Origin: Anaerolineaceae bacterium UBA6073
GTDB taxonomy: Bacteria; Chloroflexota; Anaerolineae; Anaerolineales; Anaerolineaceae
Direction of reading: 5' to 3'
DNA: 64,000 bases
Assembly: GCA_002436085.1 (NCBI GenBank)
Contig: DIXT01000021.1
Location: 685 to 64,684 of the forward strand
Part shown: in pieces, positions 1 through 64,000 of the stretch
How the letters are laid out: each line of letters opens with the position of its first letter
Position numbering within the stretch: the stretch's first letter is position 1
Notes under the pieces: model-generated
Databases searched by the model: none
Told to the model about the DNA's origin: nothing
Seen by the model: only the letters and a program-made list of their open reading frames with translations
Translations under genes and position numbers: made by a program

Positions 1-351
1 TACCTGGAGCGGCACGAGAGCGGGAGACTGAATACACCCGGGGAATTTGACCTGAAAGCCGGAGAATGCCTGATAGGCAGTCGGGTGATTATTGAAATTG
101 GCGGGGAGATGGGGACGGGAACGGTTTCTGCGGTCGCGCGCGTGCCGGCGGAGGGGGTGCAGGAAGTTTCGGGGCACGTGATGGACCTGGTGCCGTACCT
201 GGCTGAGACTTACCCGGAGAGCGGTTTTGCCGGGCTTGAGGAAGGGGGGCTGGTACTGTATTTTTGCGGCCGGCAGTTGAGCACGGAGTCTGCGGATATG
301 ACGTCCGGGTATTACTCGCAGACCCGGATTATTGTGGGGATAAGTCCGTGA
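1..351 (+). CDS. hypothetical protein, 5' end lies outside the window
   Basis: Frame 1 is open from base 1 (YLERHESGRLNTPGEF...) to the TGA at 349-351. The listed 85..351 ORF is its internal part. No motif recognised. Confidence 0.35.
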   Translation, partial: YLERHESGRLNTPGEFDLKAGECLIGSRVIIEIGGEMGTGTVSAVARVPAEGVQEVSGHVMDLVPYLAETYPESGFAGLEEGGLVLYFCGRQLSTESADMTSGYYSQTRIIVGISP

Positions 352-644
352 GAAGCTAGTGAAGAATATGTCTGGGGAAAGTATTGATGGTGTAAGAGAT
401 TGCGTGGGCACGCTGGTAAGAAAATATGAGCACTTCCAGTTCAAAGGTAAAAAAACTGCTGAAAAAAATGCTGGTCAGGAGACCAGCAGGAACAAATACA
501 TGGGCGCGACAAGCCGCAAGCAGTGCGCAGCTGGGCTCGATCACCTGAAGGGGACTTGCCTCGAACCTTTATTACACCCTTACTGGGTGCATGGATGGGA
601 CAAAAGTTTTCGTGTTCAAACCCGGTGGAAAATTTGAATATCAC

Positions 645-673
645 AAAATAACTGCTGGTCAGTAGACCAGCAG
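645..673 (-). terminator. hairpin terminator downstream of tRNA-Val
   Basis: Perfect 9-bp stem ctgctggtc / gaccagcag (652-660, 665-673) with a 4-nt loop. On the minus strand it is followed by TTATTTTG. It lies 13 nt after the tRNA 3' end. Confidence 0.6.
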
Positions 674-685
674 AAATGAGTAGCA

Positions 686-760
<75 letters not shown>

Positions 761-884
761 GAAGTGCCAAGATTATAGCAAACACCCGCGCATTTGTCCA
801 CCCGGAAAAATTTCCAGCGCCGTCTTCTCCCCCGTCAGGTAAAATTAGCAAAGCTTACAGCACCGCCAATTCGAAAGGCCACCC

Positions 885-2267
885 ATGGCCATCTGGTGGA
901 TACGCCGGGATTTGAGACTGACTGACAACCTTGCCCTCCAAGCCGCGCTCTCTGGCGGCGGCGCCTTCGTTCCGGTTTTCGTCCTGGACCCGCACTTGCT
1001 GGCGAAGCCGGCCGAGCGCCGGCAGGCATTTCTGTTTGCCGGCTTGCGCGCGCTGGCGGAAGATCTGCGCGCTCTGGGCTCCGGGCTGCTCATCCGCAGC
1101 GGTGACCCGTCTGAAGAACTGCCGCGCCTGGCGCAGGAGCTGGGCGGACTGCCTGTCTTCGCGGAGGAGGACGCTTCCCCCTACGCCCGCGAACGCGACC
1201 GCTTGGTCGGCAGCCGCGCGAATCTGAAACTGCTCCCGGGCGTTGGTGGGCAAGCGCTCGGGGCTGTGCTCAAAGCAGACGGTACGCCCTACACCGTCTT
1301 CACGCCCTTCAGCCGCGCCTGGAAAGCCTTGCCGCCGCCAACCCTGCTCGCCCGCAGGCCTCTTTCCCTCCCAACGTTGCCCGCGCTTGCCTCCGACGAC
1401 CTGCCTGACCAACCCGCCCCTGCCGAATTCCCGGCGGGCGAGCAGGAAGCCCAGCGCCGGCTGGACGCTTTCCTGGACGGACCAATCTACGCCTACAAAG
1501 AGAACCGCGACCGGATGGACCTGGAGGGCACTTCGGCGCTCTCGCCGTACCTGCGTTTCGGCATGCTTTCCGCCCGGCAAGCCGCCCAGGCCGCGCGCGG
1601 GGCGTGGTTGAGCGCGCCAACGGAAAGCGCCCGCGCCGGAGCGGAGACCTGGCTGAACGAATTGATCTGGCGCGAGTTTTACCTGTCCATCCTGTATCAT
1701 TTTCCGCGCGTACTCACGGAGTCTTTCGTCCCGGCGGGAAAACTCATCCTTTGGCGCACGGCCCCTCTGGACCTGGCTGCCTGGCAATCCGGACGCACCG
1801 GCTATCCGGTGGTGGATGCCGGCATGCGCCAGCTGGCAAGCCTGGGTTGGATGCACAACCGCGCCCGCATGATCACCGCCTCTTTTCTGGTCAAGCACCT
1901 GCTTGTAAACTGGCAGGAAGGCGAGGCGTGGTTCATACGCCAGCTGGTGGACGGCGACCCGGCTTCCAATAACGGCGGCTGGCAGTGGACGGCGGGCACG
2001 GGCACGGACGCGGCGCCGTATTTCCGCGTGTTCAACCCCATTTTGCAGGGGCTAAAGTTTGACCCGCTTGGGGCGTACGTGCGCCGCTGGGTGCCGGAGC
2101 TGACGGGTGTGCCGGATCGCTACATCCACACTCCCTGGGAAATGCCCGCGGAGTTGGAGGGGGCTGCCAGCTGCCGGGTGGGGGTGGATTATCCGCTCCC
2201 AATTGTGGAGCATAACCTGGCGCGCGAGCGCGTGCTGGCGGTTTACCAGCAGGCCTTCCAGCGCTGA
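885..2267 (+). CDS. phr: deoxyribodipyrimidine photolyase (class I CPD photolyase/cryptochrome family)
   Basis: 460 aa. The N-terminal IWWIRRDLRLTDNLAL and the C-terminal FAD-binding block TGYPVVDAGMRQL..GWMHNRARMITASFL..DGDPASNNGGWQW are hallmark photolyase motifs. Confidence 0.92.
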   Translation: MAIWWIRRDLRLTDNLALQAALSGGGAFVPVFVLDPHLLAKPAERRQAFLFAGLRALAEDLRALGSGLLIRSGDPSEELPRLAQELGGLPVFAEEDASPYARERDRLVGSRANLKLLPGVGGQALGAVLKADGTPYTVFTPFSRAWKALPPPTLLARRPLSLPTLPALASDDLPDQPAPAEFPAGEQEAQRRLDAFLDGPIYAYKENRDRMDLEGTSALSPYLRFGMLSARQAAQAARGAWLSAPTESARAGAETWLNELIWREFYLSILYHFPRVLTESFVPAGKLILWRTAPLDLAAWQSGRTGYPVVDAGMRQLASLGWMHNRARMITASFLVKHLLVNWQEGEAWFIRQLVDGDPASNNGGWQWTAGTGTDAAPYFRVFNPILQGLKFDPLGAYVRRWVPELTGVPDRYIHTPWEMPAELEGAASCRVGVDYPLPIVEHNLARERVLAVYQQAFQR

Positions 2268-2330
2268 TACCTTGGCAGTCAGGCAAAAAGCAGCGTTTTG
2301 GTGTAATTTTCCCCCATCCTGATGCGAATA

Positions 2331-2362
2331 TGGTAAAATCCTGCTATTCATTTATTGAATAG
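2331..2362 (+). promoter_or_regulatory. putative extended -10 promoter plus inverted-repeat operator upstream of the PadR gene
   Basis: tggtaaaat (TGnTAAAAT) lies at 2331-2339. It is followed by the perfect 7-bp inverted repeat CTATTCA (2344-2350) N5 TGAATAG (2356-2362), 12 nt before the ATG at 2375. Confidence 0.3.
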
Positions 2363-2374
2363 AGAGTATCAGCC

Positions 2375-2911
2375 ATGTCGCCCAGAGCCGCCTTACCCCT
2401 TCACTTAGAATACACCCTGCTGGGCTTGCTCAGGCAAAAACCCCAGCATGGCTACGACATCCTGCAAAACTGGGATAAGAACCTGGGTATTATCTGGAAA
2501 GTCAAGCCGGGCAGGCTGTATGCCGCGCTGAATAAGCTCGAACAGGGCGGATTGGTTTCCGCGCGGCTTGAGAGCGGCGATAACGCGCCTGCCCGTAAGG
2601 TATTCGCGCTCACTACCCAAGGCGAGGCCGCTTTCTCGCGCTGGCTGCGCTCGCCCGTTCCATCCCCGCGCGAATTCCGGCAGGAATGGTTTGCCAAGCT
2701 CTTTTTCTTCCCGGAACTGAGCCCGGATGAACGCAGCGCGGTCTACGCAGAGCAGATCAAAGCCGCGCGGAGTTGGCTGAAGGCGCAAGACGAACTAAAC
2801 CTGACGGGTTCGGCTTTCGAAGGGCAGGTGCGGCGCTTCAGGCAAATGCAAATTCAGAACATTTTGAAATTTTTGACAGATACACAAAACACTCAGATTA
2901 CCAGGAGTTAA
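2375..2911 (+). CDS. PadR family transcriptional regulator
   Basis: N-terminal winged-helix pattern LEYTLLGLLRQKPQHGYDI...GRLYAALNKLEQGGLV typical of PadR. 178 aa. Confidence 0.8.
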   Translation: MSPRAALPLHLEYTLLGLLRQKPQHGYDILQNWDKNLGIIWKVKPGRLYAALNKLEQGGLVSARLESGDNAPARKVFALTTQGEAAFSRWLRSPVPSPREFRQEWFAKLFFFPELSPDERSAVYAEQIKAARSWLKAQDELNLTGSAFEGQVRRFRQMQIQNILKFLTDTQNTQITRS

Positions 2912-2913
2912 GT

Positions 2914-3996
2914 ATGAAACGATGTGCCACGCTATTCCTTCTCTTCGCATTGCTTTTATCGGCGTGCGCGCAAGTTGCTCAAACGCAAACACCGCAAGCT
3001 GCCGGGCCCATCGCAGTGATAGACGCGCTGGGTCGCGAAGTAAAACTGGATAAGCTTCCCCAGCAAATCGCAGTAAGCGGCAGAGCATCGCTGATGATCC
3101 TTGATGCGCTGTATATGTTCCCTGAGGCGAAAGAGCGCGTCGTCGCGTTTGAGGATGCTGTTCAGGGCGATGTGAACTTCATTAAACTGTTGGACACACA
3201 GTACGCAGAAAAGGCATTCCTGAAGCGCGACGCCGGCGTGGAACAGTTTGTCACTGCCGAACCCGACCTGGTGTTGATGAAGAGTTCACAAGCTGAAAAG
3301 TTTGGAGCCCCCATTGAGGCGTTGAACATTCCTGTGGTATATCTGGATTTTGAGACCCCCGAGCAATACACGCGCGACCTGGCGGTTTTGGGTCAGATTT
3401 TTGGTAATGACGCCCGCGCGCAGGAACTTATCCAACTTTACCAGGGCGCAGTAGACGAAATCAATCAAAAGGTGCCCGCGGCAGCCGCAAAGCCGAACGT
3501 GCTTGTGCTGCAATACTCCGATAAGGATGGCGCGGTGGCGTTTGACGTGCCGCCGACCAGTTGGATGCAAACCCGGATGGTGGAGCTTGCTGGCGCCAAC
3601 CCGGTCTGGAAAGAGGCTAACCTGGGCTCTGGTTGGGCTCAGGTCACTATCGAGCAGGTAGCGGCGTGGGACCCGGACGTGATTCTGATAATCTCTTATG
3701 ATCAGAACCCGAGTGATGTCACCGCGATGCTGAAGCAGGATCCCCAATGGCAGCTGCTGCGCGCGGTAAAGGACGGCAAACTCTATGGTTTCCCCAAGGA
3801 TATTTACAGCTGGGATCAACCCGACACGCGCTGGCTGCTGGGCCTCAAGTGGCTGGCAAGCCTGCTGCACCCTGACGAATTTGGTCAGGTGGACGCTCTG
3901 CAGTCCGCGCGCGAATTCTATCAGTTCGCCTATGGAGTAGACGCGGCCAGCTACGACGCGATCATCCTTCCGGTTACCCAGGGCGACATCGATTGA
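2914..3996 (+). CDS. ABC transporter substrate-binding lipoprotein (iron-siderophore/cobalamin, FecB/BtuF type)
   Basis: ATG at 2914 is preceded by AGGAG (2903-2907). Lipoprotein signal MKRCATLFLLFALLLSAC. Operon context with a FecCD permease and an ATPase. The listed ORF 2773.. starts at an upstream TTG that is probably not used. Confidence 0.75.
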   Translation: MKRCATLFLLFALLLSACAQVAQTQTPQAAGPIAVIDALGREVKLDKLPQQIAVSGRASLMILDALYMFPEAKERVVAFEDAVQGDVNFIKLLDTQYAEKAFLKRDAGVEQFVTAEPDLVLMKSSQAEKFGAPIEALNIPVVYLDFETPEQYTRDLAVLGQIFGNDARAQELIQLYQGAVDEINQKVPAAAAKPNVLVLQYSDKDGAVAFDVPPTSWMQTRMVELAGANPVWKEANLGSGWAQVTIEQVAAWDPDVILIISYDQNPSDVTAMLKQDPQWQLLRAVKDGKLYGFPKDIYSWDQPDTRWLLGLKWLASLLHPDEFGQVDALQSAREFYQFAYGVDAASYDAIILPVTQGDID

Positions 3997-5024
3997 ACGA
4001 CGACGCTTCCCTTCTGAAAGCCCAGCCGGAACGCACCCAAAAAAGTTGGGTGTGGGCTGTCCTTGCCGCTGTGCTCGTTCTGCTGCTGGTCTTGTCGGTC
4101 TTTCTGGGGCGCTATCCCCAGGCAGGCGTGCTGCGCATAGACCAGCTGCGCGATAACCTGCTGGCTCAGCGTTTGGTGGTCAACGTGCGCATTCCGCGTT
4201 TACTGACTTCCCTGCTGCTGGGTATGGTACTGGCAGCCTCCGGGACGGTATTTCAGATGATTTTCGCCAATCCCCTGGTGGAACCCGGCTTTTTAGGCGT
4301 TTCTCAGGGGGCGGCTTTTGGCGCCGCGCTAGCAATTGTGTTCTTTTCCGCATCCGCCGCGCTTGTGCAGGGTATGGCGGCGCTGTTCGCGTTCGCGGGC
4401 TTGGGTTTCTCGTACCTGCTCGCGCGGCGCATCCGCGTGGGGAGCTGGCTGCTGCGCCTGATTCTGGCGGGCATCGCGGTTTCGGCGCTGTTTTCCGCCG
4501 GGCTGGGAATCGTCAAGTATCTGGCTGATCCCCTGCGCCAGCTGCCTGAAATTACCTTCTGGATGCTGGGCGGGCTCGCGAGCATTACCTGGACGAAATT
4601 CCTGGCGGTTCTGCCTGCCTGCCTTTTGGGTTTGGCAGTCATTTTCGCTTTCCGCTGGCGCTTGAACCTGCTGGCTTTGGATGAGACAACGGCGTTTTCA
4701 CTCGGTGCGGCGCCCCGGCGCGAACGGCTGGTGATGATGATCGCGGCGGTTCTGGCGACATCGGCGATTATCTCTGTGGCGGGGATGGTCGGCTGGATTG
4801 GCCTGATCATTCCGCACATAGCCCGGCGCCTGGTCGGCTCGGATACGCGCCGCAACCTGCCGGCGGCAATCCTGTTGGGCGGGGCGTTTGGAGTGATTTG
4901 TGACGACCTGGCGCGCATGCTGATGGCTGGAGAAATCCCGCTGGGCATCCTCACCTCATTGCTGGGGGCGGCCATATTCATCATTTTGATGGCGCGGGGT
5001 TTGGGCAAGGGGGTGCGCGCATGA
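3993..5024 (+). CDS. FecCD-family ABC transporter permease
   Basis: 343 aa, polytopic and hydrophobic, with the FecCD/BtuC-like C-terminal pattern GEIPLGILTSLLGAAIFI. The start overlaps the upstream stop. Confidence 0.8.
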   Translation: MNDDASLLKAQPERTQKSWVWAVLAAVLVLLLVLSVFLGRYPQAGVLRIDQLRDNLLAQRLVVNVRIPRLLTSLLLGMVLAASGTVFQMIFANPLVEPGFLGVSQGAAFGAALAIVFFSASAALVQGMAALFAFAGLGFSYLLARRIRVGSWLLRLILAGIAVSALFSAGLGIVKYLADPLRQLPEITFWMLGGLASITWTKFLAVLPACLLGLAVIFAFRWRLNLLALDETTAFSLGAAPRRERLVMMIAAVLATSAIISVAGMVGWIGLIIPHIARRLVGSDTRRNLPAAILLGGAFGVICDDLARMLMAGEIPLGILTSLLGAAIFIILMARGLGKGVRA

Positions 5025-5803
5025 GCGCCAGCCTGCTGAGCTTTGAACACGCCGCGTTTGGGTATACACGCAGCAAGCCGATTTTCACTGACCTGAATTA
5101 CCAATTACGGCGCGGCACCCTGACGGTCATTCTTGGACCGAACGGGATTGGGAAGACGACCTTACTCTATTTAGCTTTGGGTTGGCTGCAGCCTTCCGCC
5201 GGGCAGGTGCTGTTGGAAAACCGACCGCTGCAGGATTATTCCCGGGCGGAAATAGGTCGGCGCGTTTCATTGGTGCCGCAAACTGAACGCCAACCTTACT
5301 CCTATACCGTGCTGGAGTACGTCCTGTTCGGGCGGGCGCCGCACCTTGCGCTGTTTGGCGCGCCGGGGGAAAAAGACGAACAAGCCGCGCGCCAGGCGCT
5401 TGCCAGGGCTGGCATCCCGGAACTGGCTGGCGCCTATGTAGATCAGCTCAGCGGCGGCGAGGGGCAGTTGGTACTTATCGCGCGCGCACTCGCGCAGGAA
5501 CCGCGCGTGCTCTTGCTGGACGAACCCAGCGCGCACCTGGACCTGGGCAATAAGTACCGCCTGATGCAAACTCTCTCCGACTTGCGGAAACACGGCACGA
5601 CTATCCTGATGACCACGCACGACCCGGAAATTGCCCTTTCCATCAGCGACGAAACTGTCCTGGTGGACGGCAGTGGTTCTGTGACCGTGGGGACGCCGGC
5701 CCAGCTGCTGACCGCGGAAAGCCTTTCCCGGCTTTACCATCTTCCGGAGGGCGCCCTGGAAATCAGACCTTCACATCCTGGCATCGTTTTACGCCGTCTG
5801 TAA
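5021..5803 (+). CDS. ABC transporter ATP-binding protein (FecE/BtuD type)
   Basis: Walker A GPNGIGKTT, signature LSGGEGQ, Walker B VLLLDEP, H-loop TTHD. There is an ATGA overlap with the permease. Confidence 0.88.
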   Translation: MSASLLSFEHAAFGYTRSKPIFTDLNYQLRRGTLTVILGPNGIGKTTLLYLALGWLQPSAGQVLLENRPLQDYSRAEIGRRVSLVPQTERQPYSYTVLEYVLFGRAPHLALFGAPGEKDEQAARQALARAGIPELAGAYVDQLSGGEGQLVLIARALAQEPRVLLLDEPSAHLDLGNKYRLMQTLSDLRKHGTTILMTTHDPEIALSISDETVLVDGSGSVTVGTPAQLLTAESLSRLYHLPEGALEIRPSHPGIVLRRL

Positions 5804-5819
5804 CTGTTCCTTCTGCATC

Positions 5820-5864
5820 AAAAAAACAGGCAGAGAGTACTGAAACCTCCGCCTGTTTTTTTTT
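5820..5864. terminator. bidirectional rho-independent terminator between convergent genes
   Basis: A-run (5820-5826), stem acaggcagag / ctccgcctgt (9 of 10 pairs), then a T-run (5856-5864). It sits between the + gene ending at 5803 and the - gene ending at 5875. Confidence 0.8.
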
Positions 5865-5874
5865 ATTGGGTTGG

Positions 5875-7209
5875 TCAGGCTTTCAGAGCCTCTTTGAACG
5901 CAGCGGCGCTGATGCCCTGACCTAGTTGAGCGCTGAAATCCTCTTGCGCCTCGACCGCGTTCTTCACCTTTGCCGCCAGTGAGGCATCCCCGAGCAGGAT
6001 GGACCCGATAAGTACGCCTTTGCGGAAAAGGAAGCTGGCGTAGTTACCGCCGCTCTCGTCCACGAGCAGCAAATCCCCGTTTTCAGTAGGGCTAATCTGC
6101 CCAATGCTGAACAGATCGATGCCCAGCACCTTCAGGCGCGCGGAAGGCGGATCCCCGGCAAATTTGGCGGGCTTACCTGCCGCGGAGAAGCCGGCGATGC
6201 TGCCCTGGCTCTTGGCGGGTATCCACAGACCGTACATACGGCCTTGATGTTCTGTGTCGTCTCCAGCGGCAAAAATCAGAGGGTCGGAGGTGCGCATCAT
6301 GTCATCAACCAATATTCCCCGGTTGATGGCGAGCCCGGCTTTGCGCGCGAGTTCCAGGTTGGCGCTCACCCCCGCGCTGATGATTACGAGATCCGCTGGC
6401 AGAAAAGAGCCGTCTTCCAGTTGTACGCTTTCAACGTGTTCCTCGCCAAGCAGCGCTTTGGTTTTCGCGCCTGTAAACACCTTGATCCCCATCGATTCAA
6501 TTTTCTGCTGCAAAATCCGGCTGGCGGCCTGGTCCAACTGGCGCGGAAGCAGCCAGGGCAGGCTTTCCACCACGCTCACCTGCGCGCCGCGCCGGGAAAT
6601 CGCGCCGGCAACCTCAAGACCCAACAAACCCCCGCCGATGCAGACGACATCCACAGGCCGGGCACAAACAGCCAGGATGGCGTTCGCGTCGCGCAGGGTG
6701 CGCAGGGTTTGCACGCCTGCCAGATCAACGCCCGGGAAGGGCGGCACAAAGGGCGACGCGCCGGTGGTCATGATGAGCGCGTCGTATGCGTAACTGCGCC
6801 CATCCGCGCTGAACACCTGCTGCGAGCGGGCGTCAATATCAACCACTTTGGTGTTCAGGTGCAGTTCAATGTGGTTTTCCAGGTACCAGGCTCGGGAATG
6901 GAGGTCAAGCTTGCTGCTGTCCAATTCTCCGGCGAGGTAGCGGGTGAGGTTCATGCGGAAATAAGGCAGTTCAGTTTCGTCGGAGAGCAGAACCACTTTC
7001 CCATACGGGTCCGCCTGATGGATCGCATCAGCAGCGCTGACGCCGGCTATCCCAGCGCCGATAATCAGGTAGCGCTTGCCAGCCGGGGGGATTTCTTCAA
7101 AGTGATTGCGGTCGGTGCCGCACTGCGGGCAGCCGTGCGGGGGTTCAGCGCCTGCGGAGGAGAAACCACACACATTACAAACCCATGTTTTCAAAGGTAA
7201 TTGGTTCAT
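5875..7209 (-). CDS. NAD(P)/FAD-dependent oxidoreductase with N-terminal rubredoxin-type zinc ribbon
   Basis: N-terminus CNVCG..(12)..CPQCG. Two dinucleotide-binding folds, IIGAGIAGVSAA and CIGGGLLGLEVAG. FAD motif AAGD. Resembles rubredoxin reductase / NirB N-terminal-type flavoproteins. Confidence 0.75.
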   Translation of the reverse strand: MNQLPLKTWVCNVCGFSSAGAEPPHGCPQCGTDRNHFEEIPPAGKRYLIIGAGIAGVSAADAIHQADPYGKVVLLSDETELPYFRMNLTRYLAGELDSSKLDLHSRAWYLENHIELHLNTKVVDIDARSQQVFSADGRSYAYDALIMTTGASPFVPPFPGVDLAGVQTLRTLRDANAILAVCARPVDVVCIGGGLLGLEVAGAISRRGAQVSVVESLPWLLPRQLDQAASRILQQKIESMGIKVFTGAKTKALLGEEHVESVQLEDGSFLPADLVIISAGVSANLELARKAGLAINRGILVDDMMRTSDPLIFAAGDDTEHQGRMYGLWIPAKSQGSIAGFSAAGKPAKFAGDPPSARLKVLGIDLFSIGQISPTENGDLLLVDESGGNYASFLFRKGVLIGSILLGDASLAAKVKNAVEAQEDFSAQLGQGISAAAFKEALKA

Positions 7210-7379
7210 TGGTCACCTCTTTGTGAGCAATCGCAAAACTTTAGATTAAATATTAAGTCAGTGTAGCACAATGCCATTCTGATTTCCGGTCCTTATATAA
7301 GCTTTATGTCTGGCGGCAGTAAAAGGCGAAAGCGGGTGTGGGTATAATTGATAGAGACGGAATTCCGGAGGAATTATTC

Positions 7380-7751
7380 ATGAGATCAGCATTGAGCGCG
7401 TTCTGGTTGTTGGCTGGCTGCCTGGCGATAATACTGCTGCTGGGCGTCTTTGTGGCTCGGCTGCGAAAAATGCACGGGATCAAAAGCGCGCCAGGTTATT
7501 TGGGCGGTATCATCTGGGTGATTGCCATGATCGGTTATGCCATCCTGGGCAGGAACGAGATGGCAGACCCGCTCATATTCATCCTGATCAGCAGCGTCAT
7601 TCCGCTGGTGTACCTGACAAATATCCTTGTGATCCTGCTTTCCAGGCGCTACCACTGGAAGGACGCGGAGGATAAACGCGCGGCAGGCCGCTTCGCGCTA
7701 ATCATTCTTTCGGTTATGCTGGTCTGGATCATCGGGCTCATGATTGTCTGA
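7380..7751 (+). CDS. small integral membrane protein, unknown function
   Basis: ATG at 7380 lies 8 nt after GGAGG (7367-7371). A tataat box lies at 7343-7348. Four hydrophobic segments. The listed ORF starts at an upstream GTG at 7338. Confidence 0.5.
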   Translation: MRSALSAFWLLAGCLAIILLLGVFVARLRKMHGIKSAPGYLGGIIWVIAMIGYAILGRNEMADPLIFILISSVIPLVYLTNILVILLSRRYHWKDAEDKRAAGRFALIILSVMLVWIIGLMIV

Positions 7752-7837
7752 AATCCGGCCCCTAAAACCCGAAAACACCAACTGAGCGCTTAGGGCTATA
7801 ATTAGGGCGCTTGAGTCATCACATATAGGAGCAACTT

Positions 7838-8698
7838 ATGACAAATGACACCACGACCCGACCTAAAACCACGCTTGCGGATTGGATTCTGCGGCTGCTG
7901 AAAGGCATTCTGGTCGGGATTGGGTTTATCACCCCCGGGCTTTCGGGCGGCGTGCTGGCAGTCGTGTTTGGGATTTACGAACCGCTCATGCGCTGGCTCG
8001 GGAATCTGCGCGAAAAGTTCCTCAAGAATCTGATTTACTTTCTGCCGGTGGGCATCGGCGGGATTCTCGGCGTGCTCGCCTTTTCCAAGGTTGTTGAATG
8101 GGCGTTCGGGCATCATCCGGCGCAGTTCACCTGGCTCTTCATCGGTTTCATCGCCGGCACCTTCCCCTCACTCCTTAAAACTGCTGGAAAACACGGGCGT
8201 AAAAGCTGGCATTGGGGCTTGCTGGCGGCGGTGGCAGTGGGAACACTCTTCCTGATGCGCTGGCTCGAGACGATTCGCAGCGTGCAAATGGCGCAAAACT
8301 TTGGCAGCTGGCTGCTGAGCGGCGCGATGATCGGGCTGGGTGTGGTTGTTCCTGGGATGAGTCCTTCCAACTTCCTGATTTATCTCGGTCTGTACGAACC
8401 CATGGCCAGCGGCATCAGCCGGCTGGACTTTGGGGTTATCATTCCTCTGGCGCTGGGCGGATTGGCTTGCGTGCTGTTGTTTGCCAGGTTGGTATCCTGG
8501 CTTTTCAAAAAGTATTACGCGCTGATGTACCACATCATCCTGGGCATCGTGGTCGGGTCCACCCTGGCTATCATCCCCTCGGGCGTGCGAGGTTTGGGTA
8601 TGATCGCAGCTTGCGCGCTGCTCTTTACGGCGGGTGGTCTCGTTTCCTTCCTGCTGGCTAAGCTGGATGAGAAATACTCCCGGGACGCAGAGGAATAA
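7838..8698 (+). CDS. DUF368 family membrane protein (polyprenyl-phosphate transporter family)
   Basis: The internal duplication GFITPGLSGGVLAVVFGIYE / VVVPGMSPSNFLIYLGLYE is characteristic of DUF368. Polytopic. Confidence 0.7.
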   Translation: MTNDTTTRPKTTLADWILRLLKGILVGIGFITPGLSGGVLAVVFGIYEPLMRWLGNLREKFLKNLIYFLPVGIGGILGVLAFSKVVEWAFGHHPAQFTWLFIGFIAGTFPSLLKTAGKHGRKSWHWGLLAAVAVGTLFLMRWLETIRSVQMAQNFGSWLLSGAMIGLGVVVPGMSPSNFLIYLGLYEPMASGISRLDFGVIIPLALGGLACVLLFARLVSWLFKKYYALMYHIILGIVVGSTLAIIPSGVRGLGMIAACALLFTAGGLVSFLLAKLDEKYSRDAEE

Positions 8699-8839
8699 GG
8701 CTTTCGCGATCGATTAATTCAGGAATTGACCGCATTAATGCGGAATCTTCATAGAAATTCAGGGCTGCAATTGTTATTGCTGCCCAAATAACTGCTTTTA
8801 TCCATTAAAATAGAGGAGTAAGAGCAGCGAGGTATAAGG

Positions 8840-9739
8840 ATGCAAAGAGATTTAGATAGAGCGGACTGGGCCGTCGGGTTGATGCAGGCGCGCCAATCCG
8901 TGCGCAATTATAAAGAGGAACCAATTCCTGAGGAAATCCTCTATGAAGTGCTTGCCGCTGGAGTCAACAGCGCCACCGGCGGCAATTTGCAGCCTTATTC
9001 CATCATCGTGGAAAAGAACCGGCTTAAGAACCAGCAGCTGGCGCAGCTCTGCGGCGGTCAAAGTTTCATCGCGCAAGCGCCCGTGAACCTGATCTTCCTG
9101 CTGGACTGGCACAAGCTGGCGGTTTACAGCCGCAAAAACAACGCGCCGTTCACCTGCAACAAAAGCTTTCGGCACTACACCATTGCTATGGACGATATTG
9201 TTTGCGCCGCGCAGAGCGTTGAAACCGCGGCCTGGCTTTACGGCATCGGCAGTTGCTACGTCGGCACTATCCTGGAATGCATTCCCGTCGTCGCCGAAAT
9301 GTACAAACTGCCCTTGCTGGCCGCGCCGGTGCTGCTCCTGAGCCTGGGCTACCCCAAGACCCTGGCTGTGCCGCGCAAAAAGCTGGACCAGGACCTGGTG
9401 GTGTTCCGCGGCGCGTACCCCGCACTCAGCGTTGAGAAGATTTGCGAGGCGTACGACCGCAAGTATTCCGGCATGCGCTTTTCTCTGCCCGCGGATCCGC
9501 ACAGAAGGCAAGCGCTCCTGGAGGAATTCCGCGCGGCGCTGCGCACAACTTATAACGAAAGCAAATGCGACGAAATCATCCAGGCGGCTGATAAAGCTGG
9601 TTCGATTTCCGAAATTCAACGGCGCTTTGGGCTGCACTACCATGCTGCTGAAATGCTCAGCCCTGACGTCATCGAAGGGCTGGCCAGCCAGGGCATTTAT
9701 CCTTTTTACGGGCTGCTGGAGCAGGACCCCGAACTGTAA
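8840..9739 (+). CDS. nitroreductase family protein
   Basis: N-terminal RQSVRNYKEEPIPEEILYEVLAAGVNSATGGNLQPY matches the nitroreductase FMN-binding fold signature. Confidence 0.7.
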   Translation: MQRDLDRADWAVGLMQARQSVRNYKEEPIPEEILYEVLAAGVNSATGGNLQPYSIIVEKNRLKNQQLAQLCGGQSFIAQAPVNLIFLLDWHKLAVYSRKNNAPFTCNKSFRHYTIAMDDIVCAAQSVETAAWLYGIGSCYVGTILECIPVVAEMYKLPLLAAPVLLLSLGYPKTLAVPRKKLDQDLVVFRGAYPALSVEKICEAYDRKYSGMRFSLPADPHRRQALLEEFRAALRTTYNESKCDEIIQAADKAGSISEIQRRFGLHYHAAEMLSPDVIEGLASQGIYPFYGLLEQDPEL

Positions 9740-9837
9740 AGCGTGCTTCAGATTTCGCTGACCAATCAACTCTTGAGAGCGTCAGCGCTTGCTTGGTGCT
9801 TACTGTTTTTGCTTATTGACAACATAAGAATTACATC

Positions 9838-10068
9838 CTGACCGCGCGCTCACTCTGAGGTCGACAAGGGCCGCGGGTAGGGGCGAAGCATCCCAAAATG
9901 GGCGGCGCGTCTCATCCAGGACGCTAATCGACGAGGCGTGCTCTGATCGCGCCGGTCTCCTGGCCGCGCGCACACTCTGAGGTCGACCAAGGGCCGTGGG
10001 TAGGGGCGAAGCATCCTAAAATGGGCGGCGCGTCTCATCCAGGACGCTAATCGAGGATGCTTCGCCCG
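9838..10068. repeat. tandem GC-rich repeat (2 units of about 113 bp) containing hairpin module GGGCGAAGCATC...GATGCTTCGCCC
   Basis: Unit ..ctctgaggtcgac(c)aagggccg(c/t)gggtaggggcgaagcatcc(c/t)aaaatgggcggcgcgtctcatccaggacgctaatcga.. occurs at about 9850-9950 and again at 9963-10063. A partial third copy lies at 10598-10680. Confidence 0.85.
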
Positions 10069-10396
10069 TACGACCGGATAACACGGTCTGGAGCGGCAGC
10101 TTGAAGAGTGGAAGCCGCTTTACGACCTTAGAAAAGAGGAGACCTGCGGTGTCAGGCCTTTCGCGCGGTCTGCCCACACGCACCTTCGGTGCTGGGGTGC
10201 TACGCAAGATCGGCGATATCAAAGGGGCTGTCCAAGTAAACAGGCAGATCGCACCCTCCCTTCGGGAGCAGGCGTCGCTGCGCTCCTCACGATGACGCCC
10301 GATTCGTCATTGCGAGCCGTTTTGCCATCGAATTCGGCGCAAACCAGCCCGGTCTGTCAGGCAAAACGGCGTGGCAATCTGCCTGTGTGCCTGACC

Positions 10397-10636
10397 GGGA
10401 GATCGCTTCGTGCCTCGCGGTGACGCCCGATTCGTCATTGCGAGCCCCCGCTGCAGGAATATTTCCGGTGCCAAAAATGCGGAAGGGGGTGCGGCAATCT
10501 GCCTGTGTGCCTGACCGGGAGAGCGCTTCGCAGGACCTGTACCCTTCAGGGTATCGCGATGACGGGTGATTCGGCAGGGAGATCGCTTCGTGCCTCACGA
10601 TGACGAGGCGTGCTCTGATCGCGCCGGTCTCCTGAC
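10397..10636. repeat. about 240-bp composite repeat, copy 1 (left flank of the methyltransferase/DUF262 cassette)
   Basis: Near-identical, in the same orientation, to 13439-13676. Runs gggagatcgcttcgtgcctcgcggtgacgcccgattcgtcattgcgagcccccgctgcagg...gatcgcgccggtctcctgac. Confidence 0.9.
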
Positions 10637-10731
10637 TGCGCGCACACTCTGAGGTCGACCAAGGGCCGCGGGTAGGGGTGAAGCAAAGAGGAAGAGGAAC
10701 AGGCGTTTTTTGTTCAGCTTCTCATTCAATG

Positions 10732-11814
10732 TCAGATACCGGCCTTCCTGCGGTTGCAGTCCTTACACAGCATCTGGCAGTTCTCTGGCAGGGTCTTTCC
10801 CCCCAGGTGCCAGGGGGTGATGTGGTCCCCTTCCATCTCGGAGAATTCAAAGTGCAGCCCGCAGCTTCGGCAATTGCCGTTTTGCCTTTCATAAGCTGCT
10901 CTCCTTTGGCTTTCAGAAAAAGAGCGGATATTCAATGTTTTCTCATTGCGGGTCAGCACATAGGCATACACACCCCGCTTGTTGGTAACATCATCATCCA
11001 TCATCAAACTTTTGATTTCCTGTTCCAATTTACCCGTGTCAAACAGCGTATCTTTATATTGGTCATACAGGCCGCCCCAATCCAAGCCCTTCATTTCCCG
11101 GCGGTATACGGGGAAAGTGAGTTCCACCCAGTCAATCACGTTGTGGAAGTACAGCCAGAGTTCATTGGCGTTCGGGTCGTGCTGGTGCGCGCCCATGTAG
11201 GCTTCAATGTTGCCTTTGGATATCCAATCCAGCGCGGTTTCCAGGATTTCCTGGCGGATGGGGGAGCCGTTCACATACTTATTCGCCAGCCCGTATGCCG
11301 CGCAGTTGCTCTTGCTGAAAATGGATTTGGCATGCGTGAGCCAGGGACCGGTGTAGACGGCGTTGCGCATTTCCTGCTCGGTCAGCTTCAGCCCGGCGAT
11401 GTTGATGATGCGGAACCAATCCAGCCTTTCTTTCTCGTCGCCCTCGCAGAAGTAAATCATGAGGGTGTAGTTGAGAATTAGCTCCTGCTCGGGTTTGGTG
11501 AGGTTGTGGAAGGCGCGGTTGTCGATGGAGAAGTCGTTATTGACGTACTGGCAGAAGCTGACGGTGCGCTGCTGTCCGTCCAGCATTTCGTAGCCGCCGT
11601 CAGCGTTGCGCATCCAGTACATCACGTTCAGAGGGAAGCCCTTGCGGATGGTATCCAGCACGGCGTCGCGCTTGGCGGGGTCGTAGACGAACTCGCGCTG
11701 ATACTTGGGGCGGATATTCAACCTGCCGCCGTAGCCGACCACGCCCTCTTCGGCGTTATCCACGTAGCCCTGGACGACCTCGCGGATGCTGATTTCGTGC
11801 AATTTGATAATCAT
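10732..11814 (-). CDS. DUF262 (ParB-like nuclease fold) protein with C-terminal HNH endonuclease domain
   Basis: N-terminal DUF262 hallmark LDGQQR (..YEMLDGQQRTVSF..). C-terminal HNH CRSCG..GDHITPWHLGG..NCQMLCKDCNRRK. ATGA overlap with the upstream methyltransferase gene. Confidence 0.8.
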   Translation of the reverse strand: MIIKLHEISIREVVQGYVDNAEEGVVGYGGRLNIRPKYQREFVYDPAKRDAVLDTIRKGFPLNVMYWMRNADGGYEMLDGQQRTVSFCQYVNNDFSIDNRAFHNLTKPEQELILNYTLMIYFCEGDEKERLDWFRIINIAGLKLTEQEMRNAVYTGPWLTHAKSIFSKSNCAAYGLANKYVNGSPIRQEILETALDWISKGNIEAYMGAHQHDPNANELWLYFHNVIDWVELTFPVYRREMKGLDWGGLYDQYKDTLFDTGKLEQEIKSLMMDDDVTNKRGVYAYVLTRNEKTLNIRSFSESQRRAAYERQNGNCRSCGLHFEFSEMEGDHITPWHLGGKTLPENCQMLCKDCNRRKAGI

Positions 11815-12836
11815 AATTTTCCATCCCTCCGCTTAATCAATATCCGGAAATACGGACATTTGCCATTTATTGATAAATCTTTGTCGTCATCGCCTTTGCG
11901 AAATTTGACAATTTCAAACTGGTCTGGATTATATTTATCAAGAAAGGTAATCGGGACGCCCATTGCTCCATCATAATCGCAGGGGATGTCTGTGTACCTA
12001 TCCACATTGATTGCGTCATAATTATCATAATGGGGGTAGACATCAGGCGTGTATCTCCGGTAGAGTGTGATTTTTTCCTTGTGTTTTTTTACTTCCAGAT
12101 TTGTAAACCAACAAGAGGATGCAACTCTGACAACTTTTCGGCCGTCCTCTACTTTATGATAGATTTCCCAGCTATCAGGAACATAAAAATGCATCCCGAC
12201 ATTAAAGTTTGTATATCCGGTACGGATGCTGTCGTCTTTAAACATACGAAATATTTCTTTATAGGTTAATGAGTTCGTATTACCGATGATAATGAACTTC
12301 TTGTCATACTCCACCAATTGCGCCACGTACTCGCGGAAGAGCGAGAAGGGCGGGTTGGTCACCACGATGTCGGCTTCTTTCAGCAGTTCCACGCACTCCG
12401 CCGAACGGAAGTCGCCGTCGCCCTCCAGGAACGAAAAAACATTCTTGCGGCTCTTCAGCAGGTTTTCCACGTCCGCCAGGTCCACCGCGCCGTCCGCGTT
12501 CTCATCCGGCACTTCCGTGATTTCAATCCGGCAGGCGGGTTTCTCCGCGCTCGGGCGGTTCTTGAGCGTCTGGATTTCAAAGAGCGGCAGCTGCCCGTAT
12601 GCCACCGGCGAATCGGAATAGCTGGTGGCGATGAGCTTTTTCAAGCCCAGGTAATTGAAGTTCATCGCGAAGTACTTGAAAAAATTGCTCTCGTAGGGGT
12701 CGTCGCAGTTGCACAGGACCACCTTGCCGCGGAAGTGCTCCTTGTAGTGGCGCAGTTCCACCTCAATATCCGGCATCTGCGTGTAAAACTCGTCGGCTTT
12801 GTTTCTCTTGGCTTTATCTAATAGTTCTGTCGCCAT
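11811..12836 (-). CDS. N6-adenine DNA methyltransferase (EcoRI-methylase-like family)
   Basis: Motif IV VTNPPFS. N-terminal block ADEFYTQMPDIE..VVLCNCDDPYESNFFKYF and C-terminal GVPITFLDKYNPDQFEI are typical of this family. ATG at 12836 is the probable start. The listed ORF begins at an upstream TTG (12917). Confidence 0.8.
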   Translation of the reverse strand: MATELLDKAKRNKADEFYTQMPDIEVELRHYKEHFRGKVVLCNCDDPYESNFFKYFAMNFNYLGLKKLIATSYSDSPVAYGQLPLFEIQTLKNRPSAEKPACRIEITEVPDENADGAVDLADVENLLKSRKNVFSFLEGDGDFRSAECVELLKEADIVVTNPPFSLFREYVAQLVEYDKKFIIIGNTNSLTYKEIFRMFKDDSIRTGYTNFNVGMHFYVPDSWEIYHKVEDGRKVVRVASSCWFTNLEVKKHKEKITLYRRYTPDVYPHYDNYDAINVDRYTDIPCDYDGAMGVPITFLDKYNPDQFEIVKFRKGDDDKDLSINGKCPYFRILIKRRDGKL

Positions 12837-12913
12837 AACACCCCGTGCTCCTGTCCCGCATCCGTTTTTTATAATGGTTCTATTGTAACCAATTCCCCCG
12901 CTTTTGGTCGAAA

Positions 12914-13174
12914 TCAATCTGGCATCGGATACAAGAAACCCAGCGTCTGTATTTTCGCTTTCTGGATGCTCAGACGTCGTTTAATACTTGCGAACTCAGC
13001 CGCTTGCTTATCTGTAAACACGTTAGGATTAAGACGCCTCAGCCTTCCAAGTGCTGTGTCCCAATCAAACCTAATGCTTACCCTTTCAAGCTCAGACCAA
13101 GGCAAATTTATTGTTTCAATGTCGGACAAAACACCAGATATATATTCAAGATCCCAATCTATTTTTTGTTCCAT
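12914..13174 (-). CDS. small hypothetical protein (86 aa), first gene of the cassette
   Basis: The ATG at 13174 is preceded by AGGAGA about 11 nt upstream. Its stop overlaps the methyltransferase long ORF. AT-rich. No motif recognised. Confidence 0.5.
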   Translation of the reverse strand: MEQKIDWDLEYISGVLSDIETINLPWSELERVSIRFDWDTALGRLRRLNPNVFTDKQAAEFASIKRRLSIQKAKIQTLGFLYPMPD

Positions 13175-13438
13175 TTCAAGGTCGCTCTCCTGGATGAAGT
13201 AATTATATGATCAATAGCATACAATAGGTCGGGCTGCGTTCTCCAACCCGACATTACCCCTCTGATCGCGTGCGATCTGACAAAAGGAAGACCCTTCGCG
13301 AGCTCAGGGTGACAAGCCCAATACTTTCAGGCAGGTCCCACAAGGGGTGCTTCGCTATGCCTCGCCCCCTTCCTGTAACAAATCGGCCTCGTGGATTAAA
13401 TACAACGGGGGCGCGACAACCTGCCTTTAATACCAGCC

Positions 13439-13676
13439 GGGAGACCGCTTCGTGCCTCGCGGTGACGCGCGATTCGTCATTGCGAGCCCCCGCTGCAGGA
13501 ATATTTCCGGTGCCAAAAATGCGGAAGGGGGTGCGGCAATCTGCCTGTGTGCCTGACCGGGAGATCGCTTCGCAGGACCTGTACCCTTCAGGGTATCGCG
13601 ATGACGGGTGATTCGGCAGGGAGTTCGCTTCGTGCCTCGATGACGAGACGTGCTCTGATCGCGCCGGTCTCCTGAC
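13439..13676. repeat. about 240-bp composite repeat, copy 2 (right flank of the cassette)
   Basis: Direct repeat of 10397-10636 with only a handful of substitutions and a 1-nt indel. Confidence 0.9.
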
Positions 13677-13753
13677 CATAAACAGAATGGCTGCTGATTT
13701 ATTATGATATATTTATATACTATTTCCAATTCCTTAGGTTATGGAGGCAATGA

Positions 13754-14698
13754 ATGAGCGCTGTGCTTGAAGTCCACAATCTTGTGAAAAAATACGGCGG
13801 TAAGTCAGCCGTGGACGATATTTCCTTTGACATTCAGGAAGGGGAAATATTCAGCCTGCTGGGTCCGAACGGCGCCGGAAAAACAACCACAATCTCCATC
13901 CTTTCCACGCTGTTCGCGCCCACCGAAGGCGACGCGTCCATCTTCGGATTTTCGGTAACTAAAAATCCGATGGAGGTTAAGCGCTTGATTGGGGTGGTTC
14001 CGCAGGAGATTGCGCTTTACGACGACATGACCGCGCTCGAGAACCTGAATTTCTGGGGCGAGATGTACGGCCTTTCCGGCAGTGCGCTGAAAACCCGCGT
14101 GAAGGAGCTGCTGGAGCAAATTGGGCTGGCAGACCGCGCCAAAGAGCGCATCAAGACCTACAGCGGCGGGATGAAGCGGCGGGTGAACATCGCCGTCGGG
14201 CTGCTGAACAAACCGCGCCTGCTGTTTATGGACGAACCGACCGTCGGCATCGACCCGCAGTCGCGCCGGGCAATCCTCGATTCGGTCAAGTCCCTGAACG
14301 ACGCCGGCATGACCATTCTTTACACCACGCACTACATGGAAGAAGCGCAGGAACTCTCGGACCGGGTCGGGATCATTGACCACGGCAAGCTGATTGCCCT
14401 GGGCACCCAGTCTGAACTGACCGCCCAGGTGGGGGAGATGGACACCCTGATCCTGCACCTCGGTGAAAATGAGGATCCTGAACACCTTGCTCAGGGGCTG
14501 AAAACGCTCAGTGGCGTTTTGCAGGCGGACCCGAGCGACCACAGCGTGGCGCTGGTCACGCCCTCCGCGGAAGAACTGCTGGCGCAGGTGGTTTCCCGCG
14601 CCAACGAGCTGGGGATCAAGATCCATTCAGTGGATATACGCGAACCGAACCTTGAAGCAGTGTTTCTGCACCTGACCGGACGCGCCTTAAGGGATTGA
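13754..14698 (+). CDS. ABC-2 type transporter ATP-binding protein
   Basis: Walker A GPNGAGKTT, signature YSGGMKRR, Walker B LLFMDEPTVGID, H-loop TTHY. Confidence 0.88.
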   Translation: MSAVLEVHNLVKKYGGKSAVDDISFDIQEGEIFSLLGPNGAGKTTTISILSTLFAPTEGDASIFGFSVTKNPMEVKRLIGVVPQEIALYDDMTALENLNFWGEMYGLSGSALKTRVKELLEQIGLADRAKERIKTYSGGMKRRVNIAVGLLNKPRLLFMDEPTVGIDPQSRRAILDSVKSLNDAGMTILYTTHYMEEAQELSDRVGIIDHGKLIALGTQSELTAQVGEMDTLILHLGENEDPEHLAQGLKTLSGVLQADPSDHSVALVTPSAEELLAQVVSRANELGIKIHSVDIREPNLEAVFLHLTGRALRD

Positions 14699-14702
14699 TG
14701 CC

Positions 14703-15953
14703 ATGAACCTGCGCAAATTTTTCCTCATCGCATTTAAAGACCTGCGTTTGATCTTTCGCGATCCAGCCGGCTTGGTCTTTATGCTGCTGGCGCCTTTCGC
14801 GCTCACGCTGGGCATGGGCGCGCTTACCGGCCGCTTCTCCGGTTCCACGCAGCTCGGCATCAGCCAGATACCTGTGGCGATTGTGAACCAGGACAGCGGA
14901 GAATTGGGACAGGCTTTGGAGGACGTTTTTACTTCCAAGGAACTCAGCGAGCTCATTGCCGCGCAAATTTTAGTTGACCCGGCTGAGGCGCGCGCGCTGG
15001 TGGACCAAGACAAACTGGCCGCGGCGATTGTTGTCCCGGACGGCTTTTCCGCGAGTATCTTCACCCCGGAAAGTGGTGGGGATGTGGTTGCGGTGGAGTT
15101 CTATGAAAATCCTACCCGACCGACGTCCACAGGCATCGCGCGCTCCATCCTGGAAAGCTTTTTGAAGCAGGTGGAAGTCGGGCGGGTCTCGGGCACCCTG
15201 ATTATCAAGCAGCTGCTCGCCTCGGGCGCCATCCAAGCGCAGCAGGCAGCCGCGCTGGGCGCGGAAGTGGGGTGGGAGGTGGTTGGGAGCAATTCCGACA
15301 GCGCTTCCATCCTGATTACTTCCAATACCGTGGAAGGCAGCGGAGCGAAATTTGACATTCTGGCATACCTCGCGCCGGGCATGGCGATGCTGTTTCTGAT
15401 GTACACCGTGACCTTCGGCGGGGCTTCACTGCTGGTGGAAAGCCGGGCCGGGACGCTGGCGCGCATGCTAATTTCGCCTACCAACCCGGGTTTTGTGCTG
15501 GGTGGGAAAGGTTTTGGCATTTTTCTCACGGCAGCGGCGCAGCTGATAATTTTAATCGGCGGCACTTCGCTTTTATTCCGGCTTTCGTGGGGGGACGGGC
15601 TGGCTGTCGCGCTGCTGATTCTGGCGGCCGCGTTTGGCGCTTCCGGATGGGGTATTCTGATGGCCTCCGTGCTGAAAACGCCCGGGCAGGTGGCAGTTAC
15701 CGGTTCCGCCATCGCGCTCCTGTTCGGGATCCTGGGCGGCAGCTTTTTTGACATGAGCTTGCTGCCAGAATGGGTGCGCACGGTGGGCAAGATTTCGCCT
15801 AACAGTTGGGCAATTGAGGGCTTCCGCATCCTCAGTATGGGCGGCAGGCTGTCCGCGATCCAACCCCACATAACCGCGCTAATCATCATGGGCGCGCTGC
15901 TCTATGCGCTCGGGACAATTCTGCTCAGCCGGCGCGGGCTGGTACGAAAGTGA
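14703..15953 (+). CDS. ABC-2 family transporter permease
   Basis: 416 aa. N-terminal TM helix, a large extracytoplasmic loop, then a C-terminal 5-6 TM bundle. Operon with the ATPase. Confidence 0.75.
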   Translation: MNLRKFFLIAFKDLRLIFRDPAGLVFMLLAPFALTLGMGALTGRFSGSTQLGISQIPVAIVNQDSGELGQALEDVFTSKELSELIAAQILVDPAEARALVDQDKLAAAIVVPDGFSASIFTPESGGDVVAVEFYENPTRPTSTGIARSILESFLKQVEVGRVSGTLIIKQLLASGAIQAQQAAALGAEVGWEVVGSNSDSASILITSNTVEGSGAKFDILAYLAPGMAMLFLMYTVTFGGASLLVESRAGTLARMLISPTNPGFVLGGKGFGIFLTAAAQLIILIGGTSLLFRLSWGDGLAVALLILAAAFGASGWGILMASVLKTPGQVAVTGSAIALLFGILGGSFFDMSLLPEWVRTVGKISPNSWAIEGFRILSMGGRLSAIQPHITALIIMGALLYALGTILLSRRGLVRK

Positions 15954-17155
15954 GGCGCATGATGAAAAAGCTGCTGGCTATCATCAAAAAAGATACCATT
16001 TTGCGTTTTACCAGTCCGATGGAGTGGATGTTCTTCATTATTTTGCCGTTGGTATTTATCTATCTCATCAGCGGCGGCACCACCCAGACCGGCGACCCCC
16101 GGCTGGTCTTAACTGTCGTGGACCAGGCTAACTCAGCGCTTTCGCAGGCGCTTTTGGACGAGCTGGCGAAGTCCAGCGCGGTAAATCCGGTGCTGACAGA
16201 GTACGACCAAGCTTTGCAGGAATTTGAACAGCTCAAAGTTTCAGCGGTTCTGATTATCCCTTCGGATTTTACGGCGGACGCTTTGACGCTGGAGAGTGCC
16301 TCGCTTGAACTGCGTAAACAGCCCAACACGCTCAACGGTCTCGCAGTGGAGCAAGCCGTACAGCTAGCTGCCAGCCGGATTGCCAGCCTGGCGGACGTGG
16401 CGCGGGTGAGCACCGCGCGCGCGGCGGAATTTCAACCTTTCGCGGACGAAACCGCGCGCCAGGCTTTCTACGACAGCGCTTTTGCGCAAGCCCAAACCAT
16501 GCTCGCGGAGGCGCCCGACAGGCTGCAAAGCGTAGTCGGCAGCACCGCGGACCCAATTGAGTACGATGCCAAAGCCAATTCCACCGCCGGGCAGATGATC
16601 ACCTGGGTCTTCATTCCGCTCATCGGGCTTTCGGGGATGCTGGCGTACGAACGCGCCAACGGCACGCTGCGGCGTTTGCTGGTCACGCCGACCAGCAAGG
16701 CGGCTTTCCTGGGAGGCACGATTCTTGGGCAGGGGCTGACCGCCCTGGTGCAGATGACGATTTTGATTGTGTTTGGGATCCTGGTGATGAAGATGAAGTG
16801 GGGGCAATCGCCGGCCGGTTTGGCGATGGTCATGGTGTCTTTCACGCTGGCGGCTGCCGCCCTGGGCACGATGCTGGGCACTTTTGTTAAGAGCGAATCC
16901 CAGGCAAATGGGCTTTCAGTTTTAATCGGGATGCTGATGGCAATGATGGGCGGATGCTGGTATCCGATTGAACTTTTCCCATCCGCGATCCGCAGCGCGG
17001 CGCAGGTGCTGCCGACTTATTGGGCGATGCAGGGTTTTCTGGATATCGCGGTGCGCGGGCAGGGGCCCGCCGGGGTGCTGCAGGAATGCGCAGTGCTGCT
17101 GGGCTTCGCGCTGCTGTTTTTCTCGGTTGGAATCGCGCGGTTTCGGTATGAGTAG
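15950..17155 (+). CDS. ABC-2 family transporter permease (second subunit)
   Basis: Same architecture as the preceding permease. The GTG at 15950 overlaps the upstream stop. Alternative ATG starts lie at 15959 and 15962. Confidence 0.75.
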   Translation: MRRMMKKLLAIIKKDTILRFTSPMEWMFFIILPLVFIYLISGGTTQTGDPRLVLTVVDQANSALSQALLDELAKSSAVNPVLTEYDQALQEFEQLKVSAVLIIPSDFTADALTLESASLELRKQPNTLNGLAVEQAVQLAASRIASLADVARVSTARAAEFQPFADETARQAFYDSAFAQAQTMLAEAPDRLQSVVGSTADPIEYDAKANSTAGQMITWVFIPLIGLSGMLAYERANGTLRRLLVTPTSKAAFLGGTILGQGLTALVQMTILIVFGILVMKMKWGQSPAGLAMVMVSFTLAAAALGTMLGTFVKSESQANGLSVLIGMLMAMMGGCWYPIELFPSAIRSAAQVLPTYWAMQGFLDIAVRGQGPAGVLQECAVLLGFALLFFSVGIARFRYE

Positions 17156-17180
17156 GGGGGACTGGCACGGAAAGTGTCAG

Positions 17181-17322
17181 TAGGTTGGGTGGAGCGACAG
17201 CGGGTCTTAATTAGCAAATTAATCTGCGGAGCGCAACCCAACAAAAAACGATTGGTAGGTGCGTGAAGTACGCTGGGTAGTGCCGTTGGGTTCCGCTCCT
17301 GTGTCGCTGCACCCAACCTACG
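17181..17322. repeat. 20-bp inverted repeats forming a long hairpin (MITE-like) in a convergent intergenic region
   Basis: gtaggttgggtggagcgaca (17181-17200) versus the reverse complement of tgtcgctgcacccaacctac (17303-17322), matching at 19 of 20 positions. A solo copy of the gattcgtcattgcgagcccccgctgcag module lies inverted at about 17505-17545. Confidence 0.6.
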
Positions 17323-17610
17323 CCCACTATTGAACAATATGCGACCACTATGTGGCAAAGGGTCGTGGCAGTCTGCCCTTAAATCATTCGAGAACCTATG
17401 ACACATAGGTTGTAAAAAGTATTTGAAATAAAGCTGAACTCTCAAGTGTGAGAGCTCTAAAAAAAGGCAGATTGCTGCACCCCCTTCTTGTGTTTCCAGA
17501 TTCCGTGATGGATCTGCAGCGGGGGCTCGCAATGACGAATCGTCAATAGAAGGCAACAAAACGAGGCTCCCATGCGGGAGTCTCGTTTATCAACACAAAA
17601 AGCCAGAACG

Positions 17611-20064
17611 CTATTTCACCGCAATCTGCGTGTACGCCGGCGTGATGGCTCCGTCCAAATCCGCCACCAAAAAGCCCACCAGGTACTGCCCGTCGGGGGC
17701 ATAAACCTGCTCCCAGGAGAACGCGCTTGTGCCAAAGGTGAGCGTATCGCCATCGGTGACGGTCTCGCCGCTTACTTTGCCGGCGCTGTCCAGGTTCAAC
17801 CAACGGTAGGCGATGGTGAACATATCCCCGGCGACCGGCGTAATCTGCGAGGGCTGCTGGGCTGCATCCTCACCCTTGAAGCCGAACACCTGGAAGAGCT
17901 GTCCGTCCTTGAAGTACAGTTCGGCCGTGCGCTGCTCGCCCGTATCGGCAAAGGTATAAGTCCCGCGCACGGCGTAAATCGCCTGTTCCGCACTGGCGCC
18001 GTACGAAACCGGGTTGAACATTGCCAGGGCGGATTGGCTGCCGTCGGTGATGGAGAAGAGCAGCGGCTCAAAGTCGAAGTTCATGCGGAAAGCGCCGCCT
18101 TCCGGCCAGACCGGGTAGTACACGCCGTTGAGCGAGTCCTGTTCGGGGCTCTCCAGGTAGTCGGTATCAGCCACAAAAATGCTATTGGAAGCCTCGTCGT
18201 ACAAGCCGGTAAACAGGTAGATGTAGCCGATGTTCGTGCCGGTGATATCGGCGCTGAGCTTGATAGAGCCGCCGGGTGTGACGCTGGTGGCGGAAGCCTG
18301 GATGGGCGAAACGCTAATCTGCCCGCCGCCGGGGGTGCGCGTGATAGCTGAGGAGGAGGGGGTCACTGCCTCAGCCGCGCTTTCCTTGAAGGAGCGGTTG
18401 CTGTAGTGGAAGACCAGGAAATCATCCCAGAGCGAAGCCCGCGCGAAGCGGTCGGCTACCATGGTGTAGGAGCGCATGCCGGTGGCGGCGTTGCTGTAAA
18501 GCTGGGAGTTCGGGAAGTAAATGGCGATGCCGGTGGCGCCTGGTTTGTTGGGGCCGTGTTTTTCGGCCACCAGCACGGCGTTCAGCGCGTTGATGACGTC
18601 GTTCGCGGATTGGCGAATGGCCGCATCCCCGCCGGATTTCTTATAGACCAACTGGATGAAGTGCCCCAGGTCAATGTACGAAGGCGGCACCTGGCTGCCA
18701 AAGATGCTGGTAAAGGACTGCGCGTAGCTGCGCGCGCTGGCTACCACCTGCTGGTTGAGGGACTGCATGTCGTAAACCAGACTGTTGAAAGCCTGGTTCA
18801 GCGCGGGCAGATTATCCAGGTTTACCGCCGTGAGGGTCACATTCTGTTCAAGCTGGCTGGCGAGCTGCTCAGCGCTCATGCGGTGGCTTGAGAAGAAACC
18901 GCCTGAGCTGGAGTTCTGCGCCAAAAAGTCATTGCGCGCCTGGTCGTCTGTCACACGTTCATCCTGCTGGATGTAGGTCTCCACGATGTTGGTCGCCAGG
19001 TCGGCGGTATCAATTCCGGGGTTGTCAATCAACAGGCTGATGAACGCGGAATACGCCCAACCCAGTCCGGGTTCCGTCTCTTCGGAAGCCACGGCGTAAT
19101 GCGCGTAGGGCTGCAGGGAAGTAAAGACTTCCAACTGGCTCATCAGGCAGGCGTCCATGCCGATCAGGTCAAACTTCTCGATGCCGGTATTCGCCTGAAT
19201 TTGAGCCAGCGCCTGGTCAAGCTCGTTCAGGTAGATGGAATCTTGCTGGAGGGCGCTAATGATTGGCGCGCTGCCCTGGTCAGGGGTGGCAGGCGCAGGG
19301 TCGCTCCAGCCGCCCGGCCAGCCCATGCCGTGGTCGGACATAATCAGCATGTAGCGGTCCGCCGGATAGTTCTGGACAGTCCAGGTCACAAAATCCACCA
19401 GGGTGCTGCCGTCCGCCATGTCTGCTTCGCCCAGGTCCATCAACAGGTCTGAGCTGATGGTGTAAAGGTCGTCGTCATAAAGCACCAGATAGCGCCTGGC
19501 GGAGACCCAGTTGTCCGTTCCCGAAAAGCCGCCCTTGAAGCGGTCCAACTGGGTGATGATACGCACGTTATCGGTGGAACCGATGCGTTCCATCTCGTTC
19601 ATATCGATGAAAATGTCCTGCTCAAGCGCCTGGTCGTCGGCGTCCTGGTAGACCATCACGGTCCAGGTGTCTCCGGAGGCGTTAGTTGCGCGCGGGGTGC
19701 GCGTGGCGGGCAGGGCGGTTGGCTGCTGGAAAGCTGCCTGGGGTTCCTCGGTAGGATATTCATAGCCCGGCTCGGTGATTTGGCTGCCGCTGCCGCGGAA
19801 AAAGAGAAAATAAACAATCATCGCGATGATAAATAGACCGACCGAGCCGCAGCCCGTCTTGCCGCCGCTTGTGCGCAGGATGTTAGCGCCGGGAATTCCA
19901 GTGCCGCCGGAATATCCACCAGTTCCGGCGGATGATGCGCCGCCCCCGCTTGGGTAAGAACTGCCGCTGCCTGGGCGGGTGGGGGCTTGCGCCTGGGTGG
20001 TGGGTTTCGCGCCTTTACGCCGGCGCTGGACATTGACCTCAGGATTGTTATCTGCCATTTTCAC
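17611..20064 (-). CDS. clostripain-like cysteine peptidase (family C11), membrane-anchored
   Basis: His/Cys dyad contexts YMLIMSDHGMGWPGG and DLIGMDACLMSQLE. Gly/Ser-rich N-terminus followed by a TM helix (VGLFIIAMIVYFLFF). 817 aa. Confidence 0.75.
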   Translation of the reverse strand: MKMADNNPEVNVQRRRKGAKPTTQAQAPTRPGSGSSYPSGGGASSAGTGGYSGGTGIPGANILRTSGGKTGCGSVGLFIIAMIVYFLFFRGSGSQITEPGYEYPTEEPQAAFQQPTALPATRTPRATNASGDTWTVMVYQDADDQALEQDIFIDMNEMERIGSTDNVRIITQLDRFKGGFSGTDNWVSARRYLVLYDDDLYTISSDLLMDLGEADMADGSTLVDFVTWTVQNYPADRYMLIMSDHGMGWPGGWSDPAPATPDQGSAPIISALQQDSIYLNELDQALAQIQANTGIEKFDLIGMDACLMSQLEVFTSLQPYAHYAVASEETEPGLGWAYSAFISLLIDNPGIDTADLATNIVETYIQQDERVTDDQARNDFLAQNSSSGGFFSSHRMSAEQLASQLEQNVTLTAVNLDNLPALNQAFNSLVYDMQSLNQQVVASARSYAQSFTSIFGSQVPPSYIDLGHFIQLVYKKSGGDAAIRQSANDVINALNAVLVAEKHGPNKPGATGIAIYFPNSQLYSNAATGMRSYTMVADRFARASLWDDFLVFHYSNRSFKESAAEAVTPSSSAITRTPGGGQISVSPIQASATSVTPGGSIKLSADITGTNIGYIYLFTGLYDEASNSIFVADTDYLESPEQDSLNGVYYPVWPEGGAFRMNFDFEPLLFSITDGSQSALAMFNPVSYGASAEQAIYAVRGTYTFADTGEQRTAELYFKDGQLFQVFGFKGEDAAQQPSQITPVAGDMFTIAYRWLNLDSAGKVSGETVTDGDTLTFGTSAFSWEQVYAPDGQYLVGFLVADLDGAITPAYTQIAVK

Positions 20065-20238
20065 CGTCCATTCTTTTGATCTCAGTTGTAATTTGATTAT
20101 ATTGCAGATTGAAAAGTCTGCTTTATTAAGGCAGTTGCTGCCGCCAGGCTGGGCGAAGTTATGCGCGCCGGTGCAAGGTTGATATAATCCTTGGTACAGA
20201 CCCAGATAACCACTGAATTAGGCGCATAAGGAGAAACG

Positions 20239-20595
20239 ATGAGCGTAAAACGTATCGAAAAAGTGGCCGCTGAAGCTGTCCCGGACGGTGTCGGCGTAAG
20301 CAAACAGGTATTGATTTCCGCGGAAGAAGCGCCAAATTTTGCCATGCGCTGCTTCACCATCCAGCCCGGCGGCAGCATGCCCCTGCATACCAACCTGGTG
20401 GAGCATGAGCAGTACGTGTTGAGCGGCAGCGCCAATGTGGTCATCGGTGAAGAGACCTATACGGTAGAACCGGGGAATGTGGTGTTCATCCCGGCCGGTG
20501 CGGCGCACACTTACGTGAACAATGGCAGCGAACCCTTCCGCTTTTTGTGCCTCGTCCCCAACCGCGCAGATAAAACCAGCATCATTTCAAGCTGA
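20239..20595 (+). CDS. cupin domain protein
   Basis: 118 aa. Cupin motifs GGSMPLHTNLVEHEQYVLSG and GNVVFIPAGAAHTYVN. Confidence 0.75.
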   Translation: MSVKRIEKVAAEAVPDGVGVSKQVLISAEEAPNFAMRCFTIQPGGSMPLHTNLVEHEQYVLSGSANVVIGEETYTVEPGNVVFIPAGAAHTYVNNGSEPFRFLCLVPNRADKTSIISS

Positions 20596-20694
20596 GCGAA
20601 CTGGACAGAATCTGGTTAAGGTATAAAATAATATGTTTTACTGTGCCCGGATATCAGGCGCAATACTTGCTGGAATAAGAGACCTGACAAAACT

Positions 20695-21555
20695 ATGATT
20701 TCACAACTGTCCCCACTGGTCAATGTGCTGCTTCTCAGCCTGATCGCCAGCCTGGGAACCGGCCTCGGCGGGCTGATTGCGATCATCCGCAGACCAGGCA
20801 AGCGTTCCTACGGCTTTTTGATGGGCATCACCGCGGGTGTGATGATCTGTCTCGCGTTTCTGGAACTTGTAAATAAGGCCTGGGAGCTTGGCGGTCCACT
20901 TACCGCTACCTTAGGTTTTGGCGTGGGTGCCTGTTTTATGTTTTTGCTGGATTATCTGGCCCCGCATATGCGTTTTGGTGAGGTGGAATACCACGGAGCG
21001 CATGCCACGGAAGGCGAGGCAGACGACTGCGAAGACCTCAGACCCCGCAGGCGCTGGCGTTTTGCCAGGCTGCGCGAGCAAGGTTTACACAAGCGCCCGA
21101 TGGACCAGAAGCTAATCAGTTCCGGCATCCTGCTGGCAATCGGCATCACGCTGCACAACCTGCCCGAAGGCATCGCGGTGGGCGCGGGCTACATGCACAA
21201 CCCGCAGTTCGGATTGTTTGTCGCGCTGGCAATCATGCTGCACAATATACCCGAAGGGCTGGCGACTGCGCTGCCGCTGTGCAAAGGCGGCGTGCGCCGG
21301 CGGGACGCGCTGCGCGTAGCCTTCTTATCCGGTTTCGCGGAGCCGGTCGGGGCGCTGCTGGCCAGTTTGTTCCTGGTGAACTTCACAGCGTTTGTCCCCG
21401 GTGCGTTAGCTTTTGCTGGCGGCGTAATGGTTTTCATCACGCTGGACGAGCTCATCCCTTCTGCGCGCGAGTACGGGCACGTGCACTGGACGTCCCTGGG
21501 CATTATCCTTGGGTCGCTGTTTGTGTTCGTGCTTTCCGCTCTGCTGGGCGTCTAA
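20695..21555 (+). CDS. ZIP family metal transporter (ZupT-like)
   Basis: Paired motifs HNLPEGIAVG and HNIPEGLA. His/Asp/Glu-rich cytoplasmic loop. Polytopic. Confidence 0.8.
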   Translation: MISQLSPLVNVLLLSLIASLGTGLGGLIAIIRRPGKRSYGFLMGITAGVMICLAFLELVNKAWELGGPLTATLGFGVGACFMFLLDYLAPHMRFGEVEYHGAHATEGEADDCEDLRPRRRWRFARLREQGLHKRPMDQKLISSGILLAIGITLHNLPEGIAVGAGYMHNPQFGLFVALAIMLHNIPEGLATALPLCKGGVRRRDALRVAFLSGFAEPVGALLASLFLVNFTAFVPGALAFAGGVMVFITLDELIPSAREYGHVHWTSLGIILGSLFVFVLSALLGV

Positions 21556-21572
21556 TTTTCCCCTTATTAAGC

Positions 21573-23648
21573 TTACCTGAACAGGAGCGGCAGATGCGTT
21601 ATCGCTGCGCTGCTCAGGTTTAATTGGTATTGCGCCGCGCTGCCTGCCAGCCCGTCCACCAGGGGTTCCAATTTCAGTAAGTAGGTGCCAGAGCTTGGCG
21701 CATAAAAATGGAACCGGGCGGACTCTCCAAAATCCGGGGATTCCGCGCTCAAGAGCAGCGTGCTTTCATCCGGCGCGTAGAGCGAAAGACGCACCGCCGC
21801 CCCGCCGCCCAGCGATTGGGCGGACACCAGGTAGTGTTCCCCCTCCACGAGCGGGAGCGCGAACCAGTCCGGGTTGGCTGCCGGGCAGAGGTTGCCGTTC
21901 AGGCTGCCGCCCGACGCGAGAAGATTTGCCTGCCCGGGGCTGTCATCCGGCTCCAGGCTGTCGGGCGCGCATCCGGCGGGTAACACCGCGCTGGTTTCCG
22001 GCAGCTCACCGGCCGGCCAGGCTTCCGGCTGACCGTTGCTGTCCAGCGCGCGCAAGCGAAAGTCATAACTCTTTCCAAACTCACCCAGGAACCAGGCTTG
22101 GCGCGCTTCGGGTGTGTAGGTAAAACTCTGCGCGGCAGACCAGGGCTGCAGGCTCTCGCGCCACTGCAGTTCAAACTGCCCGAGGGGCACGCCGCTTGTC
22201 TGGGCGGTCCAGCTCAGGCGCACGGCGGTGGAGTCAAAACTTTCGGCCGGTTCAAGCTGGCTTTCAGGCGGAGGGCAGGCATGGTCCACCTGAATAATGC
22301 GGACAGAAAGCGGCGCGCGGAAATTGCCTTCGTGGTCCCATACGGCCAGCCCGATTTGGAGCGGACCGTTGAATGCGCCGGTCTGGCACAGGTTCACGTC
22401 CCAATCAAAAACGCCGGGGCTGAGCGGCTGCGAGACTTTTGGTCCCAGAAAGCTCCATCCTCCGTCCAGGTAGGCCAGCAGTTGGGCGGCATCCACATGC
22501 ACATCATCGCTCACAGAGGCGGTAACGTCCATCAGCGGGTTCGCGCCGCCAGCCACAACTTGCCCGTCCACGGGGCGGGTCAGGCTGCCGTTAGGAGGGA
22601 AGGCGCCGATGTTTCCGGAGGTAAACCAGTCGTTATTCGGGTTCAGGGGGTCGTTCGGGTTGCCCAGGCATTGGGTGGCGCCGTCATAGATCGGGAAATG
22701 GGTCACTTCGTAGCAGGTGCGCGGGATGCCGTTGTTAATCGGAACGTCAGCGAAGCGAATATCGATTGAGGCTCCCCAGTAGTAACCGTCATCAACCAGC
22801 CAGACGCTGTTGGTGACCATGAAATGCACATGTTGGGAGGTGCTGTAGCCGGTGTCATCGGTATCACCCAGATACTGCCCGCGCTGGACAGTGGTGCCGG
22901 GGGTGAGCGCGTCTGGGATAGTTCCATGCGCCATGTGCAAGTAGATTTGATAGGTATTGTTGTTCGGGTCGCGCAGCACTATAAAATTCGTGCAGCTGGT
23001 CCCATTATCCGGGCAGCTGTCGCGTGAGGCAACTACTGTGCCGCCTTTGGAAGCCACCAGCGGAAAATGGACGTCATCGGTGAAGTCGTAGGCGTAGCGG
23101 CAGTAAACTTCCAGGCAGGATGGGTAGCCCAGCCAGGGGATATCCTGAAAATGACCGATTGAGCCTTCCAGCCAGCGCGTGGTGCCGGCGACGTAAGGCA
23201 GGTAGTAGTCCGTGATGACGGTGAGCGCTGGCTCCTCGACCCTTTCTGATGGCCTCTGTTCGGCGGGCAGCATGTTCAGGGGCAGGGCGGCCAAAGCCTC
23301 CTCCCAGCCTTCATCCCCGGGCAGGAATGCCTGCCATTCCCCACCGCTCAGGAGGGCCAACACCATGCCTGGTTCGGATGCCAGCCTTCTGCCGCTGTCA
23401 TCCCGCAGCGCCAGCCACAAAACCGCGGCCGTCCCATCGGGGCTGAGAAAAGCTTCGTCCAGTTCGGGGGTAAAAAGCTCAAAGGTAAGGGATTCGCCTG
23501 GTCTTAGTTCGGTGGCGCGGCGGGTAAACGCGTCCCACAAGGTAGACTTGACTTCGGGGCTGGCAGGCTGAGGAGGCTGCCAGGCGCTGGCTGACAGCAG
23601 AATAAGCGCAAGAATAATGATGAGATAGCGAAACCGGCCCATGCGCAC
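21573..23648 (-). CDS. secreted M23 family metallopeptidase with C-terminal beta-rich domains
   Basis: Signal peptide. M23 core YLHMAHGTIPD..VQRGQYLGDTDDTGYSTSQHVHFMV. The C-terminal part looks like FN3 and pre-peptidase C-terminal domains. Confidence 0.75.
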   Translation of the reverse strand: MRMGRFRYLIIILALILLSASAWQPPQPASPEVKSTLWDAFTRRATELRPGESLTFELFTPELDEAFLSPDGTAAVLWLALRDDSGRRLASEPGMVLALLSGGEWQAFLPGDEGWEEALAALPLNMLPAEQRPSERVEEPALTVITDYYLPYVAGTTRWLEGSIGHFQDIPWLGYPSCLEVYCRYAYDFTDDVHFPLVASKGGTVVASRDSCPDNGTSCTNFIVLRDPNNNTYQIYLHMAHGTIPDALTPGTTVQRGQYLGDTDDTGYSTSQHVHFMVTNSVWLVDDGYYWGASIDIRFADVPINNGIPRTCYEVTHFPIYDGATQCLGNPNDPLNPNNDWFTSGNIGAFPPNGSLTRPVDGQVVAGGANPLMDVTASVSDDVHVDAAQLLAYLDGGWSFLGPKVSQPLSPGVFDWDVNLCQTGAFNGPLQIGLAVWDHEGNFRAPLSVRIIQVDHACPPPESQLEPAESFDSTAVRLSWTAQTSGVPLGQFELQWRESLQPWSAAQSFTYTPEARQAWFLGEFGKSYDFRLRALDSNGQPEAWPAGELPETSAVLPAGCAPDSLEPDDSPGQANLLASGGSLNGNLCPAANPDWFALPLVEGEHYLVSAQSLGGGAAVRLSLYAPDESTLLLSAESPDFGESARFHFYAPSSGTYLLKLEPLVDGLAGSAAQYQLNLSSAAITHLPLLFR

Positions 23649-23752
23649 TCCGCTTTGAGAATTGGACAGATAGATGACACAAGTATAGTGGAATGTTGGG
23701 CAAAAACCAGCAACTTATGCAATCCCGGTTTATGCGCGTGCGGATTTCAGCG

Positions 23753-25174
23753 CTATTCCGTGCTGCGAATAGAATCAAGCTGGTAATAACTTGCTGCACA
23801 GCCGTTCACCCACTGGGAGGGGTCGGGCGAGAACCCCATCAACCCAGCCAGACTGTCCACCCCCGGAACAAGCACGGAACGGGCGCCGGCGTCCTTTTGC
23901 TGCAGGATGAGAGCCTCGCGTTCATCCCAGTCCGCGGCATGCCGGCGGTATTCGGCGAAATGAGCGGGCAGAGGGATTAACGCGAAGATAAGTGAGACCA
24001 GCGCGGCGATGTTCAAGAAGATAAGCAAAGCGCGCGAGCTTTTCCCGGGCAAGAGGGCGCGCAGCCAGCCGCCCGCCAAAAAGCCCGCCCCCAGCAGCGC
24101 CGCGCTGATGAGATAAACAGCGATAGTTTGCGAGCGTGCTTCCGGGTAGGCGGACTGCGCCAGCGCGCTGGGTGCGCAAAACGCGGCAATCAGCAAAAAG
24201 GCTCCCAGCGCGGTCAGCCCCAGTGCGGTGAGGAGCTCCTTGAGCGGGGAAATCTTTTGCCCGCGTGCAGACAGGCCGAATAGAAAGCCAATCAACAGCG
24301 CGGCGAGTCTGGCAGGCAGGAAATCGACCAGGCTGTGGTACACCAACGCGGCAGAATGGCGCAGAGTCAGGTAAACCAGCCTTCCCAGTCCCGGCATGGG
24401 CGGCATTTGCGCCAGCCGCAGGTGCGCGCCGGGCTGCAGCGCGAGCACGAGCAAGCCGAGCAGGCTGCCAGCCAGCGCGGCAACCCACAACCCGCGCTCC
24501 GCGGGGGCGAGGCGCTTGCGCCAGAGAAGAACGCAAAAAACGAAGCTGAGCGCGGTGAACTGCACGGCAGCGTTTGTGGTGGAGAACCCGGCTGCTACAA
24601 AAGCGCCCAGAGCAAAAGCGCTGAGTGTGTACCAGGCGGGTTTGCGAGTGTGCGCGTTCAGGAGCCCTGCCAGCAGCAGGTTCAGCGCGATGACTGGCAG
24701 CGTGTAGGCGATGCTGCCCGCGCGCCAGTAAACGGACTGGTACAGGTTGGGTAGGGCGGATAGTGTAAGCAAGGTGAGCGCCAGCGAGCAGGCCAACTGG
24801 CTGAGGCGCGGCAGTTCCATGTTTATGCGGCGGAAGAATTGCTTCAGCAGCAGGTAAGCGCTGGCTGCCATGCCAAGGATAAGGAGGACCGGAAGCACAC
24901 GCAGCCCCCACAGTCCGAACCAATCGAAAATGCCGGTAAAAAACATGGTGGCATAGCGGTTGGTCCAGCCGGTGTAAGCGTTTGCTTGCGCCTGCCAGAA
25001 GCCTAGCGAGCGGAACAGCGCCGAGGAACAGAAGTCATCCGCTTGCGGGCGAGCGAACACGCTCAGCGCGAGATAGGGCGCCAAACCGAGCCCCAGCAGC
25101 AGCACCCACAGGAAGCTTATGCTTCGTTCGGAGGCGATGGGTTGGGGAGATTCGTTTTGTGCTGCGTTCGTCAT
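23753..25174 (-). CDS. polytopic integral membrane protein, unknown function (possibly glycosyltransferase-C-like)
   Basis: 473 aa with more than 10 hydrophobic segments. No catalytic motif recognised. Confidence 0.5.
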   Translation of the reverse strand: MTNAAQNESPQPIASERSISFLWVLLLGLGLAPYLALSVFARPQADDFCSSALFRSLGFWQAQANAYTGWTNRYATMFFTGIFDWFGLWGLRVLPVLLILGMAASAYLLLKQFFRRINMELPRLSQLACSLALTLLTLSALPNLYQSVYWRAGSIAYTLPVIALNLLLAGLLNAHTRKPAWYTLSAFALGAFVAAGFSTTNAAVQFTALSFVFCVLLWRKRLAPAERGLWVAALAGSLLGLLVLALQPGAHLRLAQMPPMPGLGRLVYLTLRHSAALVYHSLVDFLPARLAALLIGFLFGLSARGQKISPLKELLTALGLTALGAFLLIAAFCAPSALAQSAYPEARSQTIAVYLISAALLGAGFLAGGWLRALLPGKSSRALLIFLNIAALVSLIFALIPLPAHFAEYRRHAADWDEREALILQQKDAGARSVLVPGVDSLAGLMGFSPDPSQWVNGCAASYYQLDSIRSTE

Positions 25175-25490
25175 TATCAGCCGCCCTGCCTGTTTTTATT
25201 GAATAGATTGATTATAGTGCTTTTCCGGGCTTTTTTAGTGAGCCTGCTTAAGGGAAATATATCAATCAGCTCCTATGCCGGACCACCATGTTATTGACCT
25301 AAAACCTCGGAAAGGGTAAATGAATCTAGCAATCTTTGCTGAGTCTATAGCGGTGGTATGAAGAACATATGTCAGCGAACCCAAAAACACAGATCGGGTT
25401 GCTCCCTTCAGCCCGACGACGCTTTCACAAGCGGCAGCTTGAAAGGCGCATGTGGCCTTGCGGTTAACTGCCCTCGAAAGATCATCGCTG

Positions 25491-25555
25491 GGGGCGAAGC
25501 ATCTTTTATTAGCGCAGCAGAGGACGGAGTGCCTTCCAGAGTGACGCTTCGCCCC
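25491..25555. repeat. 65-bp hairpin repeat, copy 1 (GGGGCGAAGCATC..loop..GACGCTTCGCCCC)
   Basis: ggggcgaagcatcttttattagcgcagcagaggacggagtgccttccagagtgacgcttcgcccc. Nearly identical to 25856-25919. Confidence 0.85.
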
Positions 25556-25855
25556 TGGGCCCGAAGGGCACGTTCATCGGAGCGGCAGCTTGAAAAGCAC
25601 AAGCAGCTCCACTGAAGGAAAGCTTCTCTTGTGACGGTTGGGGTGCCTTAGGCAAGCTGCCTGCGAGGTTACAGAAGTCTTTTACCTTCTCCAAGGGAGA
25701 AGGTGCCCGCAGGGCGGATGAGGGTCTTGTAGTGCCCCTCATCAGTCTCGCTGCGCTCGCCAGCTTTGCCTTCGGCACGCGAGCAGAGCCTTCGGCACGC
25801 AAGCAGTCCGGGGAGAAGCTTTTTCAAACCAGCTGCCCTACGATTTTCACCGGTA

Positions 25856-25919
25856 GGGGCGAAGCATCTTTTATTAGCGCAGCAGAGGACGGAGTGCCTT
25901 CCAGAGTGATGCTTCGCCC
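25856..25919. repeat. 65-bp hairpin repeat, copy 2
   Basis: Same sequence as 25491-25555 with one substitution in the 3' stem (gatgcttcgccc). Confidence 0.85.
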
Positions 25920-26196
25920 TTACGTCCAATGGCATTACCCACCGCTGTAGCGGCGTGAAAAACGCATACTGCCCTACAGCTCGCAAAAGAAACCATCGCA
26001 AACCTGTTTCATTCACCCGCGCGGCTTCAGGATATAATGAGGGCAGAGAAATTCAGGAGGAGCATGCTCACCCAACCCTGCGAATTTCAACTTAGAGGCG
26101 CGCAAGTTCAAACTGGCGCGGCAGAACTTCCCTTGCCCACAAAGCAACGCGATTTCATCCTGTCCTCACCCCACCATTTACCAAAAAGGAGATCCA

Positions 26197-27051
26197 ATGA
26201 CCGAACAGCGTAAAAAACTAACCCTGCCGGGATTGTTCAAGAAAGCGGCTGAAGGCAAGCCGATTACCTGGCTGACCTGCTATGACTATCCGACTGCCTA
26301 CCTTCAGGAGCAGGCTGGCGTGGACATGATTCTGGTAGGCGACAGCCTGGGAATGACCATGCTGGGTTACGACAGCACCCTGCCGGTGACGATGGACGAC
26401 ATGATCCGGCACAGCGCGGCCGTCCGGCGCGGCGCGCCAAACACCTGGGTGGTCGGGGACATGCCATACATGAGCTACCAACCCTCAAACGAAACCGCGG
26501 TGCGCAGCGCCGGGCGCTTCATGGCGGAGGCCGGCTGCGACTCCATCAAGCTGGAGGGCGGCGCGGCGGTGTGCGACCGCATCCGCGCGATTGTGGACGC
26601 GGGCATCCCCACCATCGGGCATCTGGGCCTCACCCCGCAGAGCGTCAGCTCATTGGGCGGATTTCGGCTGCAGGGCAAGAGCGCCGCGACCGCCAAGAAA
26701 ATCCTGGACGACGCCAAAGCGCTGGAAGAAGCCGGCGCGTTCATGATTCTGCTGGAACTGGTGCCGGACCGGCTGTGCAAACTGGTGACGGAGCGCGCGA
26801 AAAACTGCCTGATTATGTCGCTCGGCTCGGGTCTGGACGCGCACGGGCAGCTTCTGATTTACCACGATGCCTTCGCGCTCTACCCTAAGTTCAAGCCGCG
26901 CATGGCCAAAGTGTTCGCCGATGCCGGGTCAGTCATCCGTCAGGGTCTGGAGGCGTACGTAAAGGAAGTTACGGAAAAGACCTTCCCCGCGCCGGAAAAC
27001 TGGTTTGGGATGACCGATGACGAATACAACGAATTGCTGAGCATGCTTTAG
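26197..27051 (+). CDS. panB: 3-methyl-2-oxobutanoate hydroxymethyltransferase
   Basis: ITWLTCYDYPTAYL..VDMILVGDSLGMTMLGYDSTLPVTMDDMIRHSAAVRRGAP..VVGDMPYMSY..IKLEGG matches the PanB active-site blocks. GGAG ribosome-binding site before the ATG. Confidence 0.92.
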   Translation: MTEQRKKLTLPGLFKKAAEGKPITWLTCYDYPTAYLQEQAGVDMILVGDSLGMTMLGYDSTLPVTMDDMIRHSAAVRRGAPNTWVVGDMPYMSYQPSNETAVRSAGRFMAEAGCDSIKLEGGAAVCDRIRAIVDAGIPTIGHLGLTPQSVSSLGGFRLQGKSAATAKKILDDAKALEEAGAFMILLELVPDRLCKLVTERAKNCLIMSLGSGLDAHGQLLIYHDAFALYPKFKPRMAKVFADAGSVIRQGLEAYVKEVTEKTFPAPENWFGMTDDEYNELLSML

Positions 27052-27061
27052 GAGCACCGAC

Positions 27062-28324
27062 ATGAGCGAATTGCGCGAAACCCTGAAAATCCCTTCCAGC
27101 AACCTGGACGCGGTCAATAGCGTTTTGCTGGACCCCAACAGCCGCGTTGTCAACGCCTTTCTGGAAGTGGTGGCACGTTACGGTACCCCTGAGGAGATCA
27201 ACCGGAAGCATCGCGAATCCCGCCGGATGGAAGCGCTGTTTGAGAAAATCCGCCAGAAAGCGCCGCAGTATCTGGAGGACTTATACTGGCTGATCGACCA
27301 GCGCAGCCGCGGCGCCTTCGTCCGCCTGGCGGATTACCGCAAAGCCGTGCTGGGGGAGGACCTGGACCCGGACTGCATCAACGAGGAGTGCGCGGTCACG
27401 CTGGAAGTCTCCGCGCTGCAGTACTTCCCGTGGGTGCGTCCGATGCTGGAGCAAGCCATCGCCAACCAGACCCTGGTGCCCGGGCGTTTTATTGCCGTGC
27501 GGAAGATGAAGGAGTCTGAGATGGACGGCGACCTGCCGGCTATCGTGGCCGCGCTGGATATCATCGGAGCTTCTTTTGTCGAAACGCTGGATACCAAAGG
27601 CACCGACGGCTCCAACCCGCACCTGGGCGGCCCGGCCACCATCACCGGCTACTTCGGCGGCATCGGGCAGCCTAACGAGCACGCCCTGCGCTGGCTGGAT
27701 GAGTTCCTGTATTACTACACAAACTACGGCGTTCAGCACGTCCTGAACTTTAACGCCGGCACGATTTTGCTGGGATTCATGCTGTACAGGCTAGGCGTGG
27801 ATATTCAGTTCAAAATCTCGGTCTATTTTGGCGCGGATAATCCCTATTCAGCGCTGTGGATTATGACCATGGCCAAGCTTTTCAGCCGTCCCGACGGCAG
27901 TTCGCCGTTGATAGGCTTCAACTGGTCCAACTCCATCAACAACGAAACGCTGGAGCTGAGTTCCGAGTTCCGCAAGACGCTGGGCTTTGAGCGGGTCATC
28001 CGCTTTGAACACCACATTACCGAAACCCAGAAAAGCATTGTCATCCAGCCTTACAACCGCCGGCAGGAACTGCTGGAAGTGGCAGCGCGGGTGCCCAATA
28101 TTGCTGCCAAGCACGAAGGCGGCGACCCGGAAATTGACGCTGCGCGCGAACACCCGTCAGATATTCTGGATTACTTCCGGGAGAAAGCCGAAGTTATCGC
28201 CAGCGGAGATTGGGAGCACATGCAGCTGAATTTTATGGATAAGGTGGCGGCCTGCAATGCCACGGCCAGGGCGTTGACAGAGCGCAAGCTGGGCTTTGTC
28301 GCCGCGCGCAATTTGCATCTCTGA
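27062..28324 (+). CDS. conserved-looking hypothetical protein (420 aa), co-transcribed with panB
   Basis: Starts 10 nt after the panB stop. Protein-like composition. No motif recognised. Confidence 0.55.
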   Translation: MSELRETLKIPSSNLDAVNSVLLDPNSRVVNAFLEVVARYGTPEEINRKHRESRRMEALFEKIRQKAPQYLEDLYWLIDQRSRGAFVRLADYRKAVLGEDLDPDCINEECAVTLEVSALQYFPWVRPMLEQAIANQTLVPGRFIAVRKMKESEMDGDLPAIVAALDIIGASFVETLDTKGTDGSNPHLGGPATITGYFGGIGQPNEHALRWLDEFLYYYTNYGVQHVLNFNAGTILLGFMLYRLGVDIQFKISVYFGADNPYSALWIMTMAKLFSRPDGSSPLIGFNWSNSINNETLELSSEFRKTLGFERVIRFEHHITETQKSIVIQPYNRRQELLEVAARVPNIAAKHEGGDPEIDAAREHPSDILDYFREKAEVIASGDWEHMQLNFMDKVAACNATARALTERKLGFVAARNLHL

Positions 28325-28470
28325 GAGGTAGGCGCTGTTCGGACAGAATTGGCACTTAAACCAAACGCAGCAGGTCATCCCTGCTGCGTTTGGTTTATAT
28401 ACAGAAAACCTCATGCGCGAGAAACGAGCGGTTTAATGCCGCTAGTTAACGCGGAGAAGCTTTGAGCGGT

Positions 28471-28767
28471 TTACTTCTGTTTGCCTTTCCAGTAATCGTC
28501 CGCTTCTTTTTCAAGTTTGTCCAGGCGGGTGTAGTAATTCGGGAACTCAATCATGTGCGCGAGGGCAATTTTGGCTGTCGTCAGCGGGTCGTCATCGGTG
28601 ACGTTGGTGAGGGGGTCTCGGGTTCCGTATTCCAGCTCCACATTAACGCCCATCGTAAATTGCTCTACATCAAAATGCGCCCAATCCACACCCAGCTGCT
28701 CCGCCAGGGCTTTAGCTTCTTCCTGTGAAAATTGTTTCTTCTGTGACATAGCGTTTTGCTCCTTCAC
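28471..28767 (-). CDS. small hypothetical protein (possibly DUF5661-like)
   Basis: 98 aa. GVNVELEYG..TAKIALAHMIEFPNYYTRLDKLE resembles the DUF5661 pattern as I remember it. Confidence 0.4.
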   Translation of the reverse strand: MKEQNAMSQKKQFSQEEAKALAEQLGVDWAHFDVEQFTMGVNVELEYGTRDPLTNVTDDDPLTTAKIALAHMIEFPNYYTRLDKLEKEADDYWKGKQK

Positions 28768-29460
28768 GCTGTTGATGCTTGTATTGTAATCCTACACAGA
28801 TAAAAAAATCCCTGAAGGCTTCCGAGGTCAACGGCCAGCTTATTCCCTTATGTACAAAATATTGCTGCGGTTCTGCCAATTTCGACCTTGATCGCCATAG
28901 GCCTCAGCCGGGTACCCAAATGTCGGTGGGCGGCTGCCTGGATTTCAGGAGGGCTGACCAAGTTTACAATCTTCACCTGGGTTACCTCTTCGGCGCTGCC
29001 ATCAAGGCCGCCTCTGGTATGATGCAAGCTATCATCTGGTGCGTTACAGTGTGGGGGGGTCAGCACATGGTATACACTTTTTTGATAAGTCATACGAGTT
29101 GTACCGAGATCGATGTCTGGAGTGGATACCATCTGCTGGCTCAGTACCCTTTGGCTGGAAATGTTGAACAAACGATGCCGGCTTTTTGGGGGAAGGCGAG
29201 GCGCGGTCCGGATACAACTTTCTATCTTGGAGGCAGGCAATAAAGGATGGAAGCATAAGCAAAAGGTTCAGCCGCCCTGATTTTTCTGTCCCTGATTTTT
29301 CTGACAGAAACCCGGCTTGGATGTATAATTCTTTTCCTGAAACACCAAGCGCACGCTAGCGGACAGTCCGGGGATTTCTGTCCAAAAATTCAAGATCCCA
29401 CCACACCAGAATTCCAAGCCACCCCAAAATTACATCCCCCAGGAAGGCAGCCGATTACTT

Positions 29461-31563
29461 ATGCAGTCTATTGAGTCAATCAATCACAAAAATGACATTC
29501 AGAACGGCGGTGCAGCTATTCTCAAAAGCCGCTGGTTCTATCTCGGCATCACCGTCCTAATCACCAGCATTGTGCTCGTCTTCACGCTGGACATGCAGAT
29601 GTACGTGCTTTCATTGACTTCCGGCCTGCTTGGGATTGCCCTGGCAGCTTATTTCATCCTGCGAATTACGCTGCGCCCCATCACAACGCCTGAAATGGTG
29701 GAAGTGGCGGGGGATATCCGCAGCGGCGCGCGAACTTATTTACGCAGGCAGATAAAAACGATCCTGTTTGTAACCCCCTTCTTCGCCTTGCTGCTGTATT
29801 GGATCCTGGACTGGAAGGCAGCCATCACAGCGGTGTTCGGCGTGCTGACCTCGCTGCTGGCTTCGTACATCGGGATGAGCGTAAGCGTGCGCACCAACCT
29901 GCAGACCGCGGATATCGCCCGGGAAGGCAAAAAAGAACCTTTCCGCACCGCTTTGTTTGGCGGCTCCGTGATGGGTCTGTGCATCACCGGGCTGAGCTTG
30001 ATCGTGCTCTCGGTGCTCTTCAGCATCTTCCGGGACCCGAACGCGCTGATCGGCTTTGCCTTCGGGGGCGGGCTGGCGGCGCTCTTTGCCCAGATTGGCG
30101 GAGGCATCTTTACCAAATCCGCGGATATTGGCGCGGACCTGGTGGGCAAGATTGAGGAAAATATTCCCGAGGACGACCCCCGCAACGCGGCGGTCATCGC
30201 GGACCTGGTAGGCGATAACGTTGGAGACTGCGCTGGCCGCGGCGCGGACCTGTTCCAAACCTTCAGCGACGACCTGGTGACCGGGTCCATTGTGGCGGTG
30301 GCGGCGGCCTCGATTTACGGTCCTAAAGCCATCTTTTTCCCTTTTCTGCTGCAGAGCGTGGGCGTCTTTGCTTCCGCTGCCGGCATCTCTGCCAGCCGCG
30401 AATGGAAGCCGGGCATGAGCCCGTCCACCCAGTTCAACGTCGGCCTGTTTGTCAGCTCCGTGCTCAGCATCATCGGCGCGCTGGGCATGTCTCTGCTGCT
30501 GCTGAATGATTGGATCATTGGGATCGCTGCGACCATGGGCGTGCTGATTACCACCGTTGCCTCGGTTAGCACAAGATACTACGCCGGCATGGAAGGTAAA
30601 CCCGTGCGCAACATTGCCAAGGCTTCCAAGCGCGGCGCGGCGTTGAACCTCATCACCGGAATTTCCTATGGGCTGCAAAGCCCGGTGCTGCCGGTGATCG
30701 TCCTGATGGGCGTGGTTGTTGGGGTATACACGCTCTCCGGGAACAGCCTGCTGGCGCTGGTAGCCGTCAATATCGGCACCGATCTGCTGATCACGTTCAT
30801 TATGGCTGCCGACGCGTTTGGCCCGATTGTGGATAACGCGGCGGGCATTGCCAGCATGTCGCACGCGCCCCGGCACGTCATTGACAAGCTTTCCCGTTTG
30901 GACTCCGTTGGGAACACGATGAAAGCCATCACCAAAGCCTACGCCATGATTTCGGGCACCATCACCGCGTTTGTCATCTTCCTGACCTTTTACAAGCTGG
31001 CCGGCATTGAGGCGATTGACGTGACCACACCGTTCAACCTGAGCTTCCTTTTCATCGGCGTGTGTTTGCCTTTCCTGATTTCCTCGCTGGTCATCGGCTC
31101 CACCGCCAAAACCGCGGAATCTATGGTGGACGCCGTGCGCGACCAGTTCCAGCAGAACCCGGATATCCTGAAGGGGCTGGCGAAGCCGAATTATTCCCAG
31201 TGCATTGATATTGCCACCAGCAACGCGCTGCGCGAGATGATATTGCCCAGCGCCATCAGCATCCTGGTGCCGATTGGGATCGGGTTTGCTTTCGGGATGA
31301 ACGCGCTTGGGGCTGTACTGGTCGGCTCGGTGGCGTGCTCGGCGCTGCTGGGACCCTTCTTTAACAATACCGGCACCGCTTTTGACAATGCCAAGAAGAT
31401 GATTGAGAACCTGGAGTTTTCGCGCGGGACGCCGGAGCACATTGCCGCGGTGATCGGGGATACCGTTGGGGATTCGCTCAAGGATGTGGCGGGTCCGTCC
31501 ACACTGATCTTCATGAAGCTGATTGGCATGGCTTCGCTGCTGATTGTACCGCTGGTGAAGTAG
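29461..31563 (+). CDS. hppA: membrane-bound ion-translocating pyrophosphatase
   Basis: GGGIFTKSADIGADLVGKIEENIPEDDPRNAAVIADLVGDNVGDCAGRGADLFQTF and DNAKK..GDTVGDSLKD are canonical H+/Na+-PPase motifs. 700 aa, polytopic. Confidence 0.93.
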   Translation: MQSIESINHKNDIQNGGAAILKSRWFYLGITVLITSIVLVFTLDMQMYVLSLTSGLLGIALAAYFILRITLRPITTPEMVEVAGDIRSGARTYLRRQIKTILFVTPFFALLLYWILDWKAAITAVFGVLTSLLASYIGMSVSVRTNLQTADIAREGKKEPFRTALFGGSVMGLCITGLSLIVLSVLFSIFRDPNALIGFAFGGGLAALFAQIGGGIFTKSADIGADLVGKIEENIPEDDPRNAAVIADLVGDNVGDCAGRGADLFQTFSDDLVTGSIVAVAAASIYGPKAIFFPFLLQSVGVFASAAGISASREWKPGMSPSTQFNVGLFVSSVLSIIGALGMSLLLLNDWIIGIAATMGVLITTVASVSTRYYAGMEGKPVRNIAKASKRGAALNLITGISYGLQSPVLPVIVLMGVVVGVYTLSGNSLLALVAVNIGTDLLITFIMAADAFGPIVDNAAGIASMSHAPRHVIDKLSRLDSVGNTMKAITKAYAMISGTITAFVIFLTFYKLAGIEAIDVTTPFNLSFLFIGVCLPFLISSLVIGSTAKTAESMVDAVRDQFQQNPDILKGLAKPNYSQCIDIATSNALREMILPSAISILVPIGIGFAFGMNALGAVLVGSVACSALLGPFFNNTGTAFDNAKKMIENLEFSRGTPEHIAAVIGDTVGDSLKDVAGPSTLIFMKLIGMASLLIVPLVK

Positions 31564-31905
31564 GGGGATGGGCGCAAAGCTTCAAGATTTATCTCAAAAA
31601 CTCAGGATATTTCATCACTGTCACCTGAAAGCCGCGTTAGGTCAACTTCATAGCGTGGTAAGTCCCAGAATCCTGTCGCGAGCTTAATGCAATGTTTGCT
31701 GGAAGCATTCGGCTTCGTGTCCGGGGAAAAACATCCTCCCAATCAAGCTCTATATTTGCAAAAAAATTGAATCGGTAAAGTTGACTTGTGGTTTAAGTGC
31801 GTGTATACAAGCGGATTTGCGGATATGCCGGTGCAAATTGTAGTATTCTTATTGAAGCCGGTCACACGGGTGTGGTGTCTCAATAGATTAAACAAATATT
31901 CGGAG

Positions 31906-32652
31906 ATGAGAATGAAACCAACCAAAAAAGCAAGCGAAATGTCCATCCGGGAGCTGGCAGCCTATATCGATCAATCCGTGCTGAAACCCGAGTTCACCCA
32001 GGCGGAAATTCGCAAATACATCCAGGAAGGCATTGATTTTGGCTGCGCTACCGTGTGCGTGAACCCGGCTGCGCTGGACATTGCCTCCGAACTGACCCGC
32101 GGCACGGATACAAAAATCTGCGTGGTGTGCGACTTTCCTTTCGGGCTCTCCACCACACGCTCCAAGGTGATGCAGGCTGAGGAGTACTGCCGTAGGGGAG
32201 ACGTGGCTGAGCTGGACGTGGTTGCGAATTACGGTTGGATCCGCAGCGGAATGTTCGCCGAGGTGGAAACGGATATCCGGGCGGTCGTGGATGTGTGTCA
32301 CACCCACGACGTGCAGGTAAAGGTTATCTTTGAAACCGACCCGCTGACGCTCGACGAGGTCCGGCAGGCGTGTGAGGCGGGCATTGCCGCTGGCGCGGAC
32401 TTTCTTAAGACTTCCACGGGGTTTTTCACCGGCGGGAAGAGCGATGGGGCAACCCGCGAGGTGATCGCGCTGATGATGGAGACCGCGCGGGGGCGCTGCA
32501 AGATCAAAGGCTCCGGCGGCATCCGTAACCAGCAGCACTTCTTTGAACTGATTGACATGGGCATCGACCGCATGGGCATCGGCTACCGCTCCACGCCGGT
32601 GGTGTTGGGGGTGAGCGCGGAAGAGGCGAAGCGGCTGCGGAGCTTGGGGTAG
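31906..32652 (+). CDS. deoC: deoxyribose-phosphate aldolase
   Basis: DQSVLKPEFT..VCVNP..KVIFET..FLKTSTGF (Schiff-base lysine context)..IKGSGGIR. In-frame ATGs at 31906 and 31912 follow GGAG (31902-31905). The listed ORF start at 31786 is unlikely. Confidence 0.85.
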   Translation: MRMKPTKKASEMSIRELAAYIDQSVLKPEFTQAEIRKYIQEGIDFGCATVCVNPAALDIASELTRGTDTKICVVCDFPFGLSTTRSKVMQAEEYCRRGDVAELDVVANYGWIRSGMFAEVETDIRAVVDVCHTHDVQVKVIFETDPLTLDEVRQACEAGIAAGADFLKTSTGFFTGGKSDGATREVIALMMETARGRCKIKGSGGIRNQQHFFELIDMGIDRMGIGYRSTPVVLGVSAEEAKRLRSLG

Positions 32653-32855
32653 GACATCACCATTCTATTTCGCTTAAGCCACGCAAGATTAATTTCGCCC
32701 AAGGGGATATGGGAAGTCAGTATCAATGATTCCAAGGTAAACATGCAATTCTCAGTCTGCCGATATCTTCATATCTCAAGACGGAGAAAGGATTTTCAGC
32801 CAATGCAGGGGGATAAAGCACAGCCAGATATCGCTTGAGAATATCGAAGGAGGCG

Positions 32856-35465
32856 CTATTCTGCCGTCAATGCCAACCAGCGTTCATTGGTGTGGTAGTC
32901 CTCCCAATCCAGATCCTGGCGCACCCATTTCCGCTCGACCTCTCCAGAAGTTATCGCCTGCTGCAGCAAGTCCAAGGCAAGCCCGGCTTCTCCAGTCAAG
33001 GCGGCAATGCAAGCCTGATTGTAAAGAATTTCATTGGCGATTAAACTGCGCGCTGTGGCAAACTCAGCCTGTGCTTCCTCTGCGCACCCCAGTTTCTGGT
33101 AAACCGACCCCAGTTGGGCGTGGTAATCTACGCTATCGGGCATCAACATGACAAGCTGTTGAAGGACCAGCAGCGCGTCTGCAAACCGCTTTGTCATTCT
33201 CAGCAGCAGCCCCAGGTTGTTCCAGGCAGGAGCAAGTTTCTCATCGGCTGCCACAGCAGCTCGATATGCCTGTTCAGCGCCCCCCGGGTCGCCCTTGTTA
33301 TCCAGCAGCACTCCCAGGTTGTACCAGACAAGAGCAAGTTTCTCGTCGTCTGCCACGGCGGCACGATAAGCATGTTCAGCCCCCACCAGATCACCCTTAT
33401 TAGCCAACAGCACCCCCAGGTTGGACCAGGCAGGAGCATATTTCACATCGGCTGCCACGGCGGCACGATAAGCCTGTTCAGCCCCCACTAGATTACCCTT
33501 CTTATCCAGCAGCAGCCCCAGGTTGTACCAGGCAGGAGCATATTTCTCATCGGCTGCCACAGCTTTACGCCAGGCTTCCGCAGCTCCCACCAGAGCACCT
33601 TTATCCTTCAACAGCACCCCCAGGTTGTACAAGGCAGGAGCAAGTTTCTCATCGGCTGCCACGGCTTTACGCCAGGCTTGTTCAGCCCCCATCAGGTCAC
33701 CCTTATCCTTCAGCAGCAGCCCCAGGTTGGACCAGGCAGGAACAAATTTCTAATCGGCTGCCACGGCGGCACGATAAGCCTGTTCAGCCCCCTCCAGATC
33801 ACCTTTATGTTTCAGCAGCAGCCCCAGGTTGTTCCAGGCAGGAGCAAGTTTCTCATCAGCGGCTACGGCGGCACGATAAGCCTGTTCAGCCCCCACCAGA
33901 TCACCCTTTTCTTCCAGCAGCACCCCATAATTCCTCCAAATCCGAGCTGACGGTTGAGCAACCCTGGTTGCCTGTTTCATCAACTCCAAAGCTTTATCAA
34001 TTTGCCCTTTAAAATAATAATTACCCGCGAGATCAACAAGCAAGTCTTGTTGCGCGCCAGCTTGCGCATTAAAACGGCGCAGCCATGCATTGCGCAGCCA
34101 CCACCGATGCGCGAGGGCAAAGTTTTTCAATCGTGTTAAGGCCTCATTGGCCGATTTTTCTACTGTTTGATTTGGGTCGCCTGGGCACAATTTTCCCTTT
34201 TCGCATAGAACTTTAATTGCTGCTTCCGCTGCCGCATCCGGAAACTTAACGCGCTCCTCTTGGAAGTCGATAGCATACTTCTTTAGCATTTCAAGAACTT
34301 TTTCCCAACGCTGCTTGAAGCCCCATAACAGAGGCCATTTGTGATGCGCGAATACCAGGCTGCGGGCGTAAGCCTTGAAAATAGCAGGGTGGGCGGTGAT
34401 GTTGGCAGTGTAAAAAACCGCCAGCGCTTCGAAGAATTCTTCCGCCAGAGAATCAGCTTTTTTAATCTGCGTCTGGATGTCCAGCCAGATTGTTTGGGCG
34501 GATCCTTTAGATTCATCTTCTGCCAGTTCTTCTGTGATTACCTTGCTATCAGAGTTGGCCAGTTTGGTTTTTAGGTTTATGAAGGAAAGGATGGGATGGT
34601 AAGGCGTTCCGTCCATGTGTCCACACAGGGTTTGCTTCGCATTGGGTTCCCACTGGAACCCATGCAGGCTTGCCAGCTCCTCCACCAATTGCCCGGTCTG
34701 GCTTTCTGCCAGCAATGGCAGCTCTACGCTCTTTACCTGGTTTTTAACTAGCCAGGATTTCAAGGGGGCGTTAGCCGCCAAATGGTCACTGCGGGCTGTT
34801 GCCAGGAAGTATCCCGGGCTACAGCCCTTCAACTCTTTTAAGTACGCGTCTAAAACCTCCAATTGTTTTTCAGAGGCCTGACGAGGCAAATCGTTGACAT
34901 AAAAAACTACTCGCTGTCCGGGGTCCAGTTTATTTCGGACCGTTTCGGTAATCAGCTTTGGATCAAGAGCGCTTATTCCTCCGGTAATGTCATACACACA
35001 GGAAGAAACGAACGTGCCATCCTCCATTCGTTTACGAATGAACTCGGCAATTTCACGCGACTTGCCTGAATTCATTCTTCCCACCAGAAGGATTTTATGG
35101 TCAATGTGCAATTGATCCGCGGTTAAAGCTCCCCTGTCGATCCAAGTTATTTTTTGATCATATGCGGGCACATATTCCTTGATTAACTGCTCAGGGGACG
35201 TCTGGCGCAATATTCTATCAGTATTATCTACAACACTGCCAGAGGGGGGAGATGGCAAGATAGAATTTACAAGCGCATTGATGAATGTAGGTAAAGCAAT
35301 AATTGTTGTGATTAACCATTTAATAAAATCGCGGAAATTTTCGTCATATACATCTGGTGAAAGTAACTGTCCGCCCCATTTCCAAATAATGAAAATCGTA
35401 CCCGCTGCCAGGAATAAAAAAAGCAGGCTTCTATTCCTTCGAATACTTTGCTTTTTTTTCTCCAT
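32856..35465 (-). pseudogene. membrane-anchored P-loop NTPase with long C-terminal TPR array, interrupted by one in-frame TAG
   Basis: ORFs 33750..35465 and 32856..33692 are in the same frame. The TAG at 33750-33752 replaces the GAG found at the equivalent position of neighbouring TPR units (..AAVAAD*KFVPAW.. versus ..AAVAADEKLAPAW..). Walker A GRMNSGKS. Two N-terminal hydrophobic helices. Confidence 0.7.
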
Positions 35466-35738
35466 GTCGGATGCCTCGCTTACGAAAAAAGGTTTGGGTC
35501 TTCATTCCAGACACCTGAGCCCAAGTATTCAGCCCACTGCTTTAGCTTGACAGCGTTGAAATCATATTTTTTCAATGCTGTAAAGATTAATTTTCCCTGA
35601 TGAGATCATTTTACTCCAAAGGATTTCCAATTAGTGAGGAAACCAGGTGATAATCGTGATTATGGTTCTGGTTTGGAGCTGGATTGAACAACACAGGTGA
35701 CGTGGGCATCTGGAGCAAACCAGCCCTGTGGACAACTT

Positions 35739-36626
35739 TCAGCTAATTCCGCCGAGCTTCTCATCCAGAAACGCGGCGATTTTTTTCAGGCTGCGTCTTG
35801 ATTCCGGCAGGATGGGTACCATCTGGAACACGTGGAACATGCCCGGCCAGCAGGCCAGCCTGATTTCCACCCCCGCCTGGCGCGCTTTTTCCAGAAACTG
35901 CCTGCTTTGCTCCAACAGGATTTCGTGCTCACCCGCCTGAATGTTTATAGGCGGCAGCCCGCGCAAATCCGCCAATAAAGGTGAAATCAAAGGATTGGCG
36001 GGGTCATTTTCACCGGCATAAGCCTTTGCGTAGGTATCAAGAATTTCCTGATTTAGAACCGGGTCCTGCACGCCGGTTTTCACTGCCACAGCCGAAAGGT
36101 CCAGCCAGGGGGAAATACAAACCGCGCAGGCTGGCAGCTCTCTACGCAGGTCCCGCAGGGCAAGCAGGGCAGCCGCTGCCAGCCCGCCGCCAGCGGAATC
36201 CCCGGCAAGCGCGATTTCACTGGGGGCGAAGCCTCGCGAGAGCAGCCAATCGTAAGCGCTCAGGCAATCCTCAAGCGCTGCGGGGAAAGGATGCTCGGGG
36301 GCAAGGCGGTAATCGAGCGACAGGACTTGCCTTCGGCAGGTTTTTGCCAGCCTGCTGAGGAATTCCCGGTGCATTCGGGGCGAACCGAGCGCGTACGCGC
36401 CGCCGTGCAGGTAAAGAATAATGCCTCTCCTGGCGCCGCTGGGGACGATCAGTTCCGCCCGCACTCCGGCAGCATTAGCCGGCGTAATGCTGACATCCTT
36501 CGGGATCCGGGGGAGCGCGGTGAGCCTTTCAAGCCTTGCTCTCTGCTCTGGAATGGAACCCTTTGCCCAGCCGTATGCACTTAGTTGCAGAATCTTCAGG
36601 GTGACTTTTGCCTGGAGGCTGGACAC
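35739..36626 (-). CDS. alpha/beta hydrolase (esterase/lipase, hormone-sensitive-lipase family)
   Basis: Oxyanion motif LYLHGGAY, nucleophile elbow GDSAGG, C-terminal His context. Confidence 0.8.
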   Translation of the reverse strand: MSSLQAKVTLKILQLSAYGWAKGSIPEQRARLERLTALPRIPKDVSITPANAAGVRAELIVPSGARRGIILYLHGGAYALGSPRMHREFLSRLAKTCRRQVLSLDYRLAPEHPFPAALEDCLSAYDWLLSRGFAPSEIALAGDSAGGGLAAAALLALRDLRRELPACAVCISPWLDLSAVAVKTGVQDPVLNQEILDTYAKAYAGENDPANPLISPLLADLRGLPPINIQAGEHEILLEQSRQFLEKARQAGVEIRLACWPGMFHVFQMVPILPESRRSLKKIAAFLDEKLGGIS

Positions 36627-36633
36627 ATTTGCC

Positions 36634-37608
36634 TTAGGACCTACTGACGATCAAACGCTGCAGGTCGCCGACCACTTCCAGCCCGGCATTTTCCCCGGTG
36701 CTGTCAAAAAGCACTTCGCCTTGCAGGGTCTCGAGCGTCACGTGGATGGAGGCGTTCAGAGTTTCGATCACGCGCCTACCCATGTCCAGGTGGGTAGGCC
36801 CGCGCAGTGCCGAGCCTTCCGCGCGGTAGGCGTTCAGGCGCAGGCGGTGCGTGCGGTTGCGCAGCACCCAGTCAACCTGCGTGTCCGAGACGTCCAGCGC
36901 TTCGATTTTGCTGTTCAGGTAGGTGGTGAAGCGGTGGAGTTTGCCTTCCAGCCAGAAGCCCACGATGAAGCCCTTGAAGGTGTTCCCCATCCAGGGAATC
37001 AGCGCGACTGAAGCGGTGATACAGGCACGCTGGTTCTGAAAATGATTGCTCTGCAACCAAACCCATGCCGCGGGGAAGTTCTTTCCCCAATCTTTTTCCA
37101 TGTATCCCCGGCCGCCGCTAAAATCCATCTCTTTTCCGTTGAGAATCAGCTTGCCTTTCAGGCTGTGGTCGAAGCTGAGCACGCCGTTATAGCATTCCAT
37201 CCCCGGCACCCAAGCAAACCAGCCCATCACGCCCGGCAGGAGCCAGGTGACCGGCCAGGGGTTGAACGGCCCCAGTTGAATTTCGCCTGTGAGCTGGCAT
37301 TCGGGGTCATCCAGATTTACTTTCAGGTGCTGGCCGTCGAATTGGTTGGCGCCGATTTTTACAAAGAAACGCTCTGCGTCCCCGTGGAAATCCTGGAGGG
37401 GAAAAATAACATAGGCAGCCGTCCCATCCACACCGTCCAGAAACTGGACGAAGGCGTGGGCATCCTGTCCGAGGATCACGCCCGGGATGATCGCGAGCTT
37501 ATGCTCTTCGTCCGCGCTGACCAGTTTGTAGTACCAGCCTTCGAAAAAGGGCGGTTTCTTGTTTAAACCGTGGAAGATTCCGGGGTTCAGTGCGGCGGGT
37601 GGTGTCAT
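36634..37608 (-). CDS. tocopherol cyclase-like family protein
   Basis: The N-terminal PFFEGWYYK motif and the size (324 aa) resemble bacterial tocopherol-cyclase-family proteins. Recognised from memory only. Confidence 0.45.
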   Translation of the reverse strand: MTPPAALNPGIFHGLNKKPPFFEGWYYKLVSADEEHKLAIIPGVILGQDAHAFVQFLDGVDGTAAYVIFPLQDFHGDAERFFVKIGANQFDGQHLKVNLDDPECQLTGEIQLGPFNPWPVTWLLPGVMGWFAWVPGMECYNGVLSFDHSLKGKLILNGKEMDFSGGRGYMEKDWGKNFPAAWVWLQSNHFQNQRACITASVALIPWMGNTFKGFIVGFWLEGKLHRFTTYLNSKIEALDVSDTQVDWVLRNRTHRLRLNAYRAEGSALRGPTHLDMGRRVIETLNASIHVTLETLQGEVLFDSTGENAGLEVVGDLQRLIVSRS

Positions 37609-37796
37609 CCTGAGGTTCCTTGGCGCTCGTTTGTGGATGGCGCTTTGAGATGTTTATTGCTTGGATATTAACATAGTTTAACCAGGCGGAAGGCGTATTT
37701 TGAAAGTGGACCTGCACCCATCAGGATGTTTCCCGCCAGCTGCGCAGTAGCGTGCCCTGCCTGAGCTGTTTGTGTATGATGTTTCTGCAAGACCCG

Positions 37797-37829
37797 AAAA
37801 AAAGACACCTGCAGGATTGCAAGTGTCTT
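37797..37829 (-). terminator. rho-independent terminator immediately 3' of the tRNA fragment
   Basis: Stem aagacac / gtgtctt (37802-37808, 37823-37829). On the minus strand it is followed by a T7 run (37797-37803 are A on the plus strand). Confidence 0.65.
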
Positions 37830-37834
37830 GGTAG

Positions 37835-37876
37835 TAGCGGGGAGTGGATTCGAACCACTGACCTCCGGGTTATGAG
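37835..37876 (-). other. 3' fragment (anticodon loop to discriminator) of a tRNA-Met/fMet(CAT)-type gene; putative island attachment-site remnant
   Basis: Reverse complement reads CTCATAA CCCGG AGGTC AGTGG TTCGAAT CCACT CCCCGCT A. That is the anticodon loop, 3' anticodon stem, variable loop, complete T arm and 3' acceptor strand. The preceding sequence (..aaaatct) cannot pair with CCCGG, and no 5' acceptor strand (AGCGGGG) is present. Confidence 0.7.
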
Positions 37877-38400
37877 AGATTTTCCTGGTTTCGGAACGTT
37901 TTGAACTCAGGCTCTGCATTTTAGCCCGGCCTGAGGGACGCTCTTCTGAAGAGGCCGGAGGATCTTTGGTTACGAGTTATTAGACGTATGATAGCGACTT
38001 TTTATGACAGGGTCAAGTAGTAGTTTTTTCGCGACCCGGAGGACGATGGTTGAGTTTTGATGAATGAACGTCCTCTTTTCGAAAAACTTTTGTGAGATGG
38101 AAATATTCTTTAAGATTCGAGGGCGTTTGATTCTGTCAAAGTCTGAGGGATGATGGTTCTAAAACCTGGTTCCATCATCCTATACAGAATGATGATTTTC
38201 GTAATTCGTCGCTATGAAATGGGAAATAACGCATTACGAAAGATCACCAGCAGCCTTCACTCAAGCCTGGAGTGTGTGAATTTTTTTGAGTAATCAAAGC
38301 AATCATTTTGATTTCATTGTGCTATAATCAATAAGGAAATCATGATTATCATAATCTGGATTTCTTTATGTGTGACACGCCAGTGCTATAGGAGGTCCTT

Positions 38401-39789
38401 ATGTTCGTCAACCGCGTCTCTGAACTTGAATTATTGGAAAAACGTTTTCATTTGGGCAAAGCGGAATTCTTCGTTCTATACGGCCGCCGGCGGGTCGGGA
38501 AAACCGAATTGTTAGCACGTTTTTGTGAAGACAAACGGTCGATTTTCTTCGTCTCGGACCTGGGTTCGGAGATATCCCTCAGGACGGCTCTATCCGCTGC
38601 GGTCAATACGACTCTATTTGGCTCCAGCCAAATGAACGCGGTGTACTCCACCTGGGAAGACTTATTCCATGCCCTTGCTCAGGCAGCGCAAAACGAACGG
38701 TTAGTGGTCGTGCTGGATGAGTTCCCCTATCTGGTCACGGCGCACCCACCCTTGGCGACCATTCTTCAGCGTGCGTGGGACCAGACCCTGAAGAACAGTC
38801 AGATCATGCTCATTCTTTGCGGATCTTACATCGGCATGATGGAAGAAACTGTTTTAGGGTATCAGGCACCGCTGTACGGTAGAAGGACAGCGCAGTATCT
38901 TCTCGAGCCATTGCAGTTTAAAGATGCCCGGCTATTTTACCCATCTTTTAATTTAGAAGATCAGGTACGTGCCTATGCGGTTTATGGCGGCACACCAGCT
39001 TATCTGCATACCATCCAATCCCAACAGTCTCTAAACAAAAATATTGTGGATGGAATTCTCACTCGCGGTTCGTTTTTGTATGACGAAGTGCGTTTCGTGC
39101 TTCAACAGGAGCTGCGCGAGCCGCGCAATTACTTCGCGATTTTGCAAGCTATCGCAGCCGGCAAAACTCGTTTGAATGAGATCAAGCAGGCCACAGGGAT
39201 AGAAGGCGCGACTGCATATTTAGATACTCTACAGCAGCTTCACCTGGTTGAGCGCTTGGTCCCGGTGACGGAAACACAGCCTCAAAAGAGCCGCCGCGGC
39301 ATCTATCGTTTGAAAGACCATTATCTGCGCTTCTGGTTTCGGTATATCCATCCGAACCGCTCGCAGCTTGAACGTGGTGGAGCGCAAATAGTCCTGGAAA
39401 ACCAGGTGATACCTGAAATCGACCATTTCTCCAGTCTGACATTTGAGGAAGTCTGTCAGCAATTCTTCTGGCAATCAGGGCTAACCGGTAAATTACCTTT
39501 TGTTCCCACGAATATTGGCAATTGGTGGAATGCCAACGAAGAAATTGATCTCGTTGTATTGGGGGAGAACGATGCCATCCTGGTGGAATGCAAATGGACC
39601 AGTAAACCGGTGGGGATTGATATTCTGGCAGAGCTGGAGAGGAAGGAACAGATTGTTGGACCTGAGTTGGGAGATCGTCGCATCCATTTCGCTTTATGTT
39701 CCCGATCTGGTTTCACTTCTCAACTGACCGAGGACACAAAACACCGACAAGACTTAACTTTATTAAATTTACCGGAGATCGTGGGGTAA
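38401..39789 (+). CDS. AAA-type ATPase with C-terminal DUF234 (archaeal-ATPase family)
   Basis: FVNRVSELELLEK..FFVLYGRRRVGKTELL (Walker A), VVVLDEFPYL (Walker B). AGGAGG ribosome-binding site at 38388-38393. Confidence 0.75.
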   Translation: MFVNRVSELELLEKRFHLGKAEFFVLYGRRRVGKTELLARFCEDKRSIFFVSDLGSEISLRTALSAAVNTTLFGSSQMNAVYSTWEDLFHALAQAAQNERLVVVLDEFPYLVTAHPPLATILQRAWDQTLKNSQIMLILCGSYIGMMEETVLGYQAPLYGRRTAQYLLEPLQFKDARLFYPSFNLEDQVRAYAVYGGTPAYLHTIQSQQSLNKNIVDGILTRGSFLYDEVRFVLQQELREPRNYFAILQAIAAGKTRLNEIKQATGIEGATAYLDTLQQLHLVERLVPVTETQPQKSRRGIYRLKDHYLRFWFRYIHPNRSQLERGGAQIVLENQVIPEIDHFSSLTFEEVCQQFFWQSGLTGKLPFVPTNIGNWWNANEEIDLVVLGENDAILVECKWTSKPVGIDILAELERKEQIVGPELGDRRIHFALCSRSGFTSQLTEDTKHRQDLTLLNLPEIVG

Positions 39790-39942
39790 TCATCCGAAAA
39801 AAGGCATGGAGTTCTCTTCCCACAGATATCATCCCAGTTCTATCGGGACCTTGCCGCTGACGTTACCGCAGACGTTAATTACCAGGGAGATATTTTCGGT
39901 TTGTTCCCATATTGATCGATAGACTATTCTCAAATTTCAGTG

Positions 39943-41694
39943 TTAAAGCTTGCGCAATTCTGCTTGCAATGCAGGCCGGCGCGAATAGGTGCTTTTTAAC
40001 CCCTCCAGGTAAGATAACCATTCTTCTTTCCTGCCAGAGGCAAGGTAGGCTTGTTTCATCTTTGCCAGCCAGCGCGCTGCAGCGGCATAATATTTGCTCT
40101 GGGTTTTGGCGATTAACCCTTCTGCCTGTTTCCGGCTGGCCTGGATAACCCAATCCGGGCGTAAGGGGAAAACAGCATCCGCGACTTTTTCGATCAGGGA
40201 ATAATTCCATTCGCCGGCTTTTTTGGCAATGCTAATCGCCTTATCCCAATCTTCTTCAGAAAGATAAACATCGACAAGCACATCCATGTGGGGTGAGGCT
40301 TGAAGAATTTGCATAAGAACCGGTCGTAAATCCCCCCAATTCGCACCAGATAACTTCTTGAGTATACTGTACAGTTCCAATGAAGGCAGGCTGGTGAATG
40401 CTGCCTGGTAAGCTTTGATGGCCTTATCAATCTGTCCCTGGGTCTCTTCAATGGGTCCCAGCCAGGCGCCTAATTCATGTTTGTTGCCATCCAAGTCAAG
40501 CCCTTTCTCTGCCAGGCGCAGCGCATCAAGCAAATACCCGGCGTCTCGCAACGCTTTGGCTACCATTAAGGCATCACTGGCTTGAGTGATGGTTTTCCAT
40601 GCAACTTCTTTCGCCTTTTCAAAATTTCCCACCTCTATCTGTTTAAGAATATAGCGCCGGTATTCTCCAGCCTCAAAACATAACTGTAGAAATTCTTCTA
40701 CACAGTTATGACGTTCCAAGATATTCAATTTGGCTTCGGTCAGGATAGATTCGTCATAATCATAATCTTCCTGCTCATCCAACACTTCCTCCGACCAGCC
40801 AAGATTCAGGGCGGCCAGGATCACATCTAGATCATCAATCCCGTAGGCGCTTAATTCTTCAACCACAGGTTCCAACTCAATAAACAGGTTGTGACGTTCG
40901 GTTTTACTCAGATCGGCGCTCAGAATGGCTTCAACAAGAGGCAGGACCAATTCACTAAAAAAGACACCCAACTCGCCGTCGGAATCATCAAACTGTTCAA
41001 AACTTCCACTGACCTCGGTTAGAAGGGTGGTCAGGATGATCAACGCCCCATGCGCATCATCCGCTTCCAGAAAATCATAGGCTGTATCGCGAACATGATT
41101 CAGTTGATCGACCATTCCGCCCATCATCCAGTATGCTTCTGACATGCGATACCCTTGAAGACTGTGCAATATGCTTTGAATTTGTCGCTTGTATACCGTC
41201 TTTGATACTTCCGTTTTACGCTTATCTCGTTGTTGGGCTGGTTGGGACTTGGCTGACACGGCTGGAATGGCAGTTTGCAGCCATGAATACAAATCCGGAT
41301 TTTTATCTACCATTTTTGTGATCAGGTACACTAGTCCATCTTTATCCAGTTGCCCCAACAGCTCTTTGATGTTTTTTTGCTCGATAAAAGCATCCGGGCT
41401 ATGGACATAGGTGAGCATTAAGGCAATGATATGCTTGCAGTAACCGCCCCAGCCCCCTCCGGGGGTGTTCCGATCATATGGGCAGGTGCAAGAAGCCTCC
41501 TGGATACCGCCTTCATCCAATTGAACACGTATCTGATAAAACGGCGCACTGCTGCCTTTGCATTTTCCGGTCAAGAGGTCACCCTGCCGGAAGGTGTCAA
41601 AGACTGCGTCAGATTGGTACAGATCATGCCCGCGAGTGAAGCTTTCAGGGGAGGATAAGGATTTGAGGAGATTTTCGGTCATTTTATTTGTCAT
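39943..41694 (-). CDS. SWIM zinc-finger protein with helical-repeat C-terminal region
   Basis: SWIM signature CTCPYDRNTPGGGWGGYCKHIIAL (CxC..CxH) near the N-terminus. 583 aa. Confidence 0.75.
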   Translation of the reverse strand: MTNKMTENLLKSLSSPESFTRGHDLYQSDAVFDTFRQGDLLTGKCKGSSAPFYQIRVQLDEGGIQEASCTCPYDRNTPGGGWGGYCKHIIALMLTYVHSPDAFIEQKNIKELLGQLDKDGLVYLITKMVDKNPDLYSWLQTAIPAVSAKSQPAQQRDKRKTEVSKTVYKRQIQSILHSLQGYRMSEAYWMMGGMVDQLNHVRDTAYDFLEADDAHGALIILTTLLTEVSGSFEQFDDSDGELGVFFSELVLPLVEAILSADLSKTERHNLFIELEPVVEELSAYGIDDLDVILAALNLGWSEEVLDEQEDYDYDESILTEAKLNILERHNCVEEFLQLCFEAGEYRRYILKQIEVGNFEKAKEVAWKTITQASDALMVAKALRDAGYLLDALRLAEKGLDLDGNKHELGAWLGPIEETQGQIDKAIKAYQAAFTSLPSLELYSILKKLSGANWGDLRPVLMQILQASPHMDVLVDVYLSEEDWDKAISIAKKAGEWNYSLIEKVADAVFPLRPDWVIQASRKQAEGLIAKTQSKYYAAAARWLAKMKQAYLASGRKEEWLSYLEGLKSTYSRRPALQAELRKL

Positions 41695-41948
41695 GCGGAT
41701 AATCCCTTAAGCAATACTCCAGATGGTGATTCGTCTCTTCTTATTTTCAAGTAAAAGCAAATTCCATTAAATTGAACTTTTCGGTCAAAGTTCTTCAATC
41801 AAGAAAAATGAAACATGTATAAAAATGACCCACCTCGGTGCGCATGCAAAGCAGAGGCGTGGTGGGTACTGTTGGATTGATTATAACCAGGTTTACACAT
41901 AATAAGTCTTACCTGGCACACTTCCAGGCAATCAAAACCCAAATAAGG

Positions 41949-42221
41949 TCATTTTGTGTCGGGTATTAACTTGAATTCAATCTTTGCGCCTAACGCTTCA
42001 GCGATCTTCGCAAGGAAGGATAAACTAGGAGTGCTTGAGCCATTCTCTAATCTAGCGATGGAAGGTTGCCGAGTGCCAACCATCTTAGCAAGTTGAGCCT
42101 GAGTTAAACCCCTTAACATGCGGAGCCGGGCAACCTGGTAGCCGGGTTCCAATTCCTCGGCAGCAGCCAGGAAATCCGGGGCTTTAATCTTTTCAACTTC
42201 CCAATCTTCAAATTTTGGCAA
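41949..42221 (-). CDS. XRE family helix-turn-helix regulator (antitoxin-like)
   Basis: LRGLTQAQLAKMVGTRQPSIARLENG is a canonical XRE HTH. TTG start preceded by GAAGGAAG. Confidence 0.75.
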   Translation of the reverse strand: MPKFEDWEVEKIKAPDFLAAAEELEPGYQVARLRMLRGLTQAQLAKMVGTRQPSIARLENGSSTPSLSFLAKIAEALGAKIEFKLIPDTK

Positions 42222-42522
42222 TTTACTTCCTTCAATGCCAAATCCATTGAATCTTTCAGGTCTAGATGATCAATGCCCGCAAGAACTATTCCACCTGCAC
42301 TAATCAGATCTATCGCTAAAGAAACCTAAATTATCATAATCCAGATTTCTTTATTTCTTGCGTCAGTTCCAATCAAAGTAAGCACTTGTTATTATCAATT
42401 TCAGACTGAAATGATAATAACATTGGATGTGCTCTCATTTATGATAATAGCCACTACCTGAAGACAACATCAAAGGTATTCATCCGAAATATTTCCGGAC
42501 TAGTGTTTTATCCTTGGCTAAA

Positions 42523-42720
42523 TCATTTATCATCTTTGTGTTTGGTCTTGTCCACCAGGATAAATCCCTGGCCTGGTTTTGGCGTTGGCGGCAAGGTTTC
42601 GCCTTTGGTAACGGTGACTTCAGTCCCGGTTTTTCCGCCTTTTGGACCAACTACGCCATATTGTCCAGATTCCGGGGCCTTCTGACCCGGCTTGTGCATT
42701 GTACCTTTGGGTTTACTCAT
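42523..42720 (-). CDS. small YjzC-like protein
   Basis: MSKPKGTMHKPGQKAPESGQYGVVGPKGG..VTVTKGETLPPTPKPGQGF resembles the YjzC family pattern. The ATG at 42720 has an AAAGGA ribosome-binding site. The listed ORF start at 42750 overlaps the PIN gene. Confidence 0.45.
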   Translation of the reverse strand: MSKPKGTMHKPGQKAPESGQYGVVGPKGGKTGTEVTVTKGETLPPTPKPGQGFILVDKTKHKDDK

Positions 42721-42737
42721 TCGAATATCCTTTCTGG

Positions 42738-43232
42738 TCAAAATGACCAACGATCAAAACGTTTTTGACATTCACCATCTGGCAGTCTTGCCCCTTGATC
42801 GAGCATTTCCCGGAGGGCAATGGCTGCCTGATTTTCTGTAAGAACATGGTGGATCACCATTTCATCCAATATCCATAGCACCCCGTGAACCGGTACCCCC
42901 TGCGCTTTGGCAAGTTCATTAAGTCTTCGGTCGCCGGTCACCAAACTTGCATCCAATACCCTGGCAAGCAATAATGCAGCCAGGTCGATGGCTGATAATT
43001 GACGATGGATTTGCCTTAACCGGACTAATTCGAGCACATATTCAGGTTCAAGACCATGTGTTTGCAATCCCAGATCTTGCAGCGTTGCCCACCTGGGATG
43101 AATAAACTCTTCTACCGCAAAATCAGTGGTGAAAAATTGATATGGAAGATGGAAAACAGCGGCTAATATCTTGCCGTTCTCGAGGTCGATCCAAATATTC
43201 GTATCAGTTACCAGAACGGATGGCAAGGTCAT
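42738..43232 (-). CDS. PIN-domain nuclease
   Basis: N-terminal VLVTDTNIWIDL and C-terminal LVTGDRRL acidic motifs typical of the PIN fold. Overlaps the upstream XRE-ImmA gene by 29 nt. Confidence 0.7.
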   Translation of the reverse strand: MTLPSVLVTDTNIWIDLENGKILAAVFHLPYQFFTTDFAVEEFIHPRWATLQDLGLQTHGLEPEYVLELVRLRQIHRQLSAIDLAALLLARVLDASLVTGDRRLNELAKAQGVPVHGVLWILDEMVIHHVLTENQAAIALREMLDQGARLPDGECQKRFDRWSF

Positions 43233-44256
43233 TTAGCTGCAGTGCCTCCATCTCCCACCCTAGTTGTAATGGCTTGCCATACAATTCCTGCGCCCTGGAA
43301 CGCGAGATCAAATCCTCAGCCAAAGCGCGATAAATTAACCGTTCCATCCGCATGGGCGTTTCAGAAGGATAAGGTTTTCCTGGTTCCTGGCGATGCCAAT
43401 CATTGACGCGGAACTGCTGGAATAAACGCGCTGCGGTGTTTTCAGAAATAATGGAAAGATCCTTGGCGCGGTAAATCCAGGCTTGCATACTTAAGCCGTA
43501 TTTATGCTTAAGCATGTGCAACTCGTTGATATTAAGGTCCGTCCGGTTGGCACCGAGTTCAAAGCGAGCCGTTGCAGCCGGCACGAGGAAAGCCCCGACA
43601 AACCGATTGGCCGCCTGTTCTGGCTTGAGGTTGCCCTGAACATCCAGGATCAGGTGTCCCAGTTCATGCCCTAAATTGAATCGCTGCCGGTCGCCTGATA
43701 ATTCGCCTTTGGTTACAATGACCGGATCGCCATCGGCCTTGAAAGTGCAGGCGTCAAAATGCTCGAAACCAGAGATGATCCCCACCTTGATTCCCCGGTC
43801 CTCCAGCAACTGGACCAGATTTTCGATTGCATCATAGCCCAAGCTCCAGTGGTCACGTAATTCGAGAGCTGCGGTTTCAATTTCATCCAGTGAGGTCACT
43901 TTGCGCAGGGGGAGGTTTGCCGCATGTTGTTCTTCCGGGAAAAGGCTTTCGACCTCGAGATAACGCTCCACCCAATCCTGGATGCGCATCTGGATGGCTT
44001 CCTGTTCTTTGACGCCCAGTCCAGCGTGTTTTCGATATGCTTGAAGTTGTACAGAGACCGTGCTCGGGCGAAAGAAGAAATCCACTTTGACCTGCAAAGC
44101 CTGAGACAGCCGCAGCAATACGCCAGAGCTGGGCACATCCTGGTCGCGTTCATATTTTGAGATTGCCATGGCGCTGACCCCAATTTCATCCGCCAGTTTT
44201 CGCAAGGAAAAATTGCCCGCTTTCCGAGCCTGTTTGATACGCCCTCCGATGGTCAT
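43204..44256 (-). CDS. XRE HTH fused to ImmA/IrrE-family (COG2856) zinc metallopeptidase
   Basis: N-terminal HTH FSLRKLADEIGVSAMAISKYERD. Central HEXXH motif LGHELGHLIL. Confidence 0.8.
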   Translation of the reverse strand: MTIGGRIKQARKAGNFSLRKLADEIGVSAMAISKYERDQDVPSSGVLLRLSQALQVKVDFFFRPSTVSVQLQAYRKHAGLGVKEQEAIQMRIQDWVERYLEVESLFPEEQHAANLPLRKVTSLDEIETAALELRDHWSLGYDAIENLVQLLEDRGIKVGIISGFEHFDACTFKADGDPVIVTKGELSGDRQRFNLGHELGHLILDVQGNLKPEQAANRFVGAFLVPAATARFELGANRTDLNINELHMLKHKYGLSMQAWIYRAKDLSIISENTAARLFQQFRVNDWHRQEPGKPYPSETPMRMERLIYRALAEDLISRSRAQELYGKPLQLGWEMEALQLNDLAIRSGN

Positions 44257-44279
44257 GGCCTCCTCCTTTTCTCTTTCAG

Positions 44280-44313
44280 TTTACATAATAGCACTAAATA
44301 CATAATTTGTAAA
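44280..44313. promoter_or_regulatory. imperfect inverted repeat in the divergent promoter region (candidate operator)
   Basis: TTTACATAAT..(14 nt)..AATTTGTAAA matches at 8 of 10 positions, with an internal direct repeat ACATAAT x2. A gctataatc -10-like box lies downstream at about 44383. Confidence 0.3.
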
Positions 44314-44436
44314 CTGTTATCTACTCAAAAATGGATTGGGGAAAACTGCCCTCCTATTTGATTTTGCTTTTTCTTTCCTGATGCTATAATCATTAGAGCA
44401 ACTGTGATAATCTCAATTTTAACAGCGAGGTGAGTA

Positions 44437-44646
44437 ATGGCCGACACGGATGAGTTCTGGACGGCAGAAGAAGTCTCAAATTACCTACGAATTCCGCAAT
44501 CGACCATTTACAAGCTCGCCCAAGATAAAGTGTTACCCGGTTTTAAGGTGGGAAAGCACTGGAGATTTCGCCGAGAGGCTATTCTTAAATGGATTGATGA
44601 CAGCGAAAATAAAAAATCAACTCCAACATCCGGTAACCTAAAGTAA
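44437..44646 (+). CDS. excisionase-family / MerR-like helix-turn-helix DNA-binding protein
   Basis: FWTAEEVSNYLRIPQSTIYKLAQDKVLPGFKVGKHWRFRREAILKWI is the typical excisionase-type HTH pattern. 69 aa. It ends 8 nt before drmD. Confidence 0.75.
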   Translation: MADTDEFWTAEEVSNYLRIPQSTIYKLAQDKVLPGFKVGKHWRFRREAILKWIDDSENKKSTPTSGNLK

Positions 44647-44654
44647 AACCTTCG

Positions 44655-47600
44655 ATGATTACAAACACTACTACTTCCATCCCCGAAATCGGACAAATCG
44701 TCACCGTACGTCAACGTCGGTATGTTGTATCTGACATACAGCAGAGTACAATCCCGCTTGAAGTCCTTTCGAAAAATGGGGATAAACCACAGCACCTGAT
44801 TTTCCTAAGCTCAATTGAAGATGATGCACTGGGGGAGACCCTTCAGGTTATTTGGGAGATCGAACCGGACGCCAGAATAAATGATAAATCGGGATTACCC
44901 GACCCAGCAGGGTTTGATTCTCCAATAAAGTTCGACGCTTTTATAAATGCAGTTCGTTGGGGAGCGATCAGCTCAGCAGATATCCGCTCCCTTCAAGCCC
45001 CTTTCAGAAGCGGCATAACCATTGAAGATTATCAATTGGATCCGCTCGTGCGTGCGGTTCAGATGCCACGTGCGAATTTACTGGTAGCTGATGATGTGGG
45101 TCTGGGTAAAACTATCGAAGCCGGCCTCATCGTACAGGAATTACTGCTGCGCAACCGGGCCCGAACAGTGTTGATTGTCTGCCCCTCTTCCCTGCAGATC
45201 CAATGGCGCGATCAAATGCGGGATAAGTTTGGGCTTGAGTTTCGTATTGTGGATGCAGAGTTGATGCGCACTTTACGTCGCACTCGTGGATTACATACCA
45301 ATCCATGGTCGCACTTTCCACGTCTGATTACCTCGATCGATTTTCTAAAACGTGATCGCCCCATGCGATTATTCAAAGAAATCCTACCTGCCGAGGATGA
45401 GCCAAAATACCCACGCAAATTTGACATCCTCATCATTGACGAAGCCCACAATATTGCCCCGGTAGGACGCGGTAAATATGCTACGGATTCCCTTCGAACG
45501 TTGGCCATTCGCACGATTGCTCCAAATTTCGAACATAAATTATTCTTAACCGCCACGCCTCACAACGGTTACAAAGAATCTTTTACCGCCTTGCTAGAAT
45601 TACTGGACAATCAGCGCTTTGCTCGTGGCATTGAGCCAGATCGACAGCAACTCCAGTTGGTGATGGTCCGGCGCATGAAAAGCGAACTGCCTCCCCAGTT
45701 TGATGGCACCCCTCGCTTCCCGAAACGTTCCATTCAGGCGATTGAAGTTTCTTACTCGGATGAGGAAAAGAAAGCTCACGCCTGGCTGCAGGAGTACACT
45801 GAACTGCGCCAGCAGAACCCAAAAGATGCCGTTGAGCGTTATGCAACCGAATTTATGATGAAGATGCTCAAGAAGCGGTTGTTTTCTTCGCCAGCTGCGT
45901 TCTTGCTCACCCTTGAACAACATTTAAAGACGCTTGAGAAGACGAAGACCCTTTCTGATCAGCATAAACCAGTCTTTGGCATTTTACGCCAGCAGCTTGA
46001 AGCCGCGGAGGAAGATGATCCACAAGAGACCTCTGAAGAACCAGGTGAAGATGTGATCTTGACAGCCACCCGCCTTTTCCGCCCGGTTACCCCCCGCGAA
46101 AAGGAATTATTAGATAACCTGCTGGCCTGGGCGAAGCGCTCCGCAGCCCGTCCAGACAGCAAAATCCAGGAACTACTGAAATGGTTGAAGACCAACATCA
46201 AACCCAATGGGGTCTGGTCCAATGAACGGGTAGTCATTTTCACTGAATACCGTGCAACGTTAAATTCACTACAGGAATTGCTCGCCATGGAAGGCTTTAC
46301 AGGTGATAACCGCTTGATGACCCTTTATGGCGGAATGGATGATGAAAAACGCGAGAGCGTCAAAGCTGCATTCCAGGCCCGACCAGAGATCAGCCCGGTG
46401 CGGATTTTATTGGCCACCGATGCGGCTTCAGAGGGTATTGACCTGCAAAACCATTGCCACTGTATTATCCACACGGAAATACCCTGGAATCCGAACCGCC
46501 TGGAACAGCGCAATGGCCGCCTTGACCGTCATGGGCAAACAAAGGATGTGTTGGTTCACCATTTTGTAACCAAAGGATTCCGCGATCAGGAGCAGAATGC
46601 ATGGGATGTGCGCGGACAGGGACTGGAAGCCGATCTGGAATTCCTTTTTCGGGCAGTGAAGAAGGTTGAACAAATTCGTGAAGACCTGGGTAAGGTTGGT
46701 CCCGTAATTGCCCTGCAGGTGGAAGAAGCCATGCTGGGCAAACGCCGCCATCTGGATACTGCTCAGGCAGAACGCGATAATGAACCGGTAAGGCGGATGC
46801 TGAAATTCGAGCGCGACTTGCGCGCTCAAATTGCCCGTCATATGGAGCAGCTTCAAGAAACACGCCAGACCATGAACTTTTCACCGGAAAACACCGAGAT
46901 CATCGTGGAAACCGCTTTGGAACTGGCAGGTCAGCGTGGATTAATCCCGGCGAAACTGCCTAAACTTCCTGGTGAGCAGCATCCGATCAACGGCACACCA
47001 ATCTATGAACTTCCGGCATTGACCGGCAGTTGGGCGGCTTGCGCAGAGGGGTTGGCGCACCCGCATACGGGCAAGATCCGCCCGATTACTTTTGACCATA
47101 ATGTAGTCGATGGGCGCGATGACGTGGTGCTGGCGCATCTCAACCACCGTCTGGTGCAGATGTCCTTGCGCCTGCTGCGCGCCGAGGTTTGGTCGCCGGC
47201 CAGCAAGAAGGGTTTGCACCGCCTGACTGCGCGGTTGGTTGCGGATACTGCACTCACCGACCCGGCAGTCATTGCTTTTGCACGGTTGGTTGTGACCGGC
47301 GGCGACCAGAACCGGCTGCACGAAGAGATTATTTCAACCGGAGGGTTTTTAAAGGAAGGTAAGTTCAACCGGATGAACGTCGGCCAGGTGACAAATGCCC
47401 TACAGGCCGCCACCGACCAGGAACCCAATGCAGCCATGCAGCAGCGCTTATTGGATCTCTATGCTCGCATGATTCCTTCTCTATCTTCTGCATTGGAAGC
47501 GCGCTGCAAAGACCGTATGGATGGCATCCAGAAATTGCTGACAGAACGCTCTGAGTTTGAAGCCAGAAGTATCGAAAGCGTCCTCAATGAGCTGGCCAGT

Positions 47601-47834
47601 TCCATCCGCCAGGAACTGGATGAGCCTGAAGTACTGCAGCTGGAATTGTTTACCAGCGAGGAAAAGGAACAATTGAATCGCAACATGGACGCTCTACGGC
47701 GAAGGCTGGCAGCTATTCCGGGCGAAATTGAGCAGGAAAAAATGGTGATTCAAAAAAGGTTCTCGGACCCGCAGATACGTATGTTTCCGGTTGCAATCAT
47801 GTTTCTCGTTCCCGAGAAATATTCACGCGGATAA
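44655..47834 (+). CDS. drmD: SNF2-family helicase, DISARM class 1 DrmD-like
   Basis: Motif I LLVADDVGLGKTIEAG, motif II ILIIDEAHNIAP, C-terminal helicase LLATDAASEGIDLQ and NPNRLEQRNGRLDRHGQ. First large gene of the operon. Confidence 0.8.
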   Translation: MITNTTTSIPEIGQIVTVRQRRYVVSDIQQSTIPLEVLSKNGDKPQHLIFLSSIEDDALGETLQVIWEIEPDARINDKSGLPDPAGFDSPIKFDAFINAVRWGAISSADIRSLQAPFRSGITIEDYQLDPLVRAVQMPRANLLVADDVGLGKTIEAGLIVQELLLRNRARTVLIVCPSSLQIQWRDQMRDKFGLEFRIVDAELMRTLRRTRGLHTNPWSHFPRLITSIDFLKRDRPMRLFKEILPAEDEPKYPRKFDILIIDEAHNIAPVGRGKYATDSLRTLAIRTIAPNFEHKLFLTATPHNGYKESFTALLELLDNQRFARGIEPDRQQLQLVMVRRMKSELPPQFDGTPRFPKRSIQAIEVSYSDEEKKAHAWLQEYTELRQQNPKDAVERYATEFMMKMLKKRLFSSPAAFLLTLEQHLKTLEKTKTLSDQHKPVFGILRQQLEAAEEDDPQETSEEPGEDVILTATRLFRPVTPREKELLDNLLAWAKRSAARPDSKIQELLKWLKTNIKPNGVWSNERVVIFTEYRATLNSLQELLAMEGFTGDNRLMTLYGGMDDEKRESVKAAFQARPEISPVRILLATDAASEGIDLQNHCHCIIHTEIPWNPNRLEQRNGRLDRHGQTKDVLVHHFVTKGFRDQEQNAWDVRGQGLEADLEFLFRAVKKVEQIREDLGKVGPVIALQVEEAMLGKRRHLDTAQAERDNEPVRRMLKFERDLRAQIARHMEQLQETRQTMNFSPENTEIIVETALELAGQRGLIPAKLPKLPGEQHPINGTPIYELPALTGSWAACAEGLAHPHTGKIRPITFDHNVVDGRDDVVLAHLNHRLVQMSLRLLRAEVWSPASKKGLHRLTARLVADTALTDPAVIAFARLVVTGGDQNRLHEEIISTGGFLKEGKFNRMNVGQVTNALQAATDQEPNAAMQQRLLDLYARMIPSLSSALEARCKDRMDGIQKLLTERSEFEARSIESVLNELASSIRQELDEPEVLQLELFTSEEKEQLNRNMDALRRRLAAIPGEIEQEKMVIQKRFSDPQIRMFPVAIMFLVPEKYSRG

Positions 47835-47870
47835 TAACTTTCTGATTAGCAACTTTTCGAGGGAGTTTTT

Positions 47871-49409
47871 ATGGCCATTTCAAAAAAAGCAATCAACAAG
47901 GGAAATGCCGAAGAAGGTTCAGGAATTCGTCAATCTGATAATCGGATAAGCGTTAGTATTTATTTTTCTGATTATTTCAATGTCAGCCCAAGATTGCTTG
48001 AGGAGTATGGTGCCTTTAATATATCACTTGTTAATGATCTTCCATTGTTTATTGACCCATTTTTATTATTCACTTCTACGCGGGATGAATATCGTCAATT
48101 ACACGATGGCATTATTCGTTACCTCCGGTTTCTACGCGATAAATCAATTAGCGGAAAGATTACCCCCGGTTTATTATTGGCTTGGTTTATGTTCAAGGAG
48201 GTTAAGCAAACCTGGCTTGGTTTTTCGCGCTTCGGTAATAGTGGTAGTGGCTTAGGCATGGATTTCGGTCGAGCCCTAAATGAAAACCTCATTAGAGTGT
48301 TTTCAGATTTTGGAAATGAACGAATTACACATGGAAGTCACCTTGAAAAATTGTGTTTGATAAATGAGGGTGTAGGCAGAGACAACATTAGTGACTTTTC
48401 AACTAATTTAATAAAGGAATACTTGCTTAGTTACACTCAGAAGTTTGCCCAGGAAAATATTGCACCCGACCTGCTGGGGAAGTATCGAGTCCCCAAAGTA
48501 CGGTTCAATTATGAAACGGAAAAATGGGAGTCTGAATTATTTAATCTCCCTGTTTACAATGGTGATTATGTTATCTTGACCCCAGTGGATATGCTTACAA
48601 AGGATTCGATTTGGATCAACAGGGAGGACTTGGTCAAGAATTTTAGGGAAATAGCCGAGTCCGTTCCTGATGAGCAACTTAGGGCTGAACTTAACAATTA
48701 CCTCTCAGCCGAAATACCAAAAGATGCAAAGTCAAAAGAGATTAACACTGTTCACGCAAGCGCTTATAAAGTTTTTCCTAAACTCCTTGAATACTATATC
48801 AAATACAAAGAAGATCATGGCGAGGAAGCTAAAGCTTTAAGTGAAACAAATGTCGAGGAATCCAAGCTTCTTTTTATTGACCAGGTTGTTGATTTCATAA
48901 TTTCTCTGTCGAATAACACAGGCTTTTATCAAACCAGCGGTGACACTCTAAAAGACGCCTACGATCGCGTCATGTTTATGAAGCACGTGATAGAGCATCA
49001 AGACGGTTATAGACTTTTCTATATCAATGGTGAACCTGTTAAACGCGAAAGCGACGTCCAACTAATTTTTAAATTTACCTGGTTTGCATCGCCCTCTGAT
49101 ATTAATGCTGAGGTTAACAATGGGCGCGGTCCAGTTGATTTTAAAGCATCGCGGGGGGCTTATGACAAGTCACTCATTGAGTTTAAACTTGCGTTGAATA
49201 CCCAATTACGGCGCAATCTTCAAAACCAGGTCGAAATCTATAAAATGGCGAATGATACGGAAAAAGCTTTGAAAGTGATTGTTTATTTTTCTGAATTGGA
49301 ACTTCTTAAAGTACAGGCTATATTAGAAGAACTTGAATTGAAAGACGAAAGATCCATCATCCTTATTGACGCAAGAGCAGACAACAAACCATCTGCATCT
49401 AAGGCTTAA
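47871..49409 (+). CDS. hypothetical protein with C-terminal PD-(D/E)xK-like nuclease motif
   Basis: 512 aa, AT-rich gene. The C-terminal ..ESDVQLIF..GRGPVDFKASRGAYDKSLIEFKLA.. fits the E...PD...ExK arrangement. Ends 3 nt before drmMI. Confidence 0.6.
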   Translation: MAISKKAINKGNAEEGSGIRQSDNRISVSIYFSDYFNVSPRLLEEYGAFNISLVNDLPLFIDPFLLFTSTRDEYRQLHDGIIRYLRFLRDKSISGKITPGLLLAWFMFKEVKQTWLGFSRFGNSGSGLGMDFGRALNENLIRVFSDFGNERITHGSHLEKLCLINEGVGRDNISDFSTNLIKEYLLSYTQKFAQENIAPDLLGKYRVPKVRFNYETEKWESELFNLPVYNGDYVILTPVDMLTKDSIWINREDLVKNFREIAESVPDEQLRAELNNYLSAEIPKDAKSKEINTVHASAYKVFPKLLEYYIKYKEDHGEEAKALSETNVEESKLLFIDQVVDFIISLSNNTGFYQTSGDTLKDAYDRVMFMKHVIEHQDGYRLFYINGEPVKRESDVQLIFKFTWFASPSDINAEVNNGRGPVDFKASRGAYDKSLIEFKLALNTQLRRNLQNQVEIYKMANDTEKALKVIVYFSELELLKVQAILEELELKDERSIILIDARADNKPSASKA

Positions 49410-49412
49410 ACC

Positions 49413-52400
49413 ATGTCCATCGCCCGACACCACAACGAATGGCTTTCTCTGATTGAAATATCCGGCCCGTTTTTGAGCCTGCCGGTGCTGATGCGCACCT
49501 TCCCGCAGGGATTGGACGCGCTTGACCGCGATGGCCTGGCGGAACTGCGCCTGGCATATGAGGAATGGCTGGATGACCAAAACAGCCTGCGCCCCTCACC
49601 GGCTATTCATTCGGTGTGGGTACGTTATGTGCTCGAACACGTTCTCGGCTTTGAAAAAAGCCATCTGCTCGAGGGTCCGGCGATACCGGCGACCCTGCAA
49701 GCCTTTGTTGCCGAACAGGGCGAGACCCTGCGCCCCGACCTCGTTGTATCTAATTCCCCTCTCCTCCCAGGAGAGGGGTTAGGGGTGAGGTTACTGGTTC
49801 AGGTTTGCCCCATGACCCAGGGGCTGGAAGAATCCATGCTGAATCACCGCTGGAAAGCCTCGCCGGCCATGCGCATGCTCGAACTGCTGCGCGCTACTGG
49901 TGTTTCGTTGGGTCTGGTGACCAACGGCGAGCAGTGGATGCTGGTCAACGCGCCTAAGGGCGAGACCAGCGCGTTTGTCTCCTGGTATGCCGCCCTGTGG
50001 TTGGAAGAGCCGCTCACTTTGCGGGCTTTCTCTTCATTACTAGGTGCAACACGTTTCTTCTCGGTGGCGGACGAGGATACCCTGGAAGGCATGCTCAAGG
50101 ACAGCGTCAACGAGCAGCAGGAAGTCACCGACCAGTTGGGCTACCAGGTGCGCCGGGCGGTGGAGGTATTGATCCGCGCCATTGATAAGGCCGACCAGGA
50201 CTGCGGTCGAACGCTTTTGAAGGACATTCCGGAAAAAGACCTGTACGAGGCTGCCCTGACGGTGATGATGCGTCTTGTTTTCCTCTTTTCCGCCGAAGAG
50301 CGCGGACTGTTGCTGCTGGGCGACCCGCTTTACGATCAGAACTATGCGGTCTCTACCCTGCGCGCCCAGTTGCGTGAAACCGCCGATCAGCAGGGTGAAG
50401 AGGTGCTGGAGCGCCGCTTCGATGCCTGGTGCCGACTGCTGGCCACCTTCCGTGCCGTGCATGACGGCATTCACCACGACCGTCTGAACCTGCCGGCTTA
50501 CGGCGGCAGCCTGTTTGATCCTGATCGTTACCCATTTTTGGAAGGAAGAATTGCCCTCATCCCTAACCCTTATCCCGAGAGGGGAAGGGAATCCCCTCTC
50601 CCCGCCGCTTCGGCGCTCCGTAGGGAGCCGGGAGAGGGCAAGGGTGAGGGTCCGCTTCCCATCTCGAACCGCACGGTGCTGCATCTGTTGGAAGCGCTGC
50701 AGGTGCTGCGTGTCAAGGTTCCGGGCGGTGGACCCGCCGAAGCCCGTCGGCTCTCCTTCCGCGCGCTGGATGTGGAGCAGATCGGTCACGTCTATGAAGG
50801 CTTGCTGGATCATATTGCCGTGCGCGCCAGCGAACCCGTGCTGGGGCTGGCTGGCACACGCGAGAAAGAACCGGAGCTATCGCTGCCCACTCTGCGGGTG
50901 GAAGAAGCCAAAGGCGAGAAGAATTTTCTTGCCTATCTTAAAGAGCAAACCGGGCGGTCAGAAAACGCGCTGCGCAAAGCCCTGCAGGAAAGACCGGACG
51001 TGTTCACCAACCAGCACTTGCTCATTGCCTGTAACAACGATGCAAAGATGCTGGAGAGGGTGGCGCCGTACGCCGGTCTGCTGCGCGAGGATGACTTTGG
51101 CTACCCAGCGGTTTTCTTACCGGGCAGCGTGTACGTCACCGCCGGAGCCACGCGCCGCGCCACCGGCACACACTACACTCCACGCAGTCTGACCGAGCCG
51201 ATTGTGCAGCACACCCTCGAGCCGCTGGTTTATACCGGCCCAGCCGAGGGGCTGCCCAAAGAACAGTGGACGCTCAAATCTCCCGCGGAACTGCTGGATC
51301 TGAAGGTTTGCGACATGGCCATGGGTTCTGCCGGTTTCCTGGTGCAGGTGATCCGCTACCTCTCGGAGCGGTTGGTAGAAGCCTGGGATCAAATCTCCCC
51401 AGAACCATTTGCTAAATCTCAACCTTCGGAAATATCTGGAATTCCTGTAGAAGTCCCTCACCCCAGCCCTCTCCCAGCGGGAGGGGTGGTAGCTAAGGAA
51501 GCATTATCGCCTGAAATGCTGGAGCGGGTGCGGGAACTGCGTAAGAACGCAACGGAGGCGGAAGCTTTTCTATGGGAATTGTTGCGCGACCGCCAATTGG
51601 CTGGTTTCAAATTCCGCCGCCAGCATCCCCTGGGCGGAACCATTCTTGATTTTTACTGCCATGAAGTCCACCTGGCCGTTGAGATCGACGGCGCCGTCCA
51701 CAAGGAACCGGAACAGGCCCAGCACGACGCCGAACGCTCCGCCTATCTGAACGAACAGGGAATCCGGGTCATTCGCTTCTGGAACCACGAAGTCCTGAAT
51801 CAAACAGATGCCGTTCTAAAGAAAATTCTGAAAGAGTTTCAGTCGTCTGCTTCTCCAGTGCTCCCTTCTCCCAGTGGGAGAAGGGCTGGGGATGAGGGCC
51901 GCTTCCTCCGCATCACCCCCGAAGGCCAGCCCGCCAGCGGCAAACCCAATGAGATCATTATTCCCAAGGACGATGAAGAGCGCCTGGTGCTGGCCCGCCG
52001 CCTGGTGGCCGATCGCTGCATCTACGGGGTGGACAAGAACCCTCTGGCGGTGGAGATTGCCAAGCTGTCGATCTGGTTAACCACCATGGACAAGGGCCGG
52101 CCCTTCACCTTTCTGGATCACGCCCTCAAATGCGGCGATTCGCTGGTGGGTGCGGATGAAGACATGTACCGCAAATGGGCCTACAGCCTGAAAGGCGCCC
52201 AATTCACACTTTACCTGACCACGCTGGAGGAATTTACCGCAGCCGCCCGGCAGAAACGCAGGGAACTGGAAAGCTTCACCGTGCTGGACGTGCGCGATGC
52301 CGAACACAAAGCCGAACTGTTGAAAGAAGCCGACGCCGCCATGGCGCGCGTGAAACTGGGCTGCGACCTGCTGGTGGGTGTGCGTCTGCTGGGATTGAAA

Positions 52401-54200
52401 CCCGCCGAACAGGAAACCCTGCTCTCACATTTATTGTGGGATTACGTAGCCGGCCTGCCCATGGATACCCCCGACGCCCAGCGCGCCTTGCACGCCGCGC
52501 GCAAAGAGCACGCTTTTCACTGGCCGTTTGAATTTCCTGAGGTGTTCGAAAAGAAAGGATTTAACGCTTTTGTTGGAAATCCCCCATTTATGGGTGGAAC
52601 AAAAATCTCAACTTTTTTTGGAAGTCTATATGCTGATTATCTAAAAAGTTTCTACCTAAGTTTTACAGGTAATGCAGATCTCTGTGCTTTATTTTTCCTC
52701 CGCACATTTCATAATATATCAAAAAAAGGAACGTTAGGATTAATTGCCACTAAAACTATTTCTCAAGGTAATACGTCAGAAACCGGCCTAGGAGAAATTT
52801 TACTGAATGGCGGGATAATTTTCAACGCGAATTCATCAACTTCTTGGCCAGGTAGTGCAGCCGTGATCGTTAGCATAATTTTCATTACAGATAATTCGTA
52901 TTCTGGTGAAATAGTATTAAACGAGAAAAAAGTAGGAAAGATCTCGCATTTACTCTCTGAGGTTGTATTTGATTGGGAGCCGAAGGAATTAAGTGCTAAT
53001 CAAGGAATTAGCTTTAATGGTTCGAAATTAGATGGAATCGGATTTGTTATTGAACCTAATGAGGCAATCGATTTATTGTCTAAATCACCAAAAAACAAAG
53101 ATATCCTTTATCCCTTTTTAGGTGGAGCTGACCTCAATAATCAACCCGATCAAAAATCTACGAGATGGGTAATCAATTTCTCCGAATTACCATATGAAAA
53201 GGCGAAAGAATATCCGGATTGTTTACAAATAGTTCAAGAAAGAGTTTTTCCTTCTCGTCAAAACCATGGAGAAAAGAGAACTAGAGAAAATTGGTGGCAA
53301 TTTACTCGGGTTCGTAATGAACTTTATCAGTCATTACATGGTTTACAAAAAACAATAGTAATATCCCAGGCAACAAAGTACATTCAACCAAGCTTGGTTG
53401 ATACGGGAATTATTTTTGATCAAGCTTTAGTTATATTTGCCAGTCAATCATATGGTTTATTTGCAATACTTAATTCTACAATACACTCATCGTGGGCATT
53501 GGAATACCAGACCTCTTTGGGAACTACTCCTTACTATATTCCCACTAAAGCTTTTTTGCCTTTCTGTTTTCCTCAGACACTCGTTACTCTAGATAAAATT
53601 GGTAAAGAATATCATGAGTTTCGATGCCAGATAATGCTTTCTCATGTGGAGGGTCTAACCGCCTCCTACAACCGTTTTCACAACCCCAAAGAAAAATCTA
53701 CCAACATTGCCCATCTGCGCGAGCTGCATGTGGAAATGGACAATGCCGTGGCTGCCGCCTACGGCTGGAGCGATCTCGATCTGGGGCACGGTTTTCACGA
53801 GACGCCGCAGGGGGTGCGCTACACCATCTCTGAAGCCGCCCGCAGGGAGGTGCTGGCGCGCCTCTTGCAGTTGAACCATGAACGTTATGAGGAAGAAGTC
53901 CGCCAGGGGCTGCACGAAAAAGATAAAAAGAAAGCCCAAAAAGAAGAGAAATCTGCCCGGCAAAAGCCCAAAAAACTCACCCAGCCTGAAGGGCAGATGA
54001 ACCTGCTGGCTGAGCCGGAGGTTGCCGATGTAGGGGAGACCGCCGAAGCTCTGCCCCCTACGCCCACGTCCGAGATCGGCAGCTGGGACCGCTGCAAGTG
54101 CCTGGCTTGCGACAAGACCGTGATGGGCTTTTCCATCGCGGAGCACACCCAGTCCGAGCATGGGGGCAAGGATCCAGGGTATAGGAAGATGGGGGGATAA
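49413..54200 (+). CDS. drmMI: giant N6-adenine DNA methyltransferase (type IIG / Eco57I-like), DISARM DrmMI-like, with nested DUF559 domain
   Basis: 1595-aa uninterrupted ORF. Motif IV FVGNPPFMGG (about 52570-52600). N-terminal helical region typical of large defence methylases. Internal DUF559 block at about 51500-51840. Confidence 0.8.
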   Translation: MSIARHHNEWLSLIEISGPFLSLPVLMRTFPQGLDALDRDGLAELRLAYEEWLDDQNSLRPSPAIHSVWVRYVLEHVLGFEKSHLLEGPAIPATLQAFVAEQGETLRPDLVVSNSPLLPGEGLGVRLLVQVCPMTQGLEESMLNHRWKASPAMRMLELLRATGVSLGLVTNGEQWMLVNAPKGETSAFVSWYAALWLEEPLTLRAFSSLLGATRFFSVADEDTLEGMLKDSVNEQQEVTDQLGYQVRRAVEVLIRAIDKADQDCGRTLLKDIPEKDLYEAALTVMMRLVFLFSAEERGLLLLGDPLYDQNYAVSTLRAQLRETADQQGEEVLERRFDAWCRLLATFRAVHDGIHHDRLNLPAYGGSLFDPDRYPFLEGRIALIPNPYPERGRESPLPAASALRREPGEGKGEGPLPISNRTVLHLLEALQVLRVKVPGGGPAEARRLSFRALDVEQIGHVYEGLLDHIAVRASEPVLGLAGTREKEPELSLPTLRVEEAKGEKNFLAYLKEQTGRSENALRKALQERPDVFTNQHLLIACNNDAKMLERVAPYAGLLREDDFGYPAVFLPGSVYVTAGATRRATGTHYTPRSLTEPIVQHTLEPLVYTGPAEGLPKEQWTLKSPAELLDLKVCDMAMGSAGFLVQVIRYLSERLVEAWDQISPEPFAKSQPSEISGIPVEVPHPSPLPAGGVVAKEALSPEMLERVRELRKNATEAEAFLWELLRDRQLAGFKFRRQHPLGGTILDFYCHEVHLAVEIDGAVHKEPEQAQHDAERSAYLNEQGIRVIRFWNHEVLNQTDAVLKKILKEFQSSASPVLPSPSGRRAGDEGRFLRITPEGQPASGKPNEIIIPKDDEERLVLARRLVADRCIYGVDKNPLAVEIAKLSIWLTTMDKGRPFTFLDHALKCGDSLVGADEDMYRKWAYSLKGAQFTLYLTTLEEFTAAARQKRRELESFTVLDVRDAEHKAELLKEADAAMARVKLGCDLLVGVRLLGLKPAEQETLLSHLLWDYVAGLPMDTPDAQRALHAARKEHAFHWPFEFPEVFEKKGFNAFVGNPPFMGGTKISTFFGSLYADYLKSFYLSFTGNADLCALFFLRTFHNISKKGTLGLIATKTISQGNTSETGLGEILLNGGIIFNANSSTSWPGSAAVIVSIIFITDNSYSGEIVLNEKKVGKISHLLSEVVFDWEPKELSANQGISFNGSKLDGIGFVIEPNEAIDLLSKSPKNKDILYPFLGGADLNNQPDQKSTRWVINFSELPYEKAKEYPDCLQIVQERVFPSRQNHGEKRTRENWWQFTRVRNELYQSLHGLQKTIVISQATKYIQPSLVDTGIIFDQALVIFASQSYGLFAILNSTIHSSWALEYQTSLGTTPYYIPTKAFLPFCFPQTLVTLDKIGKEYHEFRCQIMLSHVEGLTASYNRFHNPKEKSTNIAHLRELHVEMDNAVAAAYGWSDLDLGHGFHETPQGVRYTISEAARREVLARLLQLNHERYEEEVRQGLHEKDKKKAQKEEKSARQKPKKLTQPEGQMNLLAEPEVADVGETAEALPPTPTSEIGSWDRCKCLACDKTVMGFSIAEHTQSEHGGKDPGYRKMGG
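51455..51900 (+). other. in-frame insertion inside drmMI: DUF559 (Vsr-like endonuclease) domain bracketed by palindromic GC-rich elements
   Basis: Translation EAEAFLWELLRDRQLAGFKFRRQHPLGGTILDFYCHEVHLAVEIDGAVHKEPEQAQHDAERSAYLNEQGIRVIRFWNHEV matches the DUF559 consensus. It is flanked by hairpins ccctctccc-agc-gggagggg (51467-51486) and cccttctccc-agt-gggagaaggg (51863-51885). Confidence 0.75.
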
Positions 54201-55288
54201 TCGTGTTCAACTGAAATTGGCAACTACTTAATTATCCAAGTCAATGAGATAATTTACCTAAAGCGATCAAGGAGTTCGAGATGAGAATAAAAATGATTTC
54301 AGTGAAAAAACTTTTCGGTATGTTTGACTACACCATACCGTTAAATCTTGAAAAACGCGCAACAATAATCATTGGACCTAATGGATATGGAAAAACAACG
54401 ATATTAAAAATGGTCAATGGAATATTTAATGGGAATCTTTCAATTCTTTTCAGAGTTCCGTTTAATGAATTCACTATTGATTTTGAGGATAATTCCAAAA
54501 TTCAGTTGTTGAAAAAGAAAAGTAGCAAGAAAAATACGCGAGGCATTTTGGATATATTTCTAACTTTCTCCAAACCCGGAGAAGAAAATAAATCCATAAA
54601 TCTCACTGATATTGGTTCAGAGAAAAATCGAGAATTTATTTATTACGCTTCAGATATGCTCCGTGATGAATACATTGATCGTTCGACTCTCCGATTACTT
54701 CGTGCTGGAGGAGATTTCCAGAATATTGAGAATATTTTTAGTATTTATGAAAAACTGTATGATATGTTTTCAAGAGAAATGAATTATGGCGAAAAAAGAT
54801 CTTCTCGGCTTCACTTTCCAGCATTTCTGCAATCTGAATTTGGTGAAAAATTGCAAGCGATTATGCAGATTACGCGAACTTTGAATGTACATTTTATCCA
54901 AACACAAAGATTAATATCCTATACAACACAAGAAAAAGCTGAAAGATCAGAGAAGGAAACCCCTGTTGTCAATATGTACTCAAATGCGCTCGCGAAAGAT
55001 ATCGAAACTACTCTTGCGCAGTCATCCCAACAGGCACAAAAGCTGGACAGTACGTTCCCCAGACGTGTTATCACCAATCTGCCCCCAAAGGGGACAAAGG
55101 ATGCTTATCAAAAGCTTCTGAAGGAACTCGAAGATCTAAGAAATAAAAGAATTCACCTGAGAGACACCGGCATTCTAGTTGACCTTGGTGATGACTTGGA
55201 AATTACTGAGTCAATCGATGATATCAATCGCCTAAATTATCTCAACGGAGTTCTTACTGAGTATATAAACGATACTCGTATTAAACTA

Positions 55289-56476
55289 GTAGTCAGTCTT
55301 AATGGATAAGATGGAATAATCCTTGCAACCAATGGGGCGAGGAGACCTCCAAAATGCCAAAGAAACTGTACCATATAAACTTAAATGATGAAGAACAACA
55401 GACATTGTTCGAAATGACTCGAAAAGGCAAAATCAAAGCACGCCAGATGAAACGGGCAATGATTTTACTGAAAGCAAACGAGGGTTTGTCAGATCCACAG
55501 ATCATGGCGGCATTGAATGTAAGCCGACCTTGTGTTGAACGAATCCGCAAGCGGTTTGTGTTGGGTGGCTTGCAAAAAGCGTTGAATGAAGATCCTCGAC
55601 CTGGGCAAAGACGGAAATTGGATGGTCGAGGCGAAGCCACCTTAATAGCAACAGCTTGCAGCCAGGTTCCAGAAGGGCATGAGCATTGGACTCTGCGTTT
55701 ACTGGCAGGAAAGATGGTTGAACTGGAAGTGGTGGACTCGATCTCACATGAAACTATCCGCCGAACGCTAAAAAAAATGAGATAAAGCCCTGGCAGAAAG
55801 AAATGTGGTGCATTCCAGAAGCCAGTGCGGAATATGTGGCTTGCATGGAAGATGTTCTGGATCAATATGAACGGCCCTACGATGGCAGCTCCCCCCAGGT
55901 TTGTTTTGATGAAGGGCAGAAACAGTTGATTGAAGAAACTCGGAAGGGATATCCGTGCAAAGCAGGGTACAAAAGACGCTACGATTATGAGTACAAACGC
56001 AATGGTGTTCGCAACTTGAACATGCTTTATGAACCTTTGTCTGGGAAACGATATGTAAGAATCACAGAACGGCATACCATGGTTGATTTTGCACAATGTA
56101 TGAAATGGCTGGTGGATGAGCTCTATCCGGATGCCATCCTGATCCGCGTTGTTATGGACAACCTCGGCACACATAAGCCAGCTTCTCTGTACGAAGCATT
56201 TCCACCACAAGAAGCCCGCCGGATTCTCAAAAAGTTGGAATTTCATTACACCCCAAAACATGGCAGTTGGCTGGATATGGCAGAAATTGAGTTGAGTGTA
56301 TTTAGCCGAAAGCTGAAACAGCACATACCCGACGAAACCCTTCTCAAAACGGAGGTGCAAGCCATTGTGGAGGAGCGAAACAGCGTCCATTCGATTATTA
56401 AATGGCAATTCCGAACTGAAGACGCTCGCATCAAGTTGAAGCAGCTTTATCCATCTGTTTCTGCCTGACCGACTAC
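55289..56476 (+). mobile_element. IS630-family insertion sequence (1188 bp) with TA target duplication
   Basis: Terminal inverted repeats GTAGTCAGTC (55289-55298) and GACCGACTAC (56467-56476) match at 9 of 10 positions. TA lies on both sides (55287-55288 and 56477-56478). Encodes a two-ORF IS630-type transposase. Confidence 0.85.
55354..56468 (+). CDS. IS630-family transposase (orfA HTH + orfB DDE, joined by a -1 frameshift in an A8 run)
   Basis: orfA 55354-55785 carries HTH domains. orfB (frame -1) carries DDE-domain blocks (VCFDEGQKQL, VVMDNLGTHK, YTPKHGSWLDMAEIE). Slipping -1 in AAAAAAAA (55770-55777) yields ..TLKKNEIKPWQKEMWCIPE.., the junction typical of IS630 transposases. Confidence 0.85.
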
Positions 56477-56867
56477 TAGCAATATTCGATGAATTAGCAG
56501 GAAAAATCGAATTATTAAAAAAGATAATCAATGAAAGGTTTTCCTATAAGAAACTAGAAATTAGCAAAGACAAAGGTTTCATATTTATGACCACACAAGG
56601 GGAAGAACTCCCGCCAGACGCTTTATCGTCAGGTGAGCAGCATGAATTGGTCATGTTTTATGAATTCCTGTTTAAAGTACCCAAAGGATCTCTGCTTTTG
56701 ATCGATGAACCTGAACTTTCTTTGCACATAGATTGGCAGCAAAGGTTCTTAAAGGATTTAATTGAAATTGCTGAATTAGCGGGGTTTGATGTCGTGATAG
56801 CGACCCATGCACCATCGATCATCAATAACTTTTGGTCACTAGCAGTAGATTTAGGGGAATTGGATAA

Positions 56868-57809
56868 ATGACCATTGCAGCAAACAGTATTACCAAGCAT
56901 TTGAAACCAAGTGATATTGCCAATGAAGCAAGGATGAAGCGAGGCCCGACTGAAAGACGAACTGGTAAGAAGTTGGCATTAGTCATAGTTGAAGGTTGTG
57001 CAGATCAACTCTTGTACACCACAATTTTGGATATATCCAAGTGTTTGGTCATAACGGCCTATGGAAAAAACAATGCAATCCAAGCTCTTCAAATCTTATT
57101 AACTGAAAATACACCAGGCGTAATGGGTCTCGTTGATGATGATTTTGATTCTTTGGAAGAAAGAAATTTACGAAGTGTAAACCTTGCTGTTTCTGACACC
57201 CATGATCTCGAGACATTGTTGTTTGTAGCAAGTTCACTGGATAAACTTTTAAACACATTACTGCTACCTGAAAAAAGGGAATATCTGGTTGTGTTATGTG
57301 AGAATGTAAGGAAAAAAATAATTGAATTAGGAAGCCCAATTGGTTTTATTCGGTGGTTATTTCAAAAGGAAAATGTATTGATTGATTTCCGAAATGTGTC
57401 ATTCAGGGCATTTATCGATCCTAGGCGATTGACGGTTGATGTAGATGCTTGTGTTGGGGAAATTCTTTCAAGGAACGGGGGATTCAGAATGTCGAAGCAG
57501 GATATTCAAAAAAGATTACCTGAACTCATGAAAACGTCTCCTAATCCGTGGTCGCTCTGCCAGGGACATGATCTTGTGAAAATTCTTTTGTTAATCATGC
57601 CCCAATTATTATCAGGTTATGCACCTTCAAATAAAGATGAGGCTCGTTTGTATTTTGAGCAAATTCAACAAAAAGTTCCTACTGAGGCTCGTTTAACAGA
57701 GCAGTTGATAATGTGTTATGAACAAGATGAATTTAGAAAGACCAATATCTATAAAGATATTAAGCAATGGGAAAATCGGAATTCGCCTTACCAAATAGCG
57801 CGATCATAA
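56868..57809 (+). CDS. DUF4435 / TOPRIM-like protein (PARIS AriB-like)
   Basis: LALVIVEGCADQLLY (TOPRIM Glu) and VMGLVDDDFDSL (DxD) as in DUF4435 proteins. ATGA overlap with the ATPase C-terminal fragment. Confidence 0.65.
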   Translation: MTIAANSITKHLKPSDIANEARMKRGPTERRTGKKLALVIVEGCADQLLYTTILDISKCLVITAYGKNNAIQALQILLTENTPGVMGLVDDDFDSLEERNLRSVNLAVSDTHDLETLLFVASSLDKLLNTLLLPEKREYLVVLCENVRKKIIELGSPIGFIRWLFQKENVLIDFRNVSFRAFIDPRRLTVDVDACVGEILSRNGGFRMSKQDIQKRLPELMKTSPNPWSLCQGHDLVKILLLIMPQLLSGYAPSNKDEARLYFEQIQQKVPTEARLTEQLIMCYEQDEFRKTNIYKDIKQWENRNSPYQIARS

Positions 57810-57841
57810 GCGGGAAAATATCATGAAGGGCAAAGAAGTAT

Positions 57842-60800
57842 ATGTCAGATGAATTAATACCACCTTCCGCAAATCAAATTCGTTCAGAACTTCAAGATCT
57901 CATCCTGCGCGACCTGCTCGGCCCAGCCGGCGGGGAAGAAGAAATTATCGATGAGTCCTACGTGCGCGACCGCTACATCCTCGGCCTGCTGGCGCCGCGC
58001 GGACAGAGCGTCATCCCCGAAGAGGAAGAAGATCTGGCTTTTACCGATGGAGATGGTGAAGAAGGCACGGTAGAACCCACCACCATCCGCAATTCCACCC
58101 TACTGCCCTCCTCCATGGGGTTGACCTTTACCGTGGATGCCTCTGCCACTGCTATCCAGATCAAAGCCCGTTGGGGCCGCTATGAACGCATTGCAAGCGA
58201 GGAACTGGGTCTTGAGCTGGAGAAACCCCATCCGGTGTGGAAGCGCATGCCGGTGGAAATGCTCTCCCCTGCCATAGTGCTCACACCCGGACGGATGAAG
58301 CGCTGGGTTCCAAACCCGAATTACCCCGACGTCTATGTGGATGGCTTATTTCGTCAACGCAATGGCGAATGGGTGATCACCCTCTTTTTGGTGAACGCCC
58401 AGGAAGAACCCAAAAAGCTGCGCGATACGGCCTGGCTGTTCCAACCCGAGCTGACGGTTAGTGCACCGGATGGGGCAGCTATCTTCCGCCAGCGGCGTAC
58501 TTTGCGTAACTGCCATGCGGATGAAGAAGAGGCCGCCATGGCAATGCTCTACCGTGAGCAGGTGGAATTCGCCGTCGGCCACGGCGTGGCCGTGCATGCT
58601 GAGCTGGCGCCCGGTGCGGTTGACCGGGCTGTCTCGTTGAAAACCATCATTGCTCCGGCATTTGAATTGCCGCGTGTCACTCCGCCCACCAGCGCGGAGA
58701 TTCCCGGCCTGCAGGGGCTGGTGCTGGATATGAAAACGCTTTCCGGATTGGCAGACAGCGAATTGGCCAAAGCACTGAGTCCCCTGACTGCCGCCTATGC
58801 AGACTGGATTGAGGGACTGGAAAAACAGTTGGCGCATAGTTCGGCCGATCTGGAGCCGTATCACACCACCGCCCTGCAAACCATCGATACCTGCAAACAA
58901 AATCTAAAGCGCATTCAGGCTGGCATTGATCTCCTTGCAGTCAGCCCGCAGGCAGCCGAAGCCTTCCGTTTTGCCAACAACGCCATGGCGCTGCAGCGCA
59001 TTCACACCCTGCACTCCGAATCGATCCGCCGTGAAGAGAGCACAACACTGGAAGAACTGGATATTGAAAAGAACCGCACCTGGTATCCTTTCCAGTTGGC
59101 CTTCATCCTGCTAAATCTGCCTGGACTTACCGATCCGCACTCTGCGGAGCGCAGCCATCCTACTCAGGCTATTGCGGATGTACTCTGGTTCCCCACCGGC
59201 GGCGGAAAAACTGAAGCCTATCTGGGCTTGACCGCCTATACCCTGGCCATGCGCCGTTTGCAGGGCATGATTGGCGGCTATGACGGCAGCGCCGGCGTAG
59301 CGGTGCTAATGCGTTACACCCTGCGCCTGCTCACCTTGCAGCAGTTTCAACGTGCCGCTGCTCTGATATGCGCCTGCGAAAGCATCCGCCGGGAGGATGT
59401 GGCAAAATGGGGCGCTGAACCCTTCCGCATTGGATTGTGGGTGGGTCAGCGCAGCACCCCCAACTGGAATGCCGACAGCGATGAAATCGTTAAAGAATAC
59501 CGCAAAACCGGCTATTTCCGCTCCACCGCCACCGGCGGCTCGGGATCACCGCATCAATTAACCAACTGCCCCTGGTGCGGCGCGCCGATCAACCCGGGCA
59601 CTGACATTGTTGTCGAGACCTACAAACACGGTTCCTGCCGCACAATCGTTTATTGCCCATCCAACGCCTGCATTTTTAATCAAAAGAATGCCAAACGGGA
59701 GGGCTTACCGATTTTGGTGGTGGATGAAGAAGTTTACCGCCGCCTGCCCTCGCTGCTGATTGCCACCGTGGATAAATTTGCCCAGATGCCCTGGAAGGGC
59801 GAAGTGCAGATGCTGTTTGGCCGGGTGAATGGTTATTGCAGCCGGCACGGCTACCGTTCTCCCGATATCGAGGATAAGAACACTCACCCGGCGGATAAAG
59901 TTTTCGGACTGCCGGCAGCAGAAACCGAAGAGAAGAGTTGTCTGCGTCCCCCGGATCTGATCATTCAGGACGAATTGCACCTCATCAATGGCCCCCTGGG
60001 TACCCTGGTCGGGTTGTATGAAACCGCGGTCGATAACCTGTGCAATTGGGAATTGGATGGCAAGACCGTGCGGCCGAAAGTGATTGCTTCCTCTGCAACG
60101 ATCCGCAAAGCGCCGGCGCAAATCAACAGCCTTTATTTGCGCCAGATCAACATCTTCCCGCCGAATGGCTTGCTGATCAAAGATAATTTCTTCTCCCGCC
60201 AACGCACACCGGATGAGACTAATCCCGGAAGGGTTTATTTGGGTATTTGTGCACCAGGCTCGCGCCTGAAAGTGGTGATGATCCGCTCCTATGTCGCAGT
60301 GCTATCCGCTGCGCAGAAGTTATATGAAAAATATGGCGGGCTGGTGGATCCTTATATGACCCTGGTTGGTTATTTTAACGCCATGCGTGACCTGGGCGGT
60401 TTGCGCAGGGTATTGGATGATGCCATTCGCACCCGTTTGCGACACATGGAAAAGCGGGGATTGTCCAACCGTAATCTGGATACATACAGCATCGCCGAAT
60501 TAACTTCGCGCATCGGTGCGACGGATATTCCGGAAATTCTGGATCGGCTGGGCGCGGCCTTTGACCCCCAGCGGGATGACGAACGCAAGAAAAAGCGCAA
60601 AGCCGGCGAGAAAGTTGCTTCTTCCAGTTACCCCATCGATACCTTGCTGGCGACGAACATGATTTCGGTTGGTGTGGATGTGCCCCGCCTGGGACTAATG
60701 GTGGTAGCCGGACAGCCCAAGTACACCAGTGAATATATTCAGGCAACCAGCCGTATTGGTCGTCGTTTCCCAGGTCTGGTGGTAACGGTTTATAACTGGG

Positions 60801-61354
60801 CTCGTCCCAGGGATTTGAGCCATTACGAGCGGTTTGAGCATTACCATTCAACCCTATACCAGCAGGTTGAAGCATTATCCGTGACGCCGTTCTCACCGCG
60901 TGCCATCGATCGAGGATTGACTGCACTGTTGGTTTCTTTCCTGCGCCTTTATGGATTTGATTTCAATAGTAATGAAAGCGCTGAAAAACTGACCCGAGAT
61001 CACCCGACAGTGAAATTAGCCATCGATGAGATTTGCCGGAGAGCAGGATTGGTAACAGGCAGCATACAAGTCGAGCAAGACGTGCGATCTGAACTGAACA
61101 GCCGCATTGATCTCTGGCTTGCACGGGCTGCCAAGCTGGCAGCAGGCGGCTCCAAATTGGGCTATAAAGGCAAAGGTGATGGACGAACATTGGCATTACT
61201 GGGAACGCCCAACAAACAAGATCGGGATGTTTTCACTTGCCTGACCTCTTTACGGGATGTCGAACCTTCTGTAAATCTTGTGTTGAATAATTATGAAATC
61301 GAGACTCCTGCCAACAGTGTTGGAGTAGATCAAGAACAGGAGGCCGCCCAATGA
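57842..61354 (+). CDS. drmA: DExH superfamily-2 helicase, DISARM DrmA-like
   Basis: Motif I WFPTGGGKTEAYLGL, motif II LIIQDELHLINGPLGT, motif VI YIQATSRIGRRFPG. 1170 aa. Overlaps the following DUF1998 gene by 4 nt. Confidence 0.8.
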   Translation: MSDELIPPSANQIRSELQDLILRDLLGPAGGEEEIIDESYVRDRYILGLLAPRGQSVIPEEEEDLAFTDGDGEEGTVEPTTIRNSTLLPSSMGLTFTVDASATAIQIKARWGRYERIASEELGLELEKPHPVWKRMPVEMLSPAIVLTPGRMKRWVPNPNYPDVYVDGLFRQRNGEWVITLFLVNAQEEPKKLRDTAWLFQPELTVSAPDGAAIFRQRRTLRNCHADEEEAAMAMLYREQVEFAVGHGVAVHAELAPGAVDRAVSLKTIIAPAFELPRVTPPTSAEIPGLQGLVLDMKTLSGLADSELAKALSPLTAAYADWIEGLEKQLAHSSADLEPYHTTALQTIDTCKQNLKRIQAGIDLLAVSPQAAEAFRFANNAMALQRIHTLHSESIRREESTTLEELDIEKNRTWYPFQLAFILLNLPGLTDPHSAERSHPTQAIADVLWFPTGGGKTEAYLGLTAYTLAMRRLQGMIGGYDGSAGVAVLMRYTLRLLTLQQFQRAAALICACESIRREDVAKWGAEPFRIGLWVGQRSTPNWNADSDEIVKEYRKTGYFRSTATGGSGSPHQLTNCPWCGAPINPGTDIVVETYKHGSCRTIVYCPSNACIFNQKNAKREGLPILVVDEEVYRRLPSLLIATVDKFAQMPWKGEVQMLFGRVNGYCSRHGYRSPDIEDKNTHPADKVFGLPAAETEEKSCLRPPDLIIQDELHLINGPLGTLVGLYETAVDNLCNWELDGKTVRPKVIASSATIRKAPAQINSLYLRQINIFPPNGLLIKDNFFSRQRTPDETNPGRVYLGICAPGSRLKVVMIRSYVAVLSAAQKLYEKYGGLVDPYMTLVGYFNAMRDLGGLRRVLDDAIRTRLRHMEKRGLSNRNLDTYSIAELTSRIGATDIPEILDRLGAAFDPQRDDERKKKRKAGEKVASSSYPIDTLLATNMISVGVDVPRLGLMVVAGQPKYTSEYIQATSRIGRRFPGLVVTVYNWARPRDLSHYERFEHYHSTLYQQVEALSVTPFSPRAIDRGLTALLVSFLRLYGFDFNSNESAEKLTRDHPTVKLAIDEICRRAGLVTGSIQVEQDVRSELNSRIDLWLARAAKLAAGGSKLGYKGKGDGRTLALLGTPNKQDRDVFTCLTSLRDVEPSVNLVLNNYEIETPANSVGVDQEQEAAQ

Positions 61355-63222
61355 CCAGACCCAATAATATTAAAGTGGGAGAACTTAATCCATCCCAACT
61401 GCTCTATACCTATGGAGTCGGGGCAATTGTCGATTTGCCACATTTATCCGCCATCGTTTCCGGATTGGATGATTGGCCGGTAGATCCCGAATATGTTCGT
61501 GAAATCCAGGAAGAACGCCTGCTTTTTGCCCTGAAAGGTGAATTGGGGAATCAAGTGCAGCGACTGCTATCCCTGCCCAGCGTTCCAGATGTAGGCGGAA
61601 AACCTAATCCCTTTGATAAAGAAGCACATATCGGCGTGCCAGTCAGTACCTTCCCACAGTGGATGGTTTGCCCCTCATGTCAGGTGCTCGCTCCCACCCA
61701 GTCCGAGTTATTTGAACTGAAGGTGGATTATTATCATCCTGACCGAACGCATTATGAACATGTCAATTGTCAACGCGCAACCAAGCCAACAGCGTTGCCG
61801 GCGCGTTTCCTCGTGTGCTGTGAAAACGGCCATCTGGATGACTTCCCCTGGGTGGAATATGTTCATCATTTTGACCCGACCAAATATGATCACAAAAGCC
61901 TGACTTTGTCAGAATTTGGGCCATCTGGTGAGGCTCGTGATCTCTATGTGGAGTGCAATATTTGCGGTGCAAAACGGCAACTGGCTGAAGCTTTCGGACG
62001 TGAGAACCGTGAGAAAATGCCCATTTGCAAGGGTCGCCGGCCGCATCTCCATGATTACGATCCGGATGGTTGTGAACTCTATGTGCGTGCTATCTTGCTG
62101 GGTGCCAGTAACCTCTGGTTTCCATTTGTCCTCAACACAATTTCCATCCCTACCACCGCAGATAAGTTGGCCAATTTGGTTGCGGAAAATTGGGGCGAGT
62201 TAAGCCGCGTAGAAAAGGTTGATGAATTGGCATACATGGAGAAATGGGGGAAACTGAAAGCATTTGCAGAGTATGCTTTGTCTGATTTATGGGATGCCAT
62301 TAGTAAAAGAAAATCGCGCGAGACATCAAGCGAGAATGATGAACACCCTAATTTGCTAACCCCAGAATGGGCTGCGTTTACGACCCCTGCATCACAAAGC
62401 CAAACCCCTGATTTCAGATTGAAATCTGTAAATCCTCCCTCAAAGTATAAGGATGTATTTTCACAGGTCGTTCTGGTTGAGCGGTTGAGGGAAGTCAGAG
62501 CATTGGCTGGATTCACCCGGATCGACTCTCCTGGAGAAATGGCGGAAAGCGACGAGGAAGAAATTCAGGCTGTTTCACCCATCTCAAGAAAAAAGCCAAA
62601 TTGGATTCCAGCGATTGAAGTGCGAGGTGAAGGGATTTTCCTCCAATTTAGGGAATCAGAAATTCTCAAGTGGTTGGCTCAACCTGCGGTAAAAAACTGG
62701 GAAGCGATGTTCTTCCAGGCACATATCGAATGGCGCAAGAACCGCATGATCGAAAATCCAGAAGCAAATTTTCCTGGTTTGCGGTATGTTTTGTTGCACT
62801 CTTTTAGCCATGCGCTCATGCGCCAATTTGCCATGGAATGCGGATACACCCAGGCCAGTATTCGAGAACGGATCTATTCAAATAATCCAGGCCAGCCGGG
62901 TGATCCGATGGCTGGAATCCTTCTTTATACATCCGCTCCAGATTCGGAAGGTACACTGGGTGGTCTGGTAAGTTTGGGAGAACCCCATAATTTAGAGAGA
63001 CACATTGATTCCGCTCTTGAAGCGTGTGGTTTATGTGCATCTGACCCTACTTGTGCAGAACACATGCCCGGTTATGGTGCTTCAACGGTTCATGCGGCCG
63101 CCTGTCATTCTTGTCTCTTCTCGCCCGAAACTTCTTGCGAAAGAGGTAATCGCTATCTTGACCGTTCAGTACTGGTTTCAACCGTCAGCCATGATAATCA
63201 CCGGTTTTTCAGCCATGAATGA
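61351..63222 (+). CDS. drmB: DUF1998 domain protein, DISARM DrmB-like
   Basis: LLHSFSHALMRQ block, GTLGGLVSLG, and the terminal Cys cluster CGLCASDPTCAEH..AACHSCLF are typical of DUF1998. 623 aa. Confidence 0.8.
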   Translation: MTRPNNIKVGELNPSQLLYTYGVGAIVDLPHLSAIVSGLDDWPVDPEYVREIQEERLLFALKGELGNQVQRLLSLPSVPDVGGKPNPFDKEAHIGVPVSTFPQWMVCPSCQVLAPTQSELFELKVDYYHPDRTHYEHVNCQRATKPTALPARFLVCCENGHLDDFPWVEYVHHFDPTKYDHKSLTLSEFGPSGEARDLYVECNICGAKRQLAEAFGRENREKMPICKGRRPHLHDYDPDGCELYVRAILLGASNLWFPFVLNTISIPTTADKLANLVAENWGELSRVEKVDELAYMEKWGKLKAFAEYALSDLWDAISKRKSRETSSENDEHPNLLTPEWAAFTTPASQSQTPDFRLKSVNPPSKYKDVFSQVVLVERLREVRALAGFTRIDSPGEMAESDEEEIQAVSPISRKKPNWIPAIEVRGEGIFLQFRESEILKWLAQPAVKNWEAMFFQAHIEWRKNRMIENPEANFPGLRYVLLHSFSHALMRQFAMECGYTQASIRERIYSNNPGQPGDPMAGILLYTSAPDSEGTLGGLVSLGEPHNLERHIDSALEACGLCASDPTCAEHMPGYGASTVHAAACHSCLFSPETSCERGNRYLDRSVLVSTVSHDNHRFFSHE

Positions 63223-64000
63223 AAACTCGTTAGTCCTTCTTATATCTGATTTCGTTCAAAGTACACCTTCTGAAATTATTTACGAAGTACTGAAAATAAT
63301 TCGTGAATGGCATTCAACTCCATCAGATTTTCAGAAGACAAAATTGTTGTCATCCATCCAGAGCCCTCACAGTAAAGACAAACTCAAAAAGATAATTGAT
63401 TGCTGGGTAAAGGATTTTCCGCAATTAACATCCGACGGAGTTTGCTTATCCATTCAATCCTCTTTAGCGACTTTTAGAACATTACTTACTCCGTTATTGG
63501 AATTGATTTGGACTGGACCTGAGGATTTGACAACTAACTTACGCCGGACGGATCAGGCTTTATTAGAACTAATTCAAGGAGCAAATAAGCACCTTTTAAT
63601 GGTTAGCTTTGCAGTGTATAAAGCCCAGCCAATACTAGATGCGATTGAAGCTGCGATTCTCAGGAACGTGAAGGTGATCATTTGCCTGGAAGATTTGGAT
63701 GGGAGCCAAGGAAAATTATCATTCTCAGGTCTAAACGCCTTTTCAGAAAGTGTTTTCAAGCTCGCCTCGTTTTACACGTGGCCAATTGAGAATCGCCCAC
63801 TTACAGCTGATGGGAAATTTGGCTCTTTGCATGCCAAAATTGCCGTTGCTGACCGAGAAAAAGTATTTATTTCCAGTGCCAATCTAACGGATTACGCCAT
63901 GGATTTAAATATAGAAATGGGAGTGCTTCTAAAAGATAAAGCAATTGGGGAACAAATCAACAACCTATTTAATAATATGATTTTGAATTCTGTTTTTCGG
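63215..64000 (+). CDS. drmC: phospholipase-D-family (HKD) nuclease, DISARM DrmC-like; 3' end outside the window
   Basis: The ATG at 63215 overlaps the drmB stop by 8 nt. The frame is open for 262 codons to the window edge (MNENSLVLLISDF...). HKD motif SLHAKIAVADREKVFISSANLTDYA. Absent from the ORF track because no stop is reached. Confidence 0.75.
   Translation, partial: MNENSLVLLISDFVQSTPSEIIYEVLKIIREWHSTPSDFQKTKLLSSIQSPHSKDKLKKIIDCWVKDFPQLTSDGVCLSIQSSLATFRTLLTPLLELIWTGPEDLTTNLRRTDQALLELIQGANKHLLMVSFAVYKAQPILDAIEAAILRNVKVIICLEDLDGSQGKLSFSGLNAFSESVFKLASFYTWPIENRPLTADGKFGSLHAKIAVADREKVFISSANLTDYAMDLNIEMGVLLKDKAIGEQINNLFNNMILNSVFR

What the first reader, a model, noticed from the sequence alone, without database searches (positions are those of the whole stretch)
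51455..51900. DUF559 (Vsr-like) endonuclease domain inserted in frame inside the DISARM methyltransferase
Within the 1595-aa drmMI ORF, a block of about 115 aa matches the DUF559 endonuclease pattern closely: AEAFLWELLRDRQLAGFKFRRQHPLGGTILDFYCHEVHLAVEIDGAVHKEPEQ..DAERSAYLNEQGIRVIRFWNHEV. Both sides carry GC-rich palindromes (51467-51486 and 51863-51885) that translate to PSPLPAGG and LPSPSGRRAGDEG. DUF559 normally occurs as a small stand-alone ORF. Here it is nested in a methyltransferase without breaking the frame. It could be a domain-sized mobile insertion tolerated in a surface loop. It could also give the methylase a nuclease moiety, producing a restriction-modification fusion within DISARM.
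Basis: partly seen in the sequence, partly recalled or inferred. Interest (0 to 1): 0.75.

Follow-up and report, generated by a model that had tools for sequence, protein, structure and literature searches.

The report
Mobile nuclease cassette inside DISARM methylase
A small Vsr-like nuclease module, bracketed by two inverted copies of the widespread "BoxC" triplex-forming DNA repeat, sits in frame in a loop of an anti-phage DNA methylase; the same cassette occurs inside many other restriction-modification genes, so the nuclease may be the missing enzyme partner of these orphan repeats.

Summary
Residues 704-809 of the 1595-aa DrmMI ORF (49413-54200) match Pfam DUF559 (E=5e-36). Of the 120 best DrmMI homologues, 111 lack the segment, including the closest ones. 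AlphaFold2 predicts an independent domain held by two disordered linkers.

The flanking "palindromes" are more than palindromes. They are inverted copies of the known BoxC/PIT/TMECO intrastrand-triplex repeat and form ~36-nt terminal inverted repeats around a 444-bp in-frame cassette (51455-51898). drmMI also carries a cargo-less BoxC doublet and a solo unit in two other loops.

In unrelated metagenomes, BoxC units are 24-fold denser within 200 bp of DUF559 genes than further away. The same cassette lies in frame inside HsdS, HsdR, type IIG/ISP enzymes, other DNA methylases and MetRS.

Inside DrmMI the domain traces to one old insertion. It is under purifying selection (dN/dS 0.06-0.20). It is present or absent between near-identical alleles with recombination tracts, and one copy has a decayed active site. 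DrmC is retained.

In E. coli, TMECO no. 9 lies 168 nt from ycjD, and ycjD-positive genomes carry more BoxC copies.

Best reading: a selfish, homing-like BoxC-DUF559 cassette tolerated in a permissive loop. A domesticated nuclease role is not excluded.

The parts
49413..54200 (+). drmMI, the class 1 DISARM N6-adenine methyltransferase (1595 aa) and host gene of the cassette
   Evidence: ORF. PADLOC DrmMI PDLC02643, 1645 bits. Pfam Eco57I, MmeI_Mtase, MmeI_TRD, MmeI_N and N6_Mtase.
51455..51898 (+). BoxC-DUF559-BoxC cassette: 444 bp (148 codons), in frame, absent from most homologues
   Evidence: Alignment A1. Terminal inverted repeats. DNA alignment with insert-less alleles.
51455..51490 (-). 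Left BoxC/TM unit (C-rich strand on top); encodes PHPSPLPAGG and forms the left terminal inverted repeat
   Evidence: nhmmer unit model hit at 51454-51490 on the minus strand, 24.1 bits. Inverted-repeat pairs I1, I9 and I11.
51522..51839 (+). DUF559 (Vsr-like PD-(D/E)XK) nuclease core, aa 704-809. The family-invariant residues D746, E757, D759, H763, D772 and R775 are intact.
   Evidence: Pfam E=5e-36. 3HRL E=2.5e-26. AF2 pLDDT 88-95. Foldseek 3HRL TM 0.89 and I-Bth0305I TM 0.81. Invariant columns, positions.
51861..51898 (+). Right BoxC/TM unit, CCCTTCTCCC-AGT-GGGAGAAGGG-CT-GGGGATGAGGG; encodes LPSPSGRRAGDEG and forms the right terminal inverted repeat
   Evidence: nhmmer 31.3 bits. Perfect 11-nt hairpin I6. 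Fits the TMECO architecture of PMC4666352.
50554..50650 (.). Cargo-less inverted BoxC doublet (MITE/REPIN-like) in frame in a second DrmMI loop (aa ~381-413). The left unit is 50554-50589 (minus orientation). The right unit is 50593-50650 and has an enlarged first loop.
   Evidence: Sequence. nhmmer hit at 50553-50592, 30.5 bits. An insertion relative to most homologues and shared with P0002 and P0003.
49753..49790 (+). Solo BoxC unit (type A, TTA loop) in frame in a third DrmMI loop; encodes PLLPGEGLGVR
   Evidence: Sequence. nhmmer 29.3 bits. Shared with P0001-P0003 only.
25679..25724 (+). Weaker BoxC-like unit in an intergenic region; the only unit in the window outside drmMI
   Evidence: nhmmer 14.3 bits. 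Sequence.
44655..47834 (+). drmD (SNF2 helicase), DISARM context
   Evidence: PADLOC DrmD, 1391 bits. Pfam SNF2-rel_dom and Helicase_C.
57842..61354 (+). drmA, DISARM context
   Evidence: PADLOC DrmA, 1043 bits.
61351..63222 (+). drmB (DUF1998/MZB), DISARM context
   Evidence: PADLOC DrmB, 288 bits. Pfam MZB.
63215..64000 (+). drmC (PLD nuclease); the 5' part runs off the window. The system keeps its usual candidate nuclease.
   Evidence: Pfam PLDc_2, E=2.6e-17. Same gene order in L198.

Best explanation
The segment is a 444-bp cassette: a Vsr-like DUF559 nuclease gene bracketed by two inverted copies of the BoxC/PIT/TMECO intrastrand-triplex repeat. It lies in frame in the loop between methyltransferase motif I and the next conserved block of DrmMI.

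Shown:
- It is an insertion relative to the DrmMI family.
- It folds as an independent domain. The BoxC-encoded Pro/Gly/Ser-rich peptides act as disordered linkers.
- Cassettes of this kind occur as small ORFs and as in-frame inserts in many unrelated host genes.
- Within DrmMI all copies trace to one old insertion, which is kept under purifying selection.
- That insertion is gained or lost between otherwise near-identical alleles by recombination in the conserved flanks.

Inferred:
- The cassette is a selfish element. The nuclease nicks or cuts BoxC-containing or empty target DNA, and recombinational repair copies the cassette, in the manner of homing.
- Because the cassette reads through in frame and brings its own linkers, it needs no intron or intein to spare the host protein.
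- DUF559 is the enzyme partner that maintains or spreads the far more numerous solo and doublet BoxC units, much as RAYT does for REP/REPIN.
- DISARM function neither requires the domain nor is destroyed by it.
For: Insertion and boundaries
- 111 of the 120 best homologues lack the segment.
- The terminal inverted repeats occur only here in the window; the expected count is 0.00.
- AF2 gives the DUF559 domain pLDDT ~90, with linkers at model residues 106-136 and 255-271 below 50.

Identity of the repeats
- The units match the TMECO pattern and Table 1 sequences of PMC4666352.
- A scan that specified only the G-arm and tail recovered the complementary C-arm in nearly all genome hits, across many phyla.

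Association of BoxC with DUF559
- Unit density is 4.26/kb within 200 bp of DUF559 cores against 0.18/kb elsewhere in 50 metagenome loci.
- 25 of the 50 loci are bracketed on both sides, almost always in inverted orientation.
- TMECO no. 9 in E. coli K-12 lies 168 nt downstream of ycjD, the annotated DUF559 gene examined.
- ycjD-positive E. coli genomes have a median of 7 further BoxC places. 55% of ycjD-negative genomes have none, and the rest have a median of 2.

Mobility between hosts
- In-frame cassettes occur in HsdR, an N6_N4 methylase, a type ISP enzyme, MetRS (twice), HsdS (26 representatives) and Eco57I/MmeI-type enzymes.
- The type IIG hosts fall into at least 5 separate DUF559 groups.

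Dynamics within drmMI
- P0004 (with cassette) and P0014 (without) are 100% identical over the first 1650 nt, then ~90% around the insert.
- The window is 98% and 97% identical to insert-less P0017 in the 120 bp on either side of the polymorphic segment.
- Three states occur at the site: empty, solo BoxC and full cassette.
- P0005 has lost H763, D772 and R775.
- dN/dS is 0.06-0.20.

Fold
- The nearest solved relative after 3HRL is the catalytic domain of the homing endonuclease I-Bth0305I (TM 0.81; PMC3239194).

DISARM context
- drmC is retained.
Against: - No target-site duplication was found. The occupied and empty alleles also differ in the adjacent loop sequence, so no clean insertion junction is seen.
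- No close copy (above 62% identity) of this cassette lineage was found outside drmMI.
- All ten DrmMI-borne domains are each other's nearest neighbours. Their synonymous divergence matches that of the host. Long vertical co-inheritance with occasional loss therefore explains the DrmMI data without any active homing.
- At least 50 of 70 long hosts are R-M proteins. A purely selfish model does not predict this bias, although clustering of hypervariable specificity proteins at 50% identity inflates the count.
- The domain is only ~110 aa and lacks the extra DNA-binding domains that I-Bth0305I uses.
- Nuclease activity and substrate are untested.
- Only 5 of 120 randomly hit BoxC units have a DUF559 nearby.
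- The E. coli correlation is not corrected for phylogeny.
Confidence: 0.6

Rival explanations
1. Domesticated nuclease module. R-M and defence enzymes (DrmMI, HsdS, HsdR, type IIG/ISP enzymes, methylases) have repeatedly captured the DUF559 cassette because a Vsr-like nickase tethered to a methylase or specificity module adds a useful activity. That activity could be cutting unmethylated target DNA or processing methylation-related lesions. In that case this DrmMI is a true restriction-modification fusion within DISARM.
For: - The domain is under purifying selection, with dS up to saturation.
- Catalytic-type residues are intact in 9 of 10 DrmMI copies.
- About 70% of long hosts among the closest relatives are R-M proteins, from several independent insertions.
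- The Caulobacter DUF559 protein VsrA causes an SOS response when its partner methyltransferase ScmA is absent (PMC12907096).
- DrmC is dispensable for DISARM defence, so the system's effector nuclease is still unknown (bioRxiv 10.1101/2021.12.28.474362).
Against: - 111 of 120 DrmMI homologues work without the domain.
- drmC is retained in cassette-bearing loci.
- P0005 keeps an intact DrmMI with a decayed DUF559 active site.
- The same cassette sits in MetRS and other housekeeping enzymes, where an R-M role makes no sense.
- The domain is tied to the host only by disordered linkers, and no predicted interface was seen.
- The cassette always comes with BoxC repeats, which a functional fusion does not need.
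Confidence: 0.2
2. Non-mobile lineage-specific domain. The insertion happened once in an ancestor of a DrmMI subclade and has since been inherited vertically and deleted repeatedly. The BoxC repeats are incidental hot-spot insertions in a permissive loop and have no mechanistic link to DUF559.
For: - The DrmMI-borne domains are monophyletic and have co-diverged with the host.
- No recent copies were found elsewhere.
- BoxC units also land in the same three DrmMI loops without DUF559.
Against: - BoxC units are 24-fold enriched next to DUF559 genes in unrelated genomes and bracket them in inverted orientation.
- The consensus of 70 embedded homologues keeps BoxC peptides on both sides.
- ycjD and BoxC are linked in E. 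coli.
- There are multiple independent host genes.
Confidence: 0.1
3. Phase-variation switch. The two inverted BoxC units mediate inversion of the DUF559 segment and turn DrmMI off and on.
For: - The inverted cassette has stop codons in all three frames, so inversion would truncate DrmMI.
- "DUF559 domain-containing protein" is 14-fold enriched among CDSs flagged as predicted programmed-inversion targets, i.e. CDSs with inverted repeats (PMC9881135).
Against: - The repeats are short (~36 nt) and imperfect (~80% identity, with indels).
- No invertase gene was seen among the genes annotated around drmMI.
- No inverted-orientation allele was seen among the 10 cassette-bearing homologues.
- Purifying selection on the DUF559 coding sequence is not explained by a spacer role.
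Confidence: 0.04
4. Inert passenger: a dead relic of a mobile element, merely tolerated and decaying.
For: One homologue (P0005) has lost three invariant residues.
Against: - dN/dS is 0.06-0.20 over dS 0.37 to above 2, the same range as the host's conserved segments.
- All family-invariant residues are intact in the window copy.
Confidence: 0.04

Closest known systems
BoxC / PIT (potential intrastrand triplex) / TMECO repeats (Bachellier; Hoyne & Maher 2000; Holder et al. 2015, PMC4666352)
   Same: The architecture and near-identical sequence match: a C-rich arm, a 3-6-nt loop, a G-rich arm, a 2-3-nt loop (TTA, CCG or CTG) and a second G-rich arm. Singlets and inverted doublets both occur. The repeats are widespread and are associated with variable loci.
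   Different: In E. coli they were described as always intergenic, and the authors "never found" mobility genes nearby. Here they lie inside a coding sequence, are translated as linkers, and bracket a nuclease gene. The right-hand unit has 10-11-nt arms rather than 9.
DUF559 / YcjD-like Vsr-related PD-(D/E)XK nucleases (PF04480; PDB 3HRL)
   Same: There is a strong profile and structural match, and the invariant residues are kept.
   Different: The domain is not a free-standing ~110-130-aa protein. It has no start or stop codon of its own and is expressed as an internal domain of a 1595-aa methyltransferase.
EDxHD (Vsr-like) homing endonucleases such as I-Bth0305I (PMC3239194; PMC2677866)
   Same: The catalytic fold matches (TM 0.81). 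The host site is conserved. Presence/absence polymorphism comes with diverged flanking tracts.
   Different: There is no group I intron or intein and no additional DNA-binding domains. The element is translated through instead of spliced out. Homing activity is not shown.
Rickettsia palindromic elements and other in-frame MITE insertions (review PMC10969869)
   Same: Palindromic elements with terminal inverted repeats are inserted in frame into unrelated genes and add a tolerated peptide. The solo unit and the doublet in drmMI are of this kind.
   Different: The full cassette carries a folded enzyme domain under purifying selection, not just a short peptide. The repeats occur across phyla rather than in one genus.
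REP / REPIN-RAYT systems
   Same: An enzyme gene is flanked by inverted copies of a short palindromic repeat that is otherwise dispersed as singlets and doublets. Gene presence and repeat number co-vary among strains. The REPIN-RAYT side of the comparison rests on my own knowledge.
   Different: The enzyme is a PD-(D/E)XK nuclease, not an HUH Y1 transposase. A nuclease of this fold would not be expected to rejoin DNA (inference from general knowledge of the fold), so spread would depend on host recombination or repair. The cassette also inserts into coding sequences.
Inteins carrying homing endonucleases
   Same: Both are in-frame parasites of conserved enzymes, with a nested nuclease domain.
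   Different: No Hint or intein domain hit was found. The cassette junction residues, PHP... and ...DEG|RF, do not resemble the conserved intein splice junctions as I recall them. The insert therefore stays in the mature protein.
Type IIG/IIL R-M fusions (MmeI-like) and class 1 DISARM DrmMI
   Same: The host protein has MmeI_N, MmeI_Mtase and MmeI_TRD matches and sits in a drmD-drmMI-drmA-drmB-drmC operon.
   Different: The extra nuclease domain is a DUF559 nested inside the methyltransferase domain, not the N-terminal MmeI-type nuclease. It is absent from most DrmMI.

Membership tests
DUF559 (PF04480) | Profile match above the curated cut-off | tested here: met
   E=5e-36, 123.3 bits against a cut-off of 20.6; aa 704-809 cover profile positions 5-108 of 109.
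DUF559 (PF04480) | Vsr-like alpha/beta nuclease fold | tested here: met
   AF2 domain pLDDT ~90. Foldseek: 3HRL TM 0.89, 3R3P TM 0.81, 1VSR TM 0.54.
DUF559 (PF04480) | Family-invariant residues (E, W, F, RQ, DF, E-x-D-G, H, D, R) | tested here: met
   The invariant columns of 70 homologues are all present in the window: D746, E757, D759, H763, D772, R775. They are lost in P0005.
DUF559 (PF04480) | Nuclease activity | not testable with these tools
The papers found in the library searches report no biochemically defined substrate for the family.
Class 1 DISARM DrmMI | DrmMI profile match and N6-adenine methyltransferase motifs | tested here: met
   PADLOC PDLC02643, 1645 bits. Motif I CDMAMGSAGFLV and motif IV GNPPF are present and invariant in the alignment.
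Class 1 DISARM DrmMI | Operon with drmD, drmA, drmB and drmC | tested here: met
   DrmD, DrmA and DrmB. DrmC PLDc_2 at 63215-64000. An ATPase + DUF4435 pair is intercalated.
BoxC / PIT / TMECO repeat | Pattern CCCTCNCCC-N3-6-GGGNGAGGG-N3-GGGNGAGGG, with one mismatch allowed | tested here: met
   The solo unit and the left unit of the doublet have the type A TTA loop. The right unit of the cassette is a variant with 10-11-nt arms and a 2-nt second loop.
BoxC / PIT / TMECO repeat | Dispersed, multi-copy, conserved across genomes | tested here: met
E. coli has a median of 10 places per genome. The window has 6 units.
BoxC / PIT / TMECO repeat | Intergenic location (as described for E. coli) | tested here: not met
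   5 of the 6 window units lie inside drmMI. 21% of genome units lie in long open frames.
BoxC / PIT / TMECO repeat | Forms an intrastrand triplex | not testable with these tools
   The third strand, read antiparallel, gives G*G, A*A and T*A triplets. That is inference from the sequence only.
Homing endonuclease gene (EDxHD/Vsr-like) | Presence/absence polymorphism at one site of a conserved host gene, with co-converted flanks | tested here: met
   P0004 and P0014 are 100% identical for 1650 nt, then ~90% around the insert. The window and P0017 are 98%/97% identical in the immediate flanks. General recombination would give the same pattern.
Homing endonuclease gene (EDxHD/Vsr-like) | Housed in a self-splicing intron or intein, or free-standing between genes | tested here: not met
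   No Rfam intron. No Hint or intein Pfam hit. The insert is translated in frame.
Homing endonuclease gene (EDxHD/Vsr-like) | Cleaves the empty allele and is copied by repair | not testable with these tools
   Needs cleavage and homing assays.
MITE / RPE-like in-frame palindromic element | Terminal inverted repeats | tested here: met
   ~36-nt imperfect terminal inverted repeats.
MITE / RPE-like in-frame palindromic element | Target-site duplication | tested here: not met
   No direct repeat at the junctions. The empty alleles differ in the neighbouring loop sequence.
MITE / RPE-like in-frame palindromic element | Non-autonomous, without coding capacity | tested here: not met
   The cassette carries a folded nuclease. 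Only the doublet (50554-50650) and the solo unit (49753-49790) fit this feature.
REP/REPIN-RAYT | Enzyme gene flanked by inverted repeat units that are also dispersed as singlets and doublets | tested here: met
   Repeat number co-varies with gene presence in E. coli.
REP/REPIN-RAYT | HUH Y1 transposase | tested here: not met
   The enzyme is a DUF559 PD-(D/E)XK nuclease.
Type IIG R-M fusion (MmeI-like) | Active N-terminal PD-ExK nuclease domain | tested here: inconclusive
   The MmeI_N match covers only profile positions 83-180 of 181. The catalytic part is not aligned.

The most novel reading that the evidence does not exclude
DUF559 nucleases are the dedicated enzyme partners of the BoxC/PIT/TMECO triplex-forming repeats. 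No mobility or maintenance function has been found for these repeats since the 1990s. Together they form a new class of selfish element: a nuclease gene between inverted triplex repeats, plus many cargo-less singlets and doublets. The element can invade coding sequences in frame without an intron or intein, because the repeats translate into flexible linkers. It has preferentially colonised restriction-modification and defence genes such as this DrmMI.
Probability: 0.35. Interest if true: 0.85.

Novelty: new variant of a known kind. Interest (0 to 1): 0.72.

Why it matters
Four points follow if the reading is right.

1. It gives a concrete, testable candidate for two long-standing orphans at once: the function of the very large DUF559/YcjD family (26,180 cluster representatives at E<=1e-3), and the origin and spread of BoxC/PIT/TMECO repeats. 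Holder et al. 2015 "never found" any associated mobility activity for these repeats and linked them to genomic instability.

2. It describes a way for a nuclease-bearing element to live inside essential or addictive genes without splicing. The element reads through in frame and supplies its own disordered linkers.

3. It matters for defence-system annotation. Cassette-bearing DrmMI proteins are named "endonuclease domain-containing protein" or "very-short-patch-repair endonuclease" in public records. Stand-alone DUF559 ORFs are named as type I R/M subunits.

4. BoxC units and cassettes cluster in three loops of DrmMI, a gene whose specificity half is mosaic between near-identical alleles. They may therefore take part in the diversification of defence genes.

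Tried and rejected
- First TIR pattern: a guess with an indel error found nothing. A gapped pattern fixed it.
- Rfam: no RNA family matches the region, so the repeats are not a known structured RNA.
- Intein or intron housing: rejected. There is no Hint domain and no intron.
- Recent transposition of this exact lineage: the metagenome scan found copies above 62% identity only inside drmMI, so no recent jump is documented.
- Target-site duplication or a clean empty site: not found, because the loop differs between occupied and empty alleles.
- "DUF559 replaces DrmC": rejected, since drmC is present.
- [quoted passage not shown]: partly rejected. The HsdS copies are mostly one group, but the type IIG hosts fall into at least 5 groups.
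- Degenerate N-terminal MmeI-type nuclease motif in DrmMI: I considered claiming this but dropped it, because the Pfam match does not cover the catalytic part.
- Tree building: an NJ tree on 283 sequences timed out and was replaced by nearest-neighbour and average-linkage analysis.
- Literature: searches for DUF559, BoxC/triplex, YcjD and DrmMI found no paper that links DUF559 to BoxC or reports DUF559 inside DrmMI. Subscription-only papers are not covered.


Full report
**1. What is in the sequence**

The ORF 49413-54200 (+) encodes a 1595-aa protein. PADLOC identifies it as DrmMI: PDLC02643 scores 1645 bits in two stretches, the first ending at aa 662. Pfam finds Eco57I, MmeI_Mtase, MmeI_TRD, MmeI_N and N6_Mtase. 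It also finds DUF559 at aa 704-809 with E=5e-36.

The gene lies in a class 1 DISARM operon:
- drmD, 44655-47834;
- a 512-aa ORF, 47871-49409;
- drmMI;
- an intercalated AAA-ATPase plus DUF4435 pair;
- drmA, 57842-61354;
- drmB, 61351-63222;
- the start of a PLD-type drmC at 63215.

**2. The segment is an insertion**

Only 9 of the 120 best DrmMI homologues carry DUF559. The closest relatives (~90% identity, 1403-1410 aa, Anaerolineaceae/Bellilinea MAGs) have the short loop EAWDILNPEGSNPD|LRITPEG at that position. The insert lies between motif I (CDMAMGSAGFLV) with its helix and the next conserved block (YGVDKNPLAVEIAKLS).

An AlphaFold2 model of aa 560-1171 puts the DUF559 part at pLDDT ~90 as a separate alpha/beta domain. 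The two connecting stretches, model residues 106-136 and 255-271, are below 50.

Foldseek finds 3HRL, a DUF559 protein, at TM 0.89. Next comes the catalytic domain of the Vsr-like homing endonuclease I-Bth0305I at TM 0.81, then Vsr itself at TM 0.54.

**3. The flanking palindromes are terminal inverted repeats made of BoxC/TMECO units**

The two palindromes are inverted copies of one another and extend outward to ~36 nt. Their core occurs only twice in the window, on opposite strands around the DUF559. The expected count in shuffles is 0.00. The element 51455-51898 is 444 bp (148 codons).

The same unit occurs three more times in drmMI:
- a solo copy at 49753-49790, which encodes PLLPGEGLGVR;
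- an inverted doublet without cargo at 50554-50650.

Both are insertions relative to most homologues. One weaker copy is intergenic, at 25679-25724.

The unit has a C-rich arm, a short loop, a G-rich arm, a TTA/CCG/CTG loop and a second G-rich arm. This is the BoxC/PIT/TMECO intrastrand-triplex repeat. Compare the pattern and Table 1 of Holder et al. 2015 (PMC4666352).

That paper reports 23 copies in E. coli K-12, all intergenic, including five inverted doublets. It also reports triplex formation in vitro and an association with variable loci. It states explicitly that no transposase, integrase or other mobility function was ever found nearby.

**4. BoxC and DUF559 go together far beyond this gene**

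Small DUF559 ORFs from many phyla carry the same BoxC-encoded peptides at their ends, for example LPSPSGRRAGDEG and PHPSPLPEGEG.

I built a nucleotide profile of the unit and ran it on 50 non-redundant metagenome loci that encode relatives of the domain. It found 4.26 units per kb within 200 bp of the DUF559 core, against 0.18 per kb elsewhere. 33 loci have a unit upstream, 31 downstream and 25 on both sides, almost always inverted.

The reverse sampling used a genome-collection scan that specified only the G-arm and tail. Nearly all hits carried the unspecified complementary arm. Only 5 of the 120 had a DUF559 within 250 bp, each bracketed by two units. Solo units therefore vastly outnumber cassettes, as REPs outnumber RAYT genes or MITEs outnumber their autonomous partners.

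In E. coli K-12, ycjD, the annotated DUF559 gene I examined, ends in a degenerate unit. TMECO no. 9 of Holder's Table 1 lies 168 nt downstream of it.

Across 5426 complete E. coli genomes, ycjD is present in 3377. In an evenly spread sample, ycjD-positive genomes had a median of 7 further BoxC places. Of the 2049 ycjD-negative genomes, 1127 had no BoxC match at all, and the sampled remainder had a median of 2 (p=4e-5, not corrected for phylogeny).

**5. The cassette invades many coding sequences in frame**

In the metagenome and genome loci the same BoxC-DUF559-BoxC arrangement lies inside:
- a type I HsdR, where it splits HSDR_N;
- an N6_N4 methylase;
- a type ISP enzyme;
- methionyl-tRNA synthetase in two betaproteobacteria, in the linker before the C-terminal tRNA-binding domain.

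An exhaustive HMMER search gave 26,180 cluster representatives. Of the best 150, 70 are at least 330 aa long, and 41 have at least 100 aa on both sides of the domain.

Their Pfam census is:

| Family | Representatives |
|---|---|
| Methylase_S (HsdS) | 26 |
| Eco57I | 10 |
| MmeI_Mtase | 9 |
| N6_Mtase | 6 |
| N6_N4_Mtase | 5 |
| Type_ISP_C | 3 |
| HSDR_N | 2 |

Single housekeeping hosts also occur: IGPS, Maf, EPSP synthase, OMP decarboxylase, GidB and FtsJ.

The consensus of these 70 proteins keeps BoxC peptides on both sides of the domain.

Nearest-neighbour analysis shows one origin for the DrmMI copies, mostly one group for the HsdS copies, and at least five separate groups for the type IIG hosts.

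The bias towards R-M proteins is real but inflated. Hypervariable specificity proteins split into many 50%-identity clusters.

**6. History inside drmMI**

All ten DrmMI-borne domains are each other's nearest neighbours.

The domain's dN/dS is 0.06-0.20, with dS from 0.37 to above 2. The flanking conserved host segments show the same ranges. The insertion is therefore old and the domain is under purifying selection. It is not a dead passenger.

Presence nevertheless does not track host-allele relatedness:
- P0004 (with cassette) and P0014 (without) are 100% identical over the first 1650 nt of the gene. They then drop to ~90% for a few hundred bases on each side of the insert.
- The window allele is 98% and 97% identical to insert-less P0017 in the 120 bp on either side of the polymorphic segment, but only 82-90% further away.
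- The boundaries are GAAGCCTGGGA | ... | CTCCGCATCACCCC. The empty allele has a different 33-nt loop, and there is no target-site duplication.

This is the signature of exchange by homologous recombination in the conserved flanks. It is compatible with homing but also with ordinary allelic recombination.

The site exists in three states: empty, solo BoxC and full cassette. P0039, P0046, P0050, P0107 and P0016 have a solo BoxC. P0039 shares the right junction GEG|RFLQITPEG with occupied alleles.

BoxC-type peptides occur in 23 of the 120 DrmMI homologues and cluster at three loops.

One copy, P0005, has lost three family-invariant residues (H763, D772, R775) while its DrmMI stays open.

**7. 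Mechanism: shown and inferred**

Shown: the anatomy, the insertion status, the independent fold, selection on the domain, allele-level gain and loss, multiple hosts, and the statistical link between BoxC and DUF559.

Inferred (my best reading, confidence 0.6 overall):
- The cassette is a selfish element.
- Its nuclease acts on BoxC-type or empty-site DNA.
- It is copied by recombinational repair.
- It survives in coding regions because it reads through in frame and the BoxC units translate into Pro/Gly/Ser-rich flexible linkers.
- DUF559 also maintains the dispersed BoxC population.

The main rival (0.2) is domestication: R-M enzymes profit from a tethered Vsr-like nickase.
- For it: purifying selection, the R-M host bias, and the Caulobacter DUF559 protein VsrA, which triggers SOS when its partner methylase is missing (PMC12907096).
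- Against it: most DrmMI lack the domain, drmC is retained, P0005 has a decayed site, MetRS is also a host, and BoxC is always present.

Minor rivals:
- a non-mobile lineage-specific domain (0.1);
- an inversion switch (0.04). The inverted cassette has stops in all frames, and DUF559 CDSs are enriched among inverted-repeat-bearing CDSs (PMC9881135);
- an inert relic (0.04).

**8. Comparison with what is known, and novelty**

The parts are known: DrmMI/DISARM, DUF559, BoxC/TMECO, in-frame palindromic elements such as RPEs (PMC10969869), Vsr-like homing endonucleases (PMC3239194, PMC2677866) and REP-RAYT.

In the searchable literature I could not find any of the following:
- the combination of a DUF559 gene bracketed by inverted BoxC units;
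- its in-frame colonisation of R-M and defence genes and some housekeeping genes;
- the DUF559-BoxC co-occurrence.

I therefore rate it a new variant of a known kind. It could become a new class of element if the nuclease-repeat partnership is confirmed experimentally.

The library lacks most subscription journals, so prior description cannot be excluded.

Noticed in passing
window 54281-55309 and 56868-57809: An AAA-ATPase (AAA_15/PtuA/GajA-like) and a DUF4435/AriB-like protein are intercalated between drmMI and drmA, forming an embedded OLD/PARIS-like pair inside the DISARM operon. An insert-less relative (L002) also has an AAA/SMC-type ATPase plus a second ORF at this position. Other relatives carry different cargo there: GmrSD in L196/L197 and a helicase pair in L198.
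   Followed up: partly
window 52600-53650 (drmMI TRD half): The target-recognition half of drmMI is only 45-60% identical at the DNA level between alleles that are 90-100% identical elsewhere. The mosaic points to swapping of the specificity domain.
   Followed up: partly
window 25175-26196: A 1-kb intergenic region holds a ~70-nt direct repeat (about 25493-25560 and 25857-25925). Each copy is a long hairpin (GGGGCGAAGCATC...GATGCTTCGCCC). A BoxC-like unit lies next to it.
   Followed up: no
window ~10450-10494 and ~13492-13536: An identical 50-nt context, GCTGCAGGAATATTTCCGGTGCCAAAAATGCGGAAGGGGGTGCGGCAATC, appears twice about 3 kb apart, so a segment is duplicated.
   Followed up: no
window 47871-49409: The 512-aa ORF between drmD and drmMI has no Pfam hit in my scan and only a weak PADLOC PDC-M36A hit. 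Its orthologues in L071, L197 and L198 carry DUF8370/DUF8371. Other relatives have a 282-aa, 321-aa or HATPase_c_3 protein at this position.
   Followed up: no
L008 1-300 (metagenome Ga0101944_10003810): BoxC units form a tandem array with a 42-nt period, translated as a proline-rich repeat within a 964-aa open frame that also contains DUF559.
   Followed up: no
L075 2-2161 and L099 1777-4515: Two betaproteobacterial MetRS genes carry the BoxC-DUF559-BoxC cassette in frame between the anticodon-binding domain and the C-terminal tRNA-binding domain. Their DUF559 domains are not each other's nearest relatives.
   Followed up: partly
L195 3700-4261 (E. coli K-12 ycjD region): ycjD ends in a degenerate BoxC arm that overlaps its stop codon. 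About 40 nt of its 3' end is duplicated downstream, followed by a degenerate unit and then the perfect TMECO no. 9. ycjD is absent from 38% of complete E. coli genomes.
   Followed up: partly
P0034, P0069, P0006, P0061 (public annotations): Cassette-bearing DrmMI proteins are named "endonuclease domain-containing protein" or "very-short-patch-repair endonuclease". Small DUF559 ORFs are named type I restriction R/M subunits or adenine methyltransferase. The nested domain is propagating wrong names.
   Followed up: no
P0004, P0006, P0034 (left end of the cassette): These alleles have two tandem left-hand BoxC units (for example PHPNPLPYWQGVSQADPHPNPLPQGEG), whereas the window has one. P0034 has in addition a long Ser/Pro-rich stretch after the domain.
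   Followed up: no

Follow-up and report, generated by a model that had tools for sequence, protein, structure and literature searches.

PARIS of Escherichia coli B185 (PMC9122126, PMC11464382; PDB 8UX9, 8V45-8V49), whose solved structures are the closest to both of the proteins described here, combines an ABC ATPase of ~465 amino acids, AriA, with a downstream DUF4435/TOPRIM protein of ~305-313 amino acids, AriB. Our pair shares this layout and the ATPase motifs (Walker A, signature, Walker B glutamate, H-loop), and its DUF4435 protein has probable counterparts of the acidic TOPRIM residues. However, the two systems are very distant, AriB being recognisable only by Pfam and PADLOC profiles and by fold. 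B185 PARIS lies in a P4-like satellite hotspot, whereas our copy lies in a DISARM operon of the Chloroflexota and is disrupted by an insertion sequence (IS).

Nesting of one defence system within another has been described for several hosts. According to Payne et al. 2024 (bioRxiv 10.1101/2024.01.29.577857), embedded genes are frequent in BREX, DISARM and type I restriction-modification (R-M) loci, 96.7% are co-oriented, and many known and new defence systems are found among them; the "guilt-by-embedding" approach covers BREX, DISARM, type I R-M and Hma, and the authors raise the idea that embedded PARIS or Gabija is set off by inhibitors of its host system. PARIS of Salmonella Typhimurium D23580, nested in type I BREX (Went et al. 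2024, PMC11341690), resembles our locus in that co-oriented ariAB genes sit in a methylation-based operon with a PglX/MmeI-like methyltransferase, and a backup function against Ocr-like inhibitors has been proposed for it. Its host system is BREX, not DISARM, and this PARIS, the only embedded one tested experimentally, is intact yet was inactive against all phages tried and gave no response to Ocr (PMC11341690). PrrC, located in the EcoprrI type Ic R-M locus, is a tRNA-cutting ABC-ATPase backup activated when T4 Stp disables the first line (PMC9122126; Payne et al. 2024). It is comparable to our pair as an ABC-ATPase-type backup embedded in an R-M operon, tRNA cutting by our pair being presumed by analogy. 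PrrC differs in being a single polypeptide that is silenced physically by the R-M complex, and thus a true guard, and it is without sequence relationship to our pair beyond the ABC ATPase fold. PARIS, for its part, is functional in the absence of R-M systems (PMC9122126).

The window, by which we mean the whole 64,000-nucleotide stretch that was analysed, contains a class 1 DISARM operon in which drmD, drmMI, drmA, drmB and drmC, the set required by the PADLOC rule for this class (PMC9252829), are all present on the + strand. The DISARM genes are without internal stops, and drmC is truncated by the window end. The operon comprises the following genes in addition to the module between drmMI and drmA:

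44655..47834, + strand: drmD, SNF2 helicase, first DISARM gene (PADLOC DrmD E=0, 1391 bits; Pfam SNF2-rel_dom, Helicase_C)
47871..49409, + strand: 512-aa ORF of low GC, a second embedded gene, lying between drmD and drmMI (PADLOC PDC-M36A 1.3e-20; GC 0.39)
49413..54200, + strand: drmMI, MmeI/PglX-like N6-adenine methyltransferase of 1595 aa (PADLOC DrmMI E=0; Pfam Eco57I, MmeI_TRD, MmeI_Mtase)
57842..61354, + strand: drmA, helicase (PADLOC DrmA E=0)
61351..63222, + strand: drmB, DUF1998/MZB (PADLOC DrmB 3e-86; Pfam MZB)
63215..64000, + strand: drmC, PLD nuclease, partial, frame open to the window end (PLDc_2 2.6e-17)

Pfam places a DUF559 insert within DrmMI at amino acids 704-809. A reading of the letters alone, hereafter the sequence-only reading, had placed an ATPase/DUF4435 pair inside DISARM between drmMI and drmA, and the PADLOC assignments of DrmD, DrmMI, DrmA and DrmB (E=0 to 3e-86) confirm the flanks. 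The module occupying this junction has the following parts:

54201..54280, + strand: cassette leader of 80 nt between drmMI and the ATPase gene, within a block shared with locus L081 and not conserved in loci L001-L003
54281..55288, + strand: 5' part of the ariA-like ABC ATPase gene, codons 1-336, with Walker A at residue 32
56479..56871, + strand: 3' part of the ariA-like gene, codons 337-466, with LSSGEQ, Walker B LLLIDEPE and H-loop ATHAP
56868..57809, + strand: ariB-like gene for a predicted DUF4435/TOPRIM nuclease of 313 aa, intact (DUF4435 2.5e-10; PADLOC AriB 2.2e-19)
57810..57864, + strand: right edge of the cassette, a 32-nt spacer and the first ~7 drmA codons

We consider it quite likely that window 54201-57864 is a low-GC PARIS-family cassette, carried as exchangeable cargo in a bay of the class 1 DISARM operon of an Anaerolineae (Bellilinea/Longilinea-like) genome, with its ariA-like gene split by an IS and with PARIS-like action when intact. 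The cassette is co-oriented with the operon and tightly packed, at 80 nt from drmMI and 32 nt from drmA. The ATPase and DUF4435 genes share an ATGA stop/start overlap at 56868-56871, and the ORFs lie where the sequence-only reading had drawn them, at 54281-57809. The AT-richness remarked on in that reading was also found: GC content is 0.53 over the whole window and 0.55-0.60 in DrmA and in the N-terminal portion of DrmMI, but only 0.35-0.38 in the pair. In all 57 related metagenome loci with enough upstream sequence, the end of an AriA-like ORF adjoins the AriB-like start; the two genes form an obligate pair. A promoter/terminator scan of 53800-58100 returned nothing on the + strand, with counts below shuffled expectation, and is uninformative on read-through into drmA.

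An IS630-family element, itself apparently intact, interrupts the ariA-like gene between codons 336 and 337:

55289..56476, + strand: IS of 1,188 bp, identified by inverted repeats, transposase domains and TA duplication
55354-55785, + strand: IS orfA, helix-turn-helix (HTH_32 4.4e-18)
55803-56468, + strand: IS orfB, DDE_3 (1.3e-19)

The terminal inverted repeats, CTAGTAGTCAGTC and GACCGACTACTAG, span 13 nt, and their arms agree at 12/13 positions. A TA duplication flanks the element (55287-55288 and 56477-56478), CTAG is the restored target, and IS630 elements prefer CTAG/TA targets. Family features of the element are its size of ~1.19 kb, its short inverted repeats, a transposase with HTH and DDE_3 parts, the TA duplication and the CTAG target. 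Because the transposase lies in two frames joined across a run of eight A, a -1 frameshift is needed, and this run, at 55770-55777, is its likely site. The IS is present as a single copy in the window and is absent from the fetched loci, and megablast against plasmid records returned no further copies. Joining 54281-55288 to 56479-56871 restores a 466-aa ORF, which aligns with the intact L081 homologue over 466/466 residues, gapless, at 92% identity. The claim that the ATPase gene is broken by an IS stands, and the proposed IS-free join proved exact.

PARIS defence needs ATPase activity. The catalytic motifs of the ATPase are intact (Walker A GPNGYGKTT at residue 32, signature LSSGEQ at 385, Walker B LLLIDEPE at 408, H-loop ATHAP at 444) but now lie on two separate fragments. 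PARIS calls for uninterrupted genes; here the gene is interrupted, and intact orthologues are found in L081, L084 and the metagenome contig JGI 3300075153. Since its ariA is split, the module in this genome is most likely dead, the nuclease gene being intact and the ATPase on which it depends lost.

The published detection rule for PARIS takes AAA_15 at 32 bits or more, or AAA_21 at 27 or more, together with DUF4435 at 27 or more (PMC9122126). The reconstructed ATPase gave a full-length match to AAA_15 (residues 1-451, 1.8e-20, 74.3 bits) and a match to AAA_21 (7.9e-16, 59.4 bits), and the nuclease matched DUF4435 over residues 40-244 (40.9 bits); all three scores exceed these thresholds, and the genes are adjacent and co-oriented. 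AriA was the top PADLOC model for the ATPase, and AriB the sole PADLOC match of the nuclease. These results bear out the AriA/AriB architecture proposed from the letters, including DUF4435 likeness of the 56868 ORF. Among PDB sequences, PARIS AriA (8UX9_B, 8V45-49) was the top match to the ATPase (E=2e-17; 464 aa against 466), ahead of OLD nuclease by ten orders of magnitude. The phmmer alignment to AriA is limited to the two ends; the 3' part aligns with AriA residues 357-438, and its Walker B glutamate corresponds to the catalytic E393, the residue replaced in the E393A mutant (PMC11464382).

VEGCAD (residue 41) and VDDDFD (residue 89) occur in the nuclease, in which E42, D46, D90, D92, D94 and E115 do not vary among 24 homologues. 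The TOPRIM metal-binding residues of B185 AriB are E26, D30, D88, E90 and E122 (PMC11464382). The acidic residues of the two proteins share their order and a similar spacing, and we pair them tentatively, by motif order. Neither phmmer of the nuclease nor a 24-sequence family profile recovered AriB from the PDB: phmmer gave no match, and the profile only a marginal RNase M5 TOPRIM (E=0.43). An AF2 model of the nuclease (pLDDT 90.6) was then compared with the PDB by Foldseek, and the only two significant matches, both near full length and both to PARIS AriB, were 8ux9_A (2.7e-6) and 8v46_D (1.7e-5), each with probability 1.00; the next match had E=0.27, and there was no OLD or Gabija TOPRIM among the significant fold matches. 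Structure prediction and fold search thus tied the nuclease to solved AriB where sequence could not.

This distance leaves some room for an OLD-, Gabija- or HEC-01-type ABC-ATPase/TOPRIM system that is PARIS-like in architecture only and acts, for example, by DNA nicking or on another trigger. The nuclease matches AriB with a TM-score of only 0.49-0.51 and 15% identity, the ATPase scores well against the PADLOC PtuA, NsnB, ATPase-Toprim and GajA models too, and ABC-TOPRIM pairs with different ATPases are known from several systems (Payne et al. 2024). However, PARIS proteins came out on top in every comparison, whether by PADLOC, PDB sequence or fold, and the lengths of 466 and 313 aa match the 464 and ~305 aa of PARIS. 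We regard such a system as unlikely and retain the PARIS assignment, with the qualification that the target and trigger could differ from those of PARIS because the nuclease is very far from characterised AriB.

Comparison with related DISARM loci showed that the pair is swappable cargo and not part of the DISARM core. It was absent from 80/80 species-representative related loci searched by tblastn and a family HMM, and the three closest relatives, L001 (a Bellilinea sp. MAG locus), L002 and L003, whose DrmA proteins are 96, 92 and 88% identical to that of the window, carry other cargo at the same junction: PDC-M56A/B in L001, FokI-like and Mrr-like ORFs in L002 and GmrSD in L003. Recognisable defence genes are present at the junction in two of these three relatives. 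The PDC-M models that match the L001 cargo and the 512-aa ORF presumably come, going by their name, from a set of embedded-gene candidates. Across 42 loci the drmMI-drmA gap measures between 136 bp and 8.8 kb and holds 104 singleton ORFs, and 113 sampled junction ORFs matched 72 Pfam families. The sequence-only reading had suspected a hotspot for cargo insertion here, and this variety upholds it; the same variety points to a general bay and not to a specific PARIS-DISARM partnership. In 12 loci, a ~700-aa ORF upstream of drmA was considered as a split DrmA N-terminus and rejected, as it matches UvrD/GajB-like helicase families; we treat it as cargo or a lineage-specific accessory.

The edges of the bay can be placed closely. 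On the left, DNA homology to L001, L002 and L003 ends at 54190-54199, and the edge is the drmMI stop codon. On the right, homology to L081 runs to 57864 and homology to L001 and L003 resumes at 57860-57863, that is, ~20 nt into drmA; the first ~7 drmA codons travel with the cargo. A bolder reading would make the gap a dedicated exchange platform with fixed edges, namely the drmMI stop codon and the first ~6-7 drmA codons, at which second-line defences are swapped and from which cassettes leave as circles, by way of short repeats common to the tail of drmMI and the 5' end of drmA; this PARIS clade would then have co-evolved to sense inhibitors of the PglX-like methyltransferase. Exit as a circle is suggested by the DISARM fragments of L081, which are circularly permuted relative to the window. 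We hold this whole scheme to be distinctly doubtful.

Close copies of the pair are embedded in three other DISARM loci, L084, JGI 3300075153 and L090. L081 is a free-standing copy that still has drmA and drmMI fragments, and window 54177-55287 is 91% identical to L081 8500-9610. In L084 the pair lies at the same junction, with AriA, AriB and DrmA 79, 59 and 87% identical to those of the window, so within one sub-lineage it may have been inherited with DISARM for some time. These loci could be taken to mean that the pair is an integral accessory of a DISARM subtype, working with DrmA, DrmB and DrmC and not as an independent module: the arrangement recurs in all three, the packing is tight, and the identity of AriA to its L084 counterpart falls within the 75-87% of the DISARM genes. 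We rejected this as very unlikely given the absence of the pair from the 80 loci, the unrelated cargo of the closest relatives, its foreign GC, the free-standing L081 copy and the homologues at 28-39% identity, which are free-standing pairs in housekeeping neighbourhoods; furthermore, DISARM in this genome tolerated disruption of the pair. The clade, which has 252 metagenome relatives, is on sequence grounds a divergent and environmentally widespread PARIS. A scan of IMG/VR viral contigs with the AriB family returned no relative and so gives no sign of carriage by a phage or satellite.

By analogy with PARIS, the intact exchangeable module of L081, L084 and the JGI contig most likely works in the same way. 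In PARIS an AriA hexamer sequesters AriB until a trigger such as Ocr or Ptr1/2 sets it free. Here, an AriA oligomer would keep AriB inactive until bound by a phage protein, probably a DNA mimic with anti-restriction function; ATP-dependent release would then allow AriB to dimerise and cut host tRNA, stopping translation. Inside DISARM, the pair would form a second line of defence against phages able to neutralise or evade the methylation-based first. Such a backup against anti-restriction proteins is plausible, and earlier authors have suggested it for embedded PARIS. We know of no DISARM inhibitor that the module could sense. "Guard" is the wrong word for the relation of PARIS to DISARM, because the original study ruled out that PARIS guards the resident restriction system EcoKI (PMC9122126) and because in later work AriA was found to bind the trigger protein itself (PMC11464382).

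A selfish toxin-antitoxin-like addiction module that stabilises itself, and DISARM incidentally, with no phage defence and with the IS as neutral decay, is scarcely credible: AAA_21 carries an AbiEii/type IV TA-like annotation, the cassette is mobile between contexts and AriA is labelled "antitoxin" by PDB depositors, but loss of a classical antitoxin with the nuclease intact should be lethal, yet that state exists here, and characterised AriB is only mildly toxic alone, its toxicity depending on prior association with AriA, unlike in prototypical TA systems (PMC11464382). Loss of the ATPase with retention of the nuclease is tolerated in nature, which fits this published need of AriB for AriA.

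For BREX, DISARM and type I R-M, general versions of both the nesting and the backup idea are in the literature (Payne et al. 2024; Went et al. 2024), and the locus is a clean example of documented nesting, not a new principle, that leaves current understanding unchanged. The accessible text of Payne et al. 2024 does not cover this PARIS clade, the junction and its precise limits, or export with DISARM fragments; systems with pseudogenes are left out there, so an IS-broken case would be filtered out. Our locus adds a well-delimited DISARM case from an uncultured Chloroflexota lineage to the BREX and type I R-M cases, and its broken state is a reminder that pseudogene-skipping annotation pipelines miss such cases. 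Four close relatives with the same operon backbone and four different cargoes offer natural controls, and the divergent clade can be used to probe the generality of tRNA cleavage and of the anti-restriction trigger.

The 512-aa ORF between drmD and drmMI and its L084 homologue had no match in the Pfam library searched. Among the fetched DISARM loci this homologue is found in L084 only, where it is 75% identical, occupies the same position and is annotated DUF8370/DUF8371.

An ATPase/DUF4435 gene pair at 54281-57809 had been proposed, in a sequence-only reading, to lie nested in a DISARM defence operon between drmMI and drmA. We confirmed this arrangement: drmMI ends at 54200 and drmA starts at 57842. 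The PADLOC matches to DrmD, DrmMI, DrmA and DrmB indicate that the host system is a complete class 1 DISARM operon, and its genes have no internal stops. The operon, with the pair and an insertion element (IS), is laid out as follows.

44655-47834, + strand: drmD (PADLOC DrmD, E=0)
47871-49409, + strand: 512-aa ORF (PADLOC PDC-M36A, 1.3e-20)
49413-54200, + strand: drmMI (PADLOC DrmMI, E=0)
54281-55288, + strand: ABC ATPase gene, 5' part
55289-56476, + strand: insertion element, 1,188 bp
56479-56871, + strand: ABC ATPase gene, 3' part
56868-57809, + strand: DUF4435 gene (40.9 bits)
57842-61354, + strand: drmA (PADLOC DrmA, E=0)
61351-63222, + strand: drmB (PADLOC DrmB, 3e-86)
from 63215 to beyond the window end, + strand: drmC

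The pair had been likened to PARIS, a two-gene phage defence consisting of the ATPase AriA and the nuclease AriB. With the IS removed, the ATPase scores 74.3 bits against AAA_15, in a full-length match, and 59.4 bits against AAA_21. These scores, and that of the DUF4435 protein encoded downstream, all exceed the thresholds of the original PARIS definition, which asks for 32 bits on AAA_15 or 27 on AAA_21, together with 27 on DUF4435 (PMC9122126). In PADLOC, AriA is the best match for the ATPase and AriB the sole match for the nuclease. Among PDB sequences, the top match of the ATPase is PARIS AriA (8UX9, 8V45-49; E=2e-17, 464 aa), followed by an OLD-family nuclease at 1.6e-7, and its Walker B glutamate aligns with AriA E393. 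The nuclease matched no PDB entry by sequence, even with a profile of its 24 homologues. Its AlphaFold2 model is confident (pLDDT 90.6, pTM 0.86), and a Foldseek search of the PDB with this model returned two significant matches only, both PARIS AriB structures (8ux9_A, 2.7e-6; 8v46_D, 1.7e-5), in alignments that cover almost the whole protein at 15% identity and a TM-score near 0.5; the third-ranked match has E=0.27. Residues E42, G43, D46, D90, D92, D94, H112, D113 and E115, and a CxGHD motif at residues 231-235, are invariant in the 24 homologues. The invariant acidic residues appear compatible, by motif order, with the acidic TOPRIM centre of AriB, formed by E26, D30, D88, E90 and E122 (PMC11464382). 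Taken together, the profile scores, the sequence and fold matches and the invariant residues assign the pair to a distant clade of the PARIS family, in line with the DUF4435/TOPRIM identity proposed for the 56868-57809 ORF. By analogy with PARIS (PMC11464382), AriB would be held by an AriA hexamer; binding of AriA by a phage trigger such as Ocr would be followed by ATP-dependent release and dimerisation of AriB, and the dimer would cut host tRNA, stopping translation.

In the present genome, the ATPase gene is interrupted by the 1,188-bp element, as the sequence-only reading had recognized, and this is its sole lesion. The element carries terminal inverted repeats, CTAGTAGTCAGTC and GACCGACTACTAG, and is flanked on both sides by TA (55287-8 and 56477-8). 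When the element is deleted in silico together with one TA, the target again reads CTAG and the gene becomes one 466-aa ORF, which aligns with the intact homologue of L081, a metagenome locus with a close copy of the pair, over 466/466 residues at 92% identity and without a gap; the splice coordinates proposed earlier are therefore exact. The two ORFs of the element match HTH_32 (4.4e-18) and DDE_3 (1.3e-19), a combination that assigns it to the IS630 family, and the first frame is continued by the second across an A8 run (55770-55777), as would be expected for a -1 frameshift. Only one copy is present within the window, and neither the fetched loci nor the plasmid collection contained another. 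Because the ATPase gene lacks any other lesion, the insertion appears to be recent. What remains of the ATPase is an N-terminal ORF of 342 aa and, possibly, a C-terminal one of 94 aa (56587-56871), which retains the ATGA coupling to the nuclease gene. With its ATPase split, the module is most likely inactive in this genome, and without harm. Since the element is oriented like the operon and the + strand around the cassette showed no terminator-like site, transcription may read through into drmA.

The junction between drmMI and drmA had been suggested as a hotspot for cargo insertion. A DrmA scan of one genome per species gave 80 DISARM loci, none of which contains a relative of either protein of the pair (tblastn, 1e-5; family HMM, 1e-2, on six-frame ORFs), so the pair is variable cargo and not a constant component. 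Both the drmMI 3' end and drmA are present in 42 loci, where the gap between them measures 136 bp to 8.8 kb (median near 3.9 kb). Its ORFs lie on the operon strand in most cases and cluster into 104 singletons and few recurrent families; 113 sampled junction ORFs matched 72 Pfam families. The three closest loci by DrmA identity (L001, 96%; L002, 92%; L003, 88%), from Bellilinea and Longilinea MAGs, each hold other cargo: in L001 an AAA_21/AAA_15 ATPase and a small partner (PADLOC PDC-M56A, 1.6e-161; PDC-M56B, 9e-41), in L002 four ORFs including FokI-cleavage-like and Mrr_cat-like proteins, and in L003 a GmrSD type IV restriction enzyme. Elsewhere the contents include UvrD/GajB-like helicases (12 loci), GmrSD (3 loci), other ABC ATPases, HEPN_Apea, Uma2, XisH, transposases and others. 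DNA homology of the window to L001, L002 and L003 ends at 54190-54199, the drmMI stop codon, and picks up again at 57860-57887, about 20 nt into drmA, and the GC content of the pair is 0.35-0.38 compared to 0.55-0.60 in its flanks. Absence from the 80 loci, differing cargo, sharp homology edges and low GC establish the junction as a genuine variable bay, in which the pair is one among many cargoes.

Only 24 relatives of the nuclease were present in a large protein database. A JGI contig (3300075153) encodes, in order, a 420-aa ORF, DrmMI (1418 aa), the ATPase (466 aa), the DUF4435 protein (313 aa) and a cut gene of 611+ aa; the pair is intact at the same junction, and the nuclease is 88% identical to that of the window. 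L084 is a full syntenic operon (drmD, 512-aa ORF, drmMI, pair, drmA, drmB, drmC), with identities to the window of 59% for the nuclease, 79% for the ATPase and 87% for DrmA. In L090 (92% identical) drmA lies immediately 3' of the pair, L081 (87% and 92% identical) has the pair free-standing amid housekeeping genes, and L085 (39% identical) adjoins three tyrosine recombinase genes. Metagenomes yielded 252 distant relatives (28-39% identical), and IMG/VR viral contigs none. The ATPase is directly upstream of the nuclease in 57/57 loci of the distant metagenome relatives, whose neighbours are heterogeneous, mostly housekeeping genes, with no DISARM genes among them. The free-standing distant pairs and the DISARM-embedded close copies show that the family is an autonomous two-gene module, of which one sub-clade has become linked to the class 1 DISARM of Anaerolineae. 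The pair is shared by the window and L084, yet is missing from L001-L003, which are closer by DrmA, and this distribution requires replacement or re-acquisition at the bay.

The free-standing copy retains DISARM fragments. L081 8500-10997 is 91% identical to window 54177-57864, without the IS; it starts with the final 24 nt of drmMI, continues through the leader, the two genes and the spacer, and reaches into the 5' end of drmA (L081 ISDEFIPPSPNKIRQEL, window MSDELIPPSANQIRSEL). After the pair, the first ~16 drmA codons are fused to the last ~100 drmMI codons (L081 11009-11285 vs window 53896-54193, 72% identical), so that the order is a circular permutation of that in the window. The join falls within a short stretch in which drmA codons 12-16 resemble drmMI codons ~1494-1498 (IRQEL, VRQGL), and a GGGTATA...GGG motif is found at both ends of the segment. 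The simplest reading of this one example is that the copy originated in a DISARM locus and left it, possibly by excision as a circle followed by reinsertion; the same arrangement may instead reflect two deletions, or a misassembly. The higher identity of the cassette (91%) than of the accompanying drmMI fragment (72%) suggests transfer of the cassette from one DISARM locus to another, diverged one.

The observation was thus confirmed and its interpretation supported in every testable part. PrrC in EcoprrI is the classical precedent of an embedded backup, and "backup" fits an embedded PARIS better than "guard". A PARIS inside the Salmonella D23580 BREX operon has been described and tested, its activity not being detectable (PMC11341690). 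Co-oriented embedded genes, many of which belong to defence systems, are a common feature of BREX, DISARM and type I R-M (Payne et al. 2024), and ShdA homologues are reported embedded in Pseudomonas DISARM-like operons (PMC10270631). In the literature searched, we found no paper on this drmMI-drmA junction, its boundaries or this PARIS clade. The pair is therefore a new, divergent and IS-disrupted instance of the already known embedded PARIS, and its context in a DISARM cargo bay is well supported here and was anticipated before in general form.

Several further features of the locus were observed. Directly upstream of drmA, twelve DISARM loci (L019, L020, L023, L026, L031-L033, L041, L052, L069, L071, L077), of which about ten are cyanobacterial, have in common a UvrD/GajB-like helicase gene of ~700 aa, and six of the twelve also share an opposite-strand DUF4351 ORF; the helicase could be a lineage-specific accessory rather than random cargo. 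Divergent from the operon and directly upstream on the minus strand lie an HTH_3 + Peptidase_M78 (ImmA/IrrE-like) gene (43204-44256) and a small ORF with a weak PIN-like match (42738-43232), which could act as a pair of regulators or represent another defence gene; in two other loci, the junction cargo also includes these HTH_3/Peptidase_M78 families.

GC content declines toward the 3' part of the operon, from 0.55 in drmA (57842-61354) to 0.48 in drmB (61351-63222) and 0.385 in drmC (63215-64000); with the other low-GC patches, the whole DISARM locus is a compositional mosaic. The 512-aa ORF between drmD and drmMI is a second embedded low-GC gene (0.39); it has no Pfam match in the library copy searched, and L084 has a homologue of it in the corresponding position (75% identical), annotated as DUF8370/DUF8371. 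This junction holds different content of ~2 kb in L001, the closest relative, and drmD abuts drmMI in L045, L060, L072 and L074; it looks like a second variable bay.

Within drmMI, an in-frame insertion of ~165 aa (aa ~665-831; window ~51390-51905) carries a DUF559 (Vsr/MTES_1575-like endonuclease) domain (5e-36). It is present in L002 and absent from the L001, L003 and L084 orthologues (1403-1418 aa), whose alignments jump from aa ~669 to 832; in L033 and L043, DUF559-like segments are found as stand-alone pieces between drmMI and drmA. The stretch at ~52650-53600 has a GC content of 0.36 vs 0.60 in the rest of drmMI and shows no DNA homology to L001, L002, L003 or L084, though both sides are homologous. 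It overlaps the MmeI_TRD match (target-recognition domain, DrmMI aa 1191-1367) and looks like a swapped specificity module. Most other DrmMI orthologues align only to aa ~1501; the C-terminal tail (aa ~1502-1595; window 53920-54200), with homology only in L001-L003, L068, L084 and the L081 fragment, contains a CxCxxC...H....H zinc-finger-like motif, WDRCKCLACDKTVMGFSIAEHTQSEH.
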